A DNA stretch of 64,000 bases. It comes from a virus. Shown here in pieces: positions 1 through 64,000 of this stretch. Numbering within the stretch: the first letter of the stretch is position 1; every line of letters starts with the position of its first letter. The notes beneath the pieces were generated by a model. The model saw nothing but the letters and a program-made list of their open reading frames with translations. It was not told the DNA's origin and made no database searches. The stretch is taken from positions 10,605 to 74,604 of the IMG/VR virus record IMGVR_UViG_3300032675_001827; one strand, given 5' to 3'. Both the position numbers and the translations under genes were made by a program.

Positions 1-600
1 TAACTGAAGAAGGTCTTAGTAGTATCATCATGTCTAGACGCAATAAAGTAGTTGCATTTGATAAAGAGCTTGGCAAAAAAGTCAGCATTACAAAGGCAGA
101 ATTTATTGCCAATCCTGCTCGATTTGTTGGCAATACAAAAGGCTATAGGGTAATGAAAACTCTAGACAACACTGTTGTTGTTGTTGGAGTTGACGATACT
201 AGCAATCTAGTCGGAGTAACCCGCGGCCAGAGAAAAGCTCTAACCAATGATGGTAAAACCGTTATGGTTTCGGTAGATGATCCGCGCTTCTTGACCGGAG
301 AACTTCGGTCTGTGAACAAAGGTAAGGTTATTGTTAAAGATACCAATGGCAATAAATTTGCAGTTGATCAATCTGATCCAAGGCTAACATCCGGAGAATT
401 AGTCGGTGTAGCTTCTGGTAAACGATATAAGCATAACAAGAAGCGACCGCAGGTTACATGTCCACATTGTTCAAAACTAGGAGATGCGTCAAATATGCAA
501 AGATGGCATTTCGATAGGTGCAAAAATCGTGTTAAGATATAGTCTGAGCTTGCATGAAAGTGCAAGAGGTTGGGATAAAGAGCCCAATGATAACACACTG
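1..600 (+). mobile_element. 3' part of a group I intron interrupting dnaK (5' part lies upstream of the window)
   Basis: Canonical S element AAGATATAGTCT at 534-545. It is followed by a P9-like hairpin CTTGCAT-GAAA-GTGCAAG, a second hairpin TTGGG..CCCAA, and a terminal G at 600. The next bases GAA GAC TTT GAC (EDFD) continue the DnaK motif LGG|EDFD. Confidence 0.88.
3..542 (+). CDS. Intron-encoded homing endonuclease, C-terminal part (repeated DPR.L.GEL DNA-binding units and a CPHC..RWHFDRC Zn finger)
   Basis: The frame is open back to the window edge, so the ATG at 30 is probably internal. The stop TAG lies inside the intron S element. The C-terminal CPHC...HF..C motif is typical of phage HEGs. 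Confidence 0.75.
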
Positions 601-1764
601 GAAGACTTTGACGAGCGTCTTGTTAATTACATGGCAGACGATTTTAAAAAGACTAACGGCATAGACTTACGCAATGACAAACTGGCTTTGCAGCGTCTAC
701 GCGAATCAGCTGAACGTGCCAAAATTGAACTGTCAAGCACAACAGAAACAGAAGTAAACATTCCATATGTTACTGCTGACGCAAGCGGTCCAAAACATCT
801 TTTGTTAAAAATTTCAAGGGGTAAATTTGAAAGTTTAATAAGCGATCTAATTGAAAGAGCTATAGCTCCTTGCAAAGCTGCACTAGCCGATGCTGGTTTA
901 AAGCCCGGTGACATAAAAGAAGTTATTCTAGTTGGTGGTTCAACACGTATTCCTGCAATTCGCAATGCTGTTAAAAACTTCTTCGGTAAAGAACCTAGCA
1001 ATGCTGTAAATCCTGATGAGGCCGTTGCCATAGGAGCTGCCATTCAAGGTGGTGTTCTTCAAGGTGACGTTAAAGATGTACTACTTCTTGACGTTACACC
1101 TCTTTCACTTGGTTTGGAAACATTAGGCGGAGTGTTTACACGATTGATAGATCGGAACACTACTATTCCAACAAGAAAGAGCCAGGTTTTTTCAACAGCA
1201 GAAGACAATCAAAATGCAGTTACAATAAGAGTTTTCCAAGGGGAACGCGAAATGGCTGCTGATAACAAGCTTCTTGGGCAATTTGATTTAACAGGTATAC
1301 CGCCTGCACGCAGAGGAACACCTAAAATCACTGTCACCTTTGATATTGATGCTAATGGAATTGTTTCAGTAAGTGCCAAAGATGAAGCAACAGGAAAAGA
1401 GCAACAAATTACTGTCACTGCAAACGGTGGACTGTCAGACGAAGACATTCAACAAATGGTAGCCGATGCTGAGAAAAATAAAGCAGCTGACCAGGCTAAA
1501 AAAGAAATGGCAGACGCACGCAATGCAGCACAGGCCGCTATTAATTCAGCTGAACGTCAAGTTGAAGAAGGTGAAGATCTTGATCAAAATCTAGTAGATC
1601 AGCTGAATGCTGCTAAAGCAGAACTGCAGAATCTACTAAATGATGACGCTGTTGCTTTAGATCAATTACGAGAAGCAAGCAGTAAACTGATTAATGCATC
1701 AATGGCTCTTGGTCAAAGTCAGTATCAAACAATTAATCCAGAAACGGCTTCAACTGAGCAATAA
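601..1764 (+). CDS. dnaK: Hsp70 chaperone DnaK, 3' exon
   Basis: [71 protein letters not shown]. The first 39 aa of the tracked ORF 484..1764 are intron sequence. Confidence 0.95.
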
Positions 1765-1765
1765 T

Positions 1766-1797
1766 AAAAAAGGTGTAGCTAAAAACTACACCTTTTT
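1766..1797. terminator. Bidirectional intrinsic terminator between convergent dnaK and the release-factor gene
   Basis: AAAAAAGGTGTAG-ctaaaaa-CTACACCTTTTT hairpin with A and T tails. Confidence 0.85.
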
Positions 1798-2488
1798 ACC
1801 ATAATAAGTCAATCATTCCTTTTGACAATTGTCTTGTGTTAATAGTTTTATTATTTCTATGATCACAAATTTCATCATGCTGTAAACGATAGGTGCGTAT
1901 TTTATCACCTCTCTGGCCAGACCCAACTTGTGCCTTTTTTTCTGAGCTTATTTTTTCATGCTGCTGTATACCAAAGTATTGTCGCAGTTTAGCAGTTAGA
2001 TCGTTTTTAGCTTGGGTATAACTAGTTTCTCTACTGCGAGTCTGAGCCGTAACTGTGATTCCAGTTGGCGTATGGGTAAGCCTTATACTATTCTGATGTT
2101 TATTTCTGTGCTGGCCTCCTTTACCTGTACCGCTGAACCACGATAAACTTAGATCTTTTTCATCTAATACAAACTCATTGGTCAAGTTTGGATCTATAAC
2201 ACTAACGGTAACAGTACTGGTGTGCACTCTACCTTTTTTCTCAGTAGGTGGCACACGTTGCCATCGATGACCTCCGGCTTCTGCTTCAAGTTTTTCTAAA
2301 TTTTGTCCTGAAAATTCAAGTGAGATGGCAAAATTGCCGTGCCCTTTTGTGCTGGGTCTCACATCTGCCCAGCGGCACTTTCAACCAACTCTGGTTGCTA
2401 GATTAAAATAGATGTCTGCTAAATCTTTAACTAACAGCTGACTATCAGCACCGCCTTCGGCAGCGTGTATTTCTATTATTCTACGCAT
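1796..2488 (-). CDS. Minimal class I peptide chain release factor, RF1-like (PPT and GGQ motifs), with an in-frame TGA at codon 36
   Basis: SD AGGAG then ATG at 2488 gives MRRIIEIHAAEGGADSQLLVKDLADIYFNLATRVG*KCRWADVRPS..., in frame with ORF 1796..2362. That ORF has EAGGHRWQRVPPTEKKGRVHTS, GKGGQHRNK and RGDKIRTY. The TGA is at 2381-2383. Confidence 0.88.
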
Positions 2489-2553
2489 GCTACGTCTCCT
2501 TTTACATGGTTTCTATACTATTTAATTATTGTCTAAGAATGTCAAGAAAAGAC

Positions 2554-2582
2554 TTGACATCTATAATGGCTCATGGTATTGT
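2554..2582 (+). promoter_or_regulatory. sigma70-type early promoter
   Basis: TTGACA-17 nt-TATTGT with a TGn extension. A divergent TTGACA (2540-2545, minus strand) and TAAATA (2519-2524, minus strand) face the release-factor gene. Confidence 0.7.
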
Positions 2583-2615
2583 GAAGTCAATCGCATTAGT
2601 GAAAAGGAGATAGAT

Positions 2616-2954
2616 GTGGAAAAAACTTTTACTATCGTTGGCGTAAGTACTATTGGAACTCCGACCAACAACCAGACAAAATTTCGCGTTGCCAATGGCG
2701 ATCTTGCTGCTCGACGTAAGGTGCTTGAGCGAGTAGGACATTTTGATATTAATCTTATTGATCTTCCTACTCCAATGACCAAGCTGGCAGCTATTGAATA
2801 TTATAAATCACTTTATCCAGAAGCAGCTGGCATTCGAATGCTAAATCAAAAAGAAGTTTCACCAAAAGCCAAAACAGTTGTTCTGCGAGGAGCGAACAAA
2901 AAGTCCGTAGCAGACGCTGCGTCAGAACTTTTGCGAGCGATCGAAGAAGTATAA
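2616..2954 (+). CDS. Hypothetical phage protein
   Basis: SD AAGGAG then GTG at 2616, in frame with ORF 2529..2954. Confidence 0.7.
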   Translation: MEKTFTIVGVSTIGTPTNNQTKFRVANGDLAARRKVLERVGHFDINLIDLPTPMTKLAAIEYYKSLYPEAAGIRMLNQKEVSPKAKTVVLRGANKKSVADAASELLRAIEEV

Positions 2955-2959
2955 TAAAG

Positions 2960-2988
2960 TTGGCTTATCGGAGTTAATGCTGTATAAT
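2960..2988 (+). promoter_or_regulatory. sigma70-type promoter placing +1 at or near the ATG at 2995 (leaderless)
   Basis: TTGGCT-17 nt-TATAAT, with ATG 6 nt downstream. Confidence 0.6.
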
Positions 2989-2994
2989 TTGCAT

Positions 2995-3084
2995 ATGGAT
3001 AAAGTAGAAATGGATAAAGTAGAAATGGATAAAGTAGAAATGGATAAAGTAGAAATGGATAAAGTAGAAATGGATAAAGTAGAA
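2995..3084 (+). repeat. Perfect tandem repeat, 6 x 15 bp (ATGGATAAAGTAGAA)
   Basis: Read directly from the sequence. Confidence 0.97.
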
Positions 3085-3483
3085 ATCATATTCAAAAAAC
3101 AAATAGCTAATTCTCCGTGTATGGCAATGATGTTACAAGCTCATGCTGAACTAATTGAAAAAAGCTGGGCAATGAATATACTTCCGTTTGGGCATAAAAG
3201 CAGTTGCATTTATGCTCAAATTGAAAATGACATTGCAGGTGCTATAGTTTTTATTTTTGACCCTGATATTGAAGTTGTACACACTCAGTTATCCTATGTG
3301 AAACCACAGTATCGTGGCCGGCGCATATACCAGTCAATGCACAAATACCTGCATGATTATGCACGTAAAGTCGGAGCGCATAGAATAACCAGTACAGTTC
3401 ATATAGACAATCAGCCACTTTTGCAAGCAAGTACACGAAGCGGCATGACTACTCGCTGGGTTGCACAGATTTTAGAATTGTAA
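2995..3483 (+). CDS. GNAT family acetyltransferase with an N-terminal (MDKVE)6 repeat
   Basis: YVKPQYRGRRIY (acetyl-CoA motif A) and VHIDNQP. Confidence 0.75.
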   Translation: MDKVEMDKVEMDKVEMDKVEMDKVEMDKVEIIFKKQIANSPCMAMMLQAHAELIEKSWAMNILPFGHKSSCIYAQIENDIAGAIVFIFDPDIEVVHTQLSYVKPQYRGRRIYQSMHKYLHDYARKVGAHRITSTVHIDNQPLLQASTRSGMTTRWVAQILEL

Positions 3484-3484
3484 T

Positions 3485-4459
3485 ATGGTTACACTTTCAT
3501 ATACAAATAGTTTTAAATTTGGCTATAACGGTGAGTGGTTCAACTCACGAGTATCAAAAAATGACCAATGGATGACACAGTATGATCCAATTGAAAGACC
3601 TGTAGTTGATTTTGGAACAGAGTGTATAAACACAGCAAAATTAATACGTGAAACAGCTACTGGTCCGATAGATGTTTTGTTTTCAGGTGGACAAGACAGC
3701 GAGGTGTGCTTAAACGCATTCTTGCTAGCAGGGATATCTGTTAATGTATTAATCATGCGTTTTAAAGATGGGTTTAACGCATTTGATACAGCTTATGCAA
3801 CCAAATATTGTCAAGCACACAATATTGAACCAATTTATGTAGACCTGGATATTTGTAAATTTTTAGAAACAGATGCCTGGGATTATGCTGCACTTACGCA
3901 GTGCACCTCTCCGCCGTTGTTACCTCATTTGTGGCTAATAGATCAAAGCGATCACTATGTGGTAATTGGGTCAGGTGATGTTTTTTTGTATAAAAATATT
4001 TTAATTGCTCAAGGCACAGTACCAGATACAGAATTTTACACAATTAACCAAAAGATTACACCTAAAACAACGTTTGATAACAAATGGTATTATAGGGAAC
4101 ACGAGTCAATTGCAGCATTGCATCGTCTGTTTATGTTACGTAATAGAGACGGATGCCCAGGATTTTTCCAGTACAATCCTGAGCTAGTTCTAAGTTGGCT
4201 AAATGAACCAGAGGTCAACAGAGACTTAAGTGGATCAAATGACAGAGTCAGTACACTGTATACCAAATACGAAATTTATCAAAGGATTTGGCAGATTCAA
4301 AATAGACCTAAATTTGATGGATTTGAAATAGTTCGGCATGCTGTCAGCATTCCAAAAATGCGGCAGAGTTTGGAAACACAGAATGCAGATTTCATGCAAA
4401 CCTACAAAGTACAAGTTGACGATTTGCGCAAACAATTACAAGGCGATATAAATGGATAA
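3485..4459 (+). CDS. Phage protein with a PP-loop-like SGG.DS motif (adenine nucleotide alpha-hydrolase-like)
   Basis: VLFSGGQDSE, then RPKFDGFE near the C-terminus. Confidence 0.55.
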   Translation: MVTLSYTNSFKFGYNGEWFNSRVSKNDQWMTQYDPIERPVVDFGTECINTAKLIRETATGPIDVLFSGGQDSEVCLNAFLLAGISVNVLIMRFKDGFNAFDTAYATKYCQAHNIEPIYVDLDICKFLETDAWDYAALTQCTSPPLLPHLWLIDQSDHYVVIGSGDVFLYKNILIAQGTVPDTEFYTINQKITPKTTFDNKWYYREHESIAALHRLFMLRNRDGCPGFFQYNPELVLSWLNEPEVNRDLSGSNDRVSTLYTKYEIYQRIWQIQNRPKFDGFEIVRHAVSIPKMRQSLETQNADFMQTYKVQVDDLRKQLQGDING

Positions 4460-4745
4460 GAAGGCGATTTTTGTATGCCAGTGTCATTCACATGAACATA
4501 TGGTATCAGTTGATTTGTACGATTGGGATAATGGCGATGTAGATTTTTGTTTGTCCGTAACAGCAGAAACACATCTATCATGGCTAAAACGATTGAAAAT
4601 CGCTGTGAAATACCTATTTGGCTTACCAGGACTATCCTGGCACGATGTAATGCTAAAGGACGAAGATGTGCTAACATTGTCACAGTTGATTGCAGATTAT
4701 AATGCGTTAAAAAACAGCCAACCGGAAAATAACCGACATGTCTGA
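4452..4745 (+). CDS. Hypothetical protein
   Basis: Overlapping, coupled ORF with a CxCxxxxH motif. Confidence 0.65.
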   Translation: MDKKAIFVCQCHSHEHMVSVDLYDWDNGDVDFCLSVTAETHLSWLKRLKIAVKYLFGLPGLSWHDVMLKDEDVLTLSQLIADYNALKNSQPENNRHV

Positions 4746-5142
4746 AATTATTTCATACAAAGGTGACCCTTGGTACGCCGACGAAAGTGACGACTGTGTG
4801 CGCCTATTTAGAGGCAACCTCCAAATACTCAAAGCGCCAAAGAACGGAACCCCTTACGAGGAATATTAGCCCGAGCCAAAAATGCTAAAGTGGATGCTTG
4901 ATGCATTGAATGAAAAAGAACGTAGTGAAAGATTGGCACCTGTATTGAATGGAACTGATACCTGCTGGTGCTATCATTGCATGGAAAAGAGAACGGATCC
5001 AAACACGGGATGGCCGATGACCTTATCAACATTTATCACCTGTCCCAACTGCGGAAACAAGCGTTGTCCACGAGCTACAGACCACAATTTAGCCTGCACC
5101 GGCAGCAATGAACCAGGACAAAAAGGCAGTAGATATGAGTGA
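4738..5142 (+). CDS. Hypothetical Zn-finger protein interrupted by an in-frame TAG (readthrough or pseudogene)
   Basis: ATG at 4738 overlaps the upstream gene. MSEIISYKGDPWY...PYEEY*PEPKMLKW is in frame with ORF 4882..5142 (CWCYHC, CPNCGNKRCPRA). The TAG is at 4867-4869. Confidence 0.6.
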
Positions 5143-5602
5143 GCGTCCTGATATTGACACCTGGGCACTGGATCTAGCAGACCTAGTCGCAACACGTAGC
5201 CGTGACCCAAACACAAAGGTTGGCGCAGTAATCCTTAGGCCTGATAACACTATTGCAGCGGCTGGCTATAATGGCTTTCCAAGAGGTACTTACGACGACG
5301 ATGAGATTTATGCAGATAAAACACGTAAACTGCTGAGAGTGGTCCATGCTGAGTTGAATGCAATTTTAACCAGCCGAGAGCCGTTACATGGTTACACACT
5401 TTACGTTTCGCCATTACATCCTTGTAGCCAATGCGCTGCGGCTATTATACAAAGCGGAATTAAAACGGTGATTGCGCGAACTGATCCTTCTAGAGAAAGT
5501 ACAACATGGCGCGAAAGTTTTGCCGAAGCCGGCCGGATGTTTAAAGAAGCAAATATCAAAGTAAAACTATTGACAGACTCGCATATAGAAATTAGTTTAT
5601 GA
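5135..5602 (+). CDS. dCMP deaminase
   Basis: SRDPNTKVGA, GYNGFPRG, HAELNAI, PCSQC. Confidence 0.92.
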   Translation: MSERPDIDTWALDLADLVATRSRDPNTKVGAVILRPDNTIAAAGYNGFPRGTYDDDEIYADKTRKLLRVVHAELNAILTSREPLHGYTLYVSPLHPCSQCAAAIIQSGIKTVIARTDPSRESTTWRESFAEAGRMFKEANIKVKLLTDSHIEISL

Positions 5603-5619
5603 AATAAGGGAGTTGCAAA

Positions 5620-5811
5620 ATGCACAAGGATAAACTACAACATCATCTAGAACATCTTAAAGAAAAGCATGCCAAACTAGATGATCAAATAGATAAAATG
5701 GAATCTTCTGGAGTTTTCCAAGATTTTCAACCTAATGAAATGAAAAAACAACGGCTGTTGATAAAAGATGAAATGTCTATTACAGAACAAAAAATTGCAG
5801 GCTGTGCATGA
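5620..5811 (+). CDS. Small coiled-coil protein, YdcH/DUF465-like
   Basis: L..KHAKLDDQI...KKQRLLIKDE pattern; SD AAGGGG. Confidence 0.6.
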   Translation: MHKDKLQHHLEHLKEKHAKLDDQIDKMESSGVFQDFQPNEMKKQRLLIKDEMSITEQKIAGCA

Positions 5812-6197
5812 GCAAATTGAATCTAATTGATGTGTCTAAGGCGTTAGGTTGGCGCATCGCCGAGGGCAGCAGTTATAACTGGCTGAGTTATGGTCCTCAG
5901 TGTCGGTATTTTGATTTTTCTGATTCAATTGAAGAGTCTAAATGGTACATTAGTATTATTGCTAATGTAGAGACACTTGAGATTCGAGAAGTTACAGGGT
6001 ACGGTTCTATCTATGAATTGGTTGCAAGTCCATGGAAATGGATTGATAATCAGTATTCTGACGCATATCTCAATGAATGCAAAGAACGTCAATTACGTCC
6101 TGATATCGCCTGGGACGATGTAAAATATTACAATGTTGAATCTGTGGACGAACTGCAAAAACTAATTGATATGGTAGGTGCCATAGACAATGTTTGA
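5808..6197 (+). CDS. Hypothetical phage protein
   Basis: ATGA-coupled ORF. Confidence 0.7.
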   Translation: MSKLNLIDVSKALGWRIAEGSSYNWLSYGPQCRYFDFSDSIEESKWYISIIANVETLEIREVTGYGSIYELVASPWKWIDNQYSDAYLNECKERQLRPDIAWDDVKYYNVESVDELQKLIDMVGAIDNV

Positions 6198-6585
6198 ATG
6201 TATTATTTTAGGTGATAGTATTGCAGTAGGTACACATCAAGCAAAAACAGAATGTGTTGCTTATGCACAAGGCGGTATCAGCAGCTATCAATGGAATAGA
6301 AAATACAATCACACAAATCTGGAAGCGAAAATAGTGGTTATATCGTTGGGCTCAAATGACTCAACGGCTATTCACACTGAACAAGAGCTGCGGACATTGC
6401 GTAATAGAATAACATCTGCACATGTGATGTGGATAGTTCCTAATGTTAAACCTTATATTCAGCAGATTGTTAAAATGCTAGCTAGAGAATACGGCGATAG
6501 CGCTATACCTATTAAACACTCTAGTCCAGATGGTATTCACCCTACAGTTCCAGAATACAAGTCTATAGCAAGGGCTATTCAATAA
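6190..6585 (+). CDS. SGNH/GDSL hydrolase-like protein
   Basis: GDSIA block I, LGSND block III, DGIHP block V. Confidence 0.8.
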   Translation: MFECIILGDSIAVGTHQAKTECVAYAQGGISSYQWNRKYNHTNLEAKIVVISLGSNDSTAIHTEQELRTLRNRITSAHVMWIVPNVKPYIQQIVKMLAREYGDSAIPIKHSSPDGIHPTVPEYKSIARAIQ

Positions 6586-6899
6586 TGTATACGGTTGTAA
6601 GTGATTATTATGGAACAGGCGAAGGACGTACCATTATGATGTGTATTTGCAGAGGTTTTCCAGATGCAACGCATCCTAAGTACGATACTGAAACTGATCC
6701 AAAATTTTGGGCATTAGAAAGTTTTAAAAAGCAATTTGGTGAATTTTATACCTATGGCGCCGATCTGCACGAAGGTTTATTTTTAGACTTTGAAGGAGCA
6801 GAGTTTTTGATTTCAGACCAATTAAGGAAATCGTTAACACAATGGCAAAGCTGCGCAAATCTATTTTACGCTGCTAAATTTCATTTTAATTTCAGCTAA
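6585..6899 (+). CDS. Hypothetical protein
   Basis: TAATG-coupled ORF. Confidence 0.65.
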   Translation: MYTVVSDYYGTGEGRTIMMCICRGFPDATHPKYDTETDPKFWALESFKKQFGEFYTYGADLHEGLFLDFEGAEFLISDQLRKSLTQWQSCANLFYAAKFHFNFS

Positions 6900-6901
6900 A
6901 A

Positions 6902-7633
6902 CTACCTGCGTATCCAAATTCCAACATCTGGACGATTACTCCAGGGAATTCCAAATTCATGAAAGTGAGCTGACAACCATTCATGTGGTCCTAAACTAAG
7001 TGTGCCGGCTCTAGCAAGTATGTCAAGGCTTTCAAATTGTTTCCCCCATTTATGCATTAGATCACTTGGTCCGCATGCCCATGCATCTGAGATAACGTCT
7101 GGCCCGTACATCCCGTCGAGAGATACTATTGTACTATCAAGATTATCTAGATCAATTGGGTGCAAATAATCTATATCATATCTAGTGCAAACTATACGAT
7201 CAAATTTTTTGCCCAACTGATTTTCATAATCTCTTGCCATGTTTAGACTTGTTGATCTACTATAGACCTGGCCTAATGTCCCTTTAGGTCTATGGTGCGG
7301 ATCTGGGTGATGAAAGGATTTATATTGTTCTACCAGTTTACTAAACATAGCGTCATGTAGATGATACCTGTCAAATACTAGAGAAACAGGTTTTAATCTA
7401 TCAAAAAGCTGCACAATATAGTCTGTATCTACTGACGCACTGTTTCTATCGTAGCCTACATGAGCTAGAGGATTAGATGCTTCAGTCGGATGCTGAAAAA
7501 ACCCCATGCTGTCTGTCCATGCCATTATGAAAATTTTATCTATGCTATTGCATGCAATAAGATTTGCATGCAGTTGTGGCCAACATTCATTAAATGATCG
7601 AAAATGTCCATACAGACAAAGTGCGGTGTTCAT
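6902..7633 (-). CDS. Putative glycosyltransferase-like protein (paralogue of 32702..33319 and 35246..35893)
   Basis: Shared pattern A(L/V)xxxGxxR ... D.(I/V)..R.D ... D.(F/W/I)AxG ... E..L..H. Confidence 0.55.
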   Translation of the reverse strand: MNTALCLYGHFRSFNECWPQLHANLIACNSIDKIFIMAWTDSMGFFQHPTEASNPLAHVGYDRNSASVDTDYIVQLFDRLKPVSLVFDRYHLHDAMFSKLVEQYKSFHHPDPHHRPKGTLGQVYSRSTSLNMARDYENQLGKKFDRIVCTRYDIDYLHPIDLDNLDSTIVSLDGMYGPDVISDAWACGPSDLMHKWGKQFESLDILARAGTLSLGPHEWLSAHFHEFGIPWSNRPDVGIWIRR

Positions 7634-7641
7634 GCTACAAT

Positions 7642-7929
7642 TTATAATAATCTTTTTGGATTAACCAAATATGAAAAAGCAGAATTTTCTAATTGTAATG
7701 TAATTTGGTCATATATTGACTTTAATTCGCACAGCATTGCTTTATTAGGAAAGTCTAAAAAATCTACAAATGCTATTTCAAAAATTTGAGATAAAAACCC
7801 CACTGCCGATGCTGCGTCTAAATCTATAACTGCTGACGAGTTATCAAGATAATCTTTGAATACCATAACGCGCCTGCGCATTGTACAAGCAGCATTAATA
7901 GACAAACTGATCCATTCTTTGTGTATCAT
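7642..7929 (-). CDS. Hypothetical protein
   Basis: ORF with SD AGGTGA, downstream of TATAAATA at 7950-7957 (minus strand). Confidence 0.55.
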   Translation of the reverse strand: MIHKEWISLSINAACTMRRRVMVFKDYLDNSSAVIDLDAASAVGFLSQIFEIAFVDFLDFPNKAMLCELKSIYDQITLQLENSAFSYLVNPKRLL

Positions 7930-8031
7930 ATGATCACCTATATATTAAATATTTATATTGAAACATGCTGGATATCTCTTGACTTACCATACAATTATTG
8001 TATGTTTTCTAATAGTTTGGAGGGGATAGGA

Positions 8032-8451
8032 ATGGCAAAAAGTCTCAGTGCCGGTGTTGTAATTACCAATGGAACTAGTATTCTGTTATGTCATGTAACA
8101 GGTAATAAACATTGGGATTTGCCAAAGGGTAAAGTAGAATCTGGCGAACATGTTCTTAATGCTGCGATTAGAGAATGTTTTGAAGAAACCAGCATCAAAT
8201 TGCAAGAAGATCAGTTGGTCGATTTGGGCATATTCAAATATAAAAAAGATAAGGACCTTCATCTTTTTCTACAACTTACTGCTGACATGCCTGACACTGA
8301 TAAACTGGATTGTTCAAGTACGTTTGATAGTGGTAAAGGCATACACAAAAAAGAAATGGATGCATTTGCAAACGTTACATGGGATAAAATTCACAAAAAA
8401 GTATTACCTGACATGTTACGTGTGTTAATGGAAGTAAAAGACCAACTGTGA
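8032..8451 (+). CDS. NUDIX hydrolase
   Basis: Nudix box PKGKVESGE....AAIRECFEETSI; SD GGAGGGG. Confidence 0.9.
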   Translation: MAKSLSAGVVITNGTSILLCHVTGNKHWDLPKGKVESGEHVLNAAIRECFEETSIKLQEDQLVDLGIFKYKKDKDLHLFLQLTADMPDTDKLDCSSTFDSGKGIHKKEMDAFANVTWDKIHKKVLPDMLRVLMEVKDQL

Positions 8452-8984
8452 AACCAAAAACACTATTTGATAAAATAATTACATTTTGGTGGATATTCTG
8501 TTGCGTTGCAGGAATAGCAATAGGCTTTCCACTAAGCGTGTATTTTGATACGTGGTACCTGATTTTATTACAACTTGTACCATTATGTGTCTCATTTTTT
8601 TCTTTTTTAATTCATAGTATGCACTCTTGCCAAGACAGAGTTTGGTTAGTTAGGTTGGTATGCTCATTATCTAGAAATCTTACGCCTGTAGAATTATATA
8701 GTTACCGTGCAGAAAAAACATACTCGGTAGCCAAAATAGATCAAGATGGATTATTGCATGCATACTGCTGTTGGTTTTATGAAATCGGTGATTGTATTTT
8801 GCTTCCAAATGGTCATATTAGTGAAAATTCCGACGTAAGTTATCAGTTTTTCTGGATGCCATTGCGCAGAAACGAAAGGGTTGAATTTATCTTACGCAAC
8901 GATTTACCTGATTTTGCACAGATTGCACAACTGCCAAAAGCGGAACGCTGCCGTCTTATGTCCCAGTATAAGGATAAACAATGA
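8448..8984 (+). CDS. Hypothetical membrane protein (two N-terminal TM segments)
   Basis: Hydrophobic stretches at aa 10-55; GTGA overlap with the upstream gene. Confidence 0.65.
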   Translation: MKPKTLFDKIITFWWIFCCVAGIAIGFPLSVYFDTWYLILLQLVPLCVSFFSFLIHSMHSCQDRVWLVRLVCSLSRNLTPVELYSYRAEKTYSVAKIDQDGLLHAYCCWFYEIGDCILLPNGHISENSDVSYQFFWMPLRRNERVEFILRNDLPDFAQIAQLPKAERCRLMSQYKDKQ

Positions 8985-9066
8985 GCAACTATGGATTAGC
9001 TAATTTTTCGTTGTGCATTACCTGATACTAGTGTACAATGTTTTTAATATTTTTTTTGGGGATAAC

Positions 9067-9891
9067 ATGACTGATAATACAGCGTTAGGTGATCGTATGA
9101 AGGAATACGAATCCTATGAAACAAATAGAAAGTTCATGCCTGGACTACCAATCTACGCACGGGTAGACGGTCGCGGATTTTCTAGATTCACAAGAGGCAT
9201 GGAACGGCCCTATGACATTCGTATGAGTAATGCAATGATCGAAACAACCAAAGTGTTGGTTGAACAAACGCATGCTACTATCGGCTATACTCAAAGCGAT
9301 GAAATTTCATTGGTATGGATCCCTAATGAACACGGGCACAATTGGTTTGACGGTAAAGTAATGAAAATGACCAGTGTGCTGGCAGGTCTAGCAACTGCTG
9401 CGTTTGGCCAGGCAATTTTGCTGGAATTCAGCAACATGCACGGTCTTCCTTTGTTGCAAAAAATGCCTCACTTTGATACCCGTGTGATCAGCATGCCTAG
9501 TGAGATTGAAGCTGCTAACATGTTGCTGTGGCGAAATCAGGATTGCGCAAAAAATAGCATAACAATGGCAGCAAGCTCTCTTTACAGTCATAAAGAACTT
9601 CAAGGTAAGAATTCAGCTAACAAGCACGACATGCTATTCGACAAGGGCATAAATTGGTCAACCGACTATCCGTATTTCTTTAAGCGTGGGACATTTGTTA
9701 GACGACGCTCTGTTGAAAGATTGTTGGCCGAACACGAGTTGAATTCTATACCAGAAGAATATCGACCTGCATCAAATGAGAGAGTTGTTAGATCAACGGT
9801 TGACCCGTACGATCTACCTCCACTTTCTAAAATAGAAAATTTAGTCCCTGTGTTGTTCAAGGATGCTGACCCTGTGTTACGATCTGGGTAA
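9067..9891 (+). CDS. thg1: tRNA(His) guanylyltransferase Thg1-like protein (3'-5' polymerase)
   Basis: RMKEYE, ARVDGRGFSRFT, YTQSDEISL, FDGK..K..S, FDTR, WRNQD..KNSI, FKRG. Confidence 0.9.
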   Translation: MTDNTALGDRMKEYESYETNRKFMPGLPIYARVDGRGFSRFTRGMERPYDIRMSNAMIETTKVLVEQTHATIGYTQSDEISLVWIPNEHGHNWFDGKVMKMTSVLAGLATAAFGQAILLEFSNMHGLPLLQKMPHFDTRVISMPSEIEAANMLLWRNQDCAKNSITMAASSLYSHKELQGKNSANKHDMLFDKGINWSTDYPYFFKRGTFVRRRSVERLLAEHELNSIPEEYRPASNERVVRSTVDPYDLPPLSKIENLVPVLFKDADPVLRSG

Positions 9892-10620
9892 CACAGGGTA
9901 ATACAATCTTCTTTCAATCCATCCGTCGCCTGGATGCTTAAATGATATTTTATTTGTTATACCATTATTATACCATTTTCGACCAACTCGTGCATGACTT
10001 AGTTTTCTTTTAGATTCTGTTGTGTGTGGCGTACCAGATCTACCTTTTAGTTTGCTCGGTTTACCTTTTTTCGCAAAACTTATCTTTGCACATCTCTCTG
10101 CGATCCATATCTGATTTTTACCCGCATCTCGTATTTTTTCAATGGTTTCTGGTGTATGACGTTGTAGACCAATCTTACCTTTATTCCACGGAACAGATCC
10201 TAATTTTAATTGAGATATTTTAGCACACGTTTCGGCAGTTACAACTCGGTTACGTTTTGCAACAGACATCTTGTGTTTTGTTTCGTTGGATATAGGCGCA
10301 TCTCGCCTGAAAGCTACCCCTCTAATATTTCCGTTTAGCCATTTTGGGTCTTGTAACACTTTCATCCGGCGTAATACTTTTTCTTCCCAGATAATTGCGT
10401 CGTTGGGTGTGTCAAACTCGCGTCGAATTTCAAATAGAAATGCTGAATCTCCGTATTTTTTTCTTAATTTTGCTATTTTCTTACTACTGGTAAAGTAATG
10501 AATCCAAAAATCTTGCTTTGCCTGTAGACGATTTCGCCATCTTACCCCATAATAGTATTGATTTGTTGGAATACACTTCAACAGGTATGTATAAGGTCTA
10601 GGACCTGCATAAGTAGTCAT
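9877..10620 (-). CDS. Free-standing GIY-YIG-type (Seg-like) homing endonuclease with NUMOD3-like repeats
   Basis: PYTYLL...YYYGVR, YFTSSK, E..VL, WLN; repeated HT.E.K.K(I/L)S motifs; C-terminal KWYNNG. Confidence 0.8.
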   Translation of the reverse strand: MTTYAGPRPYTYLLKCIPTNQYYYGVRWRNRLQAKQDFWIHYFTSSKKIAKLRKKYGDSAFLFEIRREFDTPNDAIIWEEKVLRRMKVLQDPKWLNGNIRGVAFRRDAPISNETKHKMSVAKRNRVVTAETCAKISQLKLGSVPWNKGKIGLQRHTPETIEKIRDAGKNQIWIAERCAKISFAKKGKPSKLKGRSGTPHTTESKRKLSHARVGRKWYNNGITNKISFKHPGDGWIERRLYYPVLPRS

Positions 10621-10687
10621 GTGCTGTTGCTCCTTTCAAGCAATAGAGTGGTCGGAGAGTGCGAATCTCGTGGACCACACTTATTTA
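10621..10687 (-). promoter_or_regulatory. Late promoter plus structured 5' leader of the homing endonuclease
   Basis: On the minus strand: TAAATA, stem GTGGTC/GACCAC enclosing GAGA/TCTC, then TTGCT-TGAAAGG-AGCAA pairing into the SD AAGGAG, then ATG. Confidence 0.65.
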
Positions 10688-10709
10688 GCTCTATAGTCTG
10701 CAGGATAAC

Positions 10710-11030
10710 ATGGCCACTAGGCACTATTACAGCCACAAAGATATGCATCTTAAGAATCAAGCTGTCATGAATGAAATGCTTTTTGCCAAGGGAGTTAATT
10801 TTAACGACTATCCTACTTTTTTCAAAAGAGGTACATGGGTTCGAAGAGTAACTGAAGAACGGATTCTCACAGCCGAGGAATTGGATAGAATTCCTGAGAA
10901 ATATCGCCATATGTCAACAGAATTGCATTTACGGAGTAAGATGGTAGATTTTGATTTGCCTCCTCTTAATAAAATTGCCAACCTAAGGGATTTGCTCTTT
11001 TATAGTAAATCTATCGTTAACAAAACCTAA
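10710..11030 (+). pseudogene. Displaced second copy of the Thg1 C-terminal third (frame still open)
   Basis: Aligns by eye at about 50% identity to Thg1 from Met at 9565: YSHK, MLF.KG.N, DYP.FFKRGT.VRR, IPE.YR, DLPPL.KI.NL. Confidence 0.85.
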
Positions 11031-11040
11031 GGAAAATAAC

Positions 11041-11229
11041 ATGAAGACAATGCTATTAATGTTTATGACACTAAACGGAAACCCTGTTGGACCAACAGAA
11101 TACATTTTACCTGTATCTGATTCATGCAGGTCAGAACTTAATTATATCAAAGGTATTAATCAAGTATACGAACAAGGAAAAACTGGCATGTTTATCTATG
11201 CCAGTTGCGAACCTGTTAAAATCAAATGA
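11041..11229 (+). CDS. Small hypothetical protein
   Basis: SD AAGGA; 62 aa. Confidence 0.6.
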   Translation: MKTMLLMFMTLNGNPVGPTEYILPVSDSCRSELNYIKGINQVYEQGKTGMFIYASCEPVKIK

Positions 11230-11453
11230 TTACAATTTCAAACGATCGACCGGATTGGTGTCACATCTCTGTTACTGACACATAGGGCGGCAAGAATATT
11301 CATGTGACATGGAGTTTGGAACTTGAACAAATAATTCAATGGGCTAAAAAGAAAATGCAGTATGAAAAACAGGAAATAGCTGTGCGAGAAAATAACCCTG
11401 CACTGAATGATGCGTGGGAAACCTATCAAACGCTCTATAAATTGATTAGGTAA
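11226..11453 (+). CDS. Small phage protein interrupted by an in-frame TAG at codon 20 (missed by the ORF track)
   Basis: ATGA-coupled start: MITISNDRPDWCHISVTDT*GGKNIHVTWSLELEQIIQWAKKKMQYEKQEIAVRENNPALNDAWETYQTLYKLIR. The TAG is at 11283-11285. Confidence 0.6.
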
Positions 11454-11525
11454 AAATAACATACCTGCCTGGTATTGCATTTTATGTTGCAATGCAGCAT
11501 AAATAATCTACTAGGGAGACTAGGT

Positions 11526-11627
11526 ATGTTAAAGAAATGGTTCAAATGTTTTATCACTGCGGTTATCACAGCACAACAAGCCAGAGCCGATAAGGTGATA
11601 CAAGAAGGACGCCTTTTTGTTTTTTAG
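11526..11627 (+). CDS. 33-aa small protein (MLKKWFKCFITAVITAQQARADKVIQEGRLFVF)
   Basis: TAAATA at 11500-11505 and SD AGGGAG upstream. Confidence 0.55.
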   Translation: MLKKWFKCFITAVITAQQARADKVIQEGRLFVF

Positions 11628-11634
11628 ATTTTGA

Positions 11635-11662
11635 TTGACCTTGTGTATTACTGTGCTATATT
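11635..11662 (+). promoter_or_regulatory. sigma70-type promoter of rIIA
   Basis: TTGACC-16 nt-(TGC)TATATT. Confidence 0.65.
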
Positions 11663-11692
11663 GACTGCATAGACAACATACACAAGGATGTA

Positions 11693-13834
11693 ATGATGAA
11701 GATTAACGCGACAGAAACGGCAATTGTCGAGCGCAATGGTATTGCATCTGATGGTGCATTTACTATTCAGTTCAATGCCAAAATGGCTAAGATCCTCAGC
11801 GATGGTCTTTACAGCGATAAAATTCAAAGCATCATTCGCGAACTTACCTGCAATGCTATTGACAGTCATGTTGAAGCCGGCAAGGCAGATGAACCAATCG
11901 AAGTCCATCTTCCTACCATTTTTGAACCATGGTTTTATGTGCGAGATTTTGGCGTAGGACTTGATCACGAGCAGGTGATTAAGATTTATACCTGCTATGG
12001 AGCATCTACAAAAACAAATTCAAATGAATTTATTGGACAGCTTGGGCTAGGCAGCAAGAGTCCGTTCTCATATGTAGATGCCTTTGACGTTACAGCACGT
12101 AAAAACGGCATTGAACGGCAGTATTCAATGTATAAAAATGAAGAGGGCATGCCTAGCGTTGCTCTTTTGCACGAATCTTCTACAACAGAACCCAACGGCA
12201 TTACTGTCAAAATGCCTGTCATTAATGGGGATTACAACCGATTTATTGACAAAGCCAGGCAGGTATTTCGCTGGCTGTCAGTTAAGCCTCTTGTAACAGG
12301 TGTTAGTGAGTTTTCTGTTATGCCTGTTGAAAACATGTGGGAAGGTGATGGGTGGGCTGTTCGTCGCAAGAGTATTGACAGCTACTACAATTCAAGTGCT
12401 AATTTTGCTGTTGCACTTATGGGAAAAGTTGCATACCCTATTGCAAGTAATAGTATTTCAAATCTAACCGATGTGCAGCGAGCTGCGTTGTCGTTACCTA
12501 TCACGTTGACGTTTGATATTGGCGAACTTGACGTGGCCGCCAGTCGTGAAGCACTTGGCTATAATGCCTATACTCAACAAAATATCAAAAACAAGCTTGA
12601 TGTAGTGGTGCGCGAGATTGGTAAGGTATTTGAGGAAAAGGTTTCTAACGCCAAAACTGAATGGGAGGCACGAGAGCTCTTTGGAAGGATTTTTGATCGA
12701 AGCACTGGCTTTCGTCATGAACTGGAAACAATTTATGGCAAACAAGGTCTAAATTGGCGAGGAATCGTAATTAAAAACAATTATATCGAACTTGATACCA
12801 GTGAGCTATGGGATAAAAGTATTACTCCCGGAGTATACAGTTTTCTTGGTGGTTACAAGAACCTGCGACAGTTCACCTATCATGATAAAATTGCTTTTCG
12901 GTGTTCCAGCCAGATTCGGATTGTATTTGATGACATGCCTGTTGGCGGCAAAAACCGCATGAAATATTTGCGTGAATGTGTAGGCCCTGATCCGGATATC
13001 TTCTATTTGGAACCAAGCCCGCTCAAAACTGTTGAAGAAGTCGCTGCAATGCTTGGTAATGCACCTTACACGTTTACCAGTATGCTTCCTAAGAAGCCGG
13101 CTGAAAAGCGGGAACGTGTGCACATGCTGCGGTTTACTGGTTATGATAAAGCAAAGAAGGCTTGGGCGCCCGTTGATATTGAAATTGATGACGGCGGATT
13201 TTATGTGCAACTGTCACATTACGATGTGATGGACGGTGAGCAGGTTCATAGCAATTTTGAGAGCACAATTCAATGGGCACAAAAATGCGGAATTATCTCA
13301 AGCGATACTGTCATTTATGCTCCTCGATATGGATTGAAGAATAAAGTTGCTGAACACGACGATTGGGTTGAATTTTTTGGCTGGTTGCGTAATCAAATCA
13401 CGCAGAAGCTCAGTGTAAAAGTTGCACAAATCGCCGCAGACAGTCATGAATATAGGCAATTTACCGCAAATATGCGTGACAAAACGCTTTGGCAGTCGCA
13501 TATGCAACTTGTCACAGCCAACAGCCTGTTTGCCAGGTTTAGATCAGCAATGATGCTGCTTGAAGCGAAACATCAACAAGCAGATAAAAACGAAGCACTT
13601 GTTTCTCTAGCACTACGGTTTGGGCATGATACCAACAAAGTTCCGCCAAGCGAAAATGTCCATCAACTGTGGGAAATGATCAAACAAGTTTATCCTATGT
13701 TGCCATTGGCACTAGATCGGTATGGCTATTCAGCATATGGCAATAATCAGCACGTTATCAACTATATCAACATGGTTGATAAAATGACTGAAGTTTCTAT
13801 AGAAACAGCAGTGTCAGACGTAATTAACGCTTGA
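11693..13834 (+). CDS. rIIA: rIIA-like protein (N-terminal GHKL/Hsp90-type ATPase)
   Basis: LYSDKI..IIREL.CNA.DSH, VRDFGVGL, YGASTK, IGQLGLGSKSPFSY, SREAL.Y; lies next to rIIB. Confidence 0.88.
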   Translation: MMKINATETAIVERNGIASDGAFTIQFNAKMAKILSDGLYSDKIQSIIRELTCNAIDSHVEAGKADEPIEVHLPTIFEPWFYVRDFGVGLDHEQVIKIYTCYGASTKTNSNEFIGQLGLGSKSPFSYVDAFDVTARKNGIERQYSMYKNEEGMPSVALLHESSTTEPNGITVKMPVINGDYNRFIDKARQVFRWLSVKPLVTGVSEFSVMPVENMWEGDGWAVRRKSIDSYYNSSANFAVALMGKVAYPIASNSISNLTDVQRAALSLPITLTFDIGELDVAASREALGYNAYTQQNIKNKLDVVVREIGKVFEEKVSNAKTEWEARELFGRIFDRSTGFRHELETIYGKQGLNWRGIVIKNNYIELDTSELWDKSITPGVYSFLGGYKNLRQFTYHDKIAFRCSSQIRIVFDDMPVGGKNRMKYLRECVGPDPDIFYLEPSPLKTVEEVAAMLGNAPYTFTSMLPKKPAEKRERVHMLRFTGYDKAKKAWAPVDIEIDDGGFYVQLSHYDVMDGEQVHSNFESTIQWAQKCGIISSDTVIYAPRYGLKNKVAEHDDWVEFFGWLRNQITQKLSVKVAQIAADSHEYRQFTANMRDKTLWQSHMQLVTANSLFARFRSAMMLLEAKHQQADKNEALVSLALRFGHDTNKVPPSENVHQLWEMIKQVYPMLPLALDRYGYSAYGNNQHVINYINMVDKMTEVSIETAVSDVINA

Positions 13835-13858
13835 CATTAACATAAACACTGCTACACT
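13831..13858 (+). promoter_or_regulatory. sigma70-type promoter of rIIB
   Basis: TTGACA-16 nt-(TGC)TACACT, then SD AAAGGAG. Confidence 0.65.
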
Positions 13859-13893
13859 TACAACGCAACAACAGCTCAAAGGAGAGCAACACA

Positions 13894-15057
13894 ATGACAA
13901 TTACTGCAAGTATCGTTGGGCCTACGTTTGTTACCGTCATGGTAAACGGACAAACCCATACTATCAATTCAGATCATGCGAATTACAATAAAATTCGTGA
14001 AGCACTGAAAACCAAAGATCTTGATTTGGTTGAAAAGCTTATTAACGTAGCGAAGGCTGTAACAAAATACGTAGCTGGGCGAGTTACTGTAGTCGGCGAT
14101 AAGGTCATGTACGGCGACCATGAAGTCAAAGGCAGTGTTGTGCAGCGCATCATTGCCATGCTAAATGAAGGATTTGATGCAGAGCCAGTTATCAAGTTTC
14201 TTGAAAATCTCATGTCTAATCCATCTAAGCGTGCAGTTGACGAGCTTTACGGCTTCCTAGAAGCAACATCACTGCCTATTACCGAAGATGGTTGTTTCCT
14301 TGCTTACAAGAAGGTAAACAATGATTACATGGATTTCTATACCAGGCGTATTAGCAACAAGCTAGCAAGTCTTATGTCTCCACAAGAGCTTGCTGCACTA
14401 CCAGTTACTGTGGGCAATGTCACTACTGAAGTTGTAAATGGTGTAACCACACTAAGTATGCCTCGCAATCAAGTGGATGACGAGCGTGATCGCACTTGCT
14501 CATATGGTCTGCATTTTTGCAGTCTTTCATATTTGCCACATTATCACGGTGGTGCCGGCTGTGTTCTAATTGTAAAAATTAATCCAGCGGATGTTGTTAG
14601 TATTCCATCGGATTACAACAATGCAAAAGGACGCACATGTCGCTATGAAGTAATCGGTGAACATACTTCAGAATACTCCGAAGCCTGGACAAAGCCAGTA
14701 TGGGTAGATTCAACTGATGATCTTGACGATGACATCGGTGAAGATGAAGATGATCAGTTTGATAATGGATATGATGCTGGCCAGTTAGCTGCTGAAAATG
14801 CAAGTAATGCTCTCAGCGCATATGACGCTACACCTCCTTCTGGTAGTTCTACAAGTTTTGTAAGGGGTTACGTAGAAGGCTATGCCGGTAATTATCGTGT
14901 TGACTGGTATGATGTTGGTTATGCAGCAGGTCAAGACGATGTAAATGATTCTAACAGTTACGAAGATTTGGTACCAGCTGCATGCGATGACTCAAATCAG
15001 TATCGCGAAGGCTATGCAGATGGCTGGCGTGATGCTAAAGTTGAAAAACTAGGTTGA
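13894..15057 (+). CDS. rIIB: rIIB-like protein with an acidic C-terminal Y..GY..G repeat tail
   Basis: NPSKRAVDELYGFL, ITEDGCFLAYK, CSYGLH, KINPADVVSIPSDYNNAKGRTCRY. Confidence 0.88.
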   Translation: MTITASIVGPTFVTVMVNGQTHTINSDHANYNKIREALKTKDLDLVEKLINVAKAVTKYVAGRVTVVGDKVMYGDHEVKGSVVQRIIAMLNEGFDAEPVIKFLENLMSNPSKRAVDELYGFLEATSLPITEDGCFLAYKKVNNDYMDFYTRRISNKLASLMSPQELAALPVTVGNVTTEVVNGVTTLSMPRNQVDDERDRTCSYGLHFCSLSYLPHYHGGAGCVLIVKINPADVVSIPSDYNNAKGRTCRYEVIGEHTSEYSEAWTKPVWVDSTDDLDDDIGEDEDDQFDNGYDAGQLAAENASNALSAYDATPPSGSSTSFVRGYVEGYAGNYRVDWYDVGYAAGQDDVNDSNSYEDLVPAACDDSNQYREGYADGWRDAKVEKLG

Positions 15058-15065
15058 TCCAAGCA

Positions 15066-15104
15066 ACTGGCATGTCAGACAAAAAACTAATCTGGCATGC
15101 CAGT
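15066..15104 (+). promoter_or_regulatory. 14-bp stem-loop just upstream of the lpxC start codon
   Basis: ACTGGCATGTCAGA / TCTGGCATGCCAGT (one G-U pair); ATG at 15108. Confidence 0.6.
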
Positions 15105-15107
15105 ACA

Positions 15108-15968
15108 ATGGTTACTAGACAACAAACTATTAAAAATCCAATATGGTGTTGCGGCAACGGGTTGCATTCTGGAGAGAATACTAGAGTGCAACTTTGTCCT
15201 GCTAAAGAAAATACAGGAATTGTGTTCCATGTTATGGAACATCATGATATCAAAGGAATAATTCCTGCTAGTATTTCATCTATAAAATCTGGACAGTTTA
15301 GAACTGTTTTACAGAATGGCAACCATTCAGTACAAACTACCGAACACTTGCTTGCAGCAATTTCTGCTTTTGGAATTTCAAATTTAATAATCGAAGTATG
15401 GGGTAATGAAATACCCATACACAACGGAAGTGCCAATGCATGGACATTGCTTATCGAAATGGCAGGAATTGTTGAGCAACAGGAAATAGTTCCAAAAATT
15501 CGTATATTGAGGACCATTGAAGTAGATGATAAAAATGGATGGTGTAAATTTATACCTTATCCACATTTTGAAATTGAATATCATTTGAACTACACTTGTC
15601 AGCCAATTGGTGTTCAACACTTTAAAATTGTACCGAACAAAAAGAATTTTGTAGAACAAATAGCAGATGCGAAAACGTTTGGACTGCTATCAGATTATCA
15701 TATCCTACTTGAAAAAAATCTAAGTAACGGTTCTAATCTGCAAAATACTTTGGTATTTACGGAGACAGGACTATTAAATCCACATATGTCTAAATGGGAT
15801 AACGAACCTGTGCGACATAAAATACTAGATGCTATAGGTGACCTTTCGTTAATTGGAAAACCAGTAATTGGAAAATTTATAGGACATCAAAGCGGGCATT
15901 GTTTAAATTTAAGATTAGCTGAAAAATTGATCAACAGTAGTTCAAATTGGATGTTGGAAGACTGTTAA
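15108..15968 (+). CDS. lpxC: UDP-3-O-acyl-N-acetylglucosamine deacetylase
   Basis: RQQTI, GNGLHSG, TGIVF, TTEHLLAA (Zn His), EIPIHNGSA, AKTFG, HKILDAIGDL signature, GH..N. Confidence 0.9.
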   Translation: MVTRQQTIKNPIWCCGNGLHSGENTRVQLCPAKENTGIVFHVMEHHDIKGIIPASISSIKSGQFRTVLQNGNHSVQTTEHLLAAISAFGISNLIIEVWGNEIPIHNGSANAWTLLIEMAGIVEQQEIVPKIRILRTIEVDDKNGWCKFIPYPHFEIEYHLNYTCQPIGVQHFKIVPNKKNFVEQIADAKTFGLLSDYHILLEKNLSNGSNLQNTLVFTETGLLNPHMSKWDNEPVRHKILDAIGDLSLIGKPVIGKFIGHQSGHCLNLRLAEKLINSSSNWMLEDC

Positions 15969-15979
15969 ATAATTGCGCT

Positions 15980-16546
15980 ATGACTCCTCATCCTGATTAT
16001 TGTTATAAAACCAATATAAACATAGACAACGCTTTTAAACCAGATTGGGTTCTGCCTGGTGCCGGTAATGTCAACGGAGTTTGGACATTTAATGCGCAGC
16101 AAATATTTCAATCAGAATGGCTGGACTATATGAAAAATATAGGGTATCCGGTTGAGTTTGTTCTTGTGTTTTATAGACCAGCTGGCTTTCAACATGCAAG
16201 TGCGCATGTAGACATTACTGACAAACAAGTTGAAGTAGCTGCATTAAACTGGATCATTGGCGGTAGAGATAGTGTAATGAAATGGTACCGTGGTGATCAG
16301 AAAGATTATGAACTAAGATACACTGAAAACCGTATACCATTTGTTTATATACCTTTTGATAGAATTACTGAGCAGCACAGCACTAATATAAATGGTGTAG
16401 TAAGTTTAGTACGTGTCGACGTTCCCCACGCAATTTTTTTAGATCATGAACCACGTTGGTGTATTAGTCTAAGAAATACGCAGCCACGTAGTTCATGGGA
16501 AGAAACTGTAGAATTTTTCAAAATACTAAATTTATTAGTGGACTAA
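15980..16546 (+). CDS. Hypothetical protein, possible cupin/2OG-oxygenase-like fold
   Basis: HVD...ALNW...VDVPH.I...RWCISLR; TAAATA 8 nt upstream of the ATG. Confidence 0.5.
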   Translation: MTPHPDYCYKTNINIDNAFKPDWVLPGAGNVNGVWTFNAQQIFQSEWLDYMKNIGYPVEFVLVFYRPAGFQHASAHVDITDKQVEVAALNWIIGGRDSVMKWYRGDQKDYELRYTENRIPFVYIPFDRITEQHSTNINGVVSLVRVDVPHAIFLDHEPRWCISLRNTQPRSSWEETVEFFKILNLLVD

Positions 16547-16605
16547 TTTGATTTTATCTCCTTGATAATTTTATAATTAATAATGTAAGATTACAAGGAT
16601 TTAGA

Positions 16606-17319
16606 ATGAATATTGATCAACGTCAATTAGACTACTTGCGCACATTACGTATACATTTTTGCATACCTTGTTATGGCGGTATGCTAAATGAATGTTTTTT
16701 TATTAGCATGCTAAAGTTCATGGCAGCAGCTAATCAATTGCATTTACAATTTACAATTGACACAATGGTCAATGAAAGCCTAATTCCCCGAGGGCGTAAT
16801 AGTTTGGTAGCTAAATTTCTAGCATTTGAACCAAAAAGCACCCACCTTATGTTTATTGATAGCGATATCGGGTTTGAGCCAGAAGAAGTGATAAAACTAA
16901 TGTTAGCTCAGAAAGATGTTGCTGGAGGACTTTATCCAAAAAAGGCTCTTCCGGTGCAGTATGTGGTGAACAAAATTCCAAACAGTTCAAAAGAAGGCAA
17001 TTTAGTTGAAGTTGCTAATCTTGGTACAGGATTTATGTTAATTAAACGTGAAGTTATTGAAACACTAATTCGTGCAAAACCAGAACTACATTATCAAGAT
17101 GCGATTGGTCTTGACGAAAAATATTCACCTTATAAATATGCTTTGTTCGATACTCTTATCGATCCTGTAACAAAGGAGTATTTAAGTGAAGACTATTATT
17201 TCTGTAAATTGTGGAGAGAGATGGGAGGAAAAATCTGGGCAGATCTTACCATCAAACTTGATCACGCAGGATACTACAAGTTCGGAGGAGATGCAACACA
17301 ACTTGCTCCTCACCTGTGA
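16606..17319 (+). CDS. Phage glycosyltransferase-like protein (GT-A fold)
   Basis: PCYGG, NESLIPRGRN, HLMFIDSDI (DxD), GTGFMLIKR, SEDYYFC. Confidence 0.7.
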   Translation: MNIDQRQLDYLRTLRIHFCIPCYGGMLNECFFISMLKFMAAANQLHLQFTIDTMVNESLIPRGRNSLVAKFLAFEPKSTHLMFIDSDIGFEPEEVIKLMLAQKDVAGGLYPKKALPVQYVVNKIPNSSKEGNLVEVANLGTGFMLIKREVIETLIRAKPELHYQDAIGLDEKYSPYKYALFDTLIDPVTKEYLSEDYYFCKLWREMGGKIWADLTIKLDHAGYYKFGGDATQLAPHL

Positions 17320-19180
17320 TTGTATTAATTGGGTAATATCAGAAAATACAAAACTAAGAGTATCATATGATAATTTGAAGAATGGTCCGTTTGGACCATT
17401 CTTCAAATACCTTTCTGATTTACTACATACCACAGAACCTAGACAGTTGATGTGGCATGTTATACACGAAAACATTGCCCCCGCATTATGTAAGTGTGGT
17501 TCCCCACGTAAATGGGTTAAAAACAATAATGATTATAGATATACCTGTGGCCCAAAATGTGCAGGCGCTGAGAAATCTAAAAAGAAACCTAGAAAACCTA
17601 AATTTCTAAAAGGATTGTATTATAACGATCCAGATCGACTTGCAGCAGCTTTGAAAAAACGTCAGGAAAATAGTTTAGAAAAATATGGCACCGATTGTCC
17701 AACAAGCCGGACCGAAGTGTATGAAAAAAGAAAAAAGACAAATCTAGAAAGATATGGAGTAGAGCATCCATTTCAAAATTTAGAAGTGCAGACTAAGGCT
17801 GCAACCACTTTTAAAGAAAATCACAAAAAGGGCAGTGAAAATCATACCAATCTTATAGATAAACGAACAAAAACCAGTATTAAACGATATGGCACTGAAC
17901 ATCCTATGCAATCTGATCTGATAAAGGATAAGCAACATGCAACTATGATAGATTTATATGGCAATTCGCATGCACTATTAGTACCAGAATTGAATAATAA
18001 ACGTAAAAGGACAAATTTAGAAAAATTTGGTTGTGAAGAAGCTATCGCATCATCAGCAGTTAGACAGAGTATTTCGACTTCTAATCAAGCCAAATATGGT
18101 GTTGATAATTGGACGCAAACTTTATATTCCGATTATACAAAAGAAATATTGTTTGATCCTTCAAAATTTGAAATAACATTGTCAGGAAAAACATTAGATG
18201 AATCGCGAGATTTATTACAGGTATCGTTACGAACAATATTAAATTTTGCATCGAAATACAGTCTTAGACATATATTCTCTAGAGTTAAAACAACATTAAT
18301 AGAAGCTAAAATAGACAATCTACTATTTGAACATCTCGGAAATACCGGATATATACGAAACAGTAAATCAATAATTCCGCCAAAAGAATTAGACTTCTAT
18401 ATAGACCGTTATAAATTAGCAATTGAAGTCAATAGATTATACTGGCACAGTGAACTAGGTGGTGCATCACGTGATAGAAATTATCATATAAATAAATGGA
18501 AGATTTGCAACGAAAAAAATATCACACTATTACAGTTCAATAGTATCGACATCGAGAATAACTGGCATATTGTAGAATCAAAAATAAAAAGGCATATTGG
18601 TGTACCAATACAAGTAATAGGTGCAAGAAAACTATCTATACAAGTATTGTCTGATACTAAAATTGAACGAGAATTCTTAAATCAATGGCACCTACAAGGT
18701 GCAACAACTAATCGCAATTTCATCATCGGAGCATATTATGAGAACAATTTAATTGGAATCAGTACATGGAAATATATTGGTAATAAAGCAGAGTTAGTTA
18801 GATTTGCTACAAATATAAATTTCAGTTTTCCAGGTCTACTTTCAAGAATGATTAAACGATTTATTCAAGAAACAGGATTTTTTGGAAAACTATTGAGTTA
18901 TTCTAGTAATAATCACGGTGATGGCAAGGTTTATAGAGCGTGTGGATTTACATGTGACGGTAATACTGCTCCAGGATATCTTTATACATGTGACTATCTA
19001 CATCTAGAATCAAGAGTTAAATATCAAAAACACAAATTGCAAAAAATGTTTAATTTGACTGACGAGCAGATTAAAATGAAATCTGAATGGGAAATTATGC
19101 AAGAGCAAGGTTACGATAGAATTTGGGATTCAGGAAACACCAGATGGGTGAAAATAGTAGGATGTGGTGATGCGCAGTAG
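17291..19180 (+). CDS. Putative homing endonuclease: Zn ribbon, (E/K)(K/R)YG repeats, PD-(D/E)xK/Vsr-like nuclease and C-terminal GNAT-like domain (start uncertain)
   Basis: CKCG..TCGPKC; repeated T.LE(K/R)YG.EHP; ELDFYI...LAIEVN.LYWHS; FLNQWHLQG, ELVRFAT, G.VY...GF, RIWDSG. Confidence 0.7.
   Translation: MQHNLLLTCDCINWVISENTKLRVSYDNLKNGPFGPFFKYLSDLLHTTEPRQLMWHVIHENIAPALCKCGSPRKWVKNNNDYRYTCGPKCAGAEKSKKKPRKPKFLKGLYYNDPDRLAAALKKRQENSLEKYGTDCPTSRTEVYEKRKKTNLERYGVEHPFQNLEVQTKAATTFKENHKKGSENHTNLIDKRTKTSIKRYGTEHPMQSDLIKDKQHATMIDLYGNSHALLVPELNNKRKRTNLEKFGCEEAIASSAVRQSISTSNQAKYGVDNWTQTLYSDYTKEILFDPSKFEITLSGKTLDESRDLLQVSLRTILNFASKYSLRHIFSRVKTTLIEAKIDNLLFEHLGNTGYIRNSKSIIPPKELDFYIDRYKLAIEVNRLYWHSELGGASRDRNYHINKWKICNEKNITLLQFNSIDIENNWHIVESKIKRHIGVPIQVIGARKLSIQVLSDTKIEREFLNQWHLQGATTNRNFIIGAYYENNLIGISTWKYIGNKAELVRFATNINFSFPGLLSRMIKRFIQETGFFGKLLSYSSNNHGDGKVYRACGFTCDGNTAPGYLYTCDYLHLESRVKYQKHKLQKMFNLTDEQIKMKSEWEIMQEQGYDRIWDSGNTRWVKIVGCGDAQ
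17373..17408. repeat. Perfect 16-bp inverted repeat (hairpin) in the 5' end of the endonuclease ORF
   Basis: ATTTGAAGAATGGTCC-gttt-GGACCATTCTTCAAAT. Confidence 0.85.
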
Positions 19181-19204
19181 TTTACCTAACCAAGGCTTTG
19201 ATCT

Positions 19205-19723
19205 ATGTTTGACTATATTAAAAAATACATTTATGATAACACCACCGTTCATCATCATGACACCATATATTATAACAACAATATTGATGGACATTTAGTA
19301 GTAGCATCAAAAACCGATACAGAATTACTTGGATACGCGGTATGTGTAATAAAAAATAATTTAAAATACACAACTATCCAAAATTATATAGTTCCTCAAA
19401 ATCTATATTCCTGGGCAAACGATCATGGAAAAACTGCGTTGTCTATCATTAAATCAGTCATTAATATTTCCAATGTACCAGTCCTTAGTGATCTAGAGTT
19501 AAGTCCTAGTGCCAAAAAATTTTTAGAGCGGTCAATAGATAGTAATCAACTCCGTGCAAAAACATTCAATCTCACAAATGGCGATGTTACTGCGTATGAC
19601 CCTAGTATATGGAAACACGATGATACATATAGAGTTTTGATTATGAATGAACACGGAACGAATCCACATACGAGCAAATTTCCAATCTATGAAGGAACAT
19701 GGAATTGGTCGCAGTTGATGTAA
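19205..19723 (+). CDS. Hypothetical protein
   Basis: 172-aa ORF. Confidence 0.6.
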   Translation: MFDYIKKYIYDNTTVHHHDTIYYNNNIDGHLVVASKTDTELLGYAVCVIKNNLKYTTIQNYIVPQNLYSWANDHGKTALSIIKSVINISNVPVLSDLELSPSAKKFLERSIDSNQLRAKTFNLTNGDVTAYDPSIWKHDDTYRVLIMNEHGTNPHTSKFPIYEGTWNWSQLM

Positions 19724-19856
19724 TAGAAGGACAAGGCAGTGTTGAATTTAGGAATGGCATTAAAAATATCACTGTAAAACAATTCAAAGCATATTCGATT
19801 GACAAATTTTTCAAAAAACTTTAGATTTAAGATAGTCATTTTTGAAGGAAAATTTA

Positions 19857-20010
19857 ATGTGGTTATTTGAATACGTAGCGTTAGGTACTTGGGGGTTCTG
19901 GGCGATACTTGCAATTATGGATTTTTGAAGAAATCTATGCGTTGTCAGGCCGAGCATTTCAAAAGATAGCTGACAGCGTTTTCAAAGATATTGAAATTGG
20001 TAATAAATAA
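19857..20010 (+). pseudogene. Probable internally deleted membrane-protein gene remnant
   Basis: TTGACA promoter and SD GAAGGA, then MWLFEYVALGTWGFWAILAIMDF*. A second frame reads WIFEEIYALSGRAFQKIADSVFKDIEIGNK* like a C-terminus. Confidence 0.4.
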
Positions 20011-20028
20011 AATACAGCGGAGATTACT

Positions 20029-20223
20029 ATGGCAAAACCGGCATCTATAACAGTTCAATTAGTGAACGAAGAAAATCCAGAAACTGGCACAAAATACCTT
20101 GTTAAAAAGAGTACCAAAGGTACTAAATCTGGAAACAAATTGAGATTTCGTAAATACGACCCTGTTCTTAAAAAACATTGTATTTTTATAGAAAAGCGTC
20201 TTCCTAATCCTAAAGCTAAATGA
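20029..20223 (+). CDS. rpmG: 50S ribosomal protein bL33 (Zn-free type)
   Basis: MAK....V.L......GT.Y..KK......KL.FRKYDPVLKKH..F.E; TAAATA and SD GGAG upstream. Confidence 0.82.
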   Translation: MAKPASITVQLVNEENPETGTKYLVKKSTKGTKSGNKLRFRKYDPVLKKHCIFIEKRLPNPKAK

Positions 20224-20351
20224 AGAAGTGGTTTACAGAACATAAACCTTTAATTAAAAAATGGGGGCTTGTTGCTGTTGTAATTTATACAGCTAAAGCC
20301 CTCATTTATATTTCCATTATAGTTTGGGCATCAATCAAGTTTGTACATTAG
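20220..20351 (+). CDS. 43-aa small membrane protein coupled to rpmG (not in the ORF track)
   Basis: ATGA overlap; MKKWFTEHKPLIKKWGLVAVVIYTAKALIYISIIVWASIKFVH. Confidence 0.55.
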   Translation: MKKWFTEHKPLIKKWGLVAVVIYTAKALIYISIIVWASIKFVH

Positions 20352-22462
20352 CCCATTTGTACCCAATGATCACCGTTATCATCTGTAATATAAGTGAATA
20401 AAACACCTGACACTGTATTATACCATCTGTCGCCGTCAACAGGTATTGGAAAAACAGGTGGCACAGGACTTTCAGTAATCTGACTGTGATTTAGATATTG
20501 TAAGCCGTTACCGTCTAAATTTACACCTAAAACCTGTCCCGGTGTTCCAATAGTTGTATTTCCTGTACCGCCGTAGGGATAATCAATTGTTGTTGCATTC
20601 CATACACCAGATGTGATGGTACCTAGCCCTGTTATTGTAGGCTGATTGCTGTTAATACTTATTGCGCCGGTAGAAATATTATAACTAAGCCCAGTTCCGG
20701 CTATTGAACTTGAAATACTAATTGCATTATTGTTTGCAATTAACGCACTATTTGGATCAAGCTGAATTTCTATTATTGGATAGCCATCTGGTCCACTAAT
20801 GGTTTTTAGACCCGATGTTGTATCAACAAAGGCAGCAGCATTGACATTGAAATACTGGCCGCTTTGGGTAAGTCCAAAACCTGGAAGAATTACACCTGCT
20901 TCGCTAAACTGTGTCCATACGATAGGCGATACATTTATTGTAATAGGATTTGGTGTTGTTTCTACCCATCCGGTACCGTGATTAGTATATCCTTGTTCAA
21001 CAAATACGAAATCACCTGCTGAAATCTTACCTGTGGTACCTTGCCCATTAAAATCACTGGTTCTTGTTAAAATCCAGTTTTCACTTAGGCCGCCTGTTTG
21101 TATGACTTCATAGATGCCATTTTGTGTTTGATCTATTTGATTTTTAACAAGAATTCTGTCACTAATCGCCGGTGCAATAGTGTCTACTATTAGTTGTTCA
21201 TATGCATTACTTGTTAATGCACCATAAGCTATTAAAGGGTTAAAAGATGCATCCAGATTATCTGTTGTAGCAACAACAACAGTAGCTTTTACGTTAAGTC
21301 CGCTTGCTACAGTATCTACATAAGATTTAGTTGCAACATCTTGAGAATTAATAGGATCCTGAGCATTTATAATTCTATTATTGCTCATATCCAATGTGTT
21401 AACAATTTGTACGTTAGCCGCGTTTGCAGATAATACTAAATTTTGACCAGGTGATCCTGTGGTAATATAGTCGCTGCTTATTTGAACTTGACCAACTGAC
21501 AGTGTTGATTCAACTGCGTTAAAAGTTAAGGCACTGTTACCTACAAGCTGTCCATCAGGGGCACCAAATGCTATTTGACCCTGCGTAACATTGAATGCGC
21601 TGCCACCTGTACCCGATGTGAAAATTGCACTGTTGTCGGTTATTTTTATGTAAACAGGTATTTGATCGCCAGATGTAATTACATTAGATACGCCACCGGG
21701 GGATGTGCTACTGATATATAAAATATCACCAGGATACCCTGGTAAGGTAGGAAGATTTGTTACATAACGGTTAATGGGTCTATAGGTAAAATCTCCAATA
21801 TCTGGCTGATTTACACTTGTTACTGTACCAATACTCTGAGTAGACCTCATCTCGGTGGCAACACTAAGAGAATAAGATCCATCTTCATTTAAGTAGATAA
21901 AGTCTCCAATTTGGAAATTGTTACCAAATTGAGTGGCCTGAATATAATCTTGGATATAGTTATATGATTGGAAACGATTGACAATATCAGGTATTAGATT
22001 AATTGGCACAGCGTAATCAGGTATCGTAGCGAATACAGGAATACCTTCGCTGTTAAGATTGATAATCAGATTATCATACACACCAAGGTCGCTTATATTG
22101 CCAATCCCTATACCGCTTTGAGTAGGATCGTTAACAATATTGCTGAGTCCCACATCTTCTACAATAAAAGTTAGTATCGAATCTGTTTGCGATACAATGC
22201 TTATAATTTCAACAGCTATACTAGATGATGCGAAAACCAACCAATTACCAACTGTTACGTCAAGACCATTATAGGTAAATGGTATTGGTGTATTTGGATC
22301 GCTGTGAGTTTGCGATTGAACATCAACGGTTACTTGCCATTGATAAGGATAACCCGACCAGGGATCGGATGGATTGAGAGGGTCGTTCCAATTGGCATAC
22401 GGAACAATACTTGAAACATTTGTAAAAAGAGTTAGAGGGACACGAAAACTTTGAGCTGTCAT
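20348..22462 (-). CDS. Virion structural / tail-fibre-associated protein
   Basis: DVATKSYVD, RILVKNQ..QNGIY, GTITSGVWNAT.I...YGGTG, GDRWYN modules. Confidence 0.7.
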   Translation of the reverse strand: MTAQSFRVPLTLFTNVSSIVPYANWNDPLNPSDPWSGYPYQWQVTVDVQSQTHSDPNTPIPFTYNGLDVTVGNWLVFASSSIAVEIISIVSQTDSILTFIVEDVGLSNIVNDPTQSGIGIGNISDLGVYDNLIINLNSEGIPVFATIPDYAVPINLIPDIVNRFQSYNYIQDYIQATQFGNNFQIGDFIYLNEDGSYSLSVATEMRSTQSIGTVTSVNQPDIGDFTYRPINRYVTNLPTLPGYPGDILYISSTSPGGVSNVITSGDQIPVYIKITDNSAIFTSGTGGSAFNVTQGQIAFGAPDGQLVGNSALTFNAVESTLSVGQVQISSDYITTGSPGQNLVLSANAANVQIVNTLDMSNNRIINAQDPINSQDVATKSYVDTVASGLNVKATVVVATTDNLDASFNPLIAYGALTSNAYEQLIVDTIAPAISDRILVKNQIDQTQNGIYEVIQTGGLSENWILTRTSDFNGQGTTGKISAGDFVFVEQGYTNHGTGWVETTPNPITINVSPIVWTQFSEAGVILPGFGLTQSGQYFNVNAAAFVDTTSGLKTISGPDGYPIIEIQLDPNSALIANNNAISISSSIAGTGLSYNISTGAISINSNQPTITGLGTITSGVWNATTIDYPYGGTGNTTIGTPGQVLGVNLDGNGLQYLNHSQITESPVPPVFPIPVDGDRWYNTVSGVLFTYITDDNGDHWVQMG

Positions 22463-22471
22463 TTAGAGTCC

Positions 22472-23752
22472 TTATTGAATATAGACTGCAATTCTAGCTT
22501 GTCCACCATAGACTGTTCCTACGTTATTTGCAGTTATACCGCTTAAAACAAATTGGCCAGGTATTGTTGTATCATAACTTATATTCATGATCGCAGTTGG
22601 CCCTCTGCTAACGTATACTGTACCTCCAACTGTTGTCTGCCCGTAGGCTATGAAGTTTTGAGGTAGACCAGAGATAGTATAACTAACTGTTATATAATTA
22701 GACCCAATTGTAGCTTGCCAACCATCAGGTAAATCTGTTATCGAATCTATTGCACCAGCACTGGAATAATTTACAGTGAATTCATATTGATTAACACCTA
22801 TAGGTCCTGTTGGTCCTATAGGTCCTGGTGGGCCGCCTCGTGGCCCAGTTGCTCCTTGTGTACCTGTATAACCAGTTGGACCGGTATAACCCCATGGTCC
22901 TTGTTGACCAGTTGGTCCAGTAATACCAGTTGGTCCAGTAACCGTTGAGGGTGCCCCGGTAGGACCTGTGGCCATTGGGCCTGTAGAACCGGTTGGTCCA
23001 GTGATATTTGATGCATTACCTGTTGGACCGGTTGGACCTCCGGCTGGACCAGGCGGTCCTTGTGGACCCGGAGGACCGGGTTGTCCAACTACGCTAGGTA
23101 CCCATGTGTTTTGATAGCGTATATACAGATTGCCATCAGTATCATTCCACCACAAATCACCTGTAATAAGGCTATTACTGACAGGTGCTACATTCGTAAC
23201 ATAAGTTTGTGTTTCTGTGATCCAAATGGTATCGTAATTTGCATCGCTATTTTTAGCCAAGACTTGGCCAGCGGCGCCGCCGGCTGGTAAACCATTTATA
23301 ACTGTGTTTTGGCCGCCGCCGTTGCTAGTGGCTGCTGGACTCACTGCACCATAATTTAATAATATAGTTCTTACTGCACCTACAAGATATGGATCAGTTG
23401 GTGGAGGAACCAGATACGTACGATCCAGTGCAGCTCTTATCCAGATATAGTTTCCACTAAAACTATAAACGAAAACTCCTGTATCACCATTGTTTGTACC
23501 AGATGGTGCTGCAGGGTTTAAAGGAAATTGAACAAACGGAATATTACCTACCAGCGGTATATTAAACCAATCGTTAGGTCCCGGTTGGGAAGCCAATGAT
23601 CCTTGTATGTATATACGGCCAATAAAATTAACTACTGATATACTAACCGTGTGATTACAGCCAATGGTATTGCTATAACCGGCGCCCTTTTGCTGGACGC
23701 CTATTGCGTTAATCTGTGTAGTTGTAGAACCAAGTAAGGTTACGCTGAACAT
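22472..23752 (-). CDS. Virion protein with a collagen-like GPT/GPP repeat segment
   Basis: [19 protein letters not shown], about 35 Gly-X-Y triplets; TAAATA upstream. Confidence 0.75.
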
Positions 23753-23796
23753 GCCAAGCCTCTATGTGATAGAGTTATTTAGCTATGTACTATACG

Positions 23797-23979
23797 TTAT
23801 TCCAATTCCATAACTTCGACTACAACTGCACTGTCGTTTATTACACTTTCCGCTAATTCTGGTATACTGTTTATCAAAGTTTGCTTTGCATCATCATCTA
23901 AAACACTAGTAACACCGTCACTGTCTTTTACAATTTTGCTTATTTTGATCGCCAAAACCTGTTCTAAAACTCTTGCCAT
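23797..23979 (-). CDS. Small hypothetical protein
   Basis: SD AGGAG and TAAATA upstream. Confidence 0.65.
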   Translation of the reverse strand: MARVLEQVLAIKISKIVKDSDGVTSVLDDDAKQTLINSIPELAESVINDSAVVVEVMELE

Positions 23980-24020
23980 TTATATTTTCTCCTGCAAATG
24001 CAGAAGTATTTAGCTATTAT

Positions 24021-24365
24021 CTAGGTATTTAATGTTTGTTTTGGCTTCCTACCGCGTTTTCTTCCAATTTTTTTATTTGACCCATCTGGAAGAAGATCGT
24101 AAATGTCTGCATATCGAACAGGATCCATTCCTTCTATAGACTTTATATTGCTTCCATTTGATTTGACAATTTTTTTGGTTTCATCACCTAGTTGTAGTTC
24201 AAAAATTGGTTCTTCAGATTCAAGAACTATATTCCTAATTTTAAATTCACCTAGCTTTGAAAAAACCCTGCCAGAAACATCAGTACTATTGTAATCTGCG
24301 ATTACAATAGTATCTGTAGCTAACGCATTTTTTCTTACAAGTGCTGAAATTAATGATATCTGCAT
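24021..24365 (-). CDS. Hypothetical protein with a C-terminal KRGRKPK (AT-hook-like) motif
   Basis: SD AAGGA; basic tail. Confidence 0.6.
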   Translation of the reverse strand: MQISLISALVRKNALATDTIVIADYNSTDVSGRVFSKLGEFKIRNIVLESEEPIFELQLGDETKKIVKSNGSNIKSIEGMDPVRYADIYDLLPDGSNKKIGRKRGRKPKQTLNT

Positions 24366-24381
24366 ACGTTGTCCTTTTGTT

Positions 24382-26643
24382 TTAAATCTCGTTGTTTACT
24401 AATTCAATATCTTGCTGTTGAAAATTGGTTTCAATTATGTGATGTACTAGATTTCCATTATCAGCTGTGAATAAAACTCCGCCGCCATTTTTAAGTTTAC
24501 CAAATAAAATTTCTCTGCTCAAAGGCTTTTTAACGTGCTCCTGCATGACTCTTGCCAATGGGCGTGCACCCATGTTTTTATCAAACCCTTTGTCAATCAA
24601 CCATTGCTTGGCTTGTGCATCAAATGCAATAGTTACACTCTTATTTTGACTTAGGTCATTGAGCTGATTGATAAATTTATCTAGCACTTTGACCATGCTA
24701 TCTTTTGTCAATCTGTTAAAATGAATAGTAGCGTCAAGACGGTTGCGGAATTCAGGAGTAAACCACAACTTGACTGCCTCTTGCCCTGCATCATTGCGTT
24801 CTGAATTACCAAAGCCAATTGAATTTTTTTCCATATCTGAAGCACCGAGATTTGATGTAAAAATCAAAAAGACATTGCGAGCGCTTGCAGTTTTACCTGC
24901 TTGACTGGATATCATTCCGTTGTCCATTACTTGTAAGAAAATAGATACAATATCTGGATGGGCTTTTTCAATTTCGTCGCATAAAATAACTGCATGAGGA
25001 TGTTGTTCTAGTTCATTTATGAGAATTCCAGATCCTGCCGAACCGTCGCCGTAACCTACATAACCGGGCGGCGATCCGATAAATTTGCTGACGCTGTGTT
25101 TTTCCATAAATTCACTCATATCAAATCTTATAAACGGGATATTAAGAGTAGCTGCCAATTGTTTTGCAATTTCTGTTTTTCCTACTCCTGTTGGTCCGGC
25201 AAACAAAAAGGATCCAAGTGTTTTGTTACCTTCGCGTAGACCAGATTTACTGATCAGTACAGCATCTGTTAGATTTAATACAGCTTCGTCTTGACCAAAA
25301 ACGGTAGATTTTAGTGTGTTTTCCAATTGTTCAAGATCAACTATCTCTTGTTCACTATCTGATTTGATAGGTATCTTAGTCATCTGACTGATTTCATAGG
25401 CTATTTCCTCAGTACCAATGCTTTCAACACGTTCATGTAAAGGTTTAATTTTCTGTCGTGCGCCTGCTGAATCTACTATGTCAAGTGCTTTGTCAGGCAA
25501 GCGTTTATCATGTATATATTTTACGCTTAAGTCAACTGCGCTGTCCAAAGCAGCTTTGGTGTAATTTACACCGTGAAATTGACTATAGTATTCACTTAGA
25601 GCATTTACAATGGTTTTAGAATCTTTGATTGATGGTTCTAGTACATCAATACGTTGAAATCTACGCATCAATGCGCGATCTTTTTCAAAATGTTTGCGAA
25701 ACTCTTCTTGTGTTGTACTGCCAATGCACCGAATATCACCTCTGCTGAGTGCAGGTTTGAGCAGATTAGCTGCATCCATTGCACCGTTGCTGCCGCTGCC
25801 GGCGCCCATAATCATATGAATTTCATCAATGAATAAGATTGCATGTGGAAGTGCAGTAAAAGCTGAAATAATGTTTTGCATACGTTCTTCAAAATCACCT
25901 CTAAATTTTGTACCAGCTATTACACTGCTTATATCTAGGCTATAAATGATTTTGTCATTTAGTGTATCAGGAACTGTGCCTTCAACAATATTCTTGGCCA
26001 AACCCTCTACTATCACTGTTTTTCCAACACCCGGATCGCCTAGAAGAATGCCATTGTTTTTATGCCTTCTAGCCATGATCTGTGTAATTTTTAGAATCTC
26101 AGTTTCTCGACCAATCAATGGATCAATTTTCTTTTGTTTTGCTTTTTCATTGAGATTCACACAGTAATGTTCTAGAATTTCGCGAGCTTCTTTAATATTT
26201 GTAGTTGTTTGCTGCTGACTTTTTGTCTTTTGCAACAGTGATAGAACAATTTCTTTCTCAAGACCTGCTGCATTTAAAAAATATGATGCATGGCTATTTT
26301 CGATGTTGAACATAGCGAGAAATAGATCCATACATCCCATATCACTGCGTGAAGAAAAAATGGTCTGAGTTTTGGCTTTTTTAACTGCTGTTAGCAGCAG
26401 TGAAGTATGACGCGGTTGATAAGATCCGGTTTTCACTAATACATGATTAGTTGCATCATGAATGTAAGCACGAACATCATCGGTTAATTTTTTAAGATCT
26501 CCTGATGCTTGTGTTATTAAGGCTTGAATATCCTCTAACTCTAACAGAGCCATCAAAAGATGTTCTAAGGTAACAAATTCGTGCCTTAATCCAGCAGCAA
26601 TTATATAAGCACGCTTTACAACATCTTCAAAACTATTTTGCAT
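24382..26643 (-). CDS. clpA: ATP-dependent Clp protease ATP-binding subunit ClpA
   Basis: HEFVTLEHLL, IDPLIGRE, GDPGVGKT, FRGDFEER, LFIDEIH, GPTGVGKTE, RFDMSEF, PPGYVG, DEIEKAHPD, PEFRNRLD, MGARPL; no ClpB middle domain. Confidence 0.93.
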   Translation of the reverse strand: MQNSFEDVVKRAYIIAAGLRHEFVTLEHLLMALLELEDIQALITQASGDLKKLTDDVRAYIHDATNHVLVKTGSYQPRHTSLLLTAVKKAKTQTIFSSRSDMGCMDLFLAMFNIENSHASYFLNAAGLEKEIVLSLLQKTKSQQQTTTNIKEAREILEHYCVNLNEKAKQKKIDPLIGRETEILKITQIMARRHKNNGILLGDPGVGKTVIVEGLAKNIVEGTVPDTLNDKIIYSLDISSVIAGTKFRGDFEERMQNIISAFTALPHAILFIDEIHMIMGAGSGSNGAMDAANLLKPALSRGDIRCIGSTTQEEFRKHFEKDRALMRRFQRIDVLEPSIKDSKTIVNALSEYYSQFHGVNYTKAALDSAVDLSVKYIHDKRLPDKALDIVDSAGARQKIKPLHERVESIGTEEIAYEISQMTKIPIKSDSEQEIVDLEQLENTLKSTVFGQDEAVLNLTDAVLISKSGLREGNKTLGSFLFAGPTGVGKTEIAKQLAATLNIPFIRFDMSEFMEKHSVSKFIGSPPGYVGYGDGSAGSGILINELEQHPHAVILCDEIEKAHPDIVSIFLQVMDNGMISSQAGKTASARNVFLIFTSNLGASDMEKNSIGFGNSERNDAGQEAVKLWFTPEFRNRLDATIHFNRLTKDSMVKVLDKFINQLNDLSQNKSVTIAFDAQAKQWLIDKGFDKNMGARPLARVMQEHVKKPLSREILFGKLKNGGGVLFTADNGNLVHHIIETNFQQQDIELVNNEI

Positions 26644-27142
26644 TTTTATTCTGCTTCCTTTTCTTATCTAGTTTTTTCTTAGCCATGCTAAGACTTAATT
26701 TTCCTACACGATCTGTAAAGCATATTCCTTGACAGTGATCAAATTCGTGCATCCATACTCTAGCTTCTAACCCTTCTAGCCTTTCAGTTGTTTCTGTACC
26801 TTCTAAACTGAAATACCTTGCAATCACACCTTCTGGACGTTTTACTTTGAGTAGCAGGCCTGGAAAGCTGAGGCAACCTTCCTCCATTATAATCATGTTG
26901 AAACTGGCTCCAACTATCTCTGGATTAACGCAGATTCTTATTTTATCGTTAACAAGCATAGCAAACATAGCTAAATCTATGCCCAATTGGCATGCGCTTA
27001 CACCAAGCGCATTTTGCTCATAAATTGTTTTAACAAGCAACGAGGCTATTGGTTGCAGTGTATTTTTGTATGTGTCAAATTGTTCTTGAGTTACCAATTG
27101 TGTTTTGGTATGTAACACTTTATTTGTTGATTCAACTAACAT
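26633..27142 (-). CDS. def: Peptide deformylase
   Basis: LGVSACQLG, EGCLSFP, HEFDH. Confidence 0.9.
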   Translation of the reverse strand: MLVESTNKVLHTKTQLVTQEQFDTYKNTLQPIASLLVKTIYEQNALGVSACQLGIDLAMFAMLVNDKIRICVNPEIVGASFNMIIMEEGCLSFPGLLLKVKRPEGVIARYFSLEGTETTERLEGLEARVWMHEFDHCQGICFTDRVGKLSLSMAKKKLDKKRKQNKNAK

Positions 27143-27163
27143 GTATAATTTTTAACCTTACTA

Positions 27164-28054
27164 CTAATGGTTGTCAATGCTACGATTTTTTTGGATTTGA
27201 CTTAGTAAACTTAAATTTTCTGCGGAAAGATTCTGCGGTATTTCTAATTCTATAATCAAATACAAATCGCCGTGGGTGCCTGGATGTTCTCTTAATGGCA
27301 TACCTTGATTAACTATTCGCAATTTAGTTCCATGTTGAGTCCCTGGCGGGATCGTTACTGAGATTTTATGACCGTTAATTGCATAAATGTGCAATTTGGT
27401 TCCAACAATGGCTGAAATAGCGTCAACTTTGCAATGATGTTCTAAATGATTCCCGTGCCTAACAAATTTAGCATGCGGTGCGATTTCTACATGAATGTAC
27501 AAATCACCAGGCGGTAAACTGGTATTGCTATGATCGCCTTGCCCGGCATATCTTATTCTAGTGCCGTTGTCAATACCTTTGGGAATATCTATTACCAAAT
27601 CAATTTTTCTACCACTGTTGGTAGTAAATCCAAGTGGTATCTGCTTTCCGTTATAGGAATCTTCTAGACTTATGTTAATGTTTAAATTTACATCTCTATT
27701 ACGCTGAGGAGCTCTTCCAAAACCAGGAAAACCATGTTGACTGAAAAATTGTGCTACAAAATCATCAATATTAGTTGGATTATCAAAAGGACGACCATTT
27801 ACATTTACATTCCAATGAACTCCTCCATGATTTCCATGAAAAGGGTTCTTACGAGTTTGATCGTATTCTCTACGTTTGATTTCGTCACTTAGAATTTCAT
27901 ATGCTGCACTTATTTCTTTAAATTTAACTTCAGCGTCTTTATTGCCAGAATTGCGATCAGGATGCCACTGCATTGCAAGTTTCCGATAGGCTGCTTTAAT
28001 TTCATCAGCTGACGCTGTTTCGTTAATGCCTAATGTTTCATAGTGTGTTGCCAT
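27164..28054 (-). CDS. DnaJ/CbpA-type co-chaperone (J domain plus C-terminal domain, no Zn finger)
   Basis: HYETLG, IKAAYRKLA..WHPDRN, PGDLY, GDLYL; ends TAG TAG TAA. Confidence 0.9.
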   Translation of the reverse strand: MATHYETLGINETASADEIKAAYRKLAMQWHPDRNSGNKDAEVKFKEISAAYEILSDEIKRREYDQTRKNPFHGNHGGVHWNVNVNGRPFDNPTNIDDFVAQFFSQHGFPGFGRAPQRNRDVNLNINISLEDSYNGKQIPLGFTTNSGRKIDLVIDIPKGIDNGTRIRYAGQGDHSNTSLPPGDLYIHVEIAPHAKFVRHGNHLEHHCKVDAISAIVGTKLHIYAINGHKISVTIPPGTQHGTKLRIVNQGMPLREHPGTHGDLYLIIELEIPQNLSAENLSLLSQIQKNRSIDNH

Positions 28055-28060
28055 ATGTAT

Positions 28061-28088
28061 ATTTTATTTTTGCAAAATTATTTGTCAA
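28061..28088 (-). promoter_or_regulatory. sigma70 promoter giving a leaderless dnaJ transcript
   Basis: TTGACA-16 nt-TAAAAT, then 6 nt to the ATG; no SD. Confidence 0.6.
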
Positions 28089-28134
28089 CTGTAGTGAGTT
28101 TTTTTGGTTATAGTCCAAAAACTAAATATTCTGC

Positions 28135-28842
28135 ATGTCAGATTCCTCGTTAGTACCAACCAATAAAGCTAGTATTCTAGAACTTGTATTGTCATACTTA
28201 TCAAATACTAAACCAGTATTAATGTTTATCCACCTTGTTTGGTTTACCATTGTGTGCGCCATTTTAAGCATAACCTATCTTGTATCGTTTCATTTTACTA
28301 ATTTAATAGATATATATCAAGAAGCACATAATATTCAAAAATTTAACTCCAATTTAGTTTTCAGCATGCAACAAGATTCCGCAATAAATGCGAATCTAAA
28401 TGAGCTTGTTAGCAAAACACATGCTAATCGTGCTTATCTTTTTAGATATCATAATGGCTTAGCCGCTGTAAGTGGCGTTCCGTTTTTCTTTCAAACTAAT
28501 ACGCACGAAGTGATAAGTCCGGGTACGCCTCGCGTAATTCAGTTTGAACAGCATATTCCTGCAAGTATAAATTTGGCCATAAACAACAAATTTATGATGA
28601 ACCAATGTGCTATCATCCCTAAGGTAGACGAAGATAAGGACAGCCAAAATTACTGGTTTTTTCAAAATCGAGGTGCAAAAAGCATTGTACGCTGTCCAGT
28701 GTTTATGCCAAATGGTGATCTTTTCGGGTTTGTTGGAGTAGATTTTACCGATAGGGTTGATATAAAAGATTTAAATCAAATTGAAAATGAAATTAAGATA
28801 GTAGCTAACTCTCTAGCATTAGTATTTGCAACCAAACATTAA
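28135..28842 (+). CDS. Single-pass membrane protein with a GAF-like domain, possibly a T4 gpT-like holin
   Basis: TM at aa ~28-52, RAYLFRYHNG...SIVRCPV....LFGFVGVDF; TAAATA 6 nt before the ATG. Confidence 0.5.
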   Translation: MSDSSLVPTNKASILELVLSYLSNTKPVLMFIHLVWFTIVCAILSITYLVSFHFTNLIDIYQEAHNIQKFNSNLVFSMQQDSAINANLNELVSKTHANRAYLFRYHNGLAAVSGVPFFFQTNTHEVISPGTPRVIQFEQHIPASINLAINNKFMMNQCAIIPKVDEDKDSQNYWFFQNRGAKSIVRCPVFMPNGDLFGFVGVDFTDRVDIKDLNQIENEIKIVANSLALVFATKH

Positions 28843-28880
28843 TTCGCTAATAATTAAAAACCAAATAGGAGAGTTTTACC

Positions 28881-29621
28881 GTGCAAATATTGATCCCCAT
28901 GGGCGGTGCTGGTAGCAGATTTTCAGCTGCCGGATATGATCGTCCAAAACCATTTATAGAATTTCATGGTCAAACAATGATAGAAAATGTGGTTGAAAAT
29001 CTTGGGCTTGATAATGAATATATCTTTGTAACGCAGCGCAGCCATTATGATGAATTTAGACTGGTTTATGAACGTATTCGAAACAAAGTACAGAAGCTAC
29101 AGGTAGCAGTATTAGAAGGAATGACACGCGGGGCTGCAGAAAGTTGCTTGTACGCAAAAGATTTTCTTGATTTAGATATGCCACTAATGATCGCTAATTG
29201 CGATCAGATGCTCGAATGGAACCCTGTTGTATTTAAAGCCTGGCTGTTTGATACAAAGATAGATGGCGCTATAATGACATTTGAAAGCCAAAGCCCTAAG
29301 AATAGCTTTGCAAGGCTGGACGAAGATGGGTTTGTAGTAGAAACAGCTGAAAAAAAAGTTATAAGTCCTTACGCAACAAACGGAATTTACGTGTGGAAAC
29401 GTGCAGCTGATTTCGTTTCAGCTGCAGAAGAATTGATTGCTAGAGATTTACGAACGAACAATGAATTTTATGTAGCCCCTTGTTATAATCTTAATATTGA
29501 ACGTGGGCAAAAGATCAAAATCTATCCCATTAACGGTCACTGGCCTATTGGTACACCGCAGGATCTAACCATATATCTGGATCATTTTGGAGGAAAGCGT
29601 AATGCAAATACACACAGTTGA
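28881..29621 (+). CDS. Sugar-phosphate nucleotidyltransferase (GT-A / NTP transferase family)
   Basis: IPMGGAGSRF..AGY..PKPFI, TRGAAES, IANCDQ, AEKKVIS, NNEFYVAP, IGTPQDL. Confidence 0.85.
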   Translation: MQILIPMGGAGSRFSAAGYDRPKPFIEFHGQTMIENVVENLGLDNEYIFVTQRSHYDEFRLVYERIRNKVQKLQVAVLEGMTRGAAESCLYAKDFLDLDMPLMIANCDQMLEWNPVVFKAWLFDTKIDGAIMTFESQSPKNSFARLDEDGFVVETAEKKVISPYATNGIYVWKRAADFVSAAEELIARDLRTNNEFYVAPCYNLNIERGQKIKIYPINGHWPIGTPQDLTIYLDHFGGKRNANTHS

Positions 29622-29937
29622 TAGTTTAGTAGGTGGTTGGTTTGTTGGTGCATTTTCTGGCGCAGTGTATCGCACCAGTGCGGTAGAAGTTTCATACAAA
29701 CAGCATTATGCAGGCGAAAAATGGCCTGCACATTATCATAAAATAGCTGACGAAATAAACTATCTAATAAGCGGCAAAATGGAAGTTGGCGGGCAAATGT
29801 TAGAAGGACCTGTTATTTTTACAATTCCCAAAGGAGAAGTTTCAGCACCAGTATTTCACACAGATGTAACACTAATTGTAGTCAAAGTCCCTGGTGCACT
29901 CAACGACAAATATAATCTGGATGATCCAACAGTATGA
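29602..29937 (+). CDS. Small cupin-fold protein (possible sugar isomerase/epimerase)
   Basis: GGWFVGAF, HYHK..DEIN..ISG, VVKVPG..NDKY; coupled to the nucleotidyltransferase. Confidence 0.7.
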   Translation: MQIHTVDSLVGGWFVGAFSGAVYRTSAVEVSYKQHYAGEKWPAHYHKIADEINYLISGKMEVGGQMLEGPVIFTIPKGEVSAPVFHTDVTLIVVKVPGALNDKYNLDDPTV

Positions 29938-30482
29938 TAGTAGAGCGCGAAGATCACAAATATTGTTTAGATATTGGAAGACCAACATTTTATACAGATG
30001 AACACAGAGATTTTTACAAAAAGATTTTTGATGTAATTGAAAACTCGCCAATACCTATGGTTGTAAACGGTATTTATAATCGGATAAAAAAAATGCTTTA
30101 TGCAGGGTCTGGATATGGCGGGGGAGGTTTTGCTTTTTGCTTTTGGTTCGCAACCAAAGAAGACAGAAGAGAATTTGCACGATCGATGAAAGGCATTGAA
30201 GTATCTATAGAAGACTGGCGAAATGTTACGTGGTATCAACCTTATCAATCTAAAATTTTGGTTTTGAAGTTCAACGGCAAGTATCTAGATCATGTGCAGC
30301 AATTTGCACAAAACAATGACATTACCATGCAACCATATATGAGTCCGCCACAAGGATTTGGCCGGGAATTGGATAAATCTCAATGGGATGTTATTCCAGG
30401 TCTACATGTGGCATCAGGTGATTACAAATTATTGTTAGAGTTAAAGCATCATCTCAATGATGTATTTTTAGATTTTGATTGA
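29934..30482 (+). CDS. Hypothetical protein
   Basis: ATGA-coupled ORF. Confidence 0.6.
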   Translation: MIVEREDHKYCLDIGRPTFYTDEHRDFYKKIFDVIENSPIPMVVNGIYNRIKKMLYAGSGYGGGGFAFCFWFATKEDRREFARSMKGIEVSIEDWRNVTWYQPYQSKILVLKFNGKYLDHVQQFAQNNDITMQPYMSPPQGFGRELDKSQWDVIPGLHVASGDYKLLLELKHHLNDVFLDFD

Positions 30483-30500
30483 CATTTTGGAGTTGCATAA

Positions 30501-30704
30501 ATGAATAAAGAACTGTTCCGTACACTGTTATGGCGAGCAAGTGAGGGCTACAACGATAGCTGGAGTGCTGTTGATCCAGAAGTACTGGAAAATTTCGCAG
30601 AGTTAATTGTCCGAGAATGTGCAAAAATTGTTAATGACAATAATTTTGCAGGCAGCACACTAGGTGATAGGTTGCTGTTTCCTTATTTTGGAATTGAACA
30701 ATGA
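30501..30704 (+). CDS. Small phage protein (..FAELIVREC.. family)
   Basis: LENFAELIVRECA motif; SD GGAG. Confidence 0.65.
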   Translation: MNKELFRTLLWRASEGYNDSWSAVDPEVLENFAELIVRECAKIVNDNNFAGSTLGDRLLFPYFGIEQ

Positions 30705-30714
30705 TGTCGTGAAA

Positions 30715-31440
30715 TTACATTTTAATATTACGACGATCTAGTTCTCTTTTCAATGCAACAAGTTTATTGTTATCGCGCGAAATAGCATTGCGTATTTCAC
30801 CTGCTACACCCGAAGGCAATGCACGCAGAACAGCATTAACTAGTTGTTCTGCTTGTGTTTGCGATTTTGCATGTGCTGCCTTTTTTTCAGCAGTTTCTTT
30901 GTCTTTTTTCTCTGCATATTTGTCTGAAATACTTAGCCCTGTTGCTGTTTTATCTTTAGATCTTTTCTTGTCTGATTTAGCATAATCGTCTAGACGATCT
31001 AAAACATCTTGGTATGCCAGATCCTGTTTATGCCATGCTAATGCATTACGTGCCAGATGTTCGTAATTTGTATCTTTTCCAATCTTAACTAAAATGGGTG
31101 TTAGTGCTTCTGCCATATGCCTTAAATTTTCAGCCGATGGTTCTCGTAGGAACATACGTAATGCACTAGATGATTGACTGGGAGCTTGGTCAGCTAGATG
31201 ATGCAAGTGAGAGATTAAATTTTTGCCGTCTTCGTTTAACCATTTTGAAATTACTCCCTTTTCCAACAAACGGAAGCCGCCCATACTGTCATTGTTTTCG
31301 GCATATTTCTGTGCCATGGATTCTAGTTTACTGTACAGTTCGGTTACGGGATTTCCAATGTCACTGGCAAGTAATTTTAAGGTGCTGGCTAGAGAGACAC
31401 TTTCAAGCATCACTCCGTCAATTATTTCAACTATACGCAT
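30715..31440 (-). CDS. Hypothetical late protein (possible head-associated)
   Basis: MRIVEI start; TAAATA at 31467-31472 (minus strand) and SD GGAG. Confidence 0.55.
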   Translation of the reverse strand: MRIVEIIDGVMLESVSLASTLKLLASDIGNPVTELYSKLESMAQKYAENNDSMGGFRLLEKGVISKWLNEDGKNLISHLHHLADQAPSQSSSALRMFLREPSAENLRHMAEALTPILVKIGKDTNYEHLARNALAWHKQDLAYQDVLDRLDDYAKSDKKRSKDKTATGLSISDKYAEKKDKETAEKKAAHAKSQTQAEQLVNAVLRALPSGVAGEIRNAISRDNNKLVALKRELDRRNIKM

Positions 31441-31556
31441 GTCTAGACTCCGTTTCTTGATAGGATTATTTATCTCAATAGTTTGTGCCTAAGTAATTGA
31501 CAGAAAAGAAGCCTTATGACTAAAATTAAATTTATTTGTAACAGCAAAGGGCCGCG

Positions 31557-32696
31557 ATGACAATTGACATTGTTCAAGATAAAAAAGATTTAGACAATTA
31601 CTTTTATGTAAAATATTTCCTTAAGAGTGCAACTTCACTCTACGATGCAGCGTTTGATCTTGCAGTTGGTCAAAGTATCGGTAATCCAAGCATGAGAAGT
31701 GTTTGGGAAACCCCAGAAATGATTGCCTCTTATTGTGCAAAAATTCTACGAAGCCCTGATTTAGACCTAGCAGAAGGCCAAGTTGAAATAGGTTTTCCTT
31801 TGGTTAATATTGATTGGGCAACAGATGGTATAGCTCAGCTTCTGTGTACCATAGCGGGCGGACAAGTTGATATAGATCGTATCAAGGGCTGCCGAGCAAT
31901 AGGCTTGGAATTTAGTGAAAGTTTTATAGAATCTAATTTCAAAAAACCTAAATTTGGATTAAGCGGATTTAGAGCTTTAACCGGGCAGTATAACAAGCCA
32001 CTATTTGGTGGCATTATTAAACCAAAAACTGGAATTACCCCTGATCAATTACTTGATATGACCAAGCAGTTAGTCGACGGAGGCTGTGATTTTATAAAAG
32101 AAGATGAGATTATGGCAAACCCTGCTGTTTGCAGCCTTGAAGACCGTGTAGAATTAATTAGCCGGTACATAAGCAACACCAAAACAGTATACTGTTTTTG
32201 CATCAATGCAGACCCTGCATATATTGTACCAAGAGCTAAGTTTGTTGCTGAAAATGGTGGGCGCGGTGTACACATTAATGTATGGAGCGGTCTTGGCTCA
32301 TACAAAAGCATTCGTGATTTAGACTTACCCCTTTACATACACTATCAAAAGAGTGGTGATAGAATATTTACAAGCAAATACAATCCATTTTCTATTTCGT
32401 GGCAACTTTGCTGTCAGCTGGCAGCTTGGTGCGGAGTTGATACTATCCACGCTGGCATGTGGGGTGGTTATCTGTCAGATCCAGAAGATGAACTACGCGA
32501 AACACTGAAAATACTAACTGATAGGAACGTTACCCCTGCGCTTAGTTGCGGATTAACAAGTGAAAGTATAAGGCCAATAGTTGATAAATTTGGCGTAGAC
32601 TGGCTGGGAAATAGTGGTGGTGGAATACATAGCCATCCAGAAGGTAGTCAAACCGGGGCGGCAAAAATTAGAGCTGCTGTAGACCAAATAGGCTAA
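31557..32696 (+). CDS. RuBisCO-like protein (form IV, non-carboxylating)
   Basis: PKFGLSG.R, GGIIKPKTG, GGCDFIKEDE, G.DTIHAG, ALSCG, GGGIHSHPEG; TTGACA-18-TAAAAT promoter at 31497-31526. Confidence 0.88.
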   Translation: MTIDIVQDKKDLDNYFYVKYFLKSATSLYDAAFDLAVGQSIGNPSMRSVWETPEMIASYCAKILRSPDLDLAEGQVEIGFPLVNIDWATDGIAQLLCTIAGGQVDIDRIKGCRAIGLEFSESFIESNFKKPKFGLSGFRALTGQYNKPLFGGIIKPKTGITPDQLLDMTKQLVDGGCDFIKEDEIMANPAVCSLEDRVELISRYISNTKTVYCFCINADPAYIVPRAKFVAENGGRGVHINVWSGLGSYKSIRDLDLPLYIHYQKSGDRIFTSKYNPFSISWQLCCQLAAWCGVDTIHAGMWGGYLSDPEDELRETLKILTDRNVTPALSCGLTSESIRPIVDKFGVDWLGNSGGGIHSHPEGSQTGAAKIRAAVDQIG

Positions 32697-32701
32697 AAGC
32701 A

Positions 32702-33319
32702 TTGAAAATAGCAGTATCATTCAGTGGGTTACCTAGGTTACATCACAGGTCTATGTATGCGTGGGAAGGTTTAATCAAAAATACTTCAGCTGATGTCTAC
32801 ATGCACCTGTGGAACACCGGCGATGGTGCAGCTGAAAAAATGGTTGAGATTTATTCACCTGTTTCTTATAGTATTGAAAATTTCAGAAATTTTGATGTGT
32901 CTCAGTATACAGAACGTCTGCAGTATTCAAATCCGTACAACGTTTTAAGTATGTGGACTAGTATATCAGAAAGCATTAATTTGGTATTAGGATCTAAACA
33001 AACATACGATATAGTAATTCGTGCAAGATCTGATGTGGAATTTGATCAATTTCAATTCCTAAACAACCACGGAGTAATAATACCCGGAAAACCAGCTGAA
33101 ATATACGAGTATAATGGCGAGAGGTACCCTGGCTGGCACGACATGATTGCTTATGGTAATTTAAGTAGCATGCGCGAGTACGCAAATACCTTGTATTCAA
33201 TACCTACGATTTATTCAGAAGGCAGTCCATTTTTTAGTGAATTTTTTCTTAGCACGCACCTTTATAGAACGAAAACAAACGTTACACATCATAACATATA
33301 TGCAGATATAGTAAGATAG
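32702..33319 (+). CDS. Putative glycosyltransferase-like protein (paralogue family)
   Basis: MKIAVSFSGLPR, DVYMHLW, YDIVIRARSD, HDMIAYG. Confidence 0.55.
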   Translation: MKIAVSFSGLPRLHHRSMYAWEGLIKNTSADVYMHLWNTGDGAAEKMVEIYSPVSYSIENFRNFDVSQYTERLQYSNPYNVLSMWTSISESINLVLGSKQTYDIVIRARSDVEFDQFQFLNNHGVIIPGKPAEIYEYNGERYPGWHDMIAYGNLSSMREYANTLYSIPTIYSEGSPFFSEFFLSTHLYRTKTNVTHHNIYADIVR

Positions 33320-33332
33320 CAAGGATTTTTAA

Positions 33333-35249
33333 ATGGTAGATTTTATGCAATACGAGGACAATCCTGATAGTCCTGAAACTCTTTTGACATTTAGCAATGA
33401 ACTGGCAAATGATAGATTACATAATCTTTCAGTTCTTATTGCAGAACGGGGTTTAGAGCGTACTGTAGATCATACAACACGAACAAAATTATTAGAACAA
33501 ATTAGTATAAGTGGTTTTTATACAAAAGGGCCAGATGGTAAAAAACGAGGTAAAGAAGCCTGTGAAGAATTAGCATTAGATCGCAAAAACAGCTGGCATA
33601 CCAAAAATTTAGCCCGCCAGAACAGCACTTACTATGCTAGAAGTTTGTCTTCACTATTACCAAAGACTGAATGCAAACCGTTTGTCTATACTCCGCCAGA
33701 TGATTATAAACCTATGAATCCTAGTATTACCAATAAAGGTAGCGAGTTATGGATGATTCAACGAACTGTAAATTATGTTATTAGGCCCGATGGCAGCTAT
33801 AACATGCGAGGCGACAGTGCTATTAGAACACGCAATTATCTCTGTCAATTAGATGAACAATTACAATGTGTGTCTGCTAGAGAAATACTACCTCCGCTAA
33901 ATCTGCCGCCAGCACAATATGGGGCTGTAATTGGATGGGAGGATTGCAGACTGTTTTACTGGAATGATAGTTTTTGGTGTACTAGCACGGTTCGAGAATT
34001 AAATGCAGAAGGTTACTGTGAAATTGTTCTTTCTAAAATTATAGAACAAGATGGTTTTTTATATTTTTCCGACTATTGTGTAATACAGCCGCAATTTTGT
34101 GGTAGAGAGCATCAAAAAAATTGGATGCCAATGGTGGTAGGCACAGATTTATATTTTATGTACAGCAGTGATCCAGCAAGAATCATTGATGTAAATGGAA
34201 ACTTGATAAGCAGCAAAGCGACACATATTGCAGCCGACAGTTTTAGAGGAGGTAGTCAACTATTGCCGTTTAATGGAGGTTGGCTAGCCATAATACACGA
34301 AAGTCATATAATGCCTGATAACAAAAGAAGGTATATGCATAGACTTGTATGGTATGATAACATAGGACGATTATCCAAATACAGTGAAGCTTTTTTTATA
34401 CACACACTTGGTATAGAATTTGCAGCTGGATTGGCCTTTAAAAAAGACAGCGGCCAAATTGTTATAAGCTTTGGTTTAGCTGATAAGGAAAGCTGGGTGG
34501 CATTGATTGACGAAAACGAACTTTGTCAAATACTTCAACCGGCAGGTGTAATCCTGCCAAGACTAGGCGACTTAAATGATACAAGCTGGATTATAAGTCA
34601 GACCAACCGTTCGCTGCTTGACAGCGATAGCGTCAGCAAAGCAACTGGTATTGCGTTGCGAGCTGGCATATCTAGTCACGAGGATGCAGCCAAAAATTGG
34701 GATAACCTTGTAGCAGTTTGGCATGCAACTATGACAACTGATATCGATAGTCCAGTTATGGATGTAGCTGCTACAGAAGGCAGTGCGTTTCTTCCTGCCT
34801 TAGAAAGATTTGGCTATCAACATTTATTCAGTATAAACATTGATGAACCAAATCCACGCACAATTGGAAAAATTCATTATCAACATGGCGATTGTACCAA
34901 CACAAGTTTCGAAGATAATTACTTTGGATTTATATCCTGTTTGAGTGTTATAGAACATGGAGTTGATATTCAAAAATTCATGCAGGAATCTGCAAGAATT
35001 CTCAAGTCAGGTGGCTATCTCTTGGTAAGCACAGATTATTGGCAAGACACTGTTGATACATTTGGGCAAACTGCATTTGGATCACCTGTGAAAGTTTTTA
35101 CAGCTCAAGAAATCGCTGAATTAATAAATTTTGCTCAATCAGCAGGCTTACAAATTACCAGCAATGTTGATTTAACCTGCAACGAACGAGTGGTTAATTG
35201 GATAGGCATGGATTATACATTTATTAATTTGCTTTTTAGGAAGCCTTGA
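33333..35249 (+). CDS. Multidomain protein: helical N-terminus, GH130-like beta-propeller, class I SAM methyltransferase
   Basis: NPSI, WEDCRL, QKNWMP, RGGSQ, IEFAAGL; C-terminal CLSVIEHG, RILKSGG. Confidence 0.65.
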   Translation: MVDFMQYEDNPDSPETLLTFSNELANDRLHNLSVLIAERGLERTVDHTTRTKLLEQISISGFYTKGPDGKKRGKEACEELALDRKNSWHTKNLARQNSTYYARSLSSLLPKTECKPFVYTPPDDYKPMNPSITNKGSELWMIQRTVNYVIRPDGSYNMRGDSAIRTRNYLCQLDEQLQCVSAREILPPLNLPPAQYGAVIGWEDCRLFYWNDSFWCTSTVRELNAEGYCEIVLSKIIEQDGFLYFSDYCVIQPQFCGREHQKNWMPMVVGTDLYFMYSSDPARIIDVNGNLISSKATHIAADSFRGGSQLLPFNGGWLAIIHESHIMPDNKRRYMHRLVWYDNIGRLSKYSEAFFIHTLGIEFAAGLAFKKDSGQIVISFGLADKESWVALIDENELCQILQPAGVILPRLGDLNDTSWIISQTNRSLLDSDSVSKATGIALRAGISSHEDAAKNWDNLVAVWHATMTTDIDSPVMDVAATEGSAFLPALERFGYQHLFSINIDEPNPRTIGKIHYQHGDCTNTSFEDNYFGFISCLSVIEHGVDIQKFMQESARILKSGGYLLVSTDYWQDTVDTFGQTAFGSPVKVFTAQEIAELINFAQSAGLQITSNVDLTCNERVVNWIGMDYTFINLLFRKP

Positions 35250-35893
35250 TGAAAATAGCACTGGCTTTAAGTGGGCTGACACGGATACATGCCATATCAG
35301 CTGCAAGCTGGGGTAGAATTATCGGAAAGTATCAACCAGATGTTTATATTCATTCATGGTGCTTGCCTGCAGATATGTCTGTTATATATGACCAACTAGG
35401 CCGGGTGTTCAAACCTAAACAAATATTGCTGGAAGAGCCTATAAGTATTGACACAGCCCCTTACCCAGACCGGCACTGGCCCTATATAAATGTTGACCGC
35501 AGCTTAAGTATGTGGCATAGTATTTGTAGAGCTTATAGTATGGTAATTGAGCATGACGTAAATTATGATATAATTATAAGAGGCAGAATGGATTGGCATG
35601 TTCACAGCTTAGATTTAATTGATCATGATGGTATTGTTTTGCCGTATGATAGAGATAAGATTCCTTTAAAATTTAACTATAATGGTAACAACATGCACGG
35701 CTTAAACGATCATTTTGCTTATGGGTCGCCAAAATGGATGAAATGTTACACAAATACTCTTGCACTTATACCGCAACTATACTCTCAAGAGGGTGTGGAT
35801 TACTGTCCTGAAAATTTTCTTGCAGCAAGTCTGGCCAAACAACATGTACCAGTAATGCTACAAAATCTTGAACATTGTTTAATACGGAGTTGA
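35246..35893 (+). CDS. Putative glycosyltransferase-like protein (paralogue family)
   Basis: MKIALALSGLTR, DVYIHSW, YDIIIRGRMD, NDHFAYG, PENFL. Confidence 0.55.
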   Translation: MMKIALALSGLTRIHAISAASWGRIIGKYQPDVYIHSWCLPADMSVIYDQLGRVFKPKQILLEEPISIDTAPYPDRHWPYINVDRSLSMWHSICRAYSMVIEHDVNYDIIIRGRMDWHVHSLDLIDHDGIVLPYDRDKIPLKFNYNGNNMHGLNDHFAYGSPKWMKCYTNTLALIPQLYSQEGVDYCPENFLAASLAKQHVPVMLQNLEHCLIRS

Positions 35894-35894
35894 A

Positions 35895-36971
35895 ATGAAA
35901 ATAGGAATATATGGTCCGGCTAAAAACGAACGACACCATGTAGATGCTTGGTTTGAAAGTTGCAAAAATGCCGATGTAATTTGCATTGCTGATACAGGAA
36001 GTACAGATGGTACACGAGAACGATTGATAGAACTAGGTGTAAATGTAACTGATGTAAGAATAGTACCATGGAGATTCGACGATGCTTTTAATATGGCAAT
36101 GTACCTTTTGCCAGATGATGTTGATGTCTGCATTCGCCTTGATATAGACGAACGACTCCAGCCAGGATGGCGAGAAGCGTTAGAACGAGATTGGACACCA
36201 GAAACTACAAGATTACGATATCCTTACGTTTGGAACTGGAATCCAGATGGCACACCTGGCAGGCAATGGTATAGTGATCGTATCCATGCTAGATCAGGTT
36301 ACAGGTGGGTCGGTGCAACACACGAAGGTTTATGCAGTAGAATACCCGAGGTTCAAACATTTACAGATGATGTTAAAATTTGGCAATTTCCAGACGCCAA
36401 AGACAAGAAGAATGATTTATCATTGTTGCTAGAAAGTGTGAGAGACTGGCCACAAGATGCAAGACTATGGGCATACTTGGGTAGAGAATATATGTATCAA
36501 GGTCTATATGAAAAGAGCGTTGAAACTTATAAACAGTTTTTAACTATGAGCTGGGATAAAGTAGAACGCGGCCAGGCTATGGTCAATCTAAGCATTACTG
36601 ATTCAGGTAATAAAGAGTTTTGGCTTAGAATGGCCAGTATTGAAACACCAGGACACAGAGAACCGTTGGTCAATCTTGCACAATACTATTACGATAAAAA
36701 AGATTGGACAAAATGCTATGAAGCATCTAAAAAGGCATTAGAAATAACTGTTCATCCTATGGATTATACTTGTACTCCCGAAGCATGGGGTTGGCAACCA
36801 CATGATTTACTGAGTATAGCTGCATGGAATCTTGGATTATTTCAAGAAAGTTATGAACAAAGCCTGATAGCTCTTGAGAAAAATCCGCATGATCAACGAC
36901 TGCAGAGTAATCTAAAATTGGTAGCCGATTTTATAACAGAAAATAATCTAAATTCAAACAAAACCAGCTGA
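35895..36971 (+). CDS. Glycosyltransferase family 2 with C-terminal TPRs
   Basis: AKNE, DTGSTDGT, WRFDDA.N, LDIDE, HE; TPR helices. Confidence 0.85.
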   Translation: MKIGIYGPAKNERHHVDAWFESCKNADVICIADTGSTDGTRERLIELGVNVTDVRIVPWRFDDAFNMAMYLLPDDVDVCIRLDIDERLQPGWREALERDWTPETTRLRYPYVWNWNPDGTPGRQWYSDRIHARSGYRWVGATHEGLCSRIPEVQTFTDDVKIWQFPDAKDKKNDLSLLLESVRDWPQDARLWAYLGREYMYQGLYEKSVETYKQFLTMSWDKVERGQAMVNLSITDSGNKEFWLRMASIETPGHREPLVNLAQYYYDKKDWTKCYEASKKALEITVHPMDYTCTPEAWGWQPHDLLSIAAWNLGLFQESYEQSLIALEKNPHDQRLQSNLKLVADFITENNLNSNKTS

Positions 36972-36973
36972 AA

Positions 36974-37198
36974 TTATGATTTATGTCTAAAGGTAATTCT
37001 GCCTTTAGACACATCATAAACGCTTACCTCTACAGTTACTCTATCCATCAATCTGATATTGATGTTATGAATACGCATCTTGCCTTTAAGATGGCACAAA
37101 ATAGCTGCGCTATTGTCTAGTTTGACTCTAAATAAAGCATTAGGAAGGGTTTCAATTACCTGCCCTTCTAATGTAAAAGTGGATTCATCTTTACTCAT
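36974..37198 (-). CDS. infA: Translation initiation factor IF-1
   Basis: MSK....LEGQVIETLPNALFRVKLDN...LCH.KGKMR..NI.I...D.V.VE.S.YD.SKGRITFR. Confidence 0.93.
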   Translation of the reverse strand: MSKDESTFTLEGQVIETLPNALFRVKLDNSAAILCHLKGKMRIHNINIRLMDRVTVEVSVYDVSKGRITFRHKS

Positions 37199-37212
37199 AT
37201 GGAGTATTTATA

Positions 37213-37602
37213 TTGAAAAAACAATATTATTGCGAATTTAAAACATGGGCAGAAGGAACTGTTGATTGTCCATGGGATTTGGCTAAATTTGAGGAGTTGC
37301 CTGAGTATAGACTGCGTAGCGATCTAAGCATTTTAGCATCTGCTAACAAGGTAAAAGGCATCTTTCTTTCATTAGATAGTAATGCTTGCACAAAATTTCT
37401 CAAGGATTATGTTGCTGCTTTAGTTTTGGGAGTAGTGCTTGATATAGACGACTTATCTGAAATCAAAAATCTAATTACAAATGTGTTTGGTTATTGTGAG
37501 ATAATAGGCATTATGCAAGTTACAGAGGAAAACAAAGCCAAGATTGATAAAGTTATGTCCGGTGCTCGTATTACAACAAACACCGGATCTAGCATCAGTT
37601 AA
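37213..37602 (+). CDS. Hypothetical protein
   Basis: 129-aa ORF. Confidence 0.5.
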   Translation: MKKQYYCEFKTWAEGTVDCPWDLAKFEELPEYRLRSDLSILASANKVKGIFLSLDSNACTKFLKDYVAALVLGVVLDIDDLSEIKNLITNVFGYCEIIGIMQVTEENKAKIDKVMSGARITTNTGSSIS

Positions 37603-37805
37603 ATACGTGACCTACGACTTGCACGGCGTGCCTCGTCTTCGGTGTACCCAACGTACACCGGTACCCAAACTTGGGGAATAGGAAGGCCGCTCTTACGATG
37701 CCAGTCAAGATCAGCAAAAGGGCTGTCAATCATTGACCACACAACCCATCGGCCGTCATGCTGACGCTGTACAATGTCGTGCTTCTTTGTATTTTCAATG
37801 CTCAT
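37599..37805 (-). CDS. Small hypothetical protein
   Basis: SD AGGA and ATG at 37805; TTGACA-16-TATATT promoter at 37877-37904 (minus strand). Confidence 0.55.
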   Translation of the reverse strand: MSIENTKKHDIVQRQHDGRWVVWSMIDSPFADLDWHRKSGLPIPQVWVPVYVGYTEDEARRASRRSRI

Positions 37806-37925
37806 GTGTATTTTTCCTATGTTACATGAGGTTGTCGCATTTCTTATGCGCTGCAAGCACCATGCTTGCAAACATAAATATATAGCATTTGTTTTCATTG
37901 TCAAGCAAAATTATAGCATACGATA

Positions 37926-38654
37926 GTGAAGTTGATTATTATGAGTCAAAATGATAAAGCACTAACCAGATGGGAATACAGCAAGCAATTCAGCAACTAC
38001 CACTTTGATCCTACAATAAACGAGGATCAAGATCCCCATTGGAAATATCTTGGTAGGGTAGAGGGCGATTTAGCAGGCATTTTTTATTCTGCTTTAGAAC
38101 AGGGCAAAATAGAACCAAATGGATTTTTAAATAGATTGTCTGTTCAAATTGGTTTGACTGAAAAACCATTTACGTACGAATACGATAAAGCGGAATTAGA
38201 ATACTTAAATTTAGACCCAAATCATACTTTTTTTGATAACTTGAACTGTAAACATCTTGAAGGTGTTCAAAAAATTATGTCAGCTTTCCATTGTCAACAT
38301 GCTGGTGCAACATTTCATATACAAAGACCTGGTCAAACGTTTCCATTTCATATTGACGAAATACCGGGTGTTAAAAATAATAGGCATGGAAGCTTATTAG
38401 ATAAACATCCTAAATGGGGTTGCAGATTTGAAATTCCTATTTTTGACTGGCAGCCTGGACATGTATGGGCAGTAGGTAATACATACTGGAAACAATGGAA
38501 AGCTGGTGATATTTTTTGGCACGATTGGCGAAACACACCGCACAGAACTGCTAACATTAGTAGGTGTGACAGAGTGACACTACAAATTACCGGTTTATGT
38601 TCTGGTGAAACCATTGAAATAATAGAAAATGGTGGTTTAACAATACATGTATGA
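37926..38654 (+). CDS. Cupin/2OG-Fe(II) oxygenase-like protein
   Basis: QRPGQ.FPFHID (HxD), DWQPGH, WKAGD, PH.TAN...RVTLQITG. Confidence 0.6.
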   Translation: MKLIIMSQNDKALTRWEYSKQFSNYHFDPTINEDQDPHWKYLGRVEGDLAGIFYSALEQGKIEPNGFLNRLSVQIGLTEKPFTYEYDKAELEYLNLDPNHTFFDNLNCKHLEGVQKIMSAFHCQHAGATFHIQRPGQTFPFHIDEIPGVKNNRHGSLLDKHPKWGCRFEIPIFDWQPGHVWAVGNTYWKQWKAGDIFWHDWRNTPHRTANISRCDRVTLQITGLCSGETIEIIENGGLTIHV

Positions 38655-39426
38655 TCTATTTGACAGCAACCATTATGGCTTCAATTTCAAATACCTATCA
38701 AGCATAGATATAGATTTAGACCATAGTCTGCTTCAAAAAATATTAGAATATTTGGTGCAAAATGCTTCTGTGTCTATGCCACTAGGAAAACAAGATCCAT
38801 TTTGGTTAGGACAAAGAATAAGGGGTGTGGATATGGATACTGTACCTGAAGAACTAAAAAGCTTGAATCCTGCACAAATTGAATTCTTTTTACGACAACG
38901 CACCGATGTCAGTTGGAATTGGGTTGATACTCCAATTACGCAAACGGTGTATAAATTACTTGAACCAATTAGTTCTTTGTATAAAACTCTAACAAGAGTT
39001 AAAATTTTTGCTCAAATTCCGACTAAAGCCATTTTGCCACACAGAGATTTAGTAGCCGGTGCAATGTACAACAGGATGCATGAAGATACCGTTACTAGAC
39101 TTGGAACAAATCTTCTTAGATATAATGGCGAGGAATGGTTCAAAAAAATTTATACAGTTCCTGATAATTTTACTCATGCTGAGCAAGGCTATCTAGCATT
39201 AAAAATACCATTGGATTTTCTCCAACCAGGGAGATCATATCTTTGCGATTTTGAAAATAATAGATATTATTACGATCCATCTAATAAGCCATATTTGCTT
39301 AACGAATACGAAATTCTACATGGTGTTGATGCAGTTGATCAATGGAGAGGTGTAGTGTTTCTCGACGGGATACTAGATATAAGTAAAATTAATTGTATGC
39401 AGAAACCTATGCACAGAAATTCTTAG
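38647..39426 (+). CDS. Putative 2OG-Fe(II) oxygenase-like protein
   Basis: I.PHRD (HxD), HGVD...R. Confidence 0.45.
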   Translation: MYDLFDSNHYGFNFKYLSSIDIDLDHSLLQKILEYLVQNASVSMPLGKQDPFWLGQRIRGVDMDTVPEELKSLNPAQIEFFLRQRTDVSWNWVDTPITQTVYKLLEPISSLYKTLTRVKIFAQIPTKAILPHRDLVAGAMYNRMHEDTVTRLGTNLLRYNGEEWFKKIYTVPDNFTHAEQGYLALKIPLDFLQPGRSYLCDFENNRYYYDPSNKPYLLNEYEILHGVDAVDQWRGVVFLDGILDISKINCMQKPMHRNS

Positions 39427-39917
39427 TGTGTCTCCCATGGAAACACAATCCATCTAGGGTTGCTATTTTTATTCACAGATAGTCCGTAAAAATCAACAAA
39501 AAAATCAGAAACTAGGTTGTCAACTAAAACGGCAGATCGCAGATTATTTTGACAAACTGTTGTCCAATCCTCTTGCGACATTACGCCTGCAACATTAGAG
39601 TACCAATCCTCTTGAATCCACTTGAATGTAGCCCCTGAATCATTTATATCGTCTACTAATAGAATTTTTTTACCGCCAATTAGATCCTCTGGCATCCAGC
39701 AATTTGTTTCGCAATCTTTGTCATCGCGCAGGCTTACTTTTAAGCCGTACATAGGAACTTCCAATATATGGCTCAACATTACTGCCGGAACCGCGCCGCC
39801 TCGTAATATTCCTACTATATAATCAGGCCTCCACTTGCTTTTCAAAATATCAAAAGCAAGCTTGTTGGTTAAATTCTGAAACTTTTTCCAAGAAAAAACT
39901 CTAGTTTTTAGGTCCAT
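39423..39917 (-). CDS. Purine phosphoribosyltransferase (Gpt-like)
   Basis: GILRGG.VPA, ILLVDDINDSGAT (PRPP loop), WIVFPWE. Confidence 0.88.
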   Translation of the reverse strand: MDLKTRVFSWKKFQNLTNKLAFDILKSKWRPDYIVGILRGGAVPAVMLSHILEVPMYGLKVSLRDDKDCETNCWMPEDLIGGKKILLVDDINDSGATFKWIQEDWYSNVAGVMSQEDWTTVCQNNLRSAVLVDNLVSDFFVDFYGLSVNKNSNPRWIVFPWETH

Positions 39918-40696
39918 AAATTTTTCCTAATCTTTACAAGCCGAATCAGCATATCCTGATCTTCTTGATCATACTCATTTTCAATTTGTCGGCATTTATC
40001 TAGTATTTGTCTAGTTTGCTCTCTGTCATCTTCGGAATCATCTTCAAAGTCTAAAATATCCTTACCGCTCTTCTGTAACTGATCACAGTAATCGGACCAT
40101 CCGCTTGCGTCATACGGATCTGGTCTTGCAGGTCGTGTATATTTCCACCAATGGTAGAGCTCCCAGATTTCTCGCGCTGCATGTGCTTGCTGATCGCAAC
40201 GCGATGTAGCATCAAGATTGGGGTCATCTAATGACATTTCCCATGTGAGATAATCCAGCCCTGCTTGCGGATCTCTAAACGCTTTAAACCTGGTTTTTCC
40301 TAAGCTCCACCAAGGATGCTTGCGTTTGTTACGTTCTTCTTTACTAAAGACCACTTGCATCCAGGCCTTTTCAACTTCCACAAAATCTACAAGTAGATTA
40401 AACATACCGTGTAGCATGCGTGTGTCCCCGTCAGCATATCCTGGTTTTAGTCCGGTGTTAATTACGTGATACCGATCAAAAACACGCACACGAATTCCAT
40501 AGCGTAATTCGCTAAGCGGACGTGTAAAGAATTTTACACAATCGTCAAATTTATCAGGCAATGTTTCGGCTAGAAAATATGCTAACGGCCGTTCAGCTTT
40601 AGTCTTTTCGTGCCAGATACGCCAACCTTTCCAGGTTTTTGCCTCAGGTTTTTGTAAATTAAGATATTGTTTTACTTTGTATAGAGTGTTTTTCAT
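39908..40696 (-). CDS. Conserved hypothetical phage protein
   Basis: TTGACA-17-TATACT promoter (40705-40733, minus strand) 8 nt before the ATG at 40696. Confidence 0.7.
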   Translation of the reverse strand: MKNTLYKVKQYLNLQKPEAKTWKGWRIWHEKTKAERPLAYFLAETLPDKFDDCVKFFTRPLSELRYGIRVRVFDRYHVINTGLKPGYADGDTRMLHGMFNLLVDFVEVEKAWMQVVFSKEERNKRKHPWWSLGKTRFKAFRDPQAGLDYLTWEMSLDDPNLDATSRCDQQAHAAREIWELYHWWKYTRPARPDPYDASGWSDYCDQLQKSGKDILDFEDDSEDDREQTRQILDKCRQIENEYDQEDQDMLIRLVKIRKNLWT

Positions 40697-40729
40697 GCTA
40701 TCGTAGTATAGCATTCAAGATGCTGGCTG

Positions 40730-41554
40730 TCAAGCTTGGGGTTTTAATAGTATTAAGTTTTGCTCGTTTTCAATAATGAATCCGTTGTTTACAGCATAAA
40801 CCCCGTACGCTGGTCCAAGTAAGCGTTGCAAATTACGACCTTGTTCGCTTTCTAATCTTATATCAAGATTTTCTGGAATACTATCTGCTATATAAAAACT
40901 GAATATGTTGTTATTTTTTAGAAAGCTTACAGTTCTGCCTTCTAACATTACACTGTCAGCATTGCTATTGATCCAAAATTCTTTTAATGATTCTTCGCTT
41001 TCCGGTTCTTCGCTTTCCGGTTCTTGATCTTGATCTTGGTCTTGGTCTTGGTCTTGGTCTGTGTCCGTTTTATCTTCTATAGAGTTTTGCTCATCATCAT
41101 TTGTGTCGTCCGTAGGTTCAGAAATTGGTTCAATAATTTTGCTTTGATCAAGTTCTATAGACTTGTTGAGATTTTCTAAGTTTACATCTGCTGGTGATTT
41201 TTGTCGAGGCGATTGAAACTGCCATTGATCTACATTGGTCAAGTTATCAACGTCTTCTAAAATGTTAATTAAAATTTGTGGAAAATTCTTTGTGCGAGAA
41301 ATTTCGACCCAGACGACATAAAAGCCATCTGGTGTTGGAGCAGGACTGACTTCTGTATCTAATATAGGTTGGCTACTCCTATCTATAAAATTACTTAAAT
41401 CACGTGCAGGATCGGCATCCCCGCAGTAAAAGCCGACCACGATACATTTTTTGTCTGAAATTTTACTTTCAAACTCATCAATACTGATAACAGGTTGTAC
41501 CAGATATTCAAGGGATTTTCGAGAAAGCCCTTCGTTAAATTTCTGCTTGCTCAT
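40730..41554 (-). CDS. Conserved jumbo-phage protein with an acidic DQ/EPESE low-complexity linker
   Basis: SIDEFESK, PARDL..FI, D.EVSP; start at 41554 overlaps the upstream gene. Confidence 0.7.
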   Translation of the reverse strand: MSKQKFNEGLSRKSLEYLVQPVISIDEFESKISDKKCIVVGFYCGDADPARDLSNFIDRSSQPILDTEVSPAPTPDGFYVVWVEISRTKNFPQILINILEDVDNLTNVDQWQFQSPRQKSPADVNLENLNKSIELDQSKIIEPISEPTDDTNDDEQNSIEDKTDTDQDQDQDQDQDQEPESEEPESEESLKEFWINSNADSVMLEGRTVSFLKNNNIFSFYIADSIPENLDIRLESEQGRNLQRLLGPAYGVYAVNNGFIIENEQNLILLKPQA

Positions 41555-42062
41555 TGTTCCCCATTGTTGCGTTTTCTTCTGTAGCACCTTCTGCATTGGC
41601 ATCTTCGACGGTCTCAGCGTCTTCGATCCGATCATCATATAGGTTCATAACTTCATCTTCTATGTCTTCTATGAAACGTCTTGGAATAAGCATTTCAACT
41701 ATCCATACTTTTTCAACTTTAATCTTTGGCTTGTGTGTACCAGGTTGATAATCTGAAGGAGTTTTAACTTTAATAGGAACTTTTTCGTTTACCAATTGGA
41801 ATTTGATTTTAGTTCCATGCCCTAGTAATCGTACTCCGCCCATTGGGTCAGGCATCTGTTTGTGAGGCCATTTAAACGTAACACCTATCCAATAAGGTTT
41901 AACATAAGGGCCACCGATTAGCTCGCCATGCATCCAATTTTTAAACGCATATAGATCATTTCTATCAAGGTAGTCTTCAATAGAAATCATGATGTCTATA
42001 AGGTCTGGGCTATCACTAATCCTTTTTATGACCTGCAAAACTGTGTTGTTTGTATTATCCAT
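41535..42062 (-). CDS. Conserved jumbo-phage protein (late gene)
   Basis: DLYAFKNW..GEL..GP, MPDP.GG.RL; TATAAATA 7 nt upstream. Confidence 0.7.
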   Translation of the reverse strand: MDNTNNTVLQVIKRISDSPDLIDIMISIEDYLDRNDLYAFKNWMHGELIGGPYVKPYWIGVTFKWPHKQMPDPMGGVRLLGHGTKIKFQLVNEKVPIKVKTPSDYQPGTHKPKIKVEKVWIVEMLIPRRFIEDIEDEVMNLYDDRIEDAETVEDANAEGATEENATMGNNEQAEI

Positions 42063-42093
42063 TGCAATGTATTTATAATAACAACATCGTAAA

Positions 42094-43081
42094 TTATTGT
42101 TTGTATTTTGTTATAACGACATCGCCGGGCTCGATACAAGTACTTTTGGTGCAGATAACAGGTTCTGTTAACAGTTGCACATTAGATAAATCACCAATCA
42201 ATTTAATTCCGCAAATTCCTGCATAAACTATACCCGATGGCACAACGCAAATGGTTTCCTGTCCAGCATGACATTTCCAACCTGTAAAATGATTGAGATC
42301 GTTTCTTATAATCCAATTTCTAGCATATATACGATTGAATTCTTCTTTTTCATCACTTTCGTTTATTAATGAAATTTTATCAAATGTTTTTGATTTCCAT
42401 TTAGCGACGTGTAATTTTGTTATTTCCGGAGTTGTGTCATGTGTAGAGTCTTGTGTAGTTAGATAATTTCTTTGTGATTCTGTATAGCTCTGTGGATCCT
42501 TTCTTTTTCCATTTGCATCTAGAGCGTTAATTACTTTTCTATTGGCCCTGTTACCAAATTTATCCCGAATAATTTCATATCGTTTCACACTGGCATCCCA
42601 ATCCTCTGCATCCATTGAGCAATTAAATCTCACGTCGCATTCTCTAGCCAACAGAAATTCTCCTAAAGCAACTATTTTTCCAATATCTGTTTCATTATGT
42701 GTGGATAATATGACATTATCTGGTATTCTTTTTAGATTTTGCCACCATTGCACTGATCTTGACCCATTTGAGATTAGAACTGTATAGATTTCTGGGTCTA
42801 GCACTTCTATTATATCAGGCAAATGTTTATAGGTTGTGGGTTCTCCGCCTGTCAAAACCAGTGTTATTTTCTTGCCTTGTTTCTTTTGTTCGTTTAACCA
42901 GTTACAAAATCCAAGGACTTTTTCAATAGGCTGAGAATTAAGACTTTTTACATCCTTTTTTATGCTGCCATTCTTCACAGTATGAACATGAAAAATTGCA
43001 ATACTCAGTTAATACCCAAAAAACTTCTAGATGTAGCTGTGTAGGCATAATACCGCACAGCTGAGAAAATTTACTGTTCAT
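42094..43081 (-). pseudogene. Radical SAM protein split by a +1 frameshift in an A6 run
   Basis: ATG at 43081 gives ...EVFWVLTEYCNFSCSYCEEWQHKKGCKKS* (stop at 42938). The rest (TGGEPT, SNGSRS, W.C.AG, Cys-rich tail) is in the next frame; the homopolymer is at 42956-42961. Confidence 0.8.
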
Positions 43082-43102
43082 ATAAAAGCTTTTATAACCT
43101 TT

Positions 43103-43855
43103 CTAAGATTTTGCATACCATTTCAAAATTGTAGAAATTACAGGATGACGTTCTACATCATTTTTAGTAAATTCTATAACTTTAATACGATCGTGCGATT
43201 CAAATCTATTTAGAAAATCAGTTAATCCGTTTTTTTGTCCTCGATCACTTTGGTCAATGTCTCCGGTAACAATGATCTTGCTACCTTCGCCAATTCTAGT
43301 CAAAACGCTTACCATACTATTAGGTGTTGTATTTTGGCCTTCATCTACTATCACTATGCTGTTTTTCAAAGTACGTCCTCTGACAAACGCCATTGGTAGC
43401 AGTTCTATTACATTTTCTTCTATCATAGCCTGTATTTCTTTTACAGAATAATATTCTTCGAAAATTTCTAAAATAGGTCTGGTCCAAGGAGCCATTTTAG
43501 CATAAATGTCGCCTGGCAAAAATCCTATGTCCCTGTCATCTAATGCAATGTTAGGACGTGTTATAACAATTTTATTGATTACGTGTTCTTTGAGTTGTTG
43601 AATTGCATAAAGTGTGGCTATGTAACTCTTTCCAGTTCCTGCTGGACCGGTAGCAAAAACAATGTCTACCTTTGGATTATCAAGCGCATCTATGTAAGCT
43701 TCTTGCGCTAGGTTTTTAGGAAGTAAAATAACTTTTTGTTTTATTGGCTTTCTATAGTTGTTTATATCTATTATATTTTCTTTTGATTGATTGTTTGAAT
43801 AGCTGCGTGTTTTCTGATCTGCCTTATAACCGGCGTGCTTTAAACGTCTGCTCAA
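43103..43855 (-). CDS. phoH: PhoH-like ATPase
   Basis: GPAGTGKS, IGFLPG, RGRTL, DEGQN, TRIGEGSK, GDIDQSD, RHP. Confidence 0.93.
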   Translation of the reverse strand: MSRRLKHAGYKADQKTRSYSNNQSKENIIDINNYRKPIKQKVILLPKNLAQEAYIDALDNPKVDIVFATGPAGTGKSYIATLYAIQQLKEHVINKIVITRPNIALDDRDIGFLPGDIYAKMAPWTRPILEIFEEYYSVKEIQAMIEENVIELLPMAFVRGRTLKNSIVIVDEGQNTTPNSMVSVLTRIGEGSKIIVTGDIDQSDRGQKNGLTDFLNRFESHDRIKVIEFTKNDVERHPVISTILKWYAKS

Positions 43856-43886
43856 TTGATTCTCCTTAATACAAAGGGTTCATGTC

Positions 43887-49904
<6,018 letters not shown>

Positions 49905-49917
49905 AAGGCAACTAAAA

Positions 49918-50265
49918 ATGGCAGGTTTACCACTTAATACATTTAAAAGCGTTCCGGTTCCGGTTACTACAGAAACTCAAGTTATATATACGGCACCTTT
50001 GGGGATAACAAGTATAGTCCTTATGGCACAGGTATCAAATGTTGTACCTACTGCACCAGCTCCAACTGTTAATTTTATGCATTACAGTTATAAAACAGGA
50101 TTAACTACCTATATCGTTTACCAAGCAGTTGTTCCACCAAATGATGCTCTTATACTTTTAGGTGGAAAATTAGTTTTAGAGACCGGGGATCAAATATCTG
50201 TAGTCGGCAGTGCAAACAGTGCTATGCAGTTTATAGCAAGCATATTAGAAACTGCAAACCAATAG
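49918..50265 (+). CDS. Small virion structural protein
   Basis: LPLNTFK, IYTAP, GKLVLETGD, SILET. Confidence 0.7.
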   Translation: MAGLPLNTFKSVPVPVTTETQVIYTAPLGITSIVLMAQVSNVVPTAPAPTVNFMHYSYKTGLTTYIVYQAVVPPNDALILLGGKLVLETGDQISVVGSANSAMQFIASILETANQ

Positions 50266-50320
50266 CATAATATATTCATATTCTCGCTAAATACCTAATA
50301 ATTAAATCTTAAGGTTCTAA

Positions 50321-55612
<5,292 letters not shown>

Positions 55613-55621
55613 AGTCCTAAT

Positions 55622-55673
55622 CTTGATATTGCCTTGAACAATTATATAAAATTGTAATCAAGGCAATATCAAG
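55622..55673. promoter_or_regulatory. Long hairpin overlapping a promoter and the SD of the next gene
   Basis: CTTGATATTGCCTTGA...TCAAGGCAATATCAAG, a 16-bp perfect arm plus inner ACAATT/AATTGT; SD AAGGGA at 55671-55676. Confidence 0.7.
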
Positions 55674-55680
55674 GGATTAC

Positions 55681-56967
55681 ATGAAATATAGCATCATCAT
55701 ACCAACCTATAATCACTGCGATGATCTTCTAAAACCTTGTCTGGAATCCATATTCAAATATACCGACATGCAAAATGTTGAACTAATTATATCTGCAAAT
55801 GGATGCACAGACAATACCAAATGGTACCTTCAATCATTAAGACACCAGTTTGATAGTTTAGGATTTGGTAAAAATTTCAAATTTTTATGGAGCGACACCC
55901 CTTTAGGATATGCAGGCGCAAACAACGTTGCAATTGAGCAAGCCACTGGAGAAAAAATAGTACTCCTCAATAATGACATAGTTTTACTTGAACAAACTAA
56001 AAATCAATGGTTGGACATGCTTAGTGCAGAATTTGATAATAATCCTAAATGCGGAGTGTCATGTCTTATAAAAGAATGGTCAGCGCCAGCTGGCACTGAT
56101 TTTGCAATTTTCTTCTGTGTAATGATTGCTAGAGAATTGTTTGATATTGTTGGTCTTCTCAATACAGAGTATGGTGCAGGTGCAGGAGAAGATACGGAAT
56201 TTTGTATTGAAGCTAGAAAAGCTGGATATGAAATTTGCCAAGTAGGAGAAAAGGTTCTAGATCAAGGTTCTGCATTTTATGTTGGGCCAGTTCCAATTTA
56301 TCACAAAGGCGAAGGTACTTATCATGATACCAATTTATTTCCAGATTGGAATAATATCTTCTATAGAAACGGAATGATACTTGCTAAGAAATACAATCCA
56401 AGCTACTATAAAAACGCACTTTGTAACAATTTCGAAAGGGCTGTATTTCTTAAAGGCGATGTTGTCGATCCAAGAGAAGTTGCTAGGTATAAGTGGGCAG
56501 CGGCTTATATTAACGGAGGATCTGTTTTAGAAATTGGTTGTTCTACAGGATTTGGTTTACAGTTTTTACCAGAAAACATAGAATACATCGGTGTCGATTA
56601 TGATAATACAATTATTGAAGTGGCTAGAGAACAAAATTGGAGAGCATTATCAAAATTCATACACGCAGACATAAATTCTGTAGAACTAGGTTTTTTTGAT
56701 ACAATAATTGCATTTGAAGTTATAGAACACCTAGACAATGGATTAGATATAGTACACAATTTAAAATCTTGTTGTAATCAATTGCTGATTACTGTTCCCT
56801 ATCAAGAACAACCAGGATTCTGGGGTCAACATCATAAGTTGCACATGCTAAATGAATCCCATTTTCCAGATTTTGAAATTTGGTATATAGATCAAGATGG
56901 AAATTTACTCAGTCAACCTAATACAAATACATATAATCTAATGGTTTGCAGATACTATGCCCGCTAA
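55681..56967 (+). CDS. Glycosyltransferase family 2 fused to a class I SAM methyltransferase
   Basis: YSIIIPTYN, NGCTD, LLNNDI, GEDTEFC; VLEIGCSTGFG, FEVIEHL, ITVP. Confidence 0.85.
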   Translation: MKYSIIIPTYNHCDDLLKPCLESIFKYTDMQNVELIISANGCTDNTKWYLQSLRHQFDSLGFGKNFKFLWSDTPLGYAGANNVAIEQATGEKIVLLNNDIVLLEQTKNQWLDMLSAEFDNNPKCGVSCLIKEWSAPAGTDFAIFFCVMIARELFDIVGLLNTEYGAGAGEDTEFCIEARKAGYEICQVGEKVLDQGSAFYVGPVPIYHKGEGTYHDTNLFPDWNNIFYRNGMILAKKYNPSYYKNALCNNFERAVFLKGDVVDPREVARYKWAAAYINGGSVLEIGCSTGFGLQFLPENIEYIGVDYDNTIIEVAREQNWRALSKFIHADINSVELGFFDTIIAFEVIEHLDNGLDIVHNLKSCCNQLLITVPYQEQPGFWGQHHKLHMLNESHFPDFEIWYIDQDGNLLSQPNTNTYNLMVCRYYAR

Positions 56968-57931
56968 TATACTCTGTTCTATTTCCACCAAAGGTAGATA
57001 TCTTACTACCTTGCCTCTTGCTATATCTGCAGTAATTAATCAGACACTTAAACCAGATCGTCTTGTGATATTTGATGACAATGACGAACCAGAGGATATG
57101 CGCAAAGAACCTATATATCAACATTTGTTTCAAATTCTGAATATAAAAGGTATAGAATGGGAATGGTTATGGGCTGACAAAAAAGGACAACACTACAATC
57201 ATCAAAAAGCGAACAAAATGAATTTCAAATGGGTCTGGCGGGTCGATGACGACACCATACCCGAACCAAATGTTTTAGACACACTGTATGCTTTTACAGA
57301 TGATAATATTGGCGCAGTTGGAGGAGCTGTTTTGACCCCTCCGTTGATATTTGAAAACAGCAATGCTACTGGTAAAATAGAAAACATATATACTGAACCA
57401 AATATCCAATGGGGCACTATTCATAATACCACAGAGGTAGACCATTTGCATTGTACATTTTTGTACAGAGCTGGAATATGTGATTATAATTTGGGTCTAA
57501 GTCGTGTAGCACATCGAGAAGAAACCTTGTTTACATATGGATTAAAACAAAAAGGTTTCAAATTATTAGCTGTGCCAAATGCAACAACATGGCATCTCAA
57601 AAGCCCGTCTGGTGGTATACGCGATAATAATATTATGTCATTGTTCGAGCATGACGAACAGATATTCCAAAATACATTAAATTTAAAAAATCACACGATA
57701 GTAGTTCTTAATAACGGTATGGGAGATCATATAGTATTCAAACATGTTCTGCCTGATATTGCGAATCCAATAATATATTCTTGCTATCCAGATATAGTGC
57801 CAGGAAAAAGTATCAAAGAAGCCATTGATATGTTTGGTGATATTGAACAATTTAATATATATCGTAAGATGGACGAGTGGAAATGGACAGAAAGTTTAGA
57901 AAATGCATTTAGAAAGTTATATGTAAAATGA
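56957..57931 (+). CDS. Glycosyltransferase family 2-like protein with a C-terminal GT9-like N-lobe fragment
   Basis: NQT.KPD, WRVDDD, HREET; GMGDHI. Confidence 0.7.
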   Translation: MPANILCSISTKGRYLTTLPLAISAVINQTLKPDRLVIFDDNDEPEDMRKEPIYQHLFQILNIKGIEWEWLWADKKGQHYNHQKANKMNFKWVWRVDDDTIPEPNVLDTLYAFTDDNIGAVGGAVLTPPLIFENSNATGKIENIYTEPNIQWGTIHNTTEVDHLHCTFLYRAGICDYNLGLSRVAHREETLFTYGLKQKGFKLLAVPNATTWHLKSPSGGIRDNNIMSLFEHDEQIFQNTLNLKNHTIVVLNNGMGDHIVFKHVLPDIANPIIYSCYPDIVPGKSIKEAIDMFGDIEQFNIYRKMDEWKWTESLENAFRKLYVK

Positions 57932-58368
57932 TCCTTATAAGTCCTTATGCGAAAATTCTGCCTAACGGTACAGTCAATCCAAAAAATTATCCATTCTGGT
58001 CAGAATTGCTTGCACATATCTCAGTACCGGTTGTACAAATTGGGGTAGACGGTGAACAACAGCTGACACAAGATTTTAGAAAAAATCTTTCGCTAACTGA
58101 TCTAGCAAAACTAGTAAATGCTTGTACAACTTGGATATCCTGTGATAGTTTTTTCCAACATTTTTGTTGGGACCTCGGTAAACCTGGAATAGTTTTATGG
58201 GGGCAGTCAGACCCTCTTATTTTTGGTCACCCAGAAAATATTAATCTGTTGAAAGATAGAACATATCTATTTCATAATCAATTTTTATCATGGGACCTTA
58301 TACCGTTGAGAACTGATTGCTTTGTCGAGCCTGCTGTTGTAGTAGCTGCACTACAGAAATTCCTTTAA
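57928..58368 (+). CDS. Glycosyltransferase family 9 (heptosyltransferase-like) C-terminal-lobe protein
   Basis: KNYPFW, VQIG, DFR..LSL, SCDSFFQH, PGIVLWGQSDP. Confidence 0.65.
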   Translation: MILISPYAKILPNGTVNPKNYPFWSELLAHISVPVVQIGVDGEQQLTQDFRKNLSLTDLAKLVNACTTWISCDSFFQHFCWDLGKPGIVLWGQSDPLIFGHPENINLLKDRTYLFHNQFLSWDLIPLRTDCFVEPAVVVAALQKFL

Positions 58369-58386
58369 TTTCTATATAAATATTGT

Positions 58387-59106
58387 ATGAATCTTAAATT
58401 ACTAGATATTAATTACCTAAGAGCTCAAAATACAGCACAAGGACAGGCAGTTATTGCTGGGCCTACTCAGAGCATTACAACAACACCGACATTAGTAGTT
58501 ATAAACAATAATGTTGGTATTGGATCATCATCGCCTTCTTATCCGTTATCACTAAATGGCAATTTAGCGCTATTTGGCTCTACAAGTGGTATAATCTTTA
58601 GTGATGGTACAGAGCAGACTACTAGTGCCAGCAGCGTTGTTTTTCCAGGTAGTAGCACAGGCGCTATACAATTTAATAATAATGGCATATTCGCAGGCGA
58701 CGAAACAAATCTGTACTGGGACAGCGTAAATCTAAGATTAGGTGTCGGCACGAATACACCTAGAGCAACTTTTCAAATTATAGATGTGGGCTATGAAAGC
58801 ACAAATACATCAACATCTACAACAGACCCTGTCTTGCTTGACAGTTTTCCGGTACCTTATTACAGAAGTTGCCATTATATTGTGCAAATAACAGATGAAA
58901 ATAACAGTTGGTATCAGACTAGCCAGGTTATGCTGATACAAGACGGCTTAAATGCATTTCAATCCGAATATAACATCATAGTCACGCAAGCCAAACTAGG
59001 AGAACTTACCTGTCAGGTTAGTAGCGGCAACGTTGAATTGCTTTTCACACCGTTTTATGCTTCCGATAAAAATATCAAAGTTATTCGTACTAGTATAGAA
59101 CCGTAA
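58387..59106 (+). CDS. Virion/tail-fibre-associated protein
   Basis: NVGIG, GIIFSDGT.Q, RLGVGT..P; C-terminal YRS..Y..Q...SEY domain shared with 59189..63400; TATAAATA at 58375-58382. Confidence 0.7.
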   Translation: MNLKLLDINYLRAQNTAQGQAVIAGPTQSITTTPTLVVINNNVGIGSSSPSYPLSLNGNLALFGSTSGIIFSDGTEQTTSASSVVFPGSSTGAIQFNNNGIFAGDETNLYWDSVNLRLGVGTNTPRATFQIIDVGYESTNTSTSTTDPVLLDSFPVPYYRSCHYIVQITDENNSWYQTSQVMLIQDGLNAFQSEYNIIVTQAKLGELTCQVSSGNVELLFTPFYASDKNIKVIRTSIEP

Positions 59107-59188
59107 GGTTACTTATACCGGTTTTGCATAAATACCTGTAACATTATTGATCTGATGATCAGCAAATTTACAGATAGGGCAGTAGTCG

Positions 59189-62100
59189 ATGTCAACACCA
59201 ATTGATTTTATTGTACGACAGGGTTTACAAGTACAGACAAACGTTGTAGTAGGGTCTTATACACTAAACGTAGCAACTCCTCCAACAAACGGTTTAATTG
59301 TTAGTGGGAATGTTGGTGTAGGTACAGCAAGTCCTGTACAAAAATTACAAGTTGTTGGCAATATACAAATTACCAACAATGCCAGCAGTCTAAGCGGAAT
59401 ATATTTTGCCGACGGTACCTATCAGGCAACTAGCGCAGCCAGTTATTCAACGCCATCAGGCGGCCCGGCTAATAGCGTGCAGTATAACAATGGCCTAGGC
59501 GGTTTTGGTGGATCTAGCAATTTTGTGTTTTCTAGCAATTTCGTTGGCATAGGCACAAGCAATCCTGCTCATATTTTAGACGTGCAATCAAGCTCAAGCA
59601 TTGCCAGCTTTGCCACAAAAACTGGTACGGACTATCAAATTTTTGTAGGCAATAACACGCCAGCAGGTAATGCGGCTGTAATAGGGTATAATAATACTTC
59701 GGAATATGCGTACATTGGAACAGCAAGTGGTGTTGCAAATAGCAATGTTTATATTTTAGCCAACGGAAATGTTGGTATAGGAGTTAGCAACCCTGCAAGT
59801 AAAATGGACGTCAATGGCGGACTATCTGTTGGCAGTTATGCAGGCAGTCAATCTGCACCTACAAATGGATTGATAGTTAGTGGAAGTGTAGGTATAGGTA
59901 TTACTAACCCTACTGCTAAGTTAAGTATTGTAGCAGGTGCTGGTCAGACTGGTTTGATTGTATCTGCTAACGCAACCGCTGGAGTTTTTGAACAATTCCA
60001 AGATAGCAATAGTAATACCAAATTCCAAGTTGATGCAACTGGTAACATCAGTATCGGCGGATGGACAGGCAATGTAATTGCTGCTAACTACGGCGGAACT
60101 GGTCAATCTTCATTTACAACGGGAGATATTTTATACGCTGGTAGTACAGGCTCTATAGCAGCTCTAACCAAACTTGGCATAGGATCAACTGGCACAGTAT
60201 TACAGGTAAACAGCGGCATTCCAAGTTGGGGACAAGTAAATCTTGCTTCCAATAATGTAACTGGTATTTTGCCTCTTGCTAACGGCGGCACAAATGCAAG
60301 TTCGTTCTCAAGTCAGGCGATAGTTTACACCGCAAACTCTACAACAATGACAGGGCTTGTAAGCTCTGTAAATGCAGCAGTTGTATTCTCTAATACCGGT
60401 GCTCCTTCTGCAGTATCAGGCGGTCCATACACCTATCTCAGCCCAGGTGCCGGCGGCGGCAATCTAAGCTTCAGTAAGGTAGATCTTGCTAACGGTGTTA
60501 CTAACACGCTAGGAGCAGGTAACGGTGGTACTGGCCAAAATACCATAGGTCAGTATCAGTTACTAGTTGGGGGTGCAACTAACAACTGGAACCTTCTTAG
60601 TTCGTCAGCTACAAGTGCATTGGTTACCAGTGTTACTGGGTCGCCTCAGTGGACAACCGGTGCTGCCAACACAGTATTACGCAGTAATGGAACCACAATT
60701 ACCTTTAGCCAGGTAGTACTAACATCTGATGTGAGCGGTATATTGCCTTATGCAAATGGCGGTACTAATGCCAATACGTCGTGGACTCAAGGATCTTTAA
60801 TTTTTGCAGGCTCTTCTAGCTTTGCGCAAAATAACGCCCAGCTTTATTGGGATAATACAAATAATAGACTTGGTTTAGGCACAACTACACCAACAACTAC
60901 GCTTGACGTAAATGGTGCAGCAACTATTCGCAACGGTGCAAATGTCGTTGCAGGCGGCATGTTCGTCCAGGCCGGTGTTGGGAACTTTGTAAGCAGTGTA
61001 ATTGCTAACGATCTAACAGGCAATACTTCAATTTACACTCCAAGATTGAGTGTCAGTACAAGTGCAAACGTAGGCGGATTGACTAGTAATTCTACAGTGT
61101 TGGTTAACGGTACCGAACAAAGCACTAGTTATACAAACGGAGCGTTAGTTGTTCAAGGTGGTGCAGGTATCGGGCAAGATCTTAACGTAGGAGGCAATCT
61201 AAGTACCAATGGCAGCATGGTAATTTCGGGAAATCTTACGGTACTAGGTAATGTCATTTCAATTGCGTCAACCGAATATGTATTTGCAGGGCCTATCATT
61301 GAAATAGGTGCAGGCAACAATGAAGTAGCCTATGACGGCAATCAAGATCGCGGTGTGGAATTTCATTACTTTGACAACATTGGCAATAATAATACATTTG
61401 GCTTCTTTGGTATGCAAAAAAGCAGTCAATCATTTATATATGTTGCCAATGCAAGCTATCCAAGTGGACAAGGCGATGCAGACATTTTCTACGGACAACC
61501 TGGTAATGCCTATTTTGGTAATATTACAATTGGTTCCGCAGGTGCAAACAACCAAGCTTATCCTCTGCCTAGCACAAGCACCACAAGCGGTGCATTGGTA
61601 ATTGGCGGGTCAGGTGGCATTGGCCTCGGCGGAAGTATTAACGCAGGCGGCAACGGTTATTTTACAACTGGTCTGAACACAGGTGGAACAGCGGTTGTTA
61701 ATTATCTGGTATCAAACGGCGGTATAAGCGGCTCTACTATTAGCGGTAGCGGTCAACTTACAGTAGCTAGTGTAGTTTCAAACAGCTTTATAAATGGCAC
61801 AAGTATTGCGTCAAGTGGTCCATTAAGTGCAGCAGATGCAATTACTGGCGCAAGCGTTGTTTCAAACAGCTTTATAAATGGCACAAGTATTGCGTCAAGT
61901 GGTCCATTAAGTGCAGCAGATGCAATTACTGGCGCAACTGTTACCAGTAACGGCTTTATATTTGGTTCAAGCTTGAACACAAGTGGTACTGCAACTGTTA
62001 ACACACTGGTTAGCAATGGAGCGGTGCAAGGTGCAAGTGTTTACAGTTCTGGCCCAATATCGGCTGTAGGAACTATTACTGCTGCCAATTTAGTCAGCAA

Positions 62101-63400
62101 TGCCGGAATACAAACTGTAGATTTCTATGCAACTGGTCCAATAAACGGCGCATCAACTGCTACATTTGCAAATATCACAAGTAATGGATACATTCAAGGC
62201 TCAAGTGTTTATAGCTCTGGACCAATATCAGCAGTTGGCGCAATAACTGGTGCAACAATTACCAGTAATAGCTTCATATTTGGTTCAAGTATTAACAGTT
62301 CTGGTGCTGCAATCGCAGCCAGCATCACAAGTAATAGCTACGTTCAAGGTGCAAGTGTTTACAGTTCTGGCCCAATATCGGCTGTAGGAACTATTACTGC
62401 TGCCAATTTAGTCAGCAATGCTGGAATACAAACTGTAGATTTCTATGCAACTGGTCCAATAAACGGCGCATCAACTGCTACATTTGCAAATATACAATCA
62501 AATGGTTATGTACAAGGCGCAAGTTTTTACAGTTCTGGCCCAATATCTGCTGTAGGAACTATTACTGCTGCTAACTTTACTTCAAATGGTTTCGTTTTTG
62601 CATCAACTATTAATTCAAGCGGCAGTGCTACAGTCAATAGTTTGGTCAGCAACAGTTTTGTTCAAGGTGCAAGTGTTTACAGTTCTGGCCCAATATCGGC
62701 TGTAGGAACTATTACTGCTGCCAATTTAGTCAGCAATGCTGGAATACAAACTGTAGATTTCTATGCAACTGGTCCAATAAACGGCGCATCAACTGCTACA
62801 TTTGCAAATATACAATCAAATGGTTATGTACAAGGCGCAAGTTTGTATGCTAGCGGAACAATTAATGCAACCGGCTCTCTAACTGCGGCAAATATGACTT
62901 CAAATGGTTTCGTTTTTGCCAGCAGCTTGAATACCAGCGGTACCATTACAACAAATAATTTAACAAGCAATGGTTATGTACAAGGTGCCAGCATATATAG
63001 TTCAGGACCAATTAGTGCTGTAGGAACATTAACTTCTGCTGCAATTGTCAGTAATACAAGCGTCACAGGCAACAGCTTTGTAATGAATGGTAACCTTGCA
63101 ACTATTAGCACTACCGGCACTGTAACTGTAGATACCTTCCCAACTTCTACTTATAGAACTGTACACTATCTAGCACAAATAACGGATAATACCAACGTTG
63201 GTCAGTTCCACAGCGAACAGCTAATGATTTTACAAGACGGGACCACAGCATACCAAACAGAATTCAATTTGGTCTTCAGTGTACAACCTTTAGGTGCGTT
63301 TAGTTCAAGCATTTCCGGCGGCGTCTTTAGTTTATTCTTTACACCATATGCTGCAACAAATAAATCGATAAGAGTAGTTAGGACCGGGGTCGACATCTAA
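59189..63400 (+). CDS. Large tail-fibre-like protein with internal DNA-level duplications
   Basis: DFIVRQGL start, GNVGIG repeats, LP.ANGGT repeats, DRGVEFHY, GALVV.GG.GI; three 318-bp-period and two 84-bp-period repeats at 61775-62840. Confidence 0.8.
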   Translation: MSTPIDFIVRQGLQVQTNVVVGSYTLNVATPPTNGLIVSGNVGVGTASPVQKLQVVGNIQITNNASSLSGIYFADGTYQATSAASYSTPSGGPANSVQYNNGLGGFGGSSNFVFSSNFVGIGTSNPAHILDVQSSSSIASFATKTGTDYQIFVGNNTPAGNAAVIGYNNTSEYAYIGTASGVANSNVYILANGNVGIGVSNPASKMDVNGGLSVGSYAGSQSAPTNGLIVSGSVGIGITNPTAKLSIVAGAGQTGLIVSANATAGVFEQFQDSNSNTKFQVDATGNISIGGWTGNVIAANYGGTGQSSFTTGDILYAGSTGSIAALTKLGIGSTGTVLQVNSGIPSWGQVNLASNNVTGILPLANGGTNASSFSSQAIVYTANSTTMTGLVSSVNAAVVFSNTGAPSAVSGGPYTYLSPGAGGGNLSFSKVDLANGVTNTLGAGNGGTGQNTIGQYQLLVGGATNNWNLLSSSATSALVTSVTGSPQWTTGAANTVLRSNGTTITFSQVVLTSDVSGILPYANGGTNANTSWTQGSLIFAGSSSFAQNNAQLYWDNTNNRLGLGTTTPTTTLDVNGAATIRNGANVVAGGMFVQAGVGNFVSSVIANDLTGNTSIYTPRLSVSTSANVGGLTSNSTVLVNGTEQSTSYTNGALVVQGGAGIGQDLNVGGNLSTNGSMVISGNLTVLGNVISIASTEYVFAGPIIEIGAGNNEVAYDGNQDRGVEFHYFDNIGNNNTFGFFGMQKSSQSFIYVANASYPSGQGDADIFYGQPGNAYFGNITIGSAGANNQAYPLPSTSTTSGALVIGGSGGIGLGGSINAGGNGYFTTGLNTGGTAVVNYLVSNGGISGSTISGSGQLTVASVVSNSFINGTSIASSGPLSAADAITGASVVSNSFINGTSIASSGPLSAADAITGATVTSNGFIFGSSLNTSGTATVNTLVSNGAVQGASVYSSGPISAVGTITAANLVSNAGIQTVDFYATGPINGASTATFANITSNGYIQGSSVYSSGPISAVGAITGATITSNSFIFGSSINSSGAAIAASITSNSYVQGASVYSSGPISAVGTITAANLVSNAGIQTVDFYATGPINGASTATFANIQSNGYVQGASFYSSGPISAVGTITAANFTSNGFVFASTINSSGSATVNSLVSNSFVQGASVYSSGPISAVGTITAANLVSNAGIQTVDFYATGPINGASTATFANIQSNGYVQGASLYASGTINATGSLTAANMTSNGFVFASSLNTSGTITTNNLTSNGYVQGASIYSSGPISAVGTLTSAAIVSNTSVTGNSFVMNGNLATISTTGTVTVDTFPTSTYRTVHYLAQITDNTNVGQFHSEQLMILQDGTTAYQTEFNLVFSVQPLGAFSSSISGGVFSLFFTPYAATNKSIRVVRTGVDI

Positions 63401-63457
63401 ATAGGGTGCCATAAATACCTTTACATAATTTGCTAACGATGGAAAGGGAAATCGGAA

Positions 63458-64000
63458 GTGGCAAACAACAACGACTTTATAGTCAAAAATGGTCTACAGG
63501 TCTCTGCTAATTTAGTTGTAGGTTCTTATACGCTTACCCCTGGTATCGTTCCCATTACAAATGGGGCAATTATAAGCGGTAATGTTGGCATAGGCACTTC
63601 GTCTGTATCAGCCGGTAACGCATTAGCTGTCTTAGGCGGTAATATATTTGTAAGTGGCTCTTTGCAGATAAGCAATGCTGCTGGTCAACTGGGCGGCATA
63701 CAATTTTCAGACGGTACTTTTCAAGCAACTGCGTCATCATCTGGTCCCGGAACAAGCGGATTCAGTGGTTATTCAGGTATCTCTGGATTCAGCGGATTCA
63801 GCGGTTATTCAGGTATCTCTGGATTCAGCGGATTCAGCGGTTACTCAGGCATAAGTGGATTTAGTGGTTACAGTGGATATTCAGGTATCTCTGGGTTTAG
63901 TGGTTATTCAGGTGTAAGTGGATTCAGTGGTTACAGCGGTTATTCAGGTGTAAGTGGATTCAGTGGTTACAGCGGTTATTCAGGTATCAGTGGTTATAGT
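63458..64000 (+). CDS. 5' part of another fibre protein with SGY repeats (runs off the window; not in the ORF track)
   Basis: TAAATA upstream and GGAAAGGGAA, then GTG: VANNNDFIVKNGLQV... (paralogue of the 59189 N-terminus), GIQFSDGTFQ, then S-G-F/Y/I triplets to the end. Confidence 0.85.
   Translation, partial: MANNNDFIVKNGLQVSANLVVGSYTLTPGIVPITNGAIISGNVGIGTSSVSAGNALAVLGGNIFVSGSLQISNAAGQLGGIQFSDGTFQATASSSGPGTSGFSGYSGISGFSGFSGYSGISGFSGFSGYSGISGFSGYSGYSGISGFSGYSGVSGFSGYSGYSGVSGFSGYSGYSGISGYS

Follow-up and report, generated by a model that had tools for sequence, protein, structure and literature searches.

Release-factor genes provide the textbook example of regulatory recoding, by way of the prfB frameshift: in the gene for RF2 an SD-like element and the sequence CUU UGA C, located at codon 26 in E. 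coli, give an autoregulatory +1 programmed frameshift. UGA is also read by tRNA-Trp, e.g. in synthesis of the phage Q-beta A1 protein and at leaky UGA-A contexts in E. coli. PrfH (RF-H), whose partner is RtcB2, is a release-factor homologue without domain 1, the region of RF1 (~100 residues) that contacts RF3 and the L11 stalk.

According to Atkins et al. 2016 (PMC5009743), no RF2 or RF1 gene is known to have an early stop codon in its own frame. A giant-virus eRF1 gene, which is expressed via readthrough and frameshifting, is the sole termination-factor gene cited in that review as needing readthrough (ref. 349 in PMC5009743). In E. coli the main determinant of UGA readthrough is the contest of RF2 with the Trp-tRNA-Trp ternary complex, and extra tRNA-Trp raises it (PMC10570021). 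The TGA-recoded Jade phages described by Borges et al. (10.1101/2021.08.26.457843) have a code-change module consisting of RF1, TrpRS and tRNA(UCA). Al-Shayeb et al. (PMC7162821) and Borges et al. both refer to RF1 and RF2 genes in phages but make no mention of an internal stop, and the full-text literature outside subscription journals yielded no account of a phage release factor with such a gate.

The window, i.e. the whole stretch of 64,000 nucleotides that was analysed, is the terminal 64 kb of a linear virus record that is 74.6 kb long and that CheckV rates as 18% complete, thus implying a phage of roughly 400 kb; the public runs holding this phage are freshwater/lake metagenomes from 2016 to 2023. 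Read directly on the minus strand, an AGGAG (2500-2496) precedes the ATG (2488-2486) at which the gene starts, and 35 sense codons, reading MRRIIEIHAAEGGADSQLLVKDLADIYFNLATRVG, are followed by an in-frame TGA at codon 36 (2383-2381), beyond which the zero frame is open for another 194 codons, to a TAA (1798-1796). The translated downstream frame holds PPT (2251-2243), GGQ (2119-2111) and KIRTY, and the product of reading through the TGA, hereafter the gate, has 230 residues, with GGQ at residues 124-126. The features of the locus are as follows.

2517-2545, minus strand: promoter-like site TTGACA-17-AATAGT (10/12 matches in a consensus scan; a pattern match only)
2496-2500, minus strand: Shine-Dalgarno AGGAG, 7 nt 5' of the ATG (read directly)
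2384-2488, minus strand: first 35 codons, encoding a strand and the long domain 2 helix that bears the AAEGG tip (translation, AF2, dN/dS ~0.10)
2381-2383, minus strand: in-frame TGA at codon 36, the position of the conserved GW-motif Trp, i.e. the gate (translation, 1RQ0 alignment, 160/160 loci)
2339-2378, minus strand: predicted stem-loop beginning 2 nt 3' of the TGA (GUGCCGCUGGGC ... CCCAGC ... GGCAC; folding)
1799-2380, minus strand: the other 194 codons, encoding the rest of domain 2 with PPT, domain 3 with GGQ, and domain 4 (profiles, AF2, dN/dS ~0.14)
1796-1798, minus strand: true stop TAA (sequence)
1767-1797, minus strand: intrinsic-terminator-like hairpin (14-pair stem) and T run, common to the convergent Hsp70 gene

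Judged by its profile matches, motifs and predicted fold, the product is an RF1-type class I release factor comprising domains 2-4, in which PPT is the motif for codon reading and GGQ that for catalysis. Pfam gives PCRF at 84 bits (profile positions 103-194 of 194 only) and RF-1 at 71.7 bits, and the best NCBIfam match is to RF1 (TIGR00019/NF001859), over profile positions 107-322 of 347, at 187.8 and 184.3 bits, which are under the equivalog cut-offs of 400 and 423. The scores for RF2 (115.9 bits, cut-off 370), PrfH (52.3 bits) and ArfB (17.5 bits) likewise leave none of RF1, RF2, PrfH and ArfB at its curated cut-off. Because the profile matches start at 107/347 (RF1) and 103/194 (PCRF), domain 1 is missing; the promoter-like site and SD lie directly upstream of the ATG, and the whole 74.6 kb contig has no second PCRF match and nothing domain-1-like elsewhere. 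The product aligns to residues 88-303 of Thermotoga maritima RF1 (1RQ0), and in this alignment the stop falls on the GW-motif Trp. In an AlphaFold2 model (mean pLDDT 87.3) residues 2-9 form a strand and 14-34 the long domain 2 helix, position 36 opens the next strand, and the best fold matches are ribosome-bound RF1 chains (TMq 0.83). The initial annotation, which described an SD, an ATG and 35 release-factor-like codons running into a TGA and onward in the same frame, is borne out on the minus strand; its placing of the stop at the conserved Trp of RF1/RF2 agrees with the 1RQ0 alignment, its statement that no frameshift is needed with the unchanged frame at the TGA, and its description of a 230-residue protein without domain 1 with profile matches that begin past that domain.

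Membership of two related families was considered and rejected. Like PrfH, the product has no domain 1 and is of similar size; unlike PrfH, its RF1 codon-reading motifs are intact, its fold match to PrfH (TMq 0.65) compares with 0.83 to RF1, it scores 52.3 bits with TIGR03072, whose cut-off is 166.65, and there is no pairing with RtcB, which is absent from this contig and from three of four complete relatives; G000, G001, G002 and G006 are without it, and in G003 it is >220 kb distant from the release-factor gene. Membership of the RF2 (prfB) family fails on the missing SPF motif, on the score (115.9 bits versus 370) and on the unchanged frame, the prfB cassette occurring in sister clades only.

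The codon-reading stretch, WQRVPPTEKKGRVHTS, is of the RF1 type (QRVPPTE..GRVHTS; the counterpart in 1RQ0 is VQRVPVTE..GRIHTS), and a comparison of 26 sequences shows no variation at P81, T82 and E83. From these elements the product is predicted to read UAA and UAG and should not read UGA; going by the established structure and function of RF1, it probably works without RF3, since domain 1 is missing. These features bear on whether the short factor might, through broadened specificity, read UGA and shut off its own synthesis, as in prfB. Relatives do carry the cassette that serves autoregulation in RF2 genes; the codon-reading elements are, however, RF1-type throughout (QRVPPTE..GRVHTS), the product has no SPF motif, and RF1 scores 188 bits against 116 for RF2, such that autoregulation of this kind is very unlikely. 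Each of five complete relatives has one RF-1-domain gene, and therefore no phage RF2. With RF1-type codon-reading elements in the product and no RF2 encoded by the phage, any regulation at the gate would be cross-regulation rather than autoregulation.

The gate is conserved to a degree that chance could not remotely explain. Two scans of IMG/VR, the first giving 69 unique sequences including that of the window and the second at least 27 further unique ones, found TGA at the same codon in 160/160 homologue loci, which are 46-100% identical and lie on contigs of up to 524 kb; a Rhodospirillales-binned contig of 245 kb also has TGA at the gate codon. In the 47 pairs whose synonymous change is not saturated, dN/dS comes to ~0.10 over the 35 codons before the TGA and to ~0.14 over those after it; when all homologue pairs are taken, synonymous change has reached saturation. 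A maximum-likelihood tree groups the TGA-at-Trp genes in a single clade (SH-aLRT 99), distinct from bacterial RF1 (98), which implies a single origin of the gate in this clade and its retention ever since; the 160 loci are thus not 160 independent events, even though their synonymous sites are saturated. That the TGA is kept in every related copy checked indicates a built-in control point, not damage. An in-frame stop kept across diverged homologues, with same-frame purifying selection downstream, is the pattern by which programmed readthrough is recognised, and the comparison of homologues thus shows that this phage, which uses the standard code, has in its RF1-type gene without domain 1 a programmed UGA gate that is under selection. 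The initial annotation had set as its test that homologues keep the stop, with purifying selection on both sides, and had named, among the outcomes that would speak against it, homologues that all have TGG; the former was observed (TGA in 160/160, dN/dS 0.10/0.14, independent assemblies in agreement) and the latter was not.

The same data dispose of the proposal that the TGA is an artefact or a sign of decay, whether through erroneous sequencing, a nonsense mutation of recent date, a pseudogene, a code in which TGA is Trp throughout the genome, or selenocysteine. One TGG-to-TGA transition would suffice to produce it, and some database entries, from short contigs, carry W at the gate site. Independent assemblies, by contrast, retain the TGA: it is kept in two (X18 and X19) from further lake-metagenome studies, of 2022 and 2023, one of which represents a variant strain that has 9 nt inserted at 1733 and is substituted at 2476, and it is conserved at all 160 loci. 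TGA is, moreover, a frequent genuine stop, terminating 20/71 ORFs on the contig (ATGA start/stop overlaps included) and 301/758 neighbour ORFs in related phages, and the release-factor gene alone among the genes of the contig has an internal in-frame TGA. A genome-wide reassignment of TGA (code 4 or 25) was rejected on these grounds, with 20/71 ORFs ending in TGA and a single gene with an internal one. Against selenocysteine, the gate position is a conserved Trp rather than a Cys/Sec site, and the tRNAs observed with anticodon UCA are of ordinary type, 77 nt long.

The entries with W are most likely accounted for by how such genes are called. In a protein search covering 5.8 billion sequences, the closest relatives are ORFs of 186-190 residues that start just past the stop position, and full-length forms of ~222 residues with W at the gate site come only from ~1 kb contigs. 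Since the clusters containing the W forms also contain many halves, of 35 and of 166-172 residues, from long contigs, the W-bearing proteins most likely reflect code-4 gene calling. To the extent that sequence data can decide the matter, artefact or decay is already refuted. Searches of cultured and deposited phages gave no match by megablast with the first 12 kb of the window and, by tblastn, only relatives of <40% identity.

The start sites bear on a different proposal, that the 35-residue peptide and the C-terminal fragment are separate products, or that only the 188-residue ORF from the GTG at 2362 is functional. Gene callers indeed list ORFs of 35 and 166-190 residues apart. Among the 69 unique sequences, however, no restart codon or SD is conserved after the stop: the first in-frame start follows it at distances that range from 4 to 148 codons and is preceded by an SD-like motif in just 8/69, whereas such a motif precedes the gene's own start in 58/69. 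The upstream codons are under strong same-frame purifying selection, and the first 35 residues are a strand and helix inside domain 2 in the AF2 model. Production in two pieces, or by restart, is thus highly improbable.

The reading that we favour, at a probability of roughly 0.6, is that the UGA is subject to programmed readthrough as Trp, giving the full RF1-type factor in a yield set by Trp-type tRNA versus host RF2. Most ribosomes would probably stop at codon 36 through the action of host RF2, giving a 35-residue peptide. A fraction would decode the UGA with a Trp-tRNA, either the near-cognate host tRNA-Trp(CCA) or, where present, a phage tRNA-Trp or tRNA(UCA); insertion of Trp would restore the native residue, hence the full factor. 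The yield would then reflect how Trp-type tRNA stands against the activity of host RF2, not the level of the product itself. We infer that readthrough occurs, and likewise its efficiency, Trp as the inserted residue, its dependence on RF2 and the role of the factor for the phage. The gate context, GG(C/T) TGA A, differs from that of genuine stops: the +4 base is A in 58/69 unique gates (84%) versus 52/153 genuine TGA stops (34%; Fisher 2e-12, kinship uncorrected), and T in 0% of gates versus 24% of genuine TGA stops in the same phages (phylogeny likewise uncorrected).

Dependence of the yield on RF2 is extrapolated from E. coli, and the prfB-type devices in sister clades point the same way. 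Outside the clade of the window, short RF1-type genes have two in-frame TGAs (a Bacteroidetes-binned contig, LR745206 and LR756501), a single TGA at a different early codon (LR756502 and LR756504), or an SD-like element with CTT TGA C/G and a +1 frame change (Hydrogenophilales, Myxococcales and Acidobacteriota MAG contigs, and the huge phage LR745208; loci L089, L095 and L217 carry such prfB-style cassettes). These devices occupy the same early region, at or near the gate site of the window; all 16 further gates inspected, at 11 gated loci, are TGA, never TAG or TAA, and only one ungated short RF1-type gene was encountered (LR756511). The prfB-type cassettes, being RF2-responsive in the one studied system, suggest that a contest with RF2 is at work here too. 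The initial annotation had proposed that the gate opens when host RF2 is limiting or when a suppressor tRNA is present. The replacement, in sister clades, of the readthrough site by a prfB-type +1 cassette that competes with RF2 lends indirect support to the first of these routes, and the anticodon-UCA tRNA encoded by two of seven near-complete relatives lends it to the second. Of its overall proposal, readthrough with cross-regulation, the selected, programmed UGA gate is upheld by the comparison of homologues, and cross-regulation stays a proposal, to be set against that of a fixed attenuator.

According to the latter, the UGA caps a potentially harmful factor at a few percent without conveying regulatory information, UGA having been chosen since the product itself would terminate efficiently at UAG/UAA. 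Such a cap would account for a gate that is always UGA, never UAG/UAA, and would make any sensing apparatus unnecessary. The predicted RNA structure 3' of the gate also bears on it. The 76-nt stretch folded for the stem-loop at the gate of the window has a predicted MFE of -24.9 kcal/mol (z = -1.89). Family-wide, the minimum of predicted folding energy falls just 3' of the stop, with a mean z, from mononucleotide shuffles, of only ~-1.0. A common 7-bp helix after the stop is not supported (60.6% of cells paired versus 58.9% in shuffled sequences; covariation not significant), and RNAalifold finds no consensus over the family region after the stop. A family-wide 3' hairpin is thus an unproven lead rather than a finding, and the weakness of the 3' structure, without covariation, would itself suit a fixed attenuator. 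A weak start site would, however, be a cheaper means of limiting synthesis, yet SD-like motifs and ATG starts are retained, and in clades independent of this one the gate has been remade, either with two UGAs or with cassettes of the prfB type, which in prfB respond to RF2. Overall, a fixed attenuator appears unlikely. Folding energy is also low over the codons for AAEGG (2449-2437 in the window; family-wide 99-81 nt 5' of the TGA), a second such stretch that reads, e.g., GCCGCCGAAGGCGGC in many relatives; it may simply follow from the amino-acid sequence.

It may also be that the gate acts as a timer, with the UGA closed until phage tRNA(UCA) or extra tRNA-Trp builds up, so that the factor is made from a set stage of infection at any level of RF2. 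Suppressor-tRNA timing has been proposed for recoded phages (Borges et al., 10.1101/2021.08.26.457843), and among the seven near-complete relatives two encode tRNA(UCA). G001 has one (G001:C1:190515-190588; L222:1469-1545), of 77 nt, whose anticodon loop resembles that of tRNA-Trp and whose discriminator is G73, with no tRNA-Trp(CCA) seen in that genome; G006 has two in tandem, also of 77 nt (L224:1333-1409 and 1469-1545), beside the tmRNA. Genes for tRNA-Trp(CCA) are present in G002, G003 and G005. The pattern search gave no match to tRNA(UCA) in G004, G005 and G007, its restrictive pattern meaning that absence is not implied, and the 2/7 count, which counts against a timer, is to be read with the same restriction. 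Further, TGA terminates about half of the sampled ORFs in both G001 and G006, which would make an efficient suppressor costly, and the frameshift gates of the sister clades need no suppressor tRNA. ARAGORN detects no tRNA in the window or on the contig, which represents only ~18% of the genome, so that this point against a timer is a limited one; in the three relatives scanned in full the tRNA sets amount to 55-60 genes. The scan for suppressor tRNAs proposed in the initial annotation was thus negative for the contig itself, within that ~18%, and positive among relatives, for UCA in 2/7 and for CUA in G002 and G003. A timer is rather unlikely; in those relatives that have tRNA(UCA), the opener may be their own tRNA rather than a shortage of RF2. 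A sensor of RF2 activity, a timer run by phage tRNA and a fixed attenuator are not separated by the sequence data.

Both complete relatives G002 (L204:3792-3865) and G003 (L211:1130-1204) encode an amber-type tRNA(CUA). Its presence alongside an RF1-type factor expected to terminate at UAG is an apparent conflict.

In relatives the gene is most often accompanied by an AAA_33 P-loop kinase, a metallophosphoesterase of calcineurin-like type and a weakly matching DSP-phosphatase-like protein (e.g. L008:1670-2185, L030:3653-4273 and L048:2299-2886), a set reminiscent of RNA end-healing enzymes; none of these flanks the gene in this window. Two genes away, a 324-residue ORF (3485-4459) has a weak QueC-like (PP-loop) match, and a GNAT acetyltransferase (2977-3483) adjoins it. 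The convergent Hsp70/DnaK gene, which starts on the contig just 5' of the window and ends within it, is in two ORFs, broken exactly at Pfam profile position 223/224, with a 355-residue homing-endonuclease ORF (phrog_314) between them (L001:9382-10059, L001:10079-11146 and window 484-1764). No group I intron was found at the split at Rfam gathering thresholds, at which nothing else was detected on the window or the upstream 12.5 kb either. Elsewhere the window encodes an rIIA/rIIB pair (11693-15057), a 664-residue HNH/homing-endonuclease ORF with DUF7487 (17186-19180), a ClpB-like double AAA+ protein (24382-26643, minus strand), and ORFs of 1985 and 1761 residues (43947-49904 and 50327-55612) with collagen triple-helix repeats, the second ending in a Peptidase_S74 chaperone domain; these last two are likely fibre proteins.

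Set against the described systems, programmed readthrough at the gate would resemble prfB regulation in that an early in-frame UGA lies in a class I release-factor gene, with termination by RF2 competing with a recoding event. It differs in that the zero frame continues, with no frameshift, and in that the product is RF1-type, such that the regulator would be host RF2. The proposed competition between a near-cognate Trp-tRNA and RF2 is as for Q-beta A1 and other leaky UGAs, whose A-rich 3' context matches the TGA A of the gate. By contrast, cases of the Q-beta A1 type extend a complete protein C-terminally, whereas here the stop sits inside one folded domain, at a native Trp codon; the terminated product would be a useless 35-mer, and readthrough would restore the ancestral residue. 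The giant-virus eRF1 is also a virus-encoded termination factor whose expression needs stop-codon recoding; it is, however, of eukaryote type, from an amoeba virus, and unrelated in fold family and mechanism, and eRF1 reads all three stops, so that the loop can be self-referential. The Jade modules likewise bring together a phage RF1-type factor and, as in some relatives here, opal-decoding tRNAs; those modules are in the standard code with no internal stop, and they serve phages whose late genes are TGA-recoded, whereas in the present phages TGA ends 28-50% of ORFs.

The available evidence is thus that a design held to be unknown for bacterial RF1/RF2 genes (PMC5009743), simpler than that of prfB and consisting of an early stop in the same frame that is passed when termination is weak, is present across more than a hundred distinct sequences of this huge-phage family. 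The twist is that, of the three stop codons, the gate is UGA, the only one its own product is expected to be unable to read. For annotation, the consequence is that gene callers break these genes into ORFs of 35 and ~166-190 residues, or wrongly apply code 4. The family offers a natural and testable system for the tuning of UGA readthrough by tRNA-Trp in bacteria, and also bears on the role of a domain-1-less RF1 on the ribosome and on how huge phages manipulate host termination. Tentatively, and as a proposal that is more likely wrong than right, the gene may be part of a stop-codon balancing circuit in standard-code huge phages, in which an RF3-independent RF1-type factor would be made only when host RF2 loses at UGA, so shifting termination to UAA/UAG, with phage tRNA(UCA), tRNA(CUA) and tRNA-Trp as the toolkit. 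Were this so, the phage would reset the reading of each stop codon during infection without recoding its genome.

Follow-up and report, generated by a model that had tools for sequence, protein, structure and literature searches.

A putative intron-less GIY-YIG homing cassette carrying a replacement 3′ end of thg1 in a jumbo-phage lineage

The closest described systems are the mORF gene hybrids of fungal mitochondria, which are known from atp6 of Allomyces macrogynus and from atp6, atp9, cox2, and nad3 of Glomus sp. (PMC3630166), with further examples in atp9 of Rhizopus and cox2 of Mortierella (PMC3630166 and references therein). In these hybrids, an endonuclease open reading frame (ORF) within a gene brings a foreign C-terminus and leaves the native C-terminus downstream, and in phylogenies the native end falls among close relatives but the foreign end is misplaced (PMC3630166). 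Intron-less homing is also known from the T4 Seg (GIY-YIG) and Mob (HNH) endonucleases, including SegB, SegF, SegG, and MobE (PMC2988022, PMC2330249, PMC2790892), and endonuclease insertion has produced genes in pieces, such as Aeh1 nrdA/mobE and T4 gene 39-60/mobA (PMC2988022). A review of T4 mobile elements covers co-conversion and split genes and holds no word beginning with “duplicat” (PMC2988022), and displaced gene ends are not described in a study of ICP1 (PMC10448857). The literature searched held no phage description of an end-replacement layout and no paper linking thg1 to a phage endonuclease in this manner.

The thg1 locus presented here shares both the layout and the phylogenetic pattern of the mORF hybrids, and the 3′-end replacement that an earlier note on this DNA had mentioned for organellar homing endonuclease genes is documented in fungal mitochondria (PMC3630166). 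It differs in being located in a phage and in its endonuclease gene, which by our reading of the sequence is antisense, convergent, and separately expressed from its own ribosome site, whereas mORF endonucleases are on the host-gene strand, in phase or co-transcribed. It further differs in exchanging a whole domain of ~105 codons and in offering a visible donor-recipient pair with an identical tract, plus a decay stage. With the T4 Seg genes the locus has in common a free-standing GIY-YIG gene with NUMOD-type repeats, co-conversion of flanks, and patchy presence among related phages; Seg genes, however, lie between genes, replace flanking markers, and leave no duplicate, whereas the thg1 cassette is in-gene and leaves a stranded remnant. 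As with genes in pieces, an endonuclease gene lies inside an essential or conserved phage gene, but those genes yield two reassembling polypeptides, whereas the gene end brought by the cassette keeps thg1 whole.

Layout of the thg1 locus and its endonuclease

The window (the whole 64,000-nt stretch analysed) was taken from a 74.6-kb IMG/VR virus contig. Completeness of this contig was estimated at ~18%, which makes the window a fragment of a jumbo phage, and this phage was present in many lake-water metagenomes. The thg1 gene (9067..9891, plus strand) follows a NUDIX hydrolase gene (7921-8451) and is neighboured on its other side by rIIA (11693-13834), with a 178-aa ORF also nearby. A near DNA match to the locus was not returned from the phage GenBank collection. 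As the earlier note had described, an intact thg1 is followed by an antisense GIY-YIG-type gene overlapping its end and then by a partial second copy, and this three-part layout was confirmed.

The thg1 ORF, a tRNA-repair gene, encodes an intact tRNA-His guanylyltransferase-like protein of 274 aa and is read here as a hybrid of its own 5′ part and a cassette-borne 3′ end. The protein matched Pfam Thg1 (PF04446, 4e-29, 101.5 bits) over aa 10-144 and, at the expected place (aa 170-221), Thg1C (PF14413) with 21 bits, under the cut-off of 26.3. Full-length alignment to phage Thg1 proteins gave 44-51% identity (the best in phage GenBank being ≤51%), and the DGRGFS and SDE motifs were readable. The second copy (10710..11030, plus strand) is an open frame of 106 codons that spans thg1 codons 167-274. 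It was 53% identical to Thg1 aa 167-264 (BLASTP E 4e-32, far above chance), which bears out the ~50% identical copy of the last ~105 codons noticed earlier, and synonymous divergence (dS) between it and the in-gene end was saturated. Given that the junction at about residue 165-167 falls between the two Pfam domains, the duplicated part corresponds to the whole Thg1C domain.

The endonuclease gene (9877..10620, minus strand, 247 aa) is convergent with thg1; the stop codons are located at 9889-9891 (plus) and 9877-9879 (minus), so that the ORFs overlap by 15 nt. Its leader (10621..10704, minus strand), with an AAGGAG ribosome site and a predicted hairpin (−24.8 kcal/mol, z −2.0), forms the right end of the cassette and lies within a tract 100% identical to another phage contig (see below). 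Promoter-like sites were no more numerous than in shuffled sequence. An Rfam search of 8800-11400 returned no intron and no other RNA family, and the thg1 ORF is contiguous.

The endonuclease was assigned by using Pfam (NUMOD3, 4e-12, aa 124-164; SegE_GIY-YIG, PF19835, 27.9 bits against a cut-off of 25) and PHROGs (phrog_314, homing endonuclease, 2e-18). Residues Y12, Y23, G25, E79, and N96 were invariant in 17 homologues, and R27 was found in the window protein and most others, matching the Y..YxG..R..E..N residues of I-TevI-like enzymes. An AF2 model had a mean pLDDT of 68.5 (~71-92 in the N-terminal nuclease domain), and the I-TevI catalytic domain (1mk0, 1ln0) took Foldseek ranks 1-3 (probability 0.96-1.0, TM-score on target 0.62-0.68), with a best E-value of only 7.5e-3. 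The sequence itself had no match among PDB sequences. Identity to I-TevI was ~19-20% and, unlike I-TevI, the gene is without an intron. The predicted DNA-binding module comprises NUMOD3 plus further helical repeats. At this one site, the gene was present in the window and in contig L004, which share the identical tract, and was lacking in contigs L005 and L007. Catalytic residues, modelled fold, DNA-binding module, and site polymorphism with horizontal movement together identify a predicted GIY-YIG homing endonuclease, and its SegE-like domain and position outside any intron or intein place it by sequence with the T4 Seg type.

At the two junctions, the 12-mers that the earlier note had read as microhomology are present: ATAACAATGGCA on the left (9559..9570, plus strand) and ATAAC-ATGGCC on the right (ATAACATGGCCA, 10705..10716, plus strand). 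The ATGGC within the repeat, however, is ordinary gene homology, which leaves only ATAAC as extra bases (five, with a 1-nt indel); the chance of such a match was ~0.001-0.005. The ATAAC fits a cassette-type allele, given that uninterrupted alleles read GTCAGC (L005) and GTGAGC (L007) there, and the copy before the ATG at 10710 sits inside the identical tract. It may be the microhomology at which an illegitimate join founded the cassette or, equally, what survives of two codons (minus 1 nt) of the genome first invaded, so that the repeat is suggestive without being decisive.

Origin of the two thg1 ends

Homologues of Thg1 were collected (3672 in total), and 120 of these were compared piece by piece, with the 5′ part (aa 1-166), in-gene end, and downstream copy each taken separately. 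The comparison with a relative free of the endonuclease, which the earlier note had proposed as a check, was provided by L005 (protein P0006), in which a NUDIX gene is followed by thg1 with neither an endonuclease gene nor a duplicate. The 5′ part of P0006 was 82% identical to that of the window Thg1, and its first 18 residues past the junction were all identical to the downstream copy. As the note had expected, L005 was closer to the downstream copy (amino acid identity 0.65, nucleotide identity 0.62, and 0.77 over the first 40 codons) than to the in-gene end (0.52, 0.51, and 0.57, respectively); in the comparison of homologues, P0006 was 71% identical to the copy and 52% to the in-gene end. 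In DNA alignments with the uninterrupted L005 and L007 alleles, the homologous part of the downstream copy begins exactly at the ATG at 10710. For calibration, ordinary pairs with a 5′-part identity ≥0.85 had a median end identity of 0.70 (minimum 0.59), whereas pairs with one endonuclease-linked member had end identities of 0.49-0.52.

A second cassette-bearing locus, the 6981-nt contig L004 with the same three-part layout, was returned by one metagenome scan. Its 5′ part and its displaced copy, read as one, give back an L005-like gene, with nucleotide identities of 0.86-0.91 up to the junction and 0.88 directly beyond it. Since the displaced copy keeps up this closeness to L005 (0.88 over its first 40 codons), it is by sequence the former thg1 end of L004 itself.

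The two parts of thg1 gave conflicting trees. In the C-part tree, the in-gene ends of the window, L004, P0001, P0153, P0002, P0014, and P0019 formed one clade (SH-aLRT 97), and the displaced copies fell in a clade (99) with P0006/L005, P0018/L007, P0044, P0045, and P0049. The N-part tree placed the window, L004, and P0001 together with P0006/L005 (95) and scattered the other endonuclease-linked alleles (for example, P0014 with P0053, 99). An AU test, for which the groups were chosen once the trees were known, rejected monophyly of the endonuclease-linked alleles in the 5′ tree (dlnL 126, p 0.004). These comparisons show the in-gene 3′ end (9559..9891, plus strand, Thg1C domain, codons ~165-274) to be foreign and the downstream remnant to be native.

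Two homologous copies 1.1 kb apart might also be produced if the thg1 3′ end had been tandem-duplicated in place, with divergence of the copies and a later landing of the endonuclease between them. This is highly improbable, since a clade uniting the two ends of the same genome was rejected (AU test, dlnL 79, p 0.028, groups again named after the trees were seen), the in-gene end is nearest to other endonuclease-linked ends on different backgrounds, and dS between the copies is saturated.

The ~1.15-kb intronless mobile unit that the earlier note had proposed, with its swapped end and displaced native copy, is supported by L005, by the tract in L004, and by the conflicting trees. Its extent can be refined: the foreign tract starts at about codons 159-164 (“DCAKNSIT”), a few codons before the ATG, and in the window a further 177 bp upstream (9382-9558) were co-converted.

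Transfer, recurrence, and decay of the cassette

Gapless alignment of the window to L004 gave 0 mismatches over 1339 bp (9382..10720), a tract that comprises the recently transferred unit and its co-converted edges. Both flanks were ~28% different (~13-17 differences per 50 bp), with saturated dS and dN of 0.14-0.20, and the last differences upstream of 9382 were at third codon positions only. The next genes had 65% and 34% protein identity, and nothing else was common to both. The thg1 5′ part upstream of the tract (9067..9381, plus strand; nucleotide identity to L004 0.74, dN 0.14, dS saturated) would be resident and vertically inherited, and the stretch between it and the junction (9382..9558, plus strand) would be thg1 sequence that arrived with the cassette. 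This mismatch-free tract in phages with synonymously saturated flanks, together with the conflict between the gene-half trees, shows that the cassette moved recently between very different phages.

The direction of transfer was read from L005. Along thg1 codons 1-160, L004-L005 identity was 0.74-0.91, and window-L005 identity was 0.63-0.77 up to about codon 80 and then 0.83-0.88 within the shared tract; inside 9382..9558, L004-L005 identity stays at 0.86-0.9 while window-L005 identity jumps from ~0.7 to 0.84-0.88. Given this jump, the tract is probably of the L004/L005 type, with the window lineage as its recipient.

An identical tract of this length exceeds short reads, and flanks could be mis-paired across a 1.3-kb repeat shared between metagenome strains, which would make the layout an assembly chimera. 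This explanation is scarcely tenable: the layout was assembled independently many times (proteins on 12-14 contigs), one 14-kb contig covers the whole region with no difference, the left and right flanks of L004 both match L005 and are hence correctly paired, and mis-pairing would not make a duplicate.

A third background is a 19,689-nt contig with P0001 (residues 88-274 identical to the window Thg1) and an endonuclease, P0156, ~97% identical to that of the window; their co-residence was deduced from equally long contigs. The same indirect argument was used for the P0002, P0014, and P0153 lineages, where Thg1 and the endonuclease appear to share a genome as in the P0001 lineage: the longest contig is 34,468 nt for both P0122 (endonuclease, 78%) and P0002 and 4,034 nt for both P0123 (endonuclease, 64%) and P0014, and a 1,333-nt contig is common to P0155 and P0004 and a 6,388-nt contig to P0157 and P0153. 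Endonuclease homologues had 100, 78, 64, 64, 61, and 58% identity, and endonuclease and end identities co-vary (100/100, ~90/91, 78/68, and 64/59%). In four independent background pairs, identity dropped at one shared junction, just before “NSI(T/S)MA”. By these trees and this single breakpoint, the endonuclease-linked end has been mobile, occurring on at least four unrelated 5′ backgrounds.

Further IMG/VR scans with the remnant, P0002, P0004, and P0149 returned no further cassette loci. L101 was considered as a cassette locus and rejected, as it carries an ordinary full-length thg1; it does not account for the 87-aa fragments P0148-P0150. The uninterrupted L007-type allele was found in contigs of two lake runs that also hold the window phage, so that potential target genomes co-occur with it. 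No joint skipping the cassette was seen in assembled contigs of the window phage, which drop rare variants, so that absence is not implied.

The P0153 lineage has a shortened endonuclease ORF of 162 aa, whose start lies past the GIY-YIG domain. In P0155, an ORF at a contig end, the first 28 residues correspond to the antisense of a thg1 3′ end (61% to the L005 antisense frame, E 3e-9), and endonuclease sequence is joined at about residue 78; the fusion is accounted for by a deletion of ~500 bp which took the remnant start, the leader, and the nuclease domain. With thg1 and its cassette end still intact, this lineage shows a decay stage of the cassette.

These results also bear on whether the cassette is spread by ordinary homologous recombination, with the endonuclease as a passenger or cutting elsewhere than in thg1. 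General exchange between phages can leave identical tracts, phage nuclease genes often just mark the boundaries of exchange (PMC10448857), and cleavage of thg1 by the endonuclease is something we infer. The tract is nevertheless centred on the endonuclease gene, a single junction is found on four or more unrelated backgrounds, end and endonuclease identities co-vary, and the endonuclease is intact in the young cassette and deleted in an older one, so that endonuclease-driven homing is much preferred and recombination with a passenger gene seems improbable.

The displaced copy was open with AGGA and an ATG, as the earlier note had seen, but the suggestion that it may be expressed was not supported, because its openness reflects recent displacement. 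That it is a working gene, either for a separate Thg1C-domain protein or as an alternative end under selection, would agree with the open frames in both the window and L004, with the retention of all family-invariant motifs (YSHK, FFKRGT, and DLPPL), with the AGGA 4 nt before the ATG at 10710, and with a dN far under the saturated dS. Given a mismatch-free cassette, however, the displacement is too recent for decay, so that an open frame is no evidence of function and the low dN/dS stems from the earlier life of the copy in a working gene. Furthermore, the first ~60 codons of the remnant were deleted in the P0153 lineage, P0145, a close variant of the window-type remnant (P0161), carries four replacements of which two are to proline, the AGGA-ATG spacing is short, and the frame is without a promoter of its own. 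A function is therefore rather unlikely, and the copy is better regarded as a displaced remnant.

Proposed homing route and its meaning for phage genes

The locus is very probably an intron-less homing cassette of roughly 1.15 kb, inserted where the catalytic domain encoded by thg1 meets the Thg1C domain (~codon 165-167) and consisting of the foreign thg1 3′ end, the antisense free-standing GIY-YIG/NUMOD3 endonuclease gene, and the leader of that gene. The endonuclease would cut uninterrupted thg1 alleles near the junction, and the break would be repaired from a cassette-bearing co-infecting phage, with the thg1 5′ part as the left homology arm and the displaced 3′ end of the donor as the right arm. 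The recipient would gain the replacement end and the endonuclease gene, while its own 3′ end would be left as a stranded remnant. With its target interrupted by the insertion and a replacement end that departs from that target at many positions, the resulting allele would be immune and still encode a complete Thg1. Many positions of the uninterrupted site are changed at both window junctions, from which immunity to re-cutting is expected. The comparisons above show the layout, the origins of both ends, the recent transfer, the recurrence at one site over several backgrounds, and a decay stage, whereas what the endonuclease cuts, how the hybrid allele would escape it, and how the break would be repaired are inferred.

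For the window, the event was very recent, probably with a donor from an L004/L005-like lineage. Co-conversion there extended 177 bp upstream but only ~11-29 bp (at most) downstream, which fits repair from a donor, and the upstream asymmetry would agree with a cut placed upstream of where the cassette is inserted, as in I-TevI-like enzymes.

A mirror image was found in a sister phage group (L007), in which a different GIY-YIG gene is accompanied by a displaced thg1 5′ end (first ~70 codons), and each of the two 5′ ends is ~67% identical to relatives. A search upstream of the window thg1 for the scar of an L007-type 5′ cassette gave no convincing similarity. We tentatively suggest that thg1 of this freshwater jumbo-phage clade may be a hotspot at which two unrelated GIY-YIG cassettes swap enzyme parts from either end. 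In that case, remnant-leaving end replacement might serve phages generally as an endonuclease-driven way to proteins that are mosaic at the domain level, with the remnant persisting for a time as the downstream homology arm needed for homing.

Under the homing reading, the locus illustrates that a spare gene end can allow a homing endonuclease to reside in a coding gene without an intron or intein. Stages of its life cycle appear to be on record, from the empty site (L005 and L007) through fresh invasion (the window and L004, where co-conversion tracts are measurable) and spread to decay (the P0153 lineage). The cassette would account, domain by domain, for the mosaic phylogeny of this phage enzyme, and it cautions annotators that a short “hypothetical” ORF next to an endonuclease gene may be a gene end that has been displaced.

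The thg1 5' arrangement in the sister phage

A mirror image of the window's thg1 arrangement was observed in a syntenic sister phage (L007:1429-3437), and also in contigs L002, L003, L006 and L008. In L007, a putatively displaced thg1 5' fragment (1429..1659; 76 aa, with homology reaching approximately codon 71) precedes an antisense gene (1663..2526) for a 287-aa GIY-YIG endonuclease, different from that of the window, after which comes a full thg1 (2613..3437). The two thg1 5' ends of L007 share 61% identity, and either could be the native one.

Two features, together at 8981-9066, take up the 82-nt gap 5' of the window thg1: a 14-codon ORF with ATGA coupling, and a hairpin (9009-9040) that resembles a terminator. 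Unlike in the window, the NUDIX gene of the endonuclease-free relative L005 is ATGA-coupled straight to thg1; in L007, the putatively displaced 5' fragment sits where the window has the 14-codon ORF and hairpin. The first ~62 residues of the window Thg1 are similar to the putatively cassette-borne 5' end of L007 (YESYET, PYDIRMSNAMIETTK).

Endonuclease leader and features of other contigs

The minus-strand leader of the window's endonuclease gene contains a 36-nt hairpin segment (10644-10679), and the leader fold was -24.8 kcal/mol (z -2.0). This segment is present in one copy only in the window and recurs with 3-4 differences within other contigs from the same lake metagenomes, with unrelated flanks on either side.

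The C-terminal part of thg1 alone was encoded by three 87-aa ORFs (P0148, P0149 and P0150) on contigs of up to 280 kb, each beginning near 'NFNDYP'; these may be ends displaced at another junction, or broken genes. On a further contig, a NUMOD-type endonuclease-like ORF (L044:205-597, minus strand), with 30% identity to the C-terminal half of the window enzyme, sits ~500 bp 5' of another thg1 (66% identical). L101, a contig from an unrelated phage, has a DNA polymerase gene (137-3647) that gene calling divides into ORFs of 810 aa and 385 aa; these overlap, and their join looks like it holds an inserted element.

A patch at the 5' junction position

The Thg1 homologue P0001, encoded on a 19,689-nt contig, resembles that of L004 (a second phage contig with the window's layout) apart from a patch at residues 62-76 (TLVDQCNATIGYTA). 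All six differences from the L004 type within this patch agree with the putatively cassette-borne 5' end of L007, and its position is exactly that of the L007 5' junction. The patch may be a short conversion tract from the second endonuclease, the L007 type, whose gene would not have been acquired.

Follow-up and report, generated by a model that had tools for sequence, protein, structure and literature searches.

A phage RuBisCO-like protein linked to a nucleotidyltransferase probably helps to make an unusual activated sugar

What does a protein with the fold of RuBisCO do in a phage, among genes for sugar activation and glycosyl transfer? The question is raised by a window of 64,000 nucleotides from IMG/VR virus record IMGVR_UViG_3300032675_001827, whose source is a large freshwater phage. 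A sequence-only reading of this DNA had described a RuBisCO-like protein (RLP) heading a glycosylation cluster, and all the open reading frames that it named were recovered where it had placed them (Table 1). The RLP frame is intact, and its product scores 99 bits with the Pfam RuBisCO_large family, for which the cut-off is 30.1, and contains every motif that had been quoted for it (IIKPKTG, DFIKEDE, AVGQS, HYQK, GGYLS, ALSCG and GGG). An AAGGG Shine-Dalgarno-like element lies 5' of its ATG, and the promoter-type match further upstream belongs to a class found 43 times in the region against 35 expected.

Table 1. Features of the RLP locus, in window coordinates
Feature	Position	Strand	Basis
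235-aa ORF directly 5' of the nucleotidyltransferase	28135..28842	+	family f53
Sugar-1-phosphate nucleotidyltransferase (NTPtr), conserved partner of the RLP	28881..29621	+	PF00483 32.6 bits, cut-off 21.2
Small metal-site cupin, ~111 aa, middle gene of the triad	29602..29937	+	motif G-x5-H-x-H-x4-E-x6-G; phrog_24762 E 5e-25
182-aa ORF, first inserted gene	29934..30482	+	no family match
241-aa Lys/Glu-rich ORF, second inserted gene	30715..31440	-	no family match
Sigma-70-like promoter match TTGACA-18-TAAAAT, 11/12, ~30 nt upstream of RLP start	31497..31526	+	consensus match only
RuBisCO-like protein (RLP; form IV-like, NTP-transferase-linked clade), 379 aa	31557..32696	+	PF00016 E 3.9e-28
GT-A-fold glycosyltransferase-like, paralogue 1 (phrog_13607 / DUF7796 family)	32702..33319	+	AF2 + Foldseek
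GH130-like beta-propeller (~residues 100-406) + SAM-dependent methyltransferase (~470-610) fusion, 638 aa	33333..35249	+	Methyltransf_11 E 1.9e-10
GT-A-fold glycosyltransferase-like, paralogue 2	35246..35893	+	phrog_13607
GT2-like glycosyltransferase with C-terminal TPR repeats	35895..36971	+	phrog_13126 'beta-1,4-glycosyltransferase' E 7.7e-84

Aligned with HMMER to the solved RuBisCO 8dht, the protein keeps K175 (K155 here), K177 (K157), the carbamylated K201 (K181), D203 (D183) and E204 (E184), together with the glycine and phosphate-loop residues S379 (S330), G381 (G332) and G403/404 (G354/355). In contrast, E60 is replaced by G38, T65 by N43, W66 by P44, H294 by Q264, R295 by K265 and K334 by Y305, and the family alignment adds the replacement of N123 by G102. 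The pattern read earlier from the motifs, with both lysines and the carbamylation/Mg motif kept and the equivalents of E60, H294 and K334 lost, is thus borne out. All 113 members of the clade have 24 invariant residues in common, including K155, K157, K181, D183, E184, Q264 and Y305; E182, S330, G332 and G354 are likewise invariant. Given that the replacements Q264, Y305 and G102 are as invariant as the kept residues, a selected and specific active site is indicated, and the clade appears from its alignment to be under purifying conservation. The protein would retain what enolisation with Mg2+ and a carbamyl-lysine requires, as well as the glycine loops for a C1 phosphate, whereas the residues devoted to CO2 addition and to hydration have all been replaced; it is predicted to be non-carboxylating and unable to fix CO2.

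These losses bear directly on the idea that the phage encodes a bona fide carboxylase of the form III type, which in an infected cell would channel pentose bisphosphate from nucleotides into glycolysis. The top raw scores do go to form III, both in NCBIfam (154 bits) and in the PDB (8dht and the T. kodakarensis enzymes); K175, K177, K201, D203, E204 and H327 are common to both, and there is a phosphoribosyltransferase gene at a distance of 7 kb. However, four carboxylation residues (E60, N123, H294 and K334) are all replaced, invariantly, and the NCBIfam score is far under the form III cut-off of 497; the RLP falls under the cut-off of every NCBIfam RuBisCO or RLP equivalog. In the tree its clade (SH-aLRT 99) branches with form IV references and not with form III, its neighbours differ from those of the archaeal enzymes of AMP/nucleotide salvage, and neither AMP phosphorylase nor R15P isomerase was seen. 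We regard a carboxylase as extremely improbable.

The same clade is separate from the MtnW and OiaX references and lies outside the methionine-salvage group, whereas clustering with the enzymes of that group would have counted against the sequence-only reading. MtnW (YkrW) is a 2,3-diketo-5-methylthiopentyl-1-phosphate enolase, which uses a Mg2+ ion and a carbamyl-lysine to enolise a ketose 1-phosphate by proton abstraction next to the phosphate. The phage protein shares with it the fold and K175, K201, D203 and E204, and MtnW is the nearest reference branch (SH-aLRT 92), although that branch is so long (2.24) that its placement is unreliable. One could therefore imagine an enzyme like MtnW or the R. 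rubrum isomerase that recycles methylthio- or 5-deoxy-pentose phosphates left by the SAM and radical-SAM enzymes of these islands, given that SAM methyltransferase and radical-SAM genes are frequent neighbours and that in the methionine salvage of Bacillus a cupin, MtnD, acts after the RLP-type enolase step. We consider this highly improbable, because the MtnW models score only 95-105 bits against cut-offs of 409-514, MtnW has Met at K177 and keeps the H294 that is Gln here, and no homologues of MtnA, MtnK, MtnB or MtnX were seen in the islands. Loop 6 also differs, with Tyr here and Ser in MtnW. Moreover, salvage leaves unexplained the invariant linkage and fusion to a nucleotidyltransferase, which here takes the place of methionine-salvage neighbours. 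OiaX and OiaC (3-oxo-isoapionate-4-phosphate decarboxylase and transcarboxylase) are also form IV RLPs, acting on a keto-acid phosphate derived from a branched sugar, and the nearest plasmid-borne homologues are of this type, at no more than about 31% identity. Yet the OiaX references branch apart with full support, have Ala or Ser at K177 while keeping H294 and K334, and stand in a catabolic context with aldo/keto reductases rather than in glycan biosynthesis. The branched sugar of the apiose or hamamelose type suggested by the sequence-only reading finds no evidence here, the OiaX model being the second-best NCBIfam match with 119 bits against a cut-off of 700.

The phage clade itself is already published. 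Jaffe, Castelle, Dupont and Banfield (2019, Mol Biol Evol 36:435; PMC6389311) described about 80 divergent 'form IV-like' RLPs from IMG/VR and groundwater phage scaffolds, some carried by myoviruses and huge phages, which have the large-chain fold without the carboxylase residues and group with Beckwithbacteria sequences. Our window likewise comes from an IMG/VR phage record, and a Beckwithbacteria homologue (L093) falls within our clade. The passages of that paper cited here leave the function open and draw no link to a nucleotidyltransferase; relative to them, the near-universal adjacency and fusion to this gene, the cellular surface-glycan loci (SAR11, Legionella, DPANN) and the basal position of cellular members from the same three groups are additions. 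Our literature search found no paper describing a link between an RLP and a nucleotidyltransferase, and the RLP was absent from all 50,697 deposited phage genomes searched.

It is this partnership that points to a function. The earlier description had placed a nucleotidyltransferase and a cupin 2 kb upstream; both genes are real, but instead of a mere upstream pair they are the conserved core partner of the RLP, split from it in the window by a 1.6-kb insertion that comprises two unrelated ORFs, the second in reverse orientation. This split weighs against a joint role of the three genes. The insertion is lineage-specific: the 182-aa ORF has no homologue in 80 related loci and no Pfam, PHROG or NCBIfam match, and the 241-aa ORF, which breaks an order that is contiguous elsewhere, has no homologue in related loci and no Pfam or PHROG match. 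NTPtr adjoins the RLP in 78 of the 80 related phage loci, and the cupin lies between them in 72, on the same strand and at typical offsets from the RLP of about -1050 nt for NTPtr and, almost always, -340 nt for the cupin. Of 44 cellular loci, about 40 show the adjacency as well, and some of these belong to genomes that are complete or come from cultures (Pelagibacter; Legionella drozanskii, L. nautarum and L. maceachernii). In 18 protein clusters the two are fused, with PF00483 and PF00016 in a single polypeptide of 666-672 aa. The universal unit is thus NTP-transferase (with or without cupin) plus RLP, and the earlier view of a non-carboxylating phage RLP tied to sugar activation and glycosyl transfer stands without the specific sugar. 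Upstream of the triad, a family that also precedes it in the nearest relatives (L002-L006) is represented by a 235-aa protein with a weak Pfam match to GAF and nothing else.

Fold, residue pattern, purifying conservation, linkage, fusion and the glycan-locus context in phages and cells are the observed basis on which we infer substrate, product, order of steps and glycosylation target. The RLP probably helps to make an unusual activated sugar, and we think it likely that in glycan building it serves NTPtr as a biosynthetic partner; on balance we also favour the fuller account, in which an active, non-carboxylating enzyme forms an unusual-sugar pathway with NTPtr. The RLP would be an obligatory partner of NTPtr, and in phages usually of a metal-binding cupin too, in supplying an unusual nucleotide-activated sugar. 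It would enolise a phosphorylated keto-sugar from host central metabolism to yield, directly or via the cupin, a rare glycosyl-1-phosphate, which the NTP-transferase would activate and transferases would install. We noticed neither an anomeric kinase nor a phosphomutase in the islands, and without a supply from the RLP this leaves the origin of the glycosyl-1-phosphate unaccounted for. To our knowledge such a supply by an RLP is unprecedented, and we know of no demonstration that any RuBisCO fold helps to make an activated sugar. That the RLP acts before nucleotide activation has, in our estimate, slightly less than an even chance, and that it is specifically a ketose-1-phosphate to aldose-1-phosphate isomerase is unlikely.

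The order could also be reversed: NTPtr would activate a common sugar-1-phosphate, and the RLP would then enolise an NDP-keto-sugar, working together with the cupin as an epimerase or keto-isomerase; the cupins RmlC and FdtA offer an analogy. NTPtr indeed lies 5' of the RLP in gene order and N-terminal to it in the fusions, and 30 of 81 loci encode SDR epimerase/dehydratases, which could provide NDP-4-keto sugars. The RLP is also compact (379 aa against 414-470 for reference forms), and T65, W66 and N123, with which the N-domain closes over the substrate, are replaced; the shortened N-domain may leave the active site more open. Nevertheless, most loci and the window lack an SDR, so a minimal pair of NTPtr and RLP would be left without a keto substrate. 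Nucleotide-linked substrates are not known for any enzyme of the RuBisCO family, and the P1 phosphate loops show the conservation expected for binding of a simple phosphate monoester. We give this order a small chance.

The protein families of the two partners bear on what is activated. NTPtr matches phrog_3980 (E 2e-63), with 4evw as nearest structure (E 1.7e-22), and its family profile next finds Man-1-P guanylyltransferases, GlmU, RmlA and HddC (heptose), all aldose-1-phosphate enzymes. The cupin has a perfect motif 1, with H44, H46, E51 and E79 invariant across its family, and its profile finds YxaG (3e-5) and a 113-aa 'Man-6-P isomerase', 7zvm (1.4e-3), in the PDB. The RLP might instead make a phosphorylated polyol, acid or keto compound that NTPtr converts to NDP-X, for attachment of X-phosphate by a phosphodiester in the manner of phosphocholine or ribitol phosphate. 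In four Legionellaceae loci a LicD-family phosphotransferase is divergently adjacent to the RLP-NTPtr pair (E 3e-43), and a GDPD-like mini phosphodiesterase, which could handle the phosphodiester, is the fourth most linked gene (56 of 81 loci) and is fused to an NTP-transferase in one archaeal locus. These neighbours also fit an activated phospho-ester in place of a classical glycosyl donor. However, LicD does not discriminate between the two, as enzymes of its family can also transfer sugar-1-phosphates (yeast Mnn4), and it occurs in no phage locus, nor in the window. The NTPtr profile ranks aldose-1-phosphate enzymes first and has no phosphocholine-type enzyme (LicC, PntC or TarI types) among its matches; IspD, the sole match of a polyol-phosphate type, is weak and limited to the N-terminal part. 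We judge a phospho-ester product doubtful. The mini phosphodiesterase is missing from the locus in the window, and this copy of the RLP may thus work differently or depend on host enzymes.

Glycan assembly is the common theme of the surroundings. RLP neighbourhoods carry SDR epimerase/dehydratases, CmcI- and FkbM-type O-methyltransferases, GT11, GT2, GT25, WavE, DegT, Bac_transf, LicD, GLF and NeuB, and in Bacteria and Archaea the cassette is found within surface-glycan loci that also encode WavE, Bac_transf, LicD, DegT and GT2. The sequence-only assignments of the downstream genes are supported. The two GT-like genes are true paralogues (31% identity, E 2e-33) of a family present in 52 of 81 loci; the first (AF2 pLDDT 95.6) has the GT-A fold, with GT6 enzymes (BoGT6a, GTA/GTB, alpha3GalT) as top Foldseek matches (TM 0.5-0.56), and the second reaches 23.9 bits with DUF7796, under the cut-off. 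In the methyltransferase fusion Pfam detected no GH130, but the model of the N-terminal domain (pLDDT 72) finds GH130 structures throughout the top of its match list (TM ~0.6), namely phosphorylases, synthases and GDP-Man transferases. GH130 enzymes use or make glycosyl-1-phosphates. Stand-alone homologues (~326 aa) of the fusion occur in 10 loci. The last gene has TPR repeats (TPR_2, 28.2 bits) and a Glycos_transf_2 match under the cut-off (18.2 bits); copies 58-70% identical lie downstream of the RLP in L002-L006, the only relatives in which this run of genes is conserved. These proteins would use the product of the RLP pathway together with ordinary host donors to build an O-methylated glycan, with the collagen-like fibres of the phage itself, or else the host envelope, as its probable target. 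Genes for collagen-repeat fibres, possible glycan acceptors, and after them a second glycosyltransferase pair (a GT2/methyltransferase fusion and a GT2) lie 7-21 kb downstream.

Glycosylation of modified phage bases, as in T-even phages, would be another use of such a cluster. Parts of the phage resemble T4 (rIIA and rIIB in this one, RegA in relatives), T-even relatives glycosylate their DNA, and in phiRSL1 a distant NTPtr homologue adjoins a gene annotated as HMC-glucosyltransferase. But the cassette is also found in cellular surface-glycan loci, O-methyltransferases, GT11, GT25 and TPR-GT2 typically serve to assemble glycans, and no thymidylate-synthase-like hydroxymethylase was found in the 74.6-kb record (~18% of the genome). 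DNA hypermodification is very unlikely in our view.

A related arrangement occurs in cyanomyoviruses, whose NTPtr homologues are 39-45% identical. In Synechococcus phages Bellamy and SynMITS9220M01 a homologous cupin lies directly downstream of NTPtr, and S-CAM9, S-PRM1 and B3/B23 have NTPtr without the cupin. There NTPtr shares its polypeptide with a part annotated as phosphatase (Bellamy) or carries an extra N-terminal part (S-CAM9). In the two regions inspected, those of Bellamy and S-CAM9, NTPtr belongs to clusters that include genes for an SDR epimerase, for glycosyltransferases and for phosphatases, joined in Bellamy by an aldolase and a kinase; such separate kinase, aldolase and phosphatase genes may do the job of the RLP.

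Every ORF named in the sequence-only reading exists, and all the motifs it quoted were found in the translation of the RuBisCO-like protein (RLP). The protein belongs to the RuBisCO large-chain superfamily, with residues 139-376 matching PF00016 at 99 bits (E 3.9e-28) against a gathering score of 30.1. Alignment to solved RuBisCOs shows that K175, K177, K201, D203, E204, S379, G381 and G403/G404 are retained, and that E60, H294 and K334, which had been read as lost, are indeed replaced (E60->G38, H294->Q264, K334->Y305; RuBisCO numbering first, RLP numbering second), as are four further residues (T65->N43, W66->P44, N123->G102, R295->K265). The replacements by G38, G102, Q264 and Y305 are shared by all 113 clade members. 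Across these phage and cellular relatives 24 positions are invariant, metal/carbamate residues and replacements both included, and R47, D105, H239, N241 and C331 are invariant residues specific to the family. Given that the replacements are among the 24 invariant positions, the pattern appears to be the signature of a functional, non-carboxylating enzyme with a chemistry of its own, and not of a decaying gene or a carboxylase. What the alignment shows is a conserved, intact active site of the enolisation type that has no carboxylation residues.

Every NCBIfam equivalog for RuBisCOs and RLPs scores the protein far below its cut-off. As a bona fide RuBisCO of forms I-III it was rejected because its catalytic set is incomplete, with E60, N123, H294 and K334 replaced, and because it reaches only 154 vs 497 bits for form III, 134 vs 438 for PRK04208 and 73 vs 489 for form II, cut-offs that genuine form III, II/III and I references pass. 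MtnW was rejected at 95.4 vs 513.6 bits (TIGR03332) and 105.4 vs 409 (NF007095); among the neighbours of the RLP in phages and cells, no gene of the mtn type was seen. OiaX was likewise rejected, at 118.8 bits against an equivalog cut-off of 700, and its references lie on a separate branch of the tree.

Scanning IMG/VR for RLP relatives gave 245 viral contigs, of which the best 80 were analysed with 10-kb flanks. The predicted co-occurrence with a sugar-1-phosphate nucleotidyltransferase (NTPtr) and a cupin was borne out in these 80 loci, with an NTPtr homologue in 78 and a cupin homologue in 72, located about 1050 nt and 340 nt upstream of the RLP start, respectively, and almost always on the same strand. 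This fixed co-occurrence and spacing define NTPtr-cupin-RLP as a conserved triad. Moreover, a search for longer proteins recovered 18 clusters of natural NTPtr-RLP fusions (666-672 aa, PF00483 plus PF00016). The RLP and NTPtr are also adjacent in cellular loci, which lack the cupin and in which the RLP is often flanked by a further NTP-transferase on its opposite side. Since the adjacency is kept in cells without the cupin, the minimal unit is the RLP plus an NTP-transferase. The wiring of the RLP to sugar activation is robust, and its genomic coupling to an aldose-1-phosphate-type NTPtr, fusion included, is obligatory.

The NTPtr and cupin genes that had been noticed upstream of the RLP in the window are the core members of this triad, split off here by two intervening ORFs. 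Practically no other phage has the triad interrupted, and the insertion is specific to the window; no homologue of either inserted ORF was found in any related locus, and Pfam searches up to E 5 returned nothing usable for these two ORFs or for 28135-28842. A putative sigma-70-like promoter, with a near-consensus match, lies directly 5' of the RLP. At the Azospirillum locus (L125), a 706-aa ORF was considered as an NTP-RLP fusion and discarded, because the RLP is read in a different frame and the length of the ORF is an artefact of high GC content.

The NTPtr scores 32.6 bits with PF00483 (cut-off 21.2), and its N-terminal pyrophosphorylase loop G-x-G-[ST]-R is present as PMGGAGSRF. Its profile is closest to the uncharacterised Vibrio pyrophosphorylase 4evw, followed by Man-1-P guanylyltransferases, GlmU, RmlA and the heptose-pathway HddC. 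Based on these affinities, an aldose-1-phosphate is its most likely substrate. The putative cupin has a perfect motif 1 (G-x5-H-x-H-x3,4-E-x6-G) with a metal-type H-x-H...E that is invariant in the family, and motif 2 lacks a conserved His. Its profile matches cupins in the PDB at E 3e-5 and resembles small Cupin_2 proteins; Pfam Cupin_2 itself gives 15.2 bits vs a cut-off of 27.2.

The genes neighbouring the RLP are those of a surface-glycan locus. Pfam censuses of the proteins encoded nearby (141 cellular, 118 phage) are dominated by GT2, methyltransferases, WavE, DegT, GT25, GT1/GT4, Bac_transf, GLF, NeuB and carbamoyltransferase; in viruses and cells alike, RLP-NTPtr sits in glycan-building islands. 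The GDPD-like mini phosphodiesterase family of the phage loci (F3) is about half as long as an ordinary GDPD barrel (for example, L078 11143-11598) and carries the invariant motifs H-R-G, E..D, G-H-D and H-x-K; one archaeal locus (L101) encodes it as a fusion with an NTP-transferase. The family is represented in the closest relative of the window, L002, and neither tblastn nor an HMM search of six frames found it in the window, where the copy has been lost. In four Legionellaceae loci (Legionella drozanskii, L. nautarum, L. maceachernii and a Tatlockia MAG), a LicD-family phosphotransferase gene (E 3e-43) stands divergently beside RLP-NTPtr. These loci have no cupin and no mini phosphodiesterase, so that cultured bacteria offer a minimal module of just three genes, RLP-NTPtr-LicD. 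LicD and the GDPD-like protein, as partners, are suggestive of phosphodiester decoration, for which the RLP and NTPtr would make an activated phospho-ester, a possibility that we consider improbable. LicD is confined to the Legionellaceae loci, with none found in phage loci; the NTPtr profile search matched no phosphocholine-type or phosphonate-type enzyme, and its sole polyol-phosphate-type match, to IspD, is weak and N-terminal.

Features of the window and of related RLP loci (window coordinates unless a locus is named; n/81, number of loci with the feature)
Feature	Position or loci	Strand	Remark
rIIA/rIIB pair	11693-15057	+	
HNH homing-endonuclease-like protein, 664 aa	17186-19180	+	after rIIA/rIIB
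Protein-quality-control block: ClpB-like ATPase (phrog_4871 'ATP-dependent protease'), peptide deformylase, full DnaJ	24382-28054	-	
NTPtr	28881-29621	+	
Cupin	29602-29937	+	
Inserted ORF, no detectable relatives	29934-30482	+	between cupin and RLP
Inserted ORF, Lys/Glu-rich, no detectable relatives	30715-31440	-	between cupin and RLP
RLP, 379 aa	31557-32696	+	
Phosphoribosyltransferase-domain protein	39423-39917	-	downstream of island
PhoH	43103-43855	-	downstream of island
Giant collagen-repeat fibre-type protein, 1985 aa	43947-49904	+	
Giant collagen-repeat fibre-type protein, 1761 aa	50327-55612	+	five collagen-repeat blocks, C-terminal Peptidase_S74 chaperone domain
GT2/SAM-methyltransferase fusion	55681-56967	+	directly after fibre genes
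GT2	56957-57931	+	after GT2/methyltransferase fusion
LicD-family gene	L121 6773-7624	-	likewise in L120, L122, L123
GDPD-like mini phosphodiesterase (F3), 150 aa	56/81		not in window
phrog_13607/DUF7796	52/81		two paralogues in window
SDR epimerase/dehydratase	30/81		not in window
CmcI-type O-methyltransferase	27/81		not in window
DUF6071	15/81		not in window
GT11	14/81		not in window
FkbM-type O-methyltransferase	12/81		not in window
Radical SAM	12/81		not in window

Our hypothesis for the chemistry of the RLP is that it would convert a phosphorylated keto-sugar to the precursor of an unusual NDP-sugar. Given that the minimal unit comes without a dehydratase, kinase or mutase and that the P1 phosphate loops are intact, we favour action of the RLP before nucleotide activation, to which we give slightly less than an even chance, and in this order the cupin may serve as an accessory isomerase or epimerase. 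Action after activation, on NDP-keto sugars, is disfavoured by the same gene content and phosphate loops and seems unlikely. For the pre-activation order, a chemically reasonable if rather doubtful proposal, made by analogy, is that the RLP is a ketose-1-phosphate (or ketose-1,n-bisphosphate) to aldose-1-phosphate isomerase. The proposal builds on the mechanisms of MtnW-type enolisation and of the MtnA reaction: enolisation towards C1, as in MtnW, would give a 1,2-enol-1-phosphate, the ring closure of which would be the reverse of the MtnA or ribose-1,5-bisphosphate isomerase reaction, with the cupin and the mini phosphodiesterase presumably tailoring the intermediate. If this is true, central metabolites such as sedoheptulose- or fructose-bisphosphate could enter nucleotide-sugar synthesis without a kinase or mutase, an entry open to phages and to streamlined cells (SAR11, DPANN, CPR). 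To our knowledge, the RLPs characterised so far are all catabolic or salvage enzymes, serving either the methionine salvage pathway or the degradation of apiose and acid sugars. If the partnership with the NTPtr is true, the RuBisCO fold would gain a biosynthetic role in the making of nucleotide sugars, and a function would be assigned to a family described since 2019 as widespread in phages without a role.

A tree of 122 sequences (IQ-TREE quick search, LG+G4) was built from 113 RLPs and 9 references, namely two of form I, three of form III, one of form II/III, MtnW, OiaX and an OiaX-like RLP, classed by NCBIfam or record annotation. In this tree, which has long MtnW and II/III branches and was built without IV-Photo and IV-DeepYkr references, all 113 NTPtr-linked RLPs form one clade (99 SH-aLRT) on the form IV side and apart from OiaX. 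The sister branch is MtnW, which is long and unreliable. The basal members are cellular (Elusimicrobia, Leptospiraceae and Legionellaceae/Francisellaceae, then SAR11 and DPANN), and the phage RLPs are nested in the cellular ones and interleaved with them, with at least seven label changes in a phage sample biased towards relatives of the query. This basal position of the cellular members and the nesting of the phage ones suggest a cellular origin followed by repeated exchange. The window RLP groups with its phage relatives L002-L006.

Cellular carriers in one-genome-per-species collections include SAR11 (among them a complete Pelagibacter genome), Legionella drozanskii, L. nautarum, L. maceachernii, Azospirillum oleiclasticum, Beckwithbacteria and other CPR, Woese- and Nanoarchaeota, Verrucomicrobiota and others. 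Lake and marine viromes are rich in members of the family. This abundance, together with the surface-glycan loci of SAR11, Legionella, DPANN and CPR, suggests that the sugar of the RLP pathway is probably a common, unrecognised component of microbial and viral surfaces, which would have consequences for phage-host recognition. Neither the RLP (tblastn) nor the 12-kb cluster (megablast) had a match in 50,697 deposited phage genomes, so that no cultured phage offers itself as a model; the cultured carriers, namely the three Legionella species and A. oleiclasticum, make the question directly testable.

Jaffe et al. 2019 (PMC6389311) describe about 80 'form IV-like' RLPs from phage scaffolds and Beckwithbacteria, with their function left open. 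As far as that description goes, the published clade and the window RLP are both phage-borne, divergent from the named RLP subgroups and without carboxylase residues. A Beckwithbacteria MAG sequence (L093) falls inside our RLP clade, and, judged by the description of the published form IV-like clade, the window RLP belongs to it. We found no paper in the full-text literature that ties the clade to nucleotidyltransferases or glycans; as far as we found, its link to an NTPtr and sugar activation is unpublished. Cultured cyanomyoviruses encode the same NTPtr, and Bellamy and SynMITS9220M01 also a homologous cupin. In the two regions inspected, from Bellamy and S-CAM9, the NTPtr is part of sugar clusters that include genes of glycosyltransferase, epimerase and phosphatase type. 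In the Bellamy region (MF351863.1 162488-170567) the NTPtr is fused to a phosphatase-annotated C-terminal part and followed by the homologous cupin, with genes annotated as aldolase, kinase and phosphatase nearby and, unlike the window, no RLP. This cluster may make a related activated sugar in a different way. Bellamy is cultured and experimentally tractable.

Downstream of the RLP, the two 'GT-like' genes (32702-33319 and 35246-35893) are paralogues, as had been proposed, with 31% identity. The model of the first (pLDDT 95.6) has a GT-A fold with best matches to GT6 (TM 0.5-0.56); the paralogues carry a conserved R-x-R-x-D and D147 and no canonical DxD, and match Pfam DUF7796 below the cut-off. 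For the 638-aa product of 33333-35249, previously described as a GH130-like/methyltransferase fusion, the C-terminal SAM methyltransferase stood and the GH130-like fold gained support, but GH130 was undetected by Pfam, no family including PF04041 matching the N-terminal domain even at E 5. In structural searches GH130 dominates through rank 26 (TM ~0.6, for a model with a pLDDT of only 72), the predicted fold matching GH130 mannoside phosphorylases, synthases and GDP-Man transferases. Atlas gave only a lead for this domain, and phmmer against the PDB with the first 456 residues gave chance matches only. GH130 enzymes use or release glycosyl-1-phosphates. The assignment of 35895-36971 as a GT2-TPR protein holds in part: phrog_13126 'beta-1,4-glycosyltransferase' matches over the full length (E 7.7e-84), but PF00535 reaches only 18.2 bits vs 23.3. 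This downstream gene set is common to the closest relatives L002-L006 only. Because the fibre genes further downstream are followed by a second glycosyltransferase set, the virion fibres are plausible acceptors of the glycan made by the RLP island; modification of the host envelope is equally possible. The second fibre gene coincides with a stretch at 50-54 kb that is rich in GC and has a strong GC skew.

The parent record, an IMG/VR virus of 74.6 kb, is about 18% complete (CheckV), so the whole genome should measure several hundred kb, and about 20 lake/freshwater metagenome runs, dated 2016 to 2023, contain the window DNA. That the DNA comes from a phage is clear from rIIA/rIIB, the HNH homing endonuclease, tail-fibre-like and collagen-repeat proteins, PhoH, deformylase, DnaJ and the ClpB-like protein. 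The rIIA/rIIB and HNH genes of the window and a RegA-type translational regulator in related loci point to a T4-like ancestry of these very large phages. PF00303 (thymidylate synthase/hydroxymethylase) had no match in the 74.6-kb record, itself only about 18% of the genome. The protein-quality-control block, with a DnaJ that has both the J domain and the C-terminal domain, lies directly upstream of the island, and in 15 related loci a PhoH gene again lies at a distance of 7-10 kb from the RLP.
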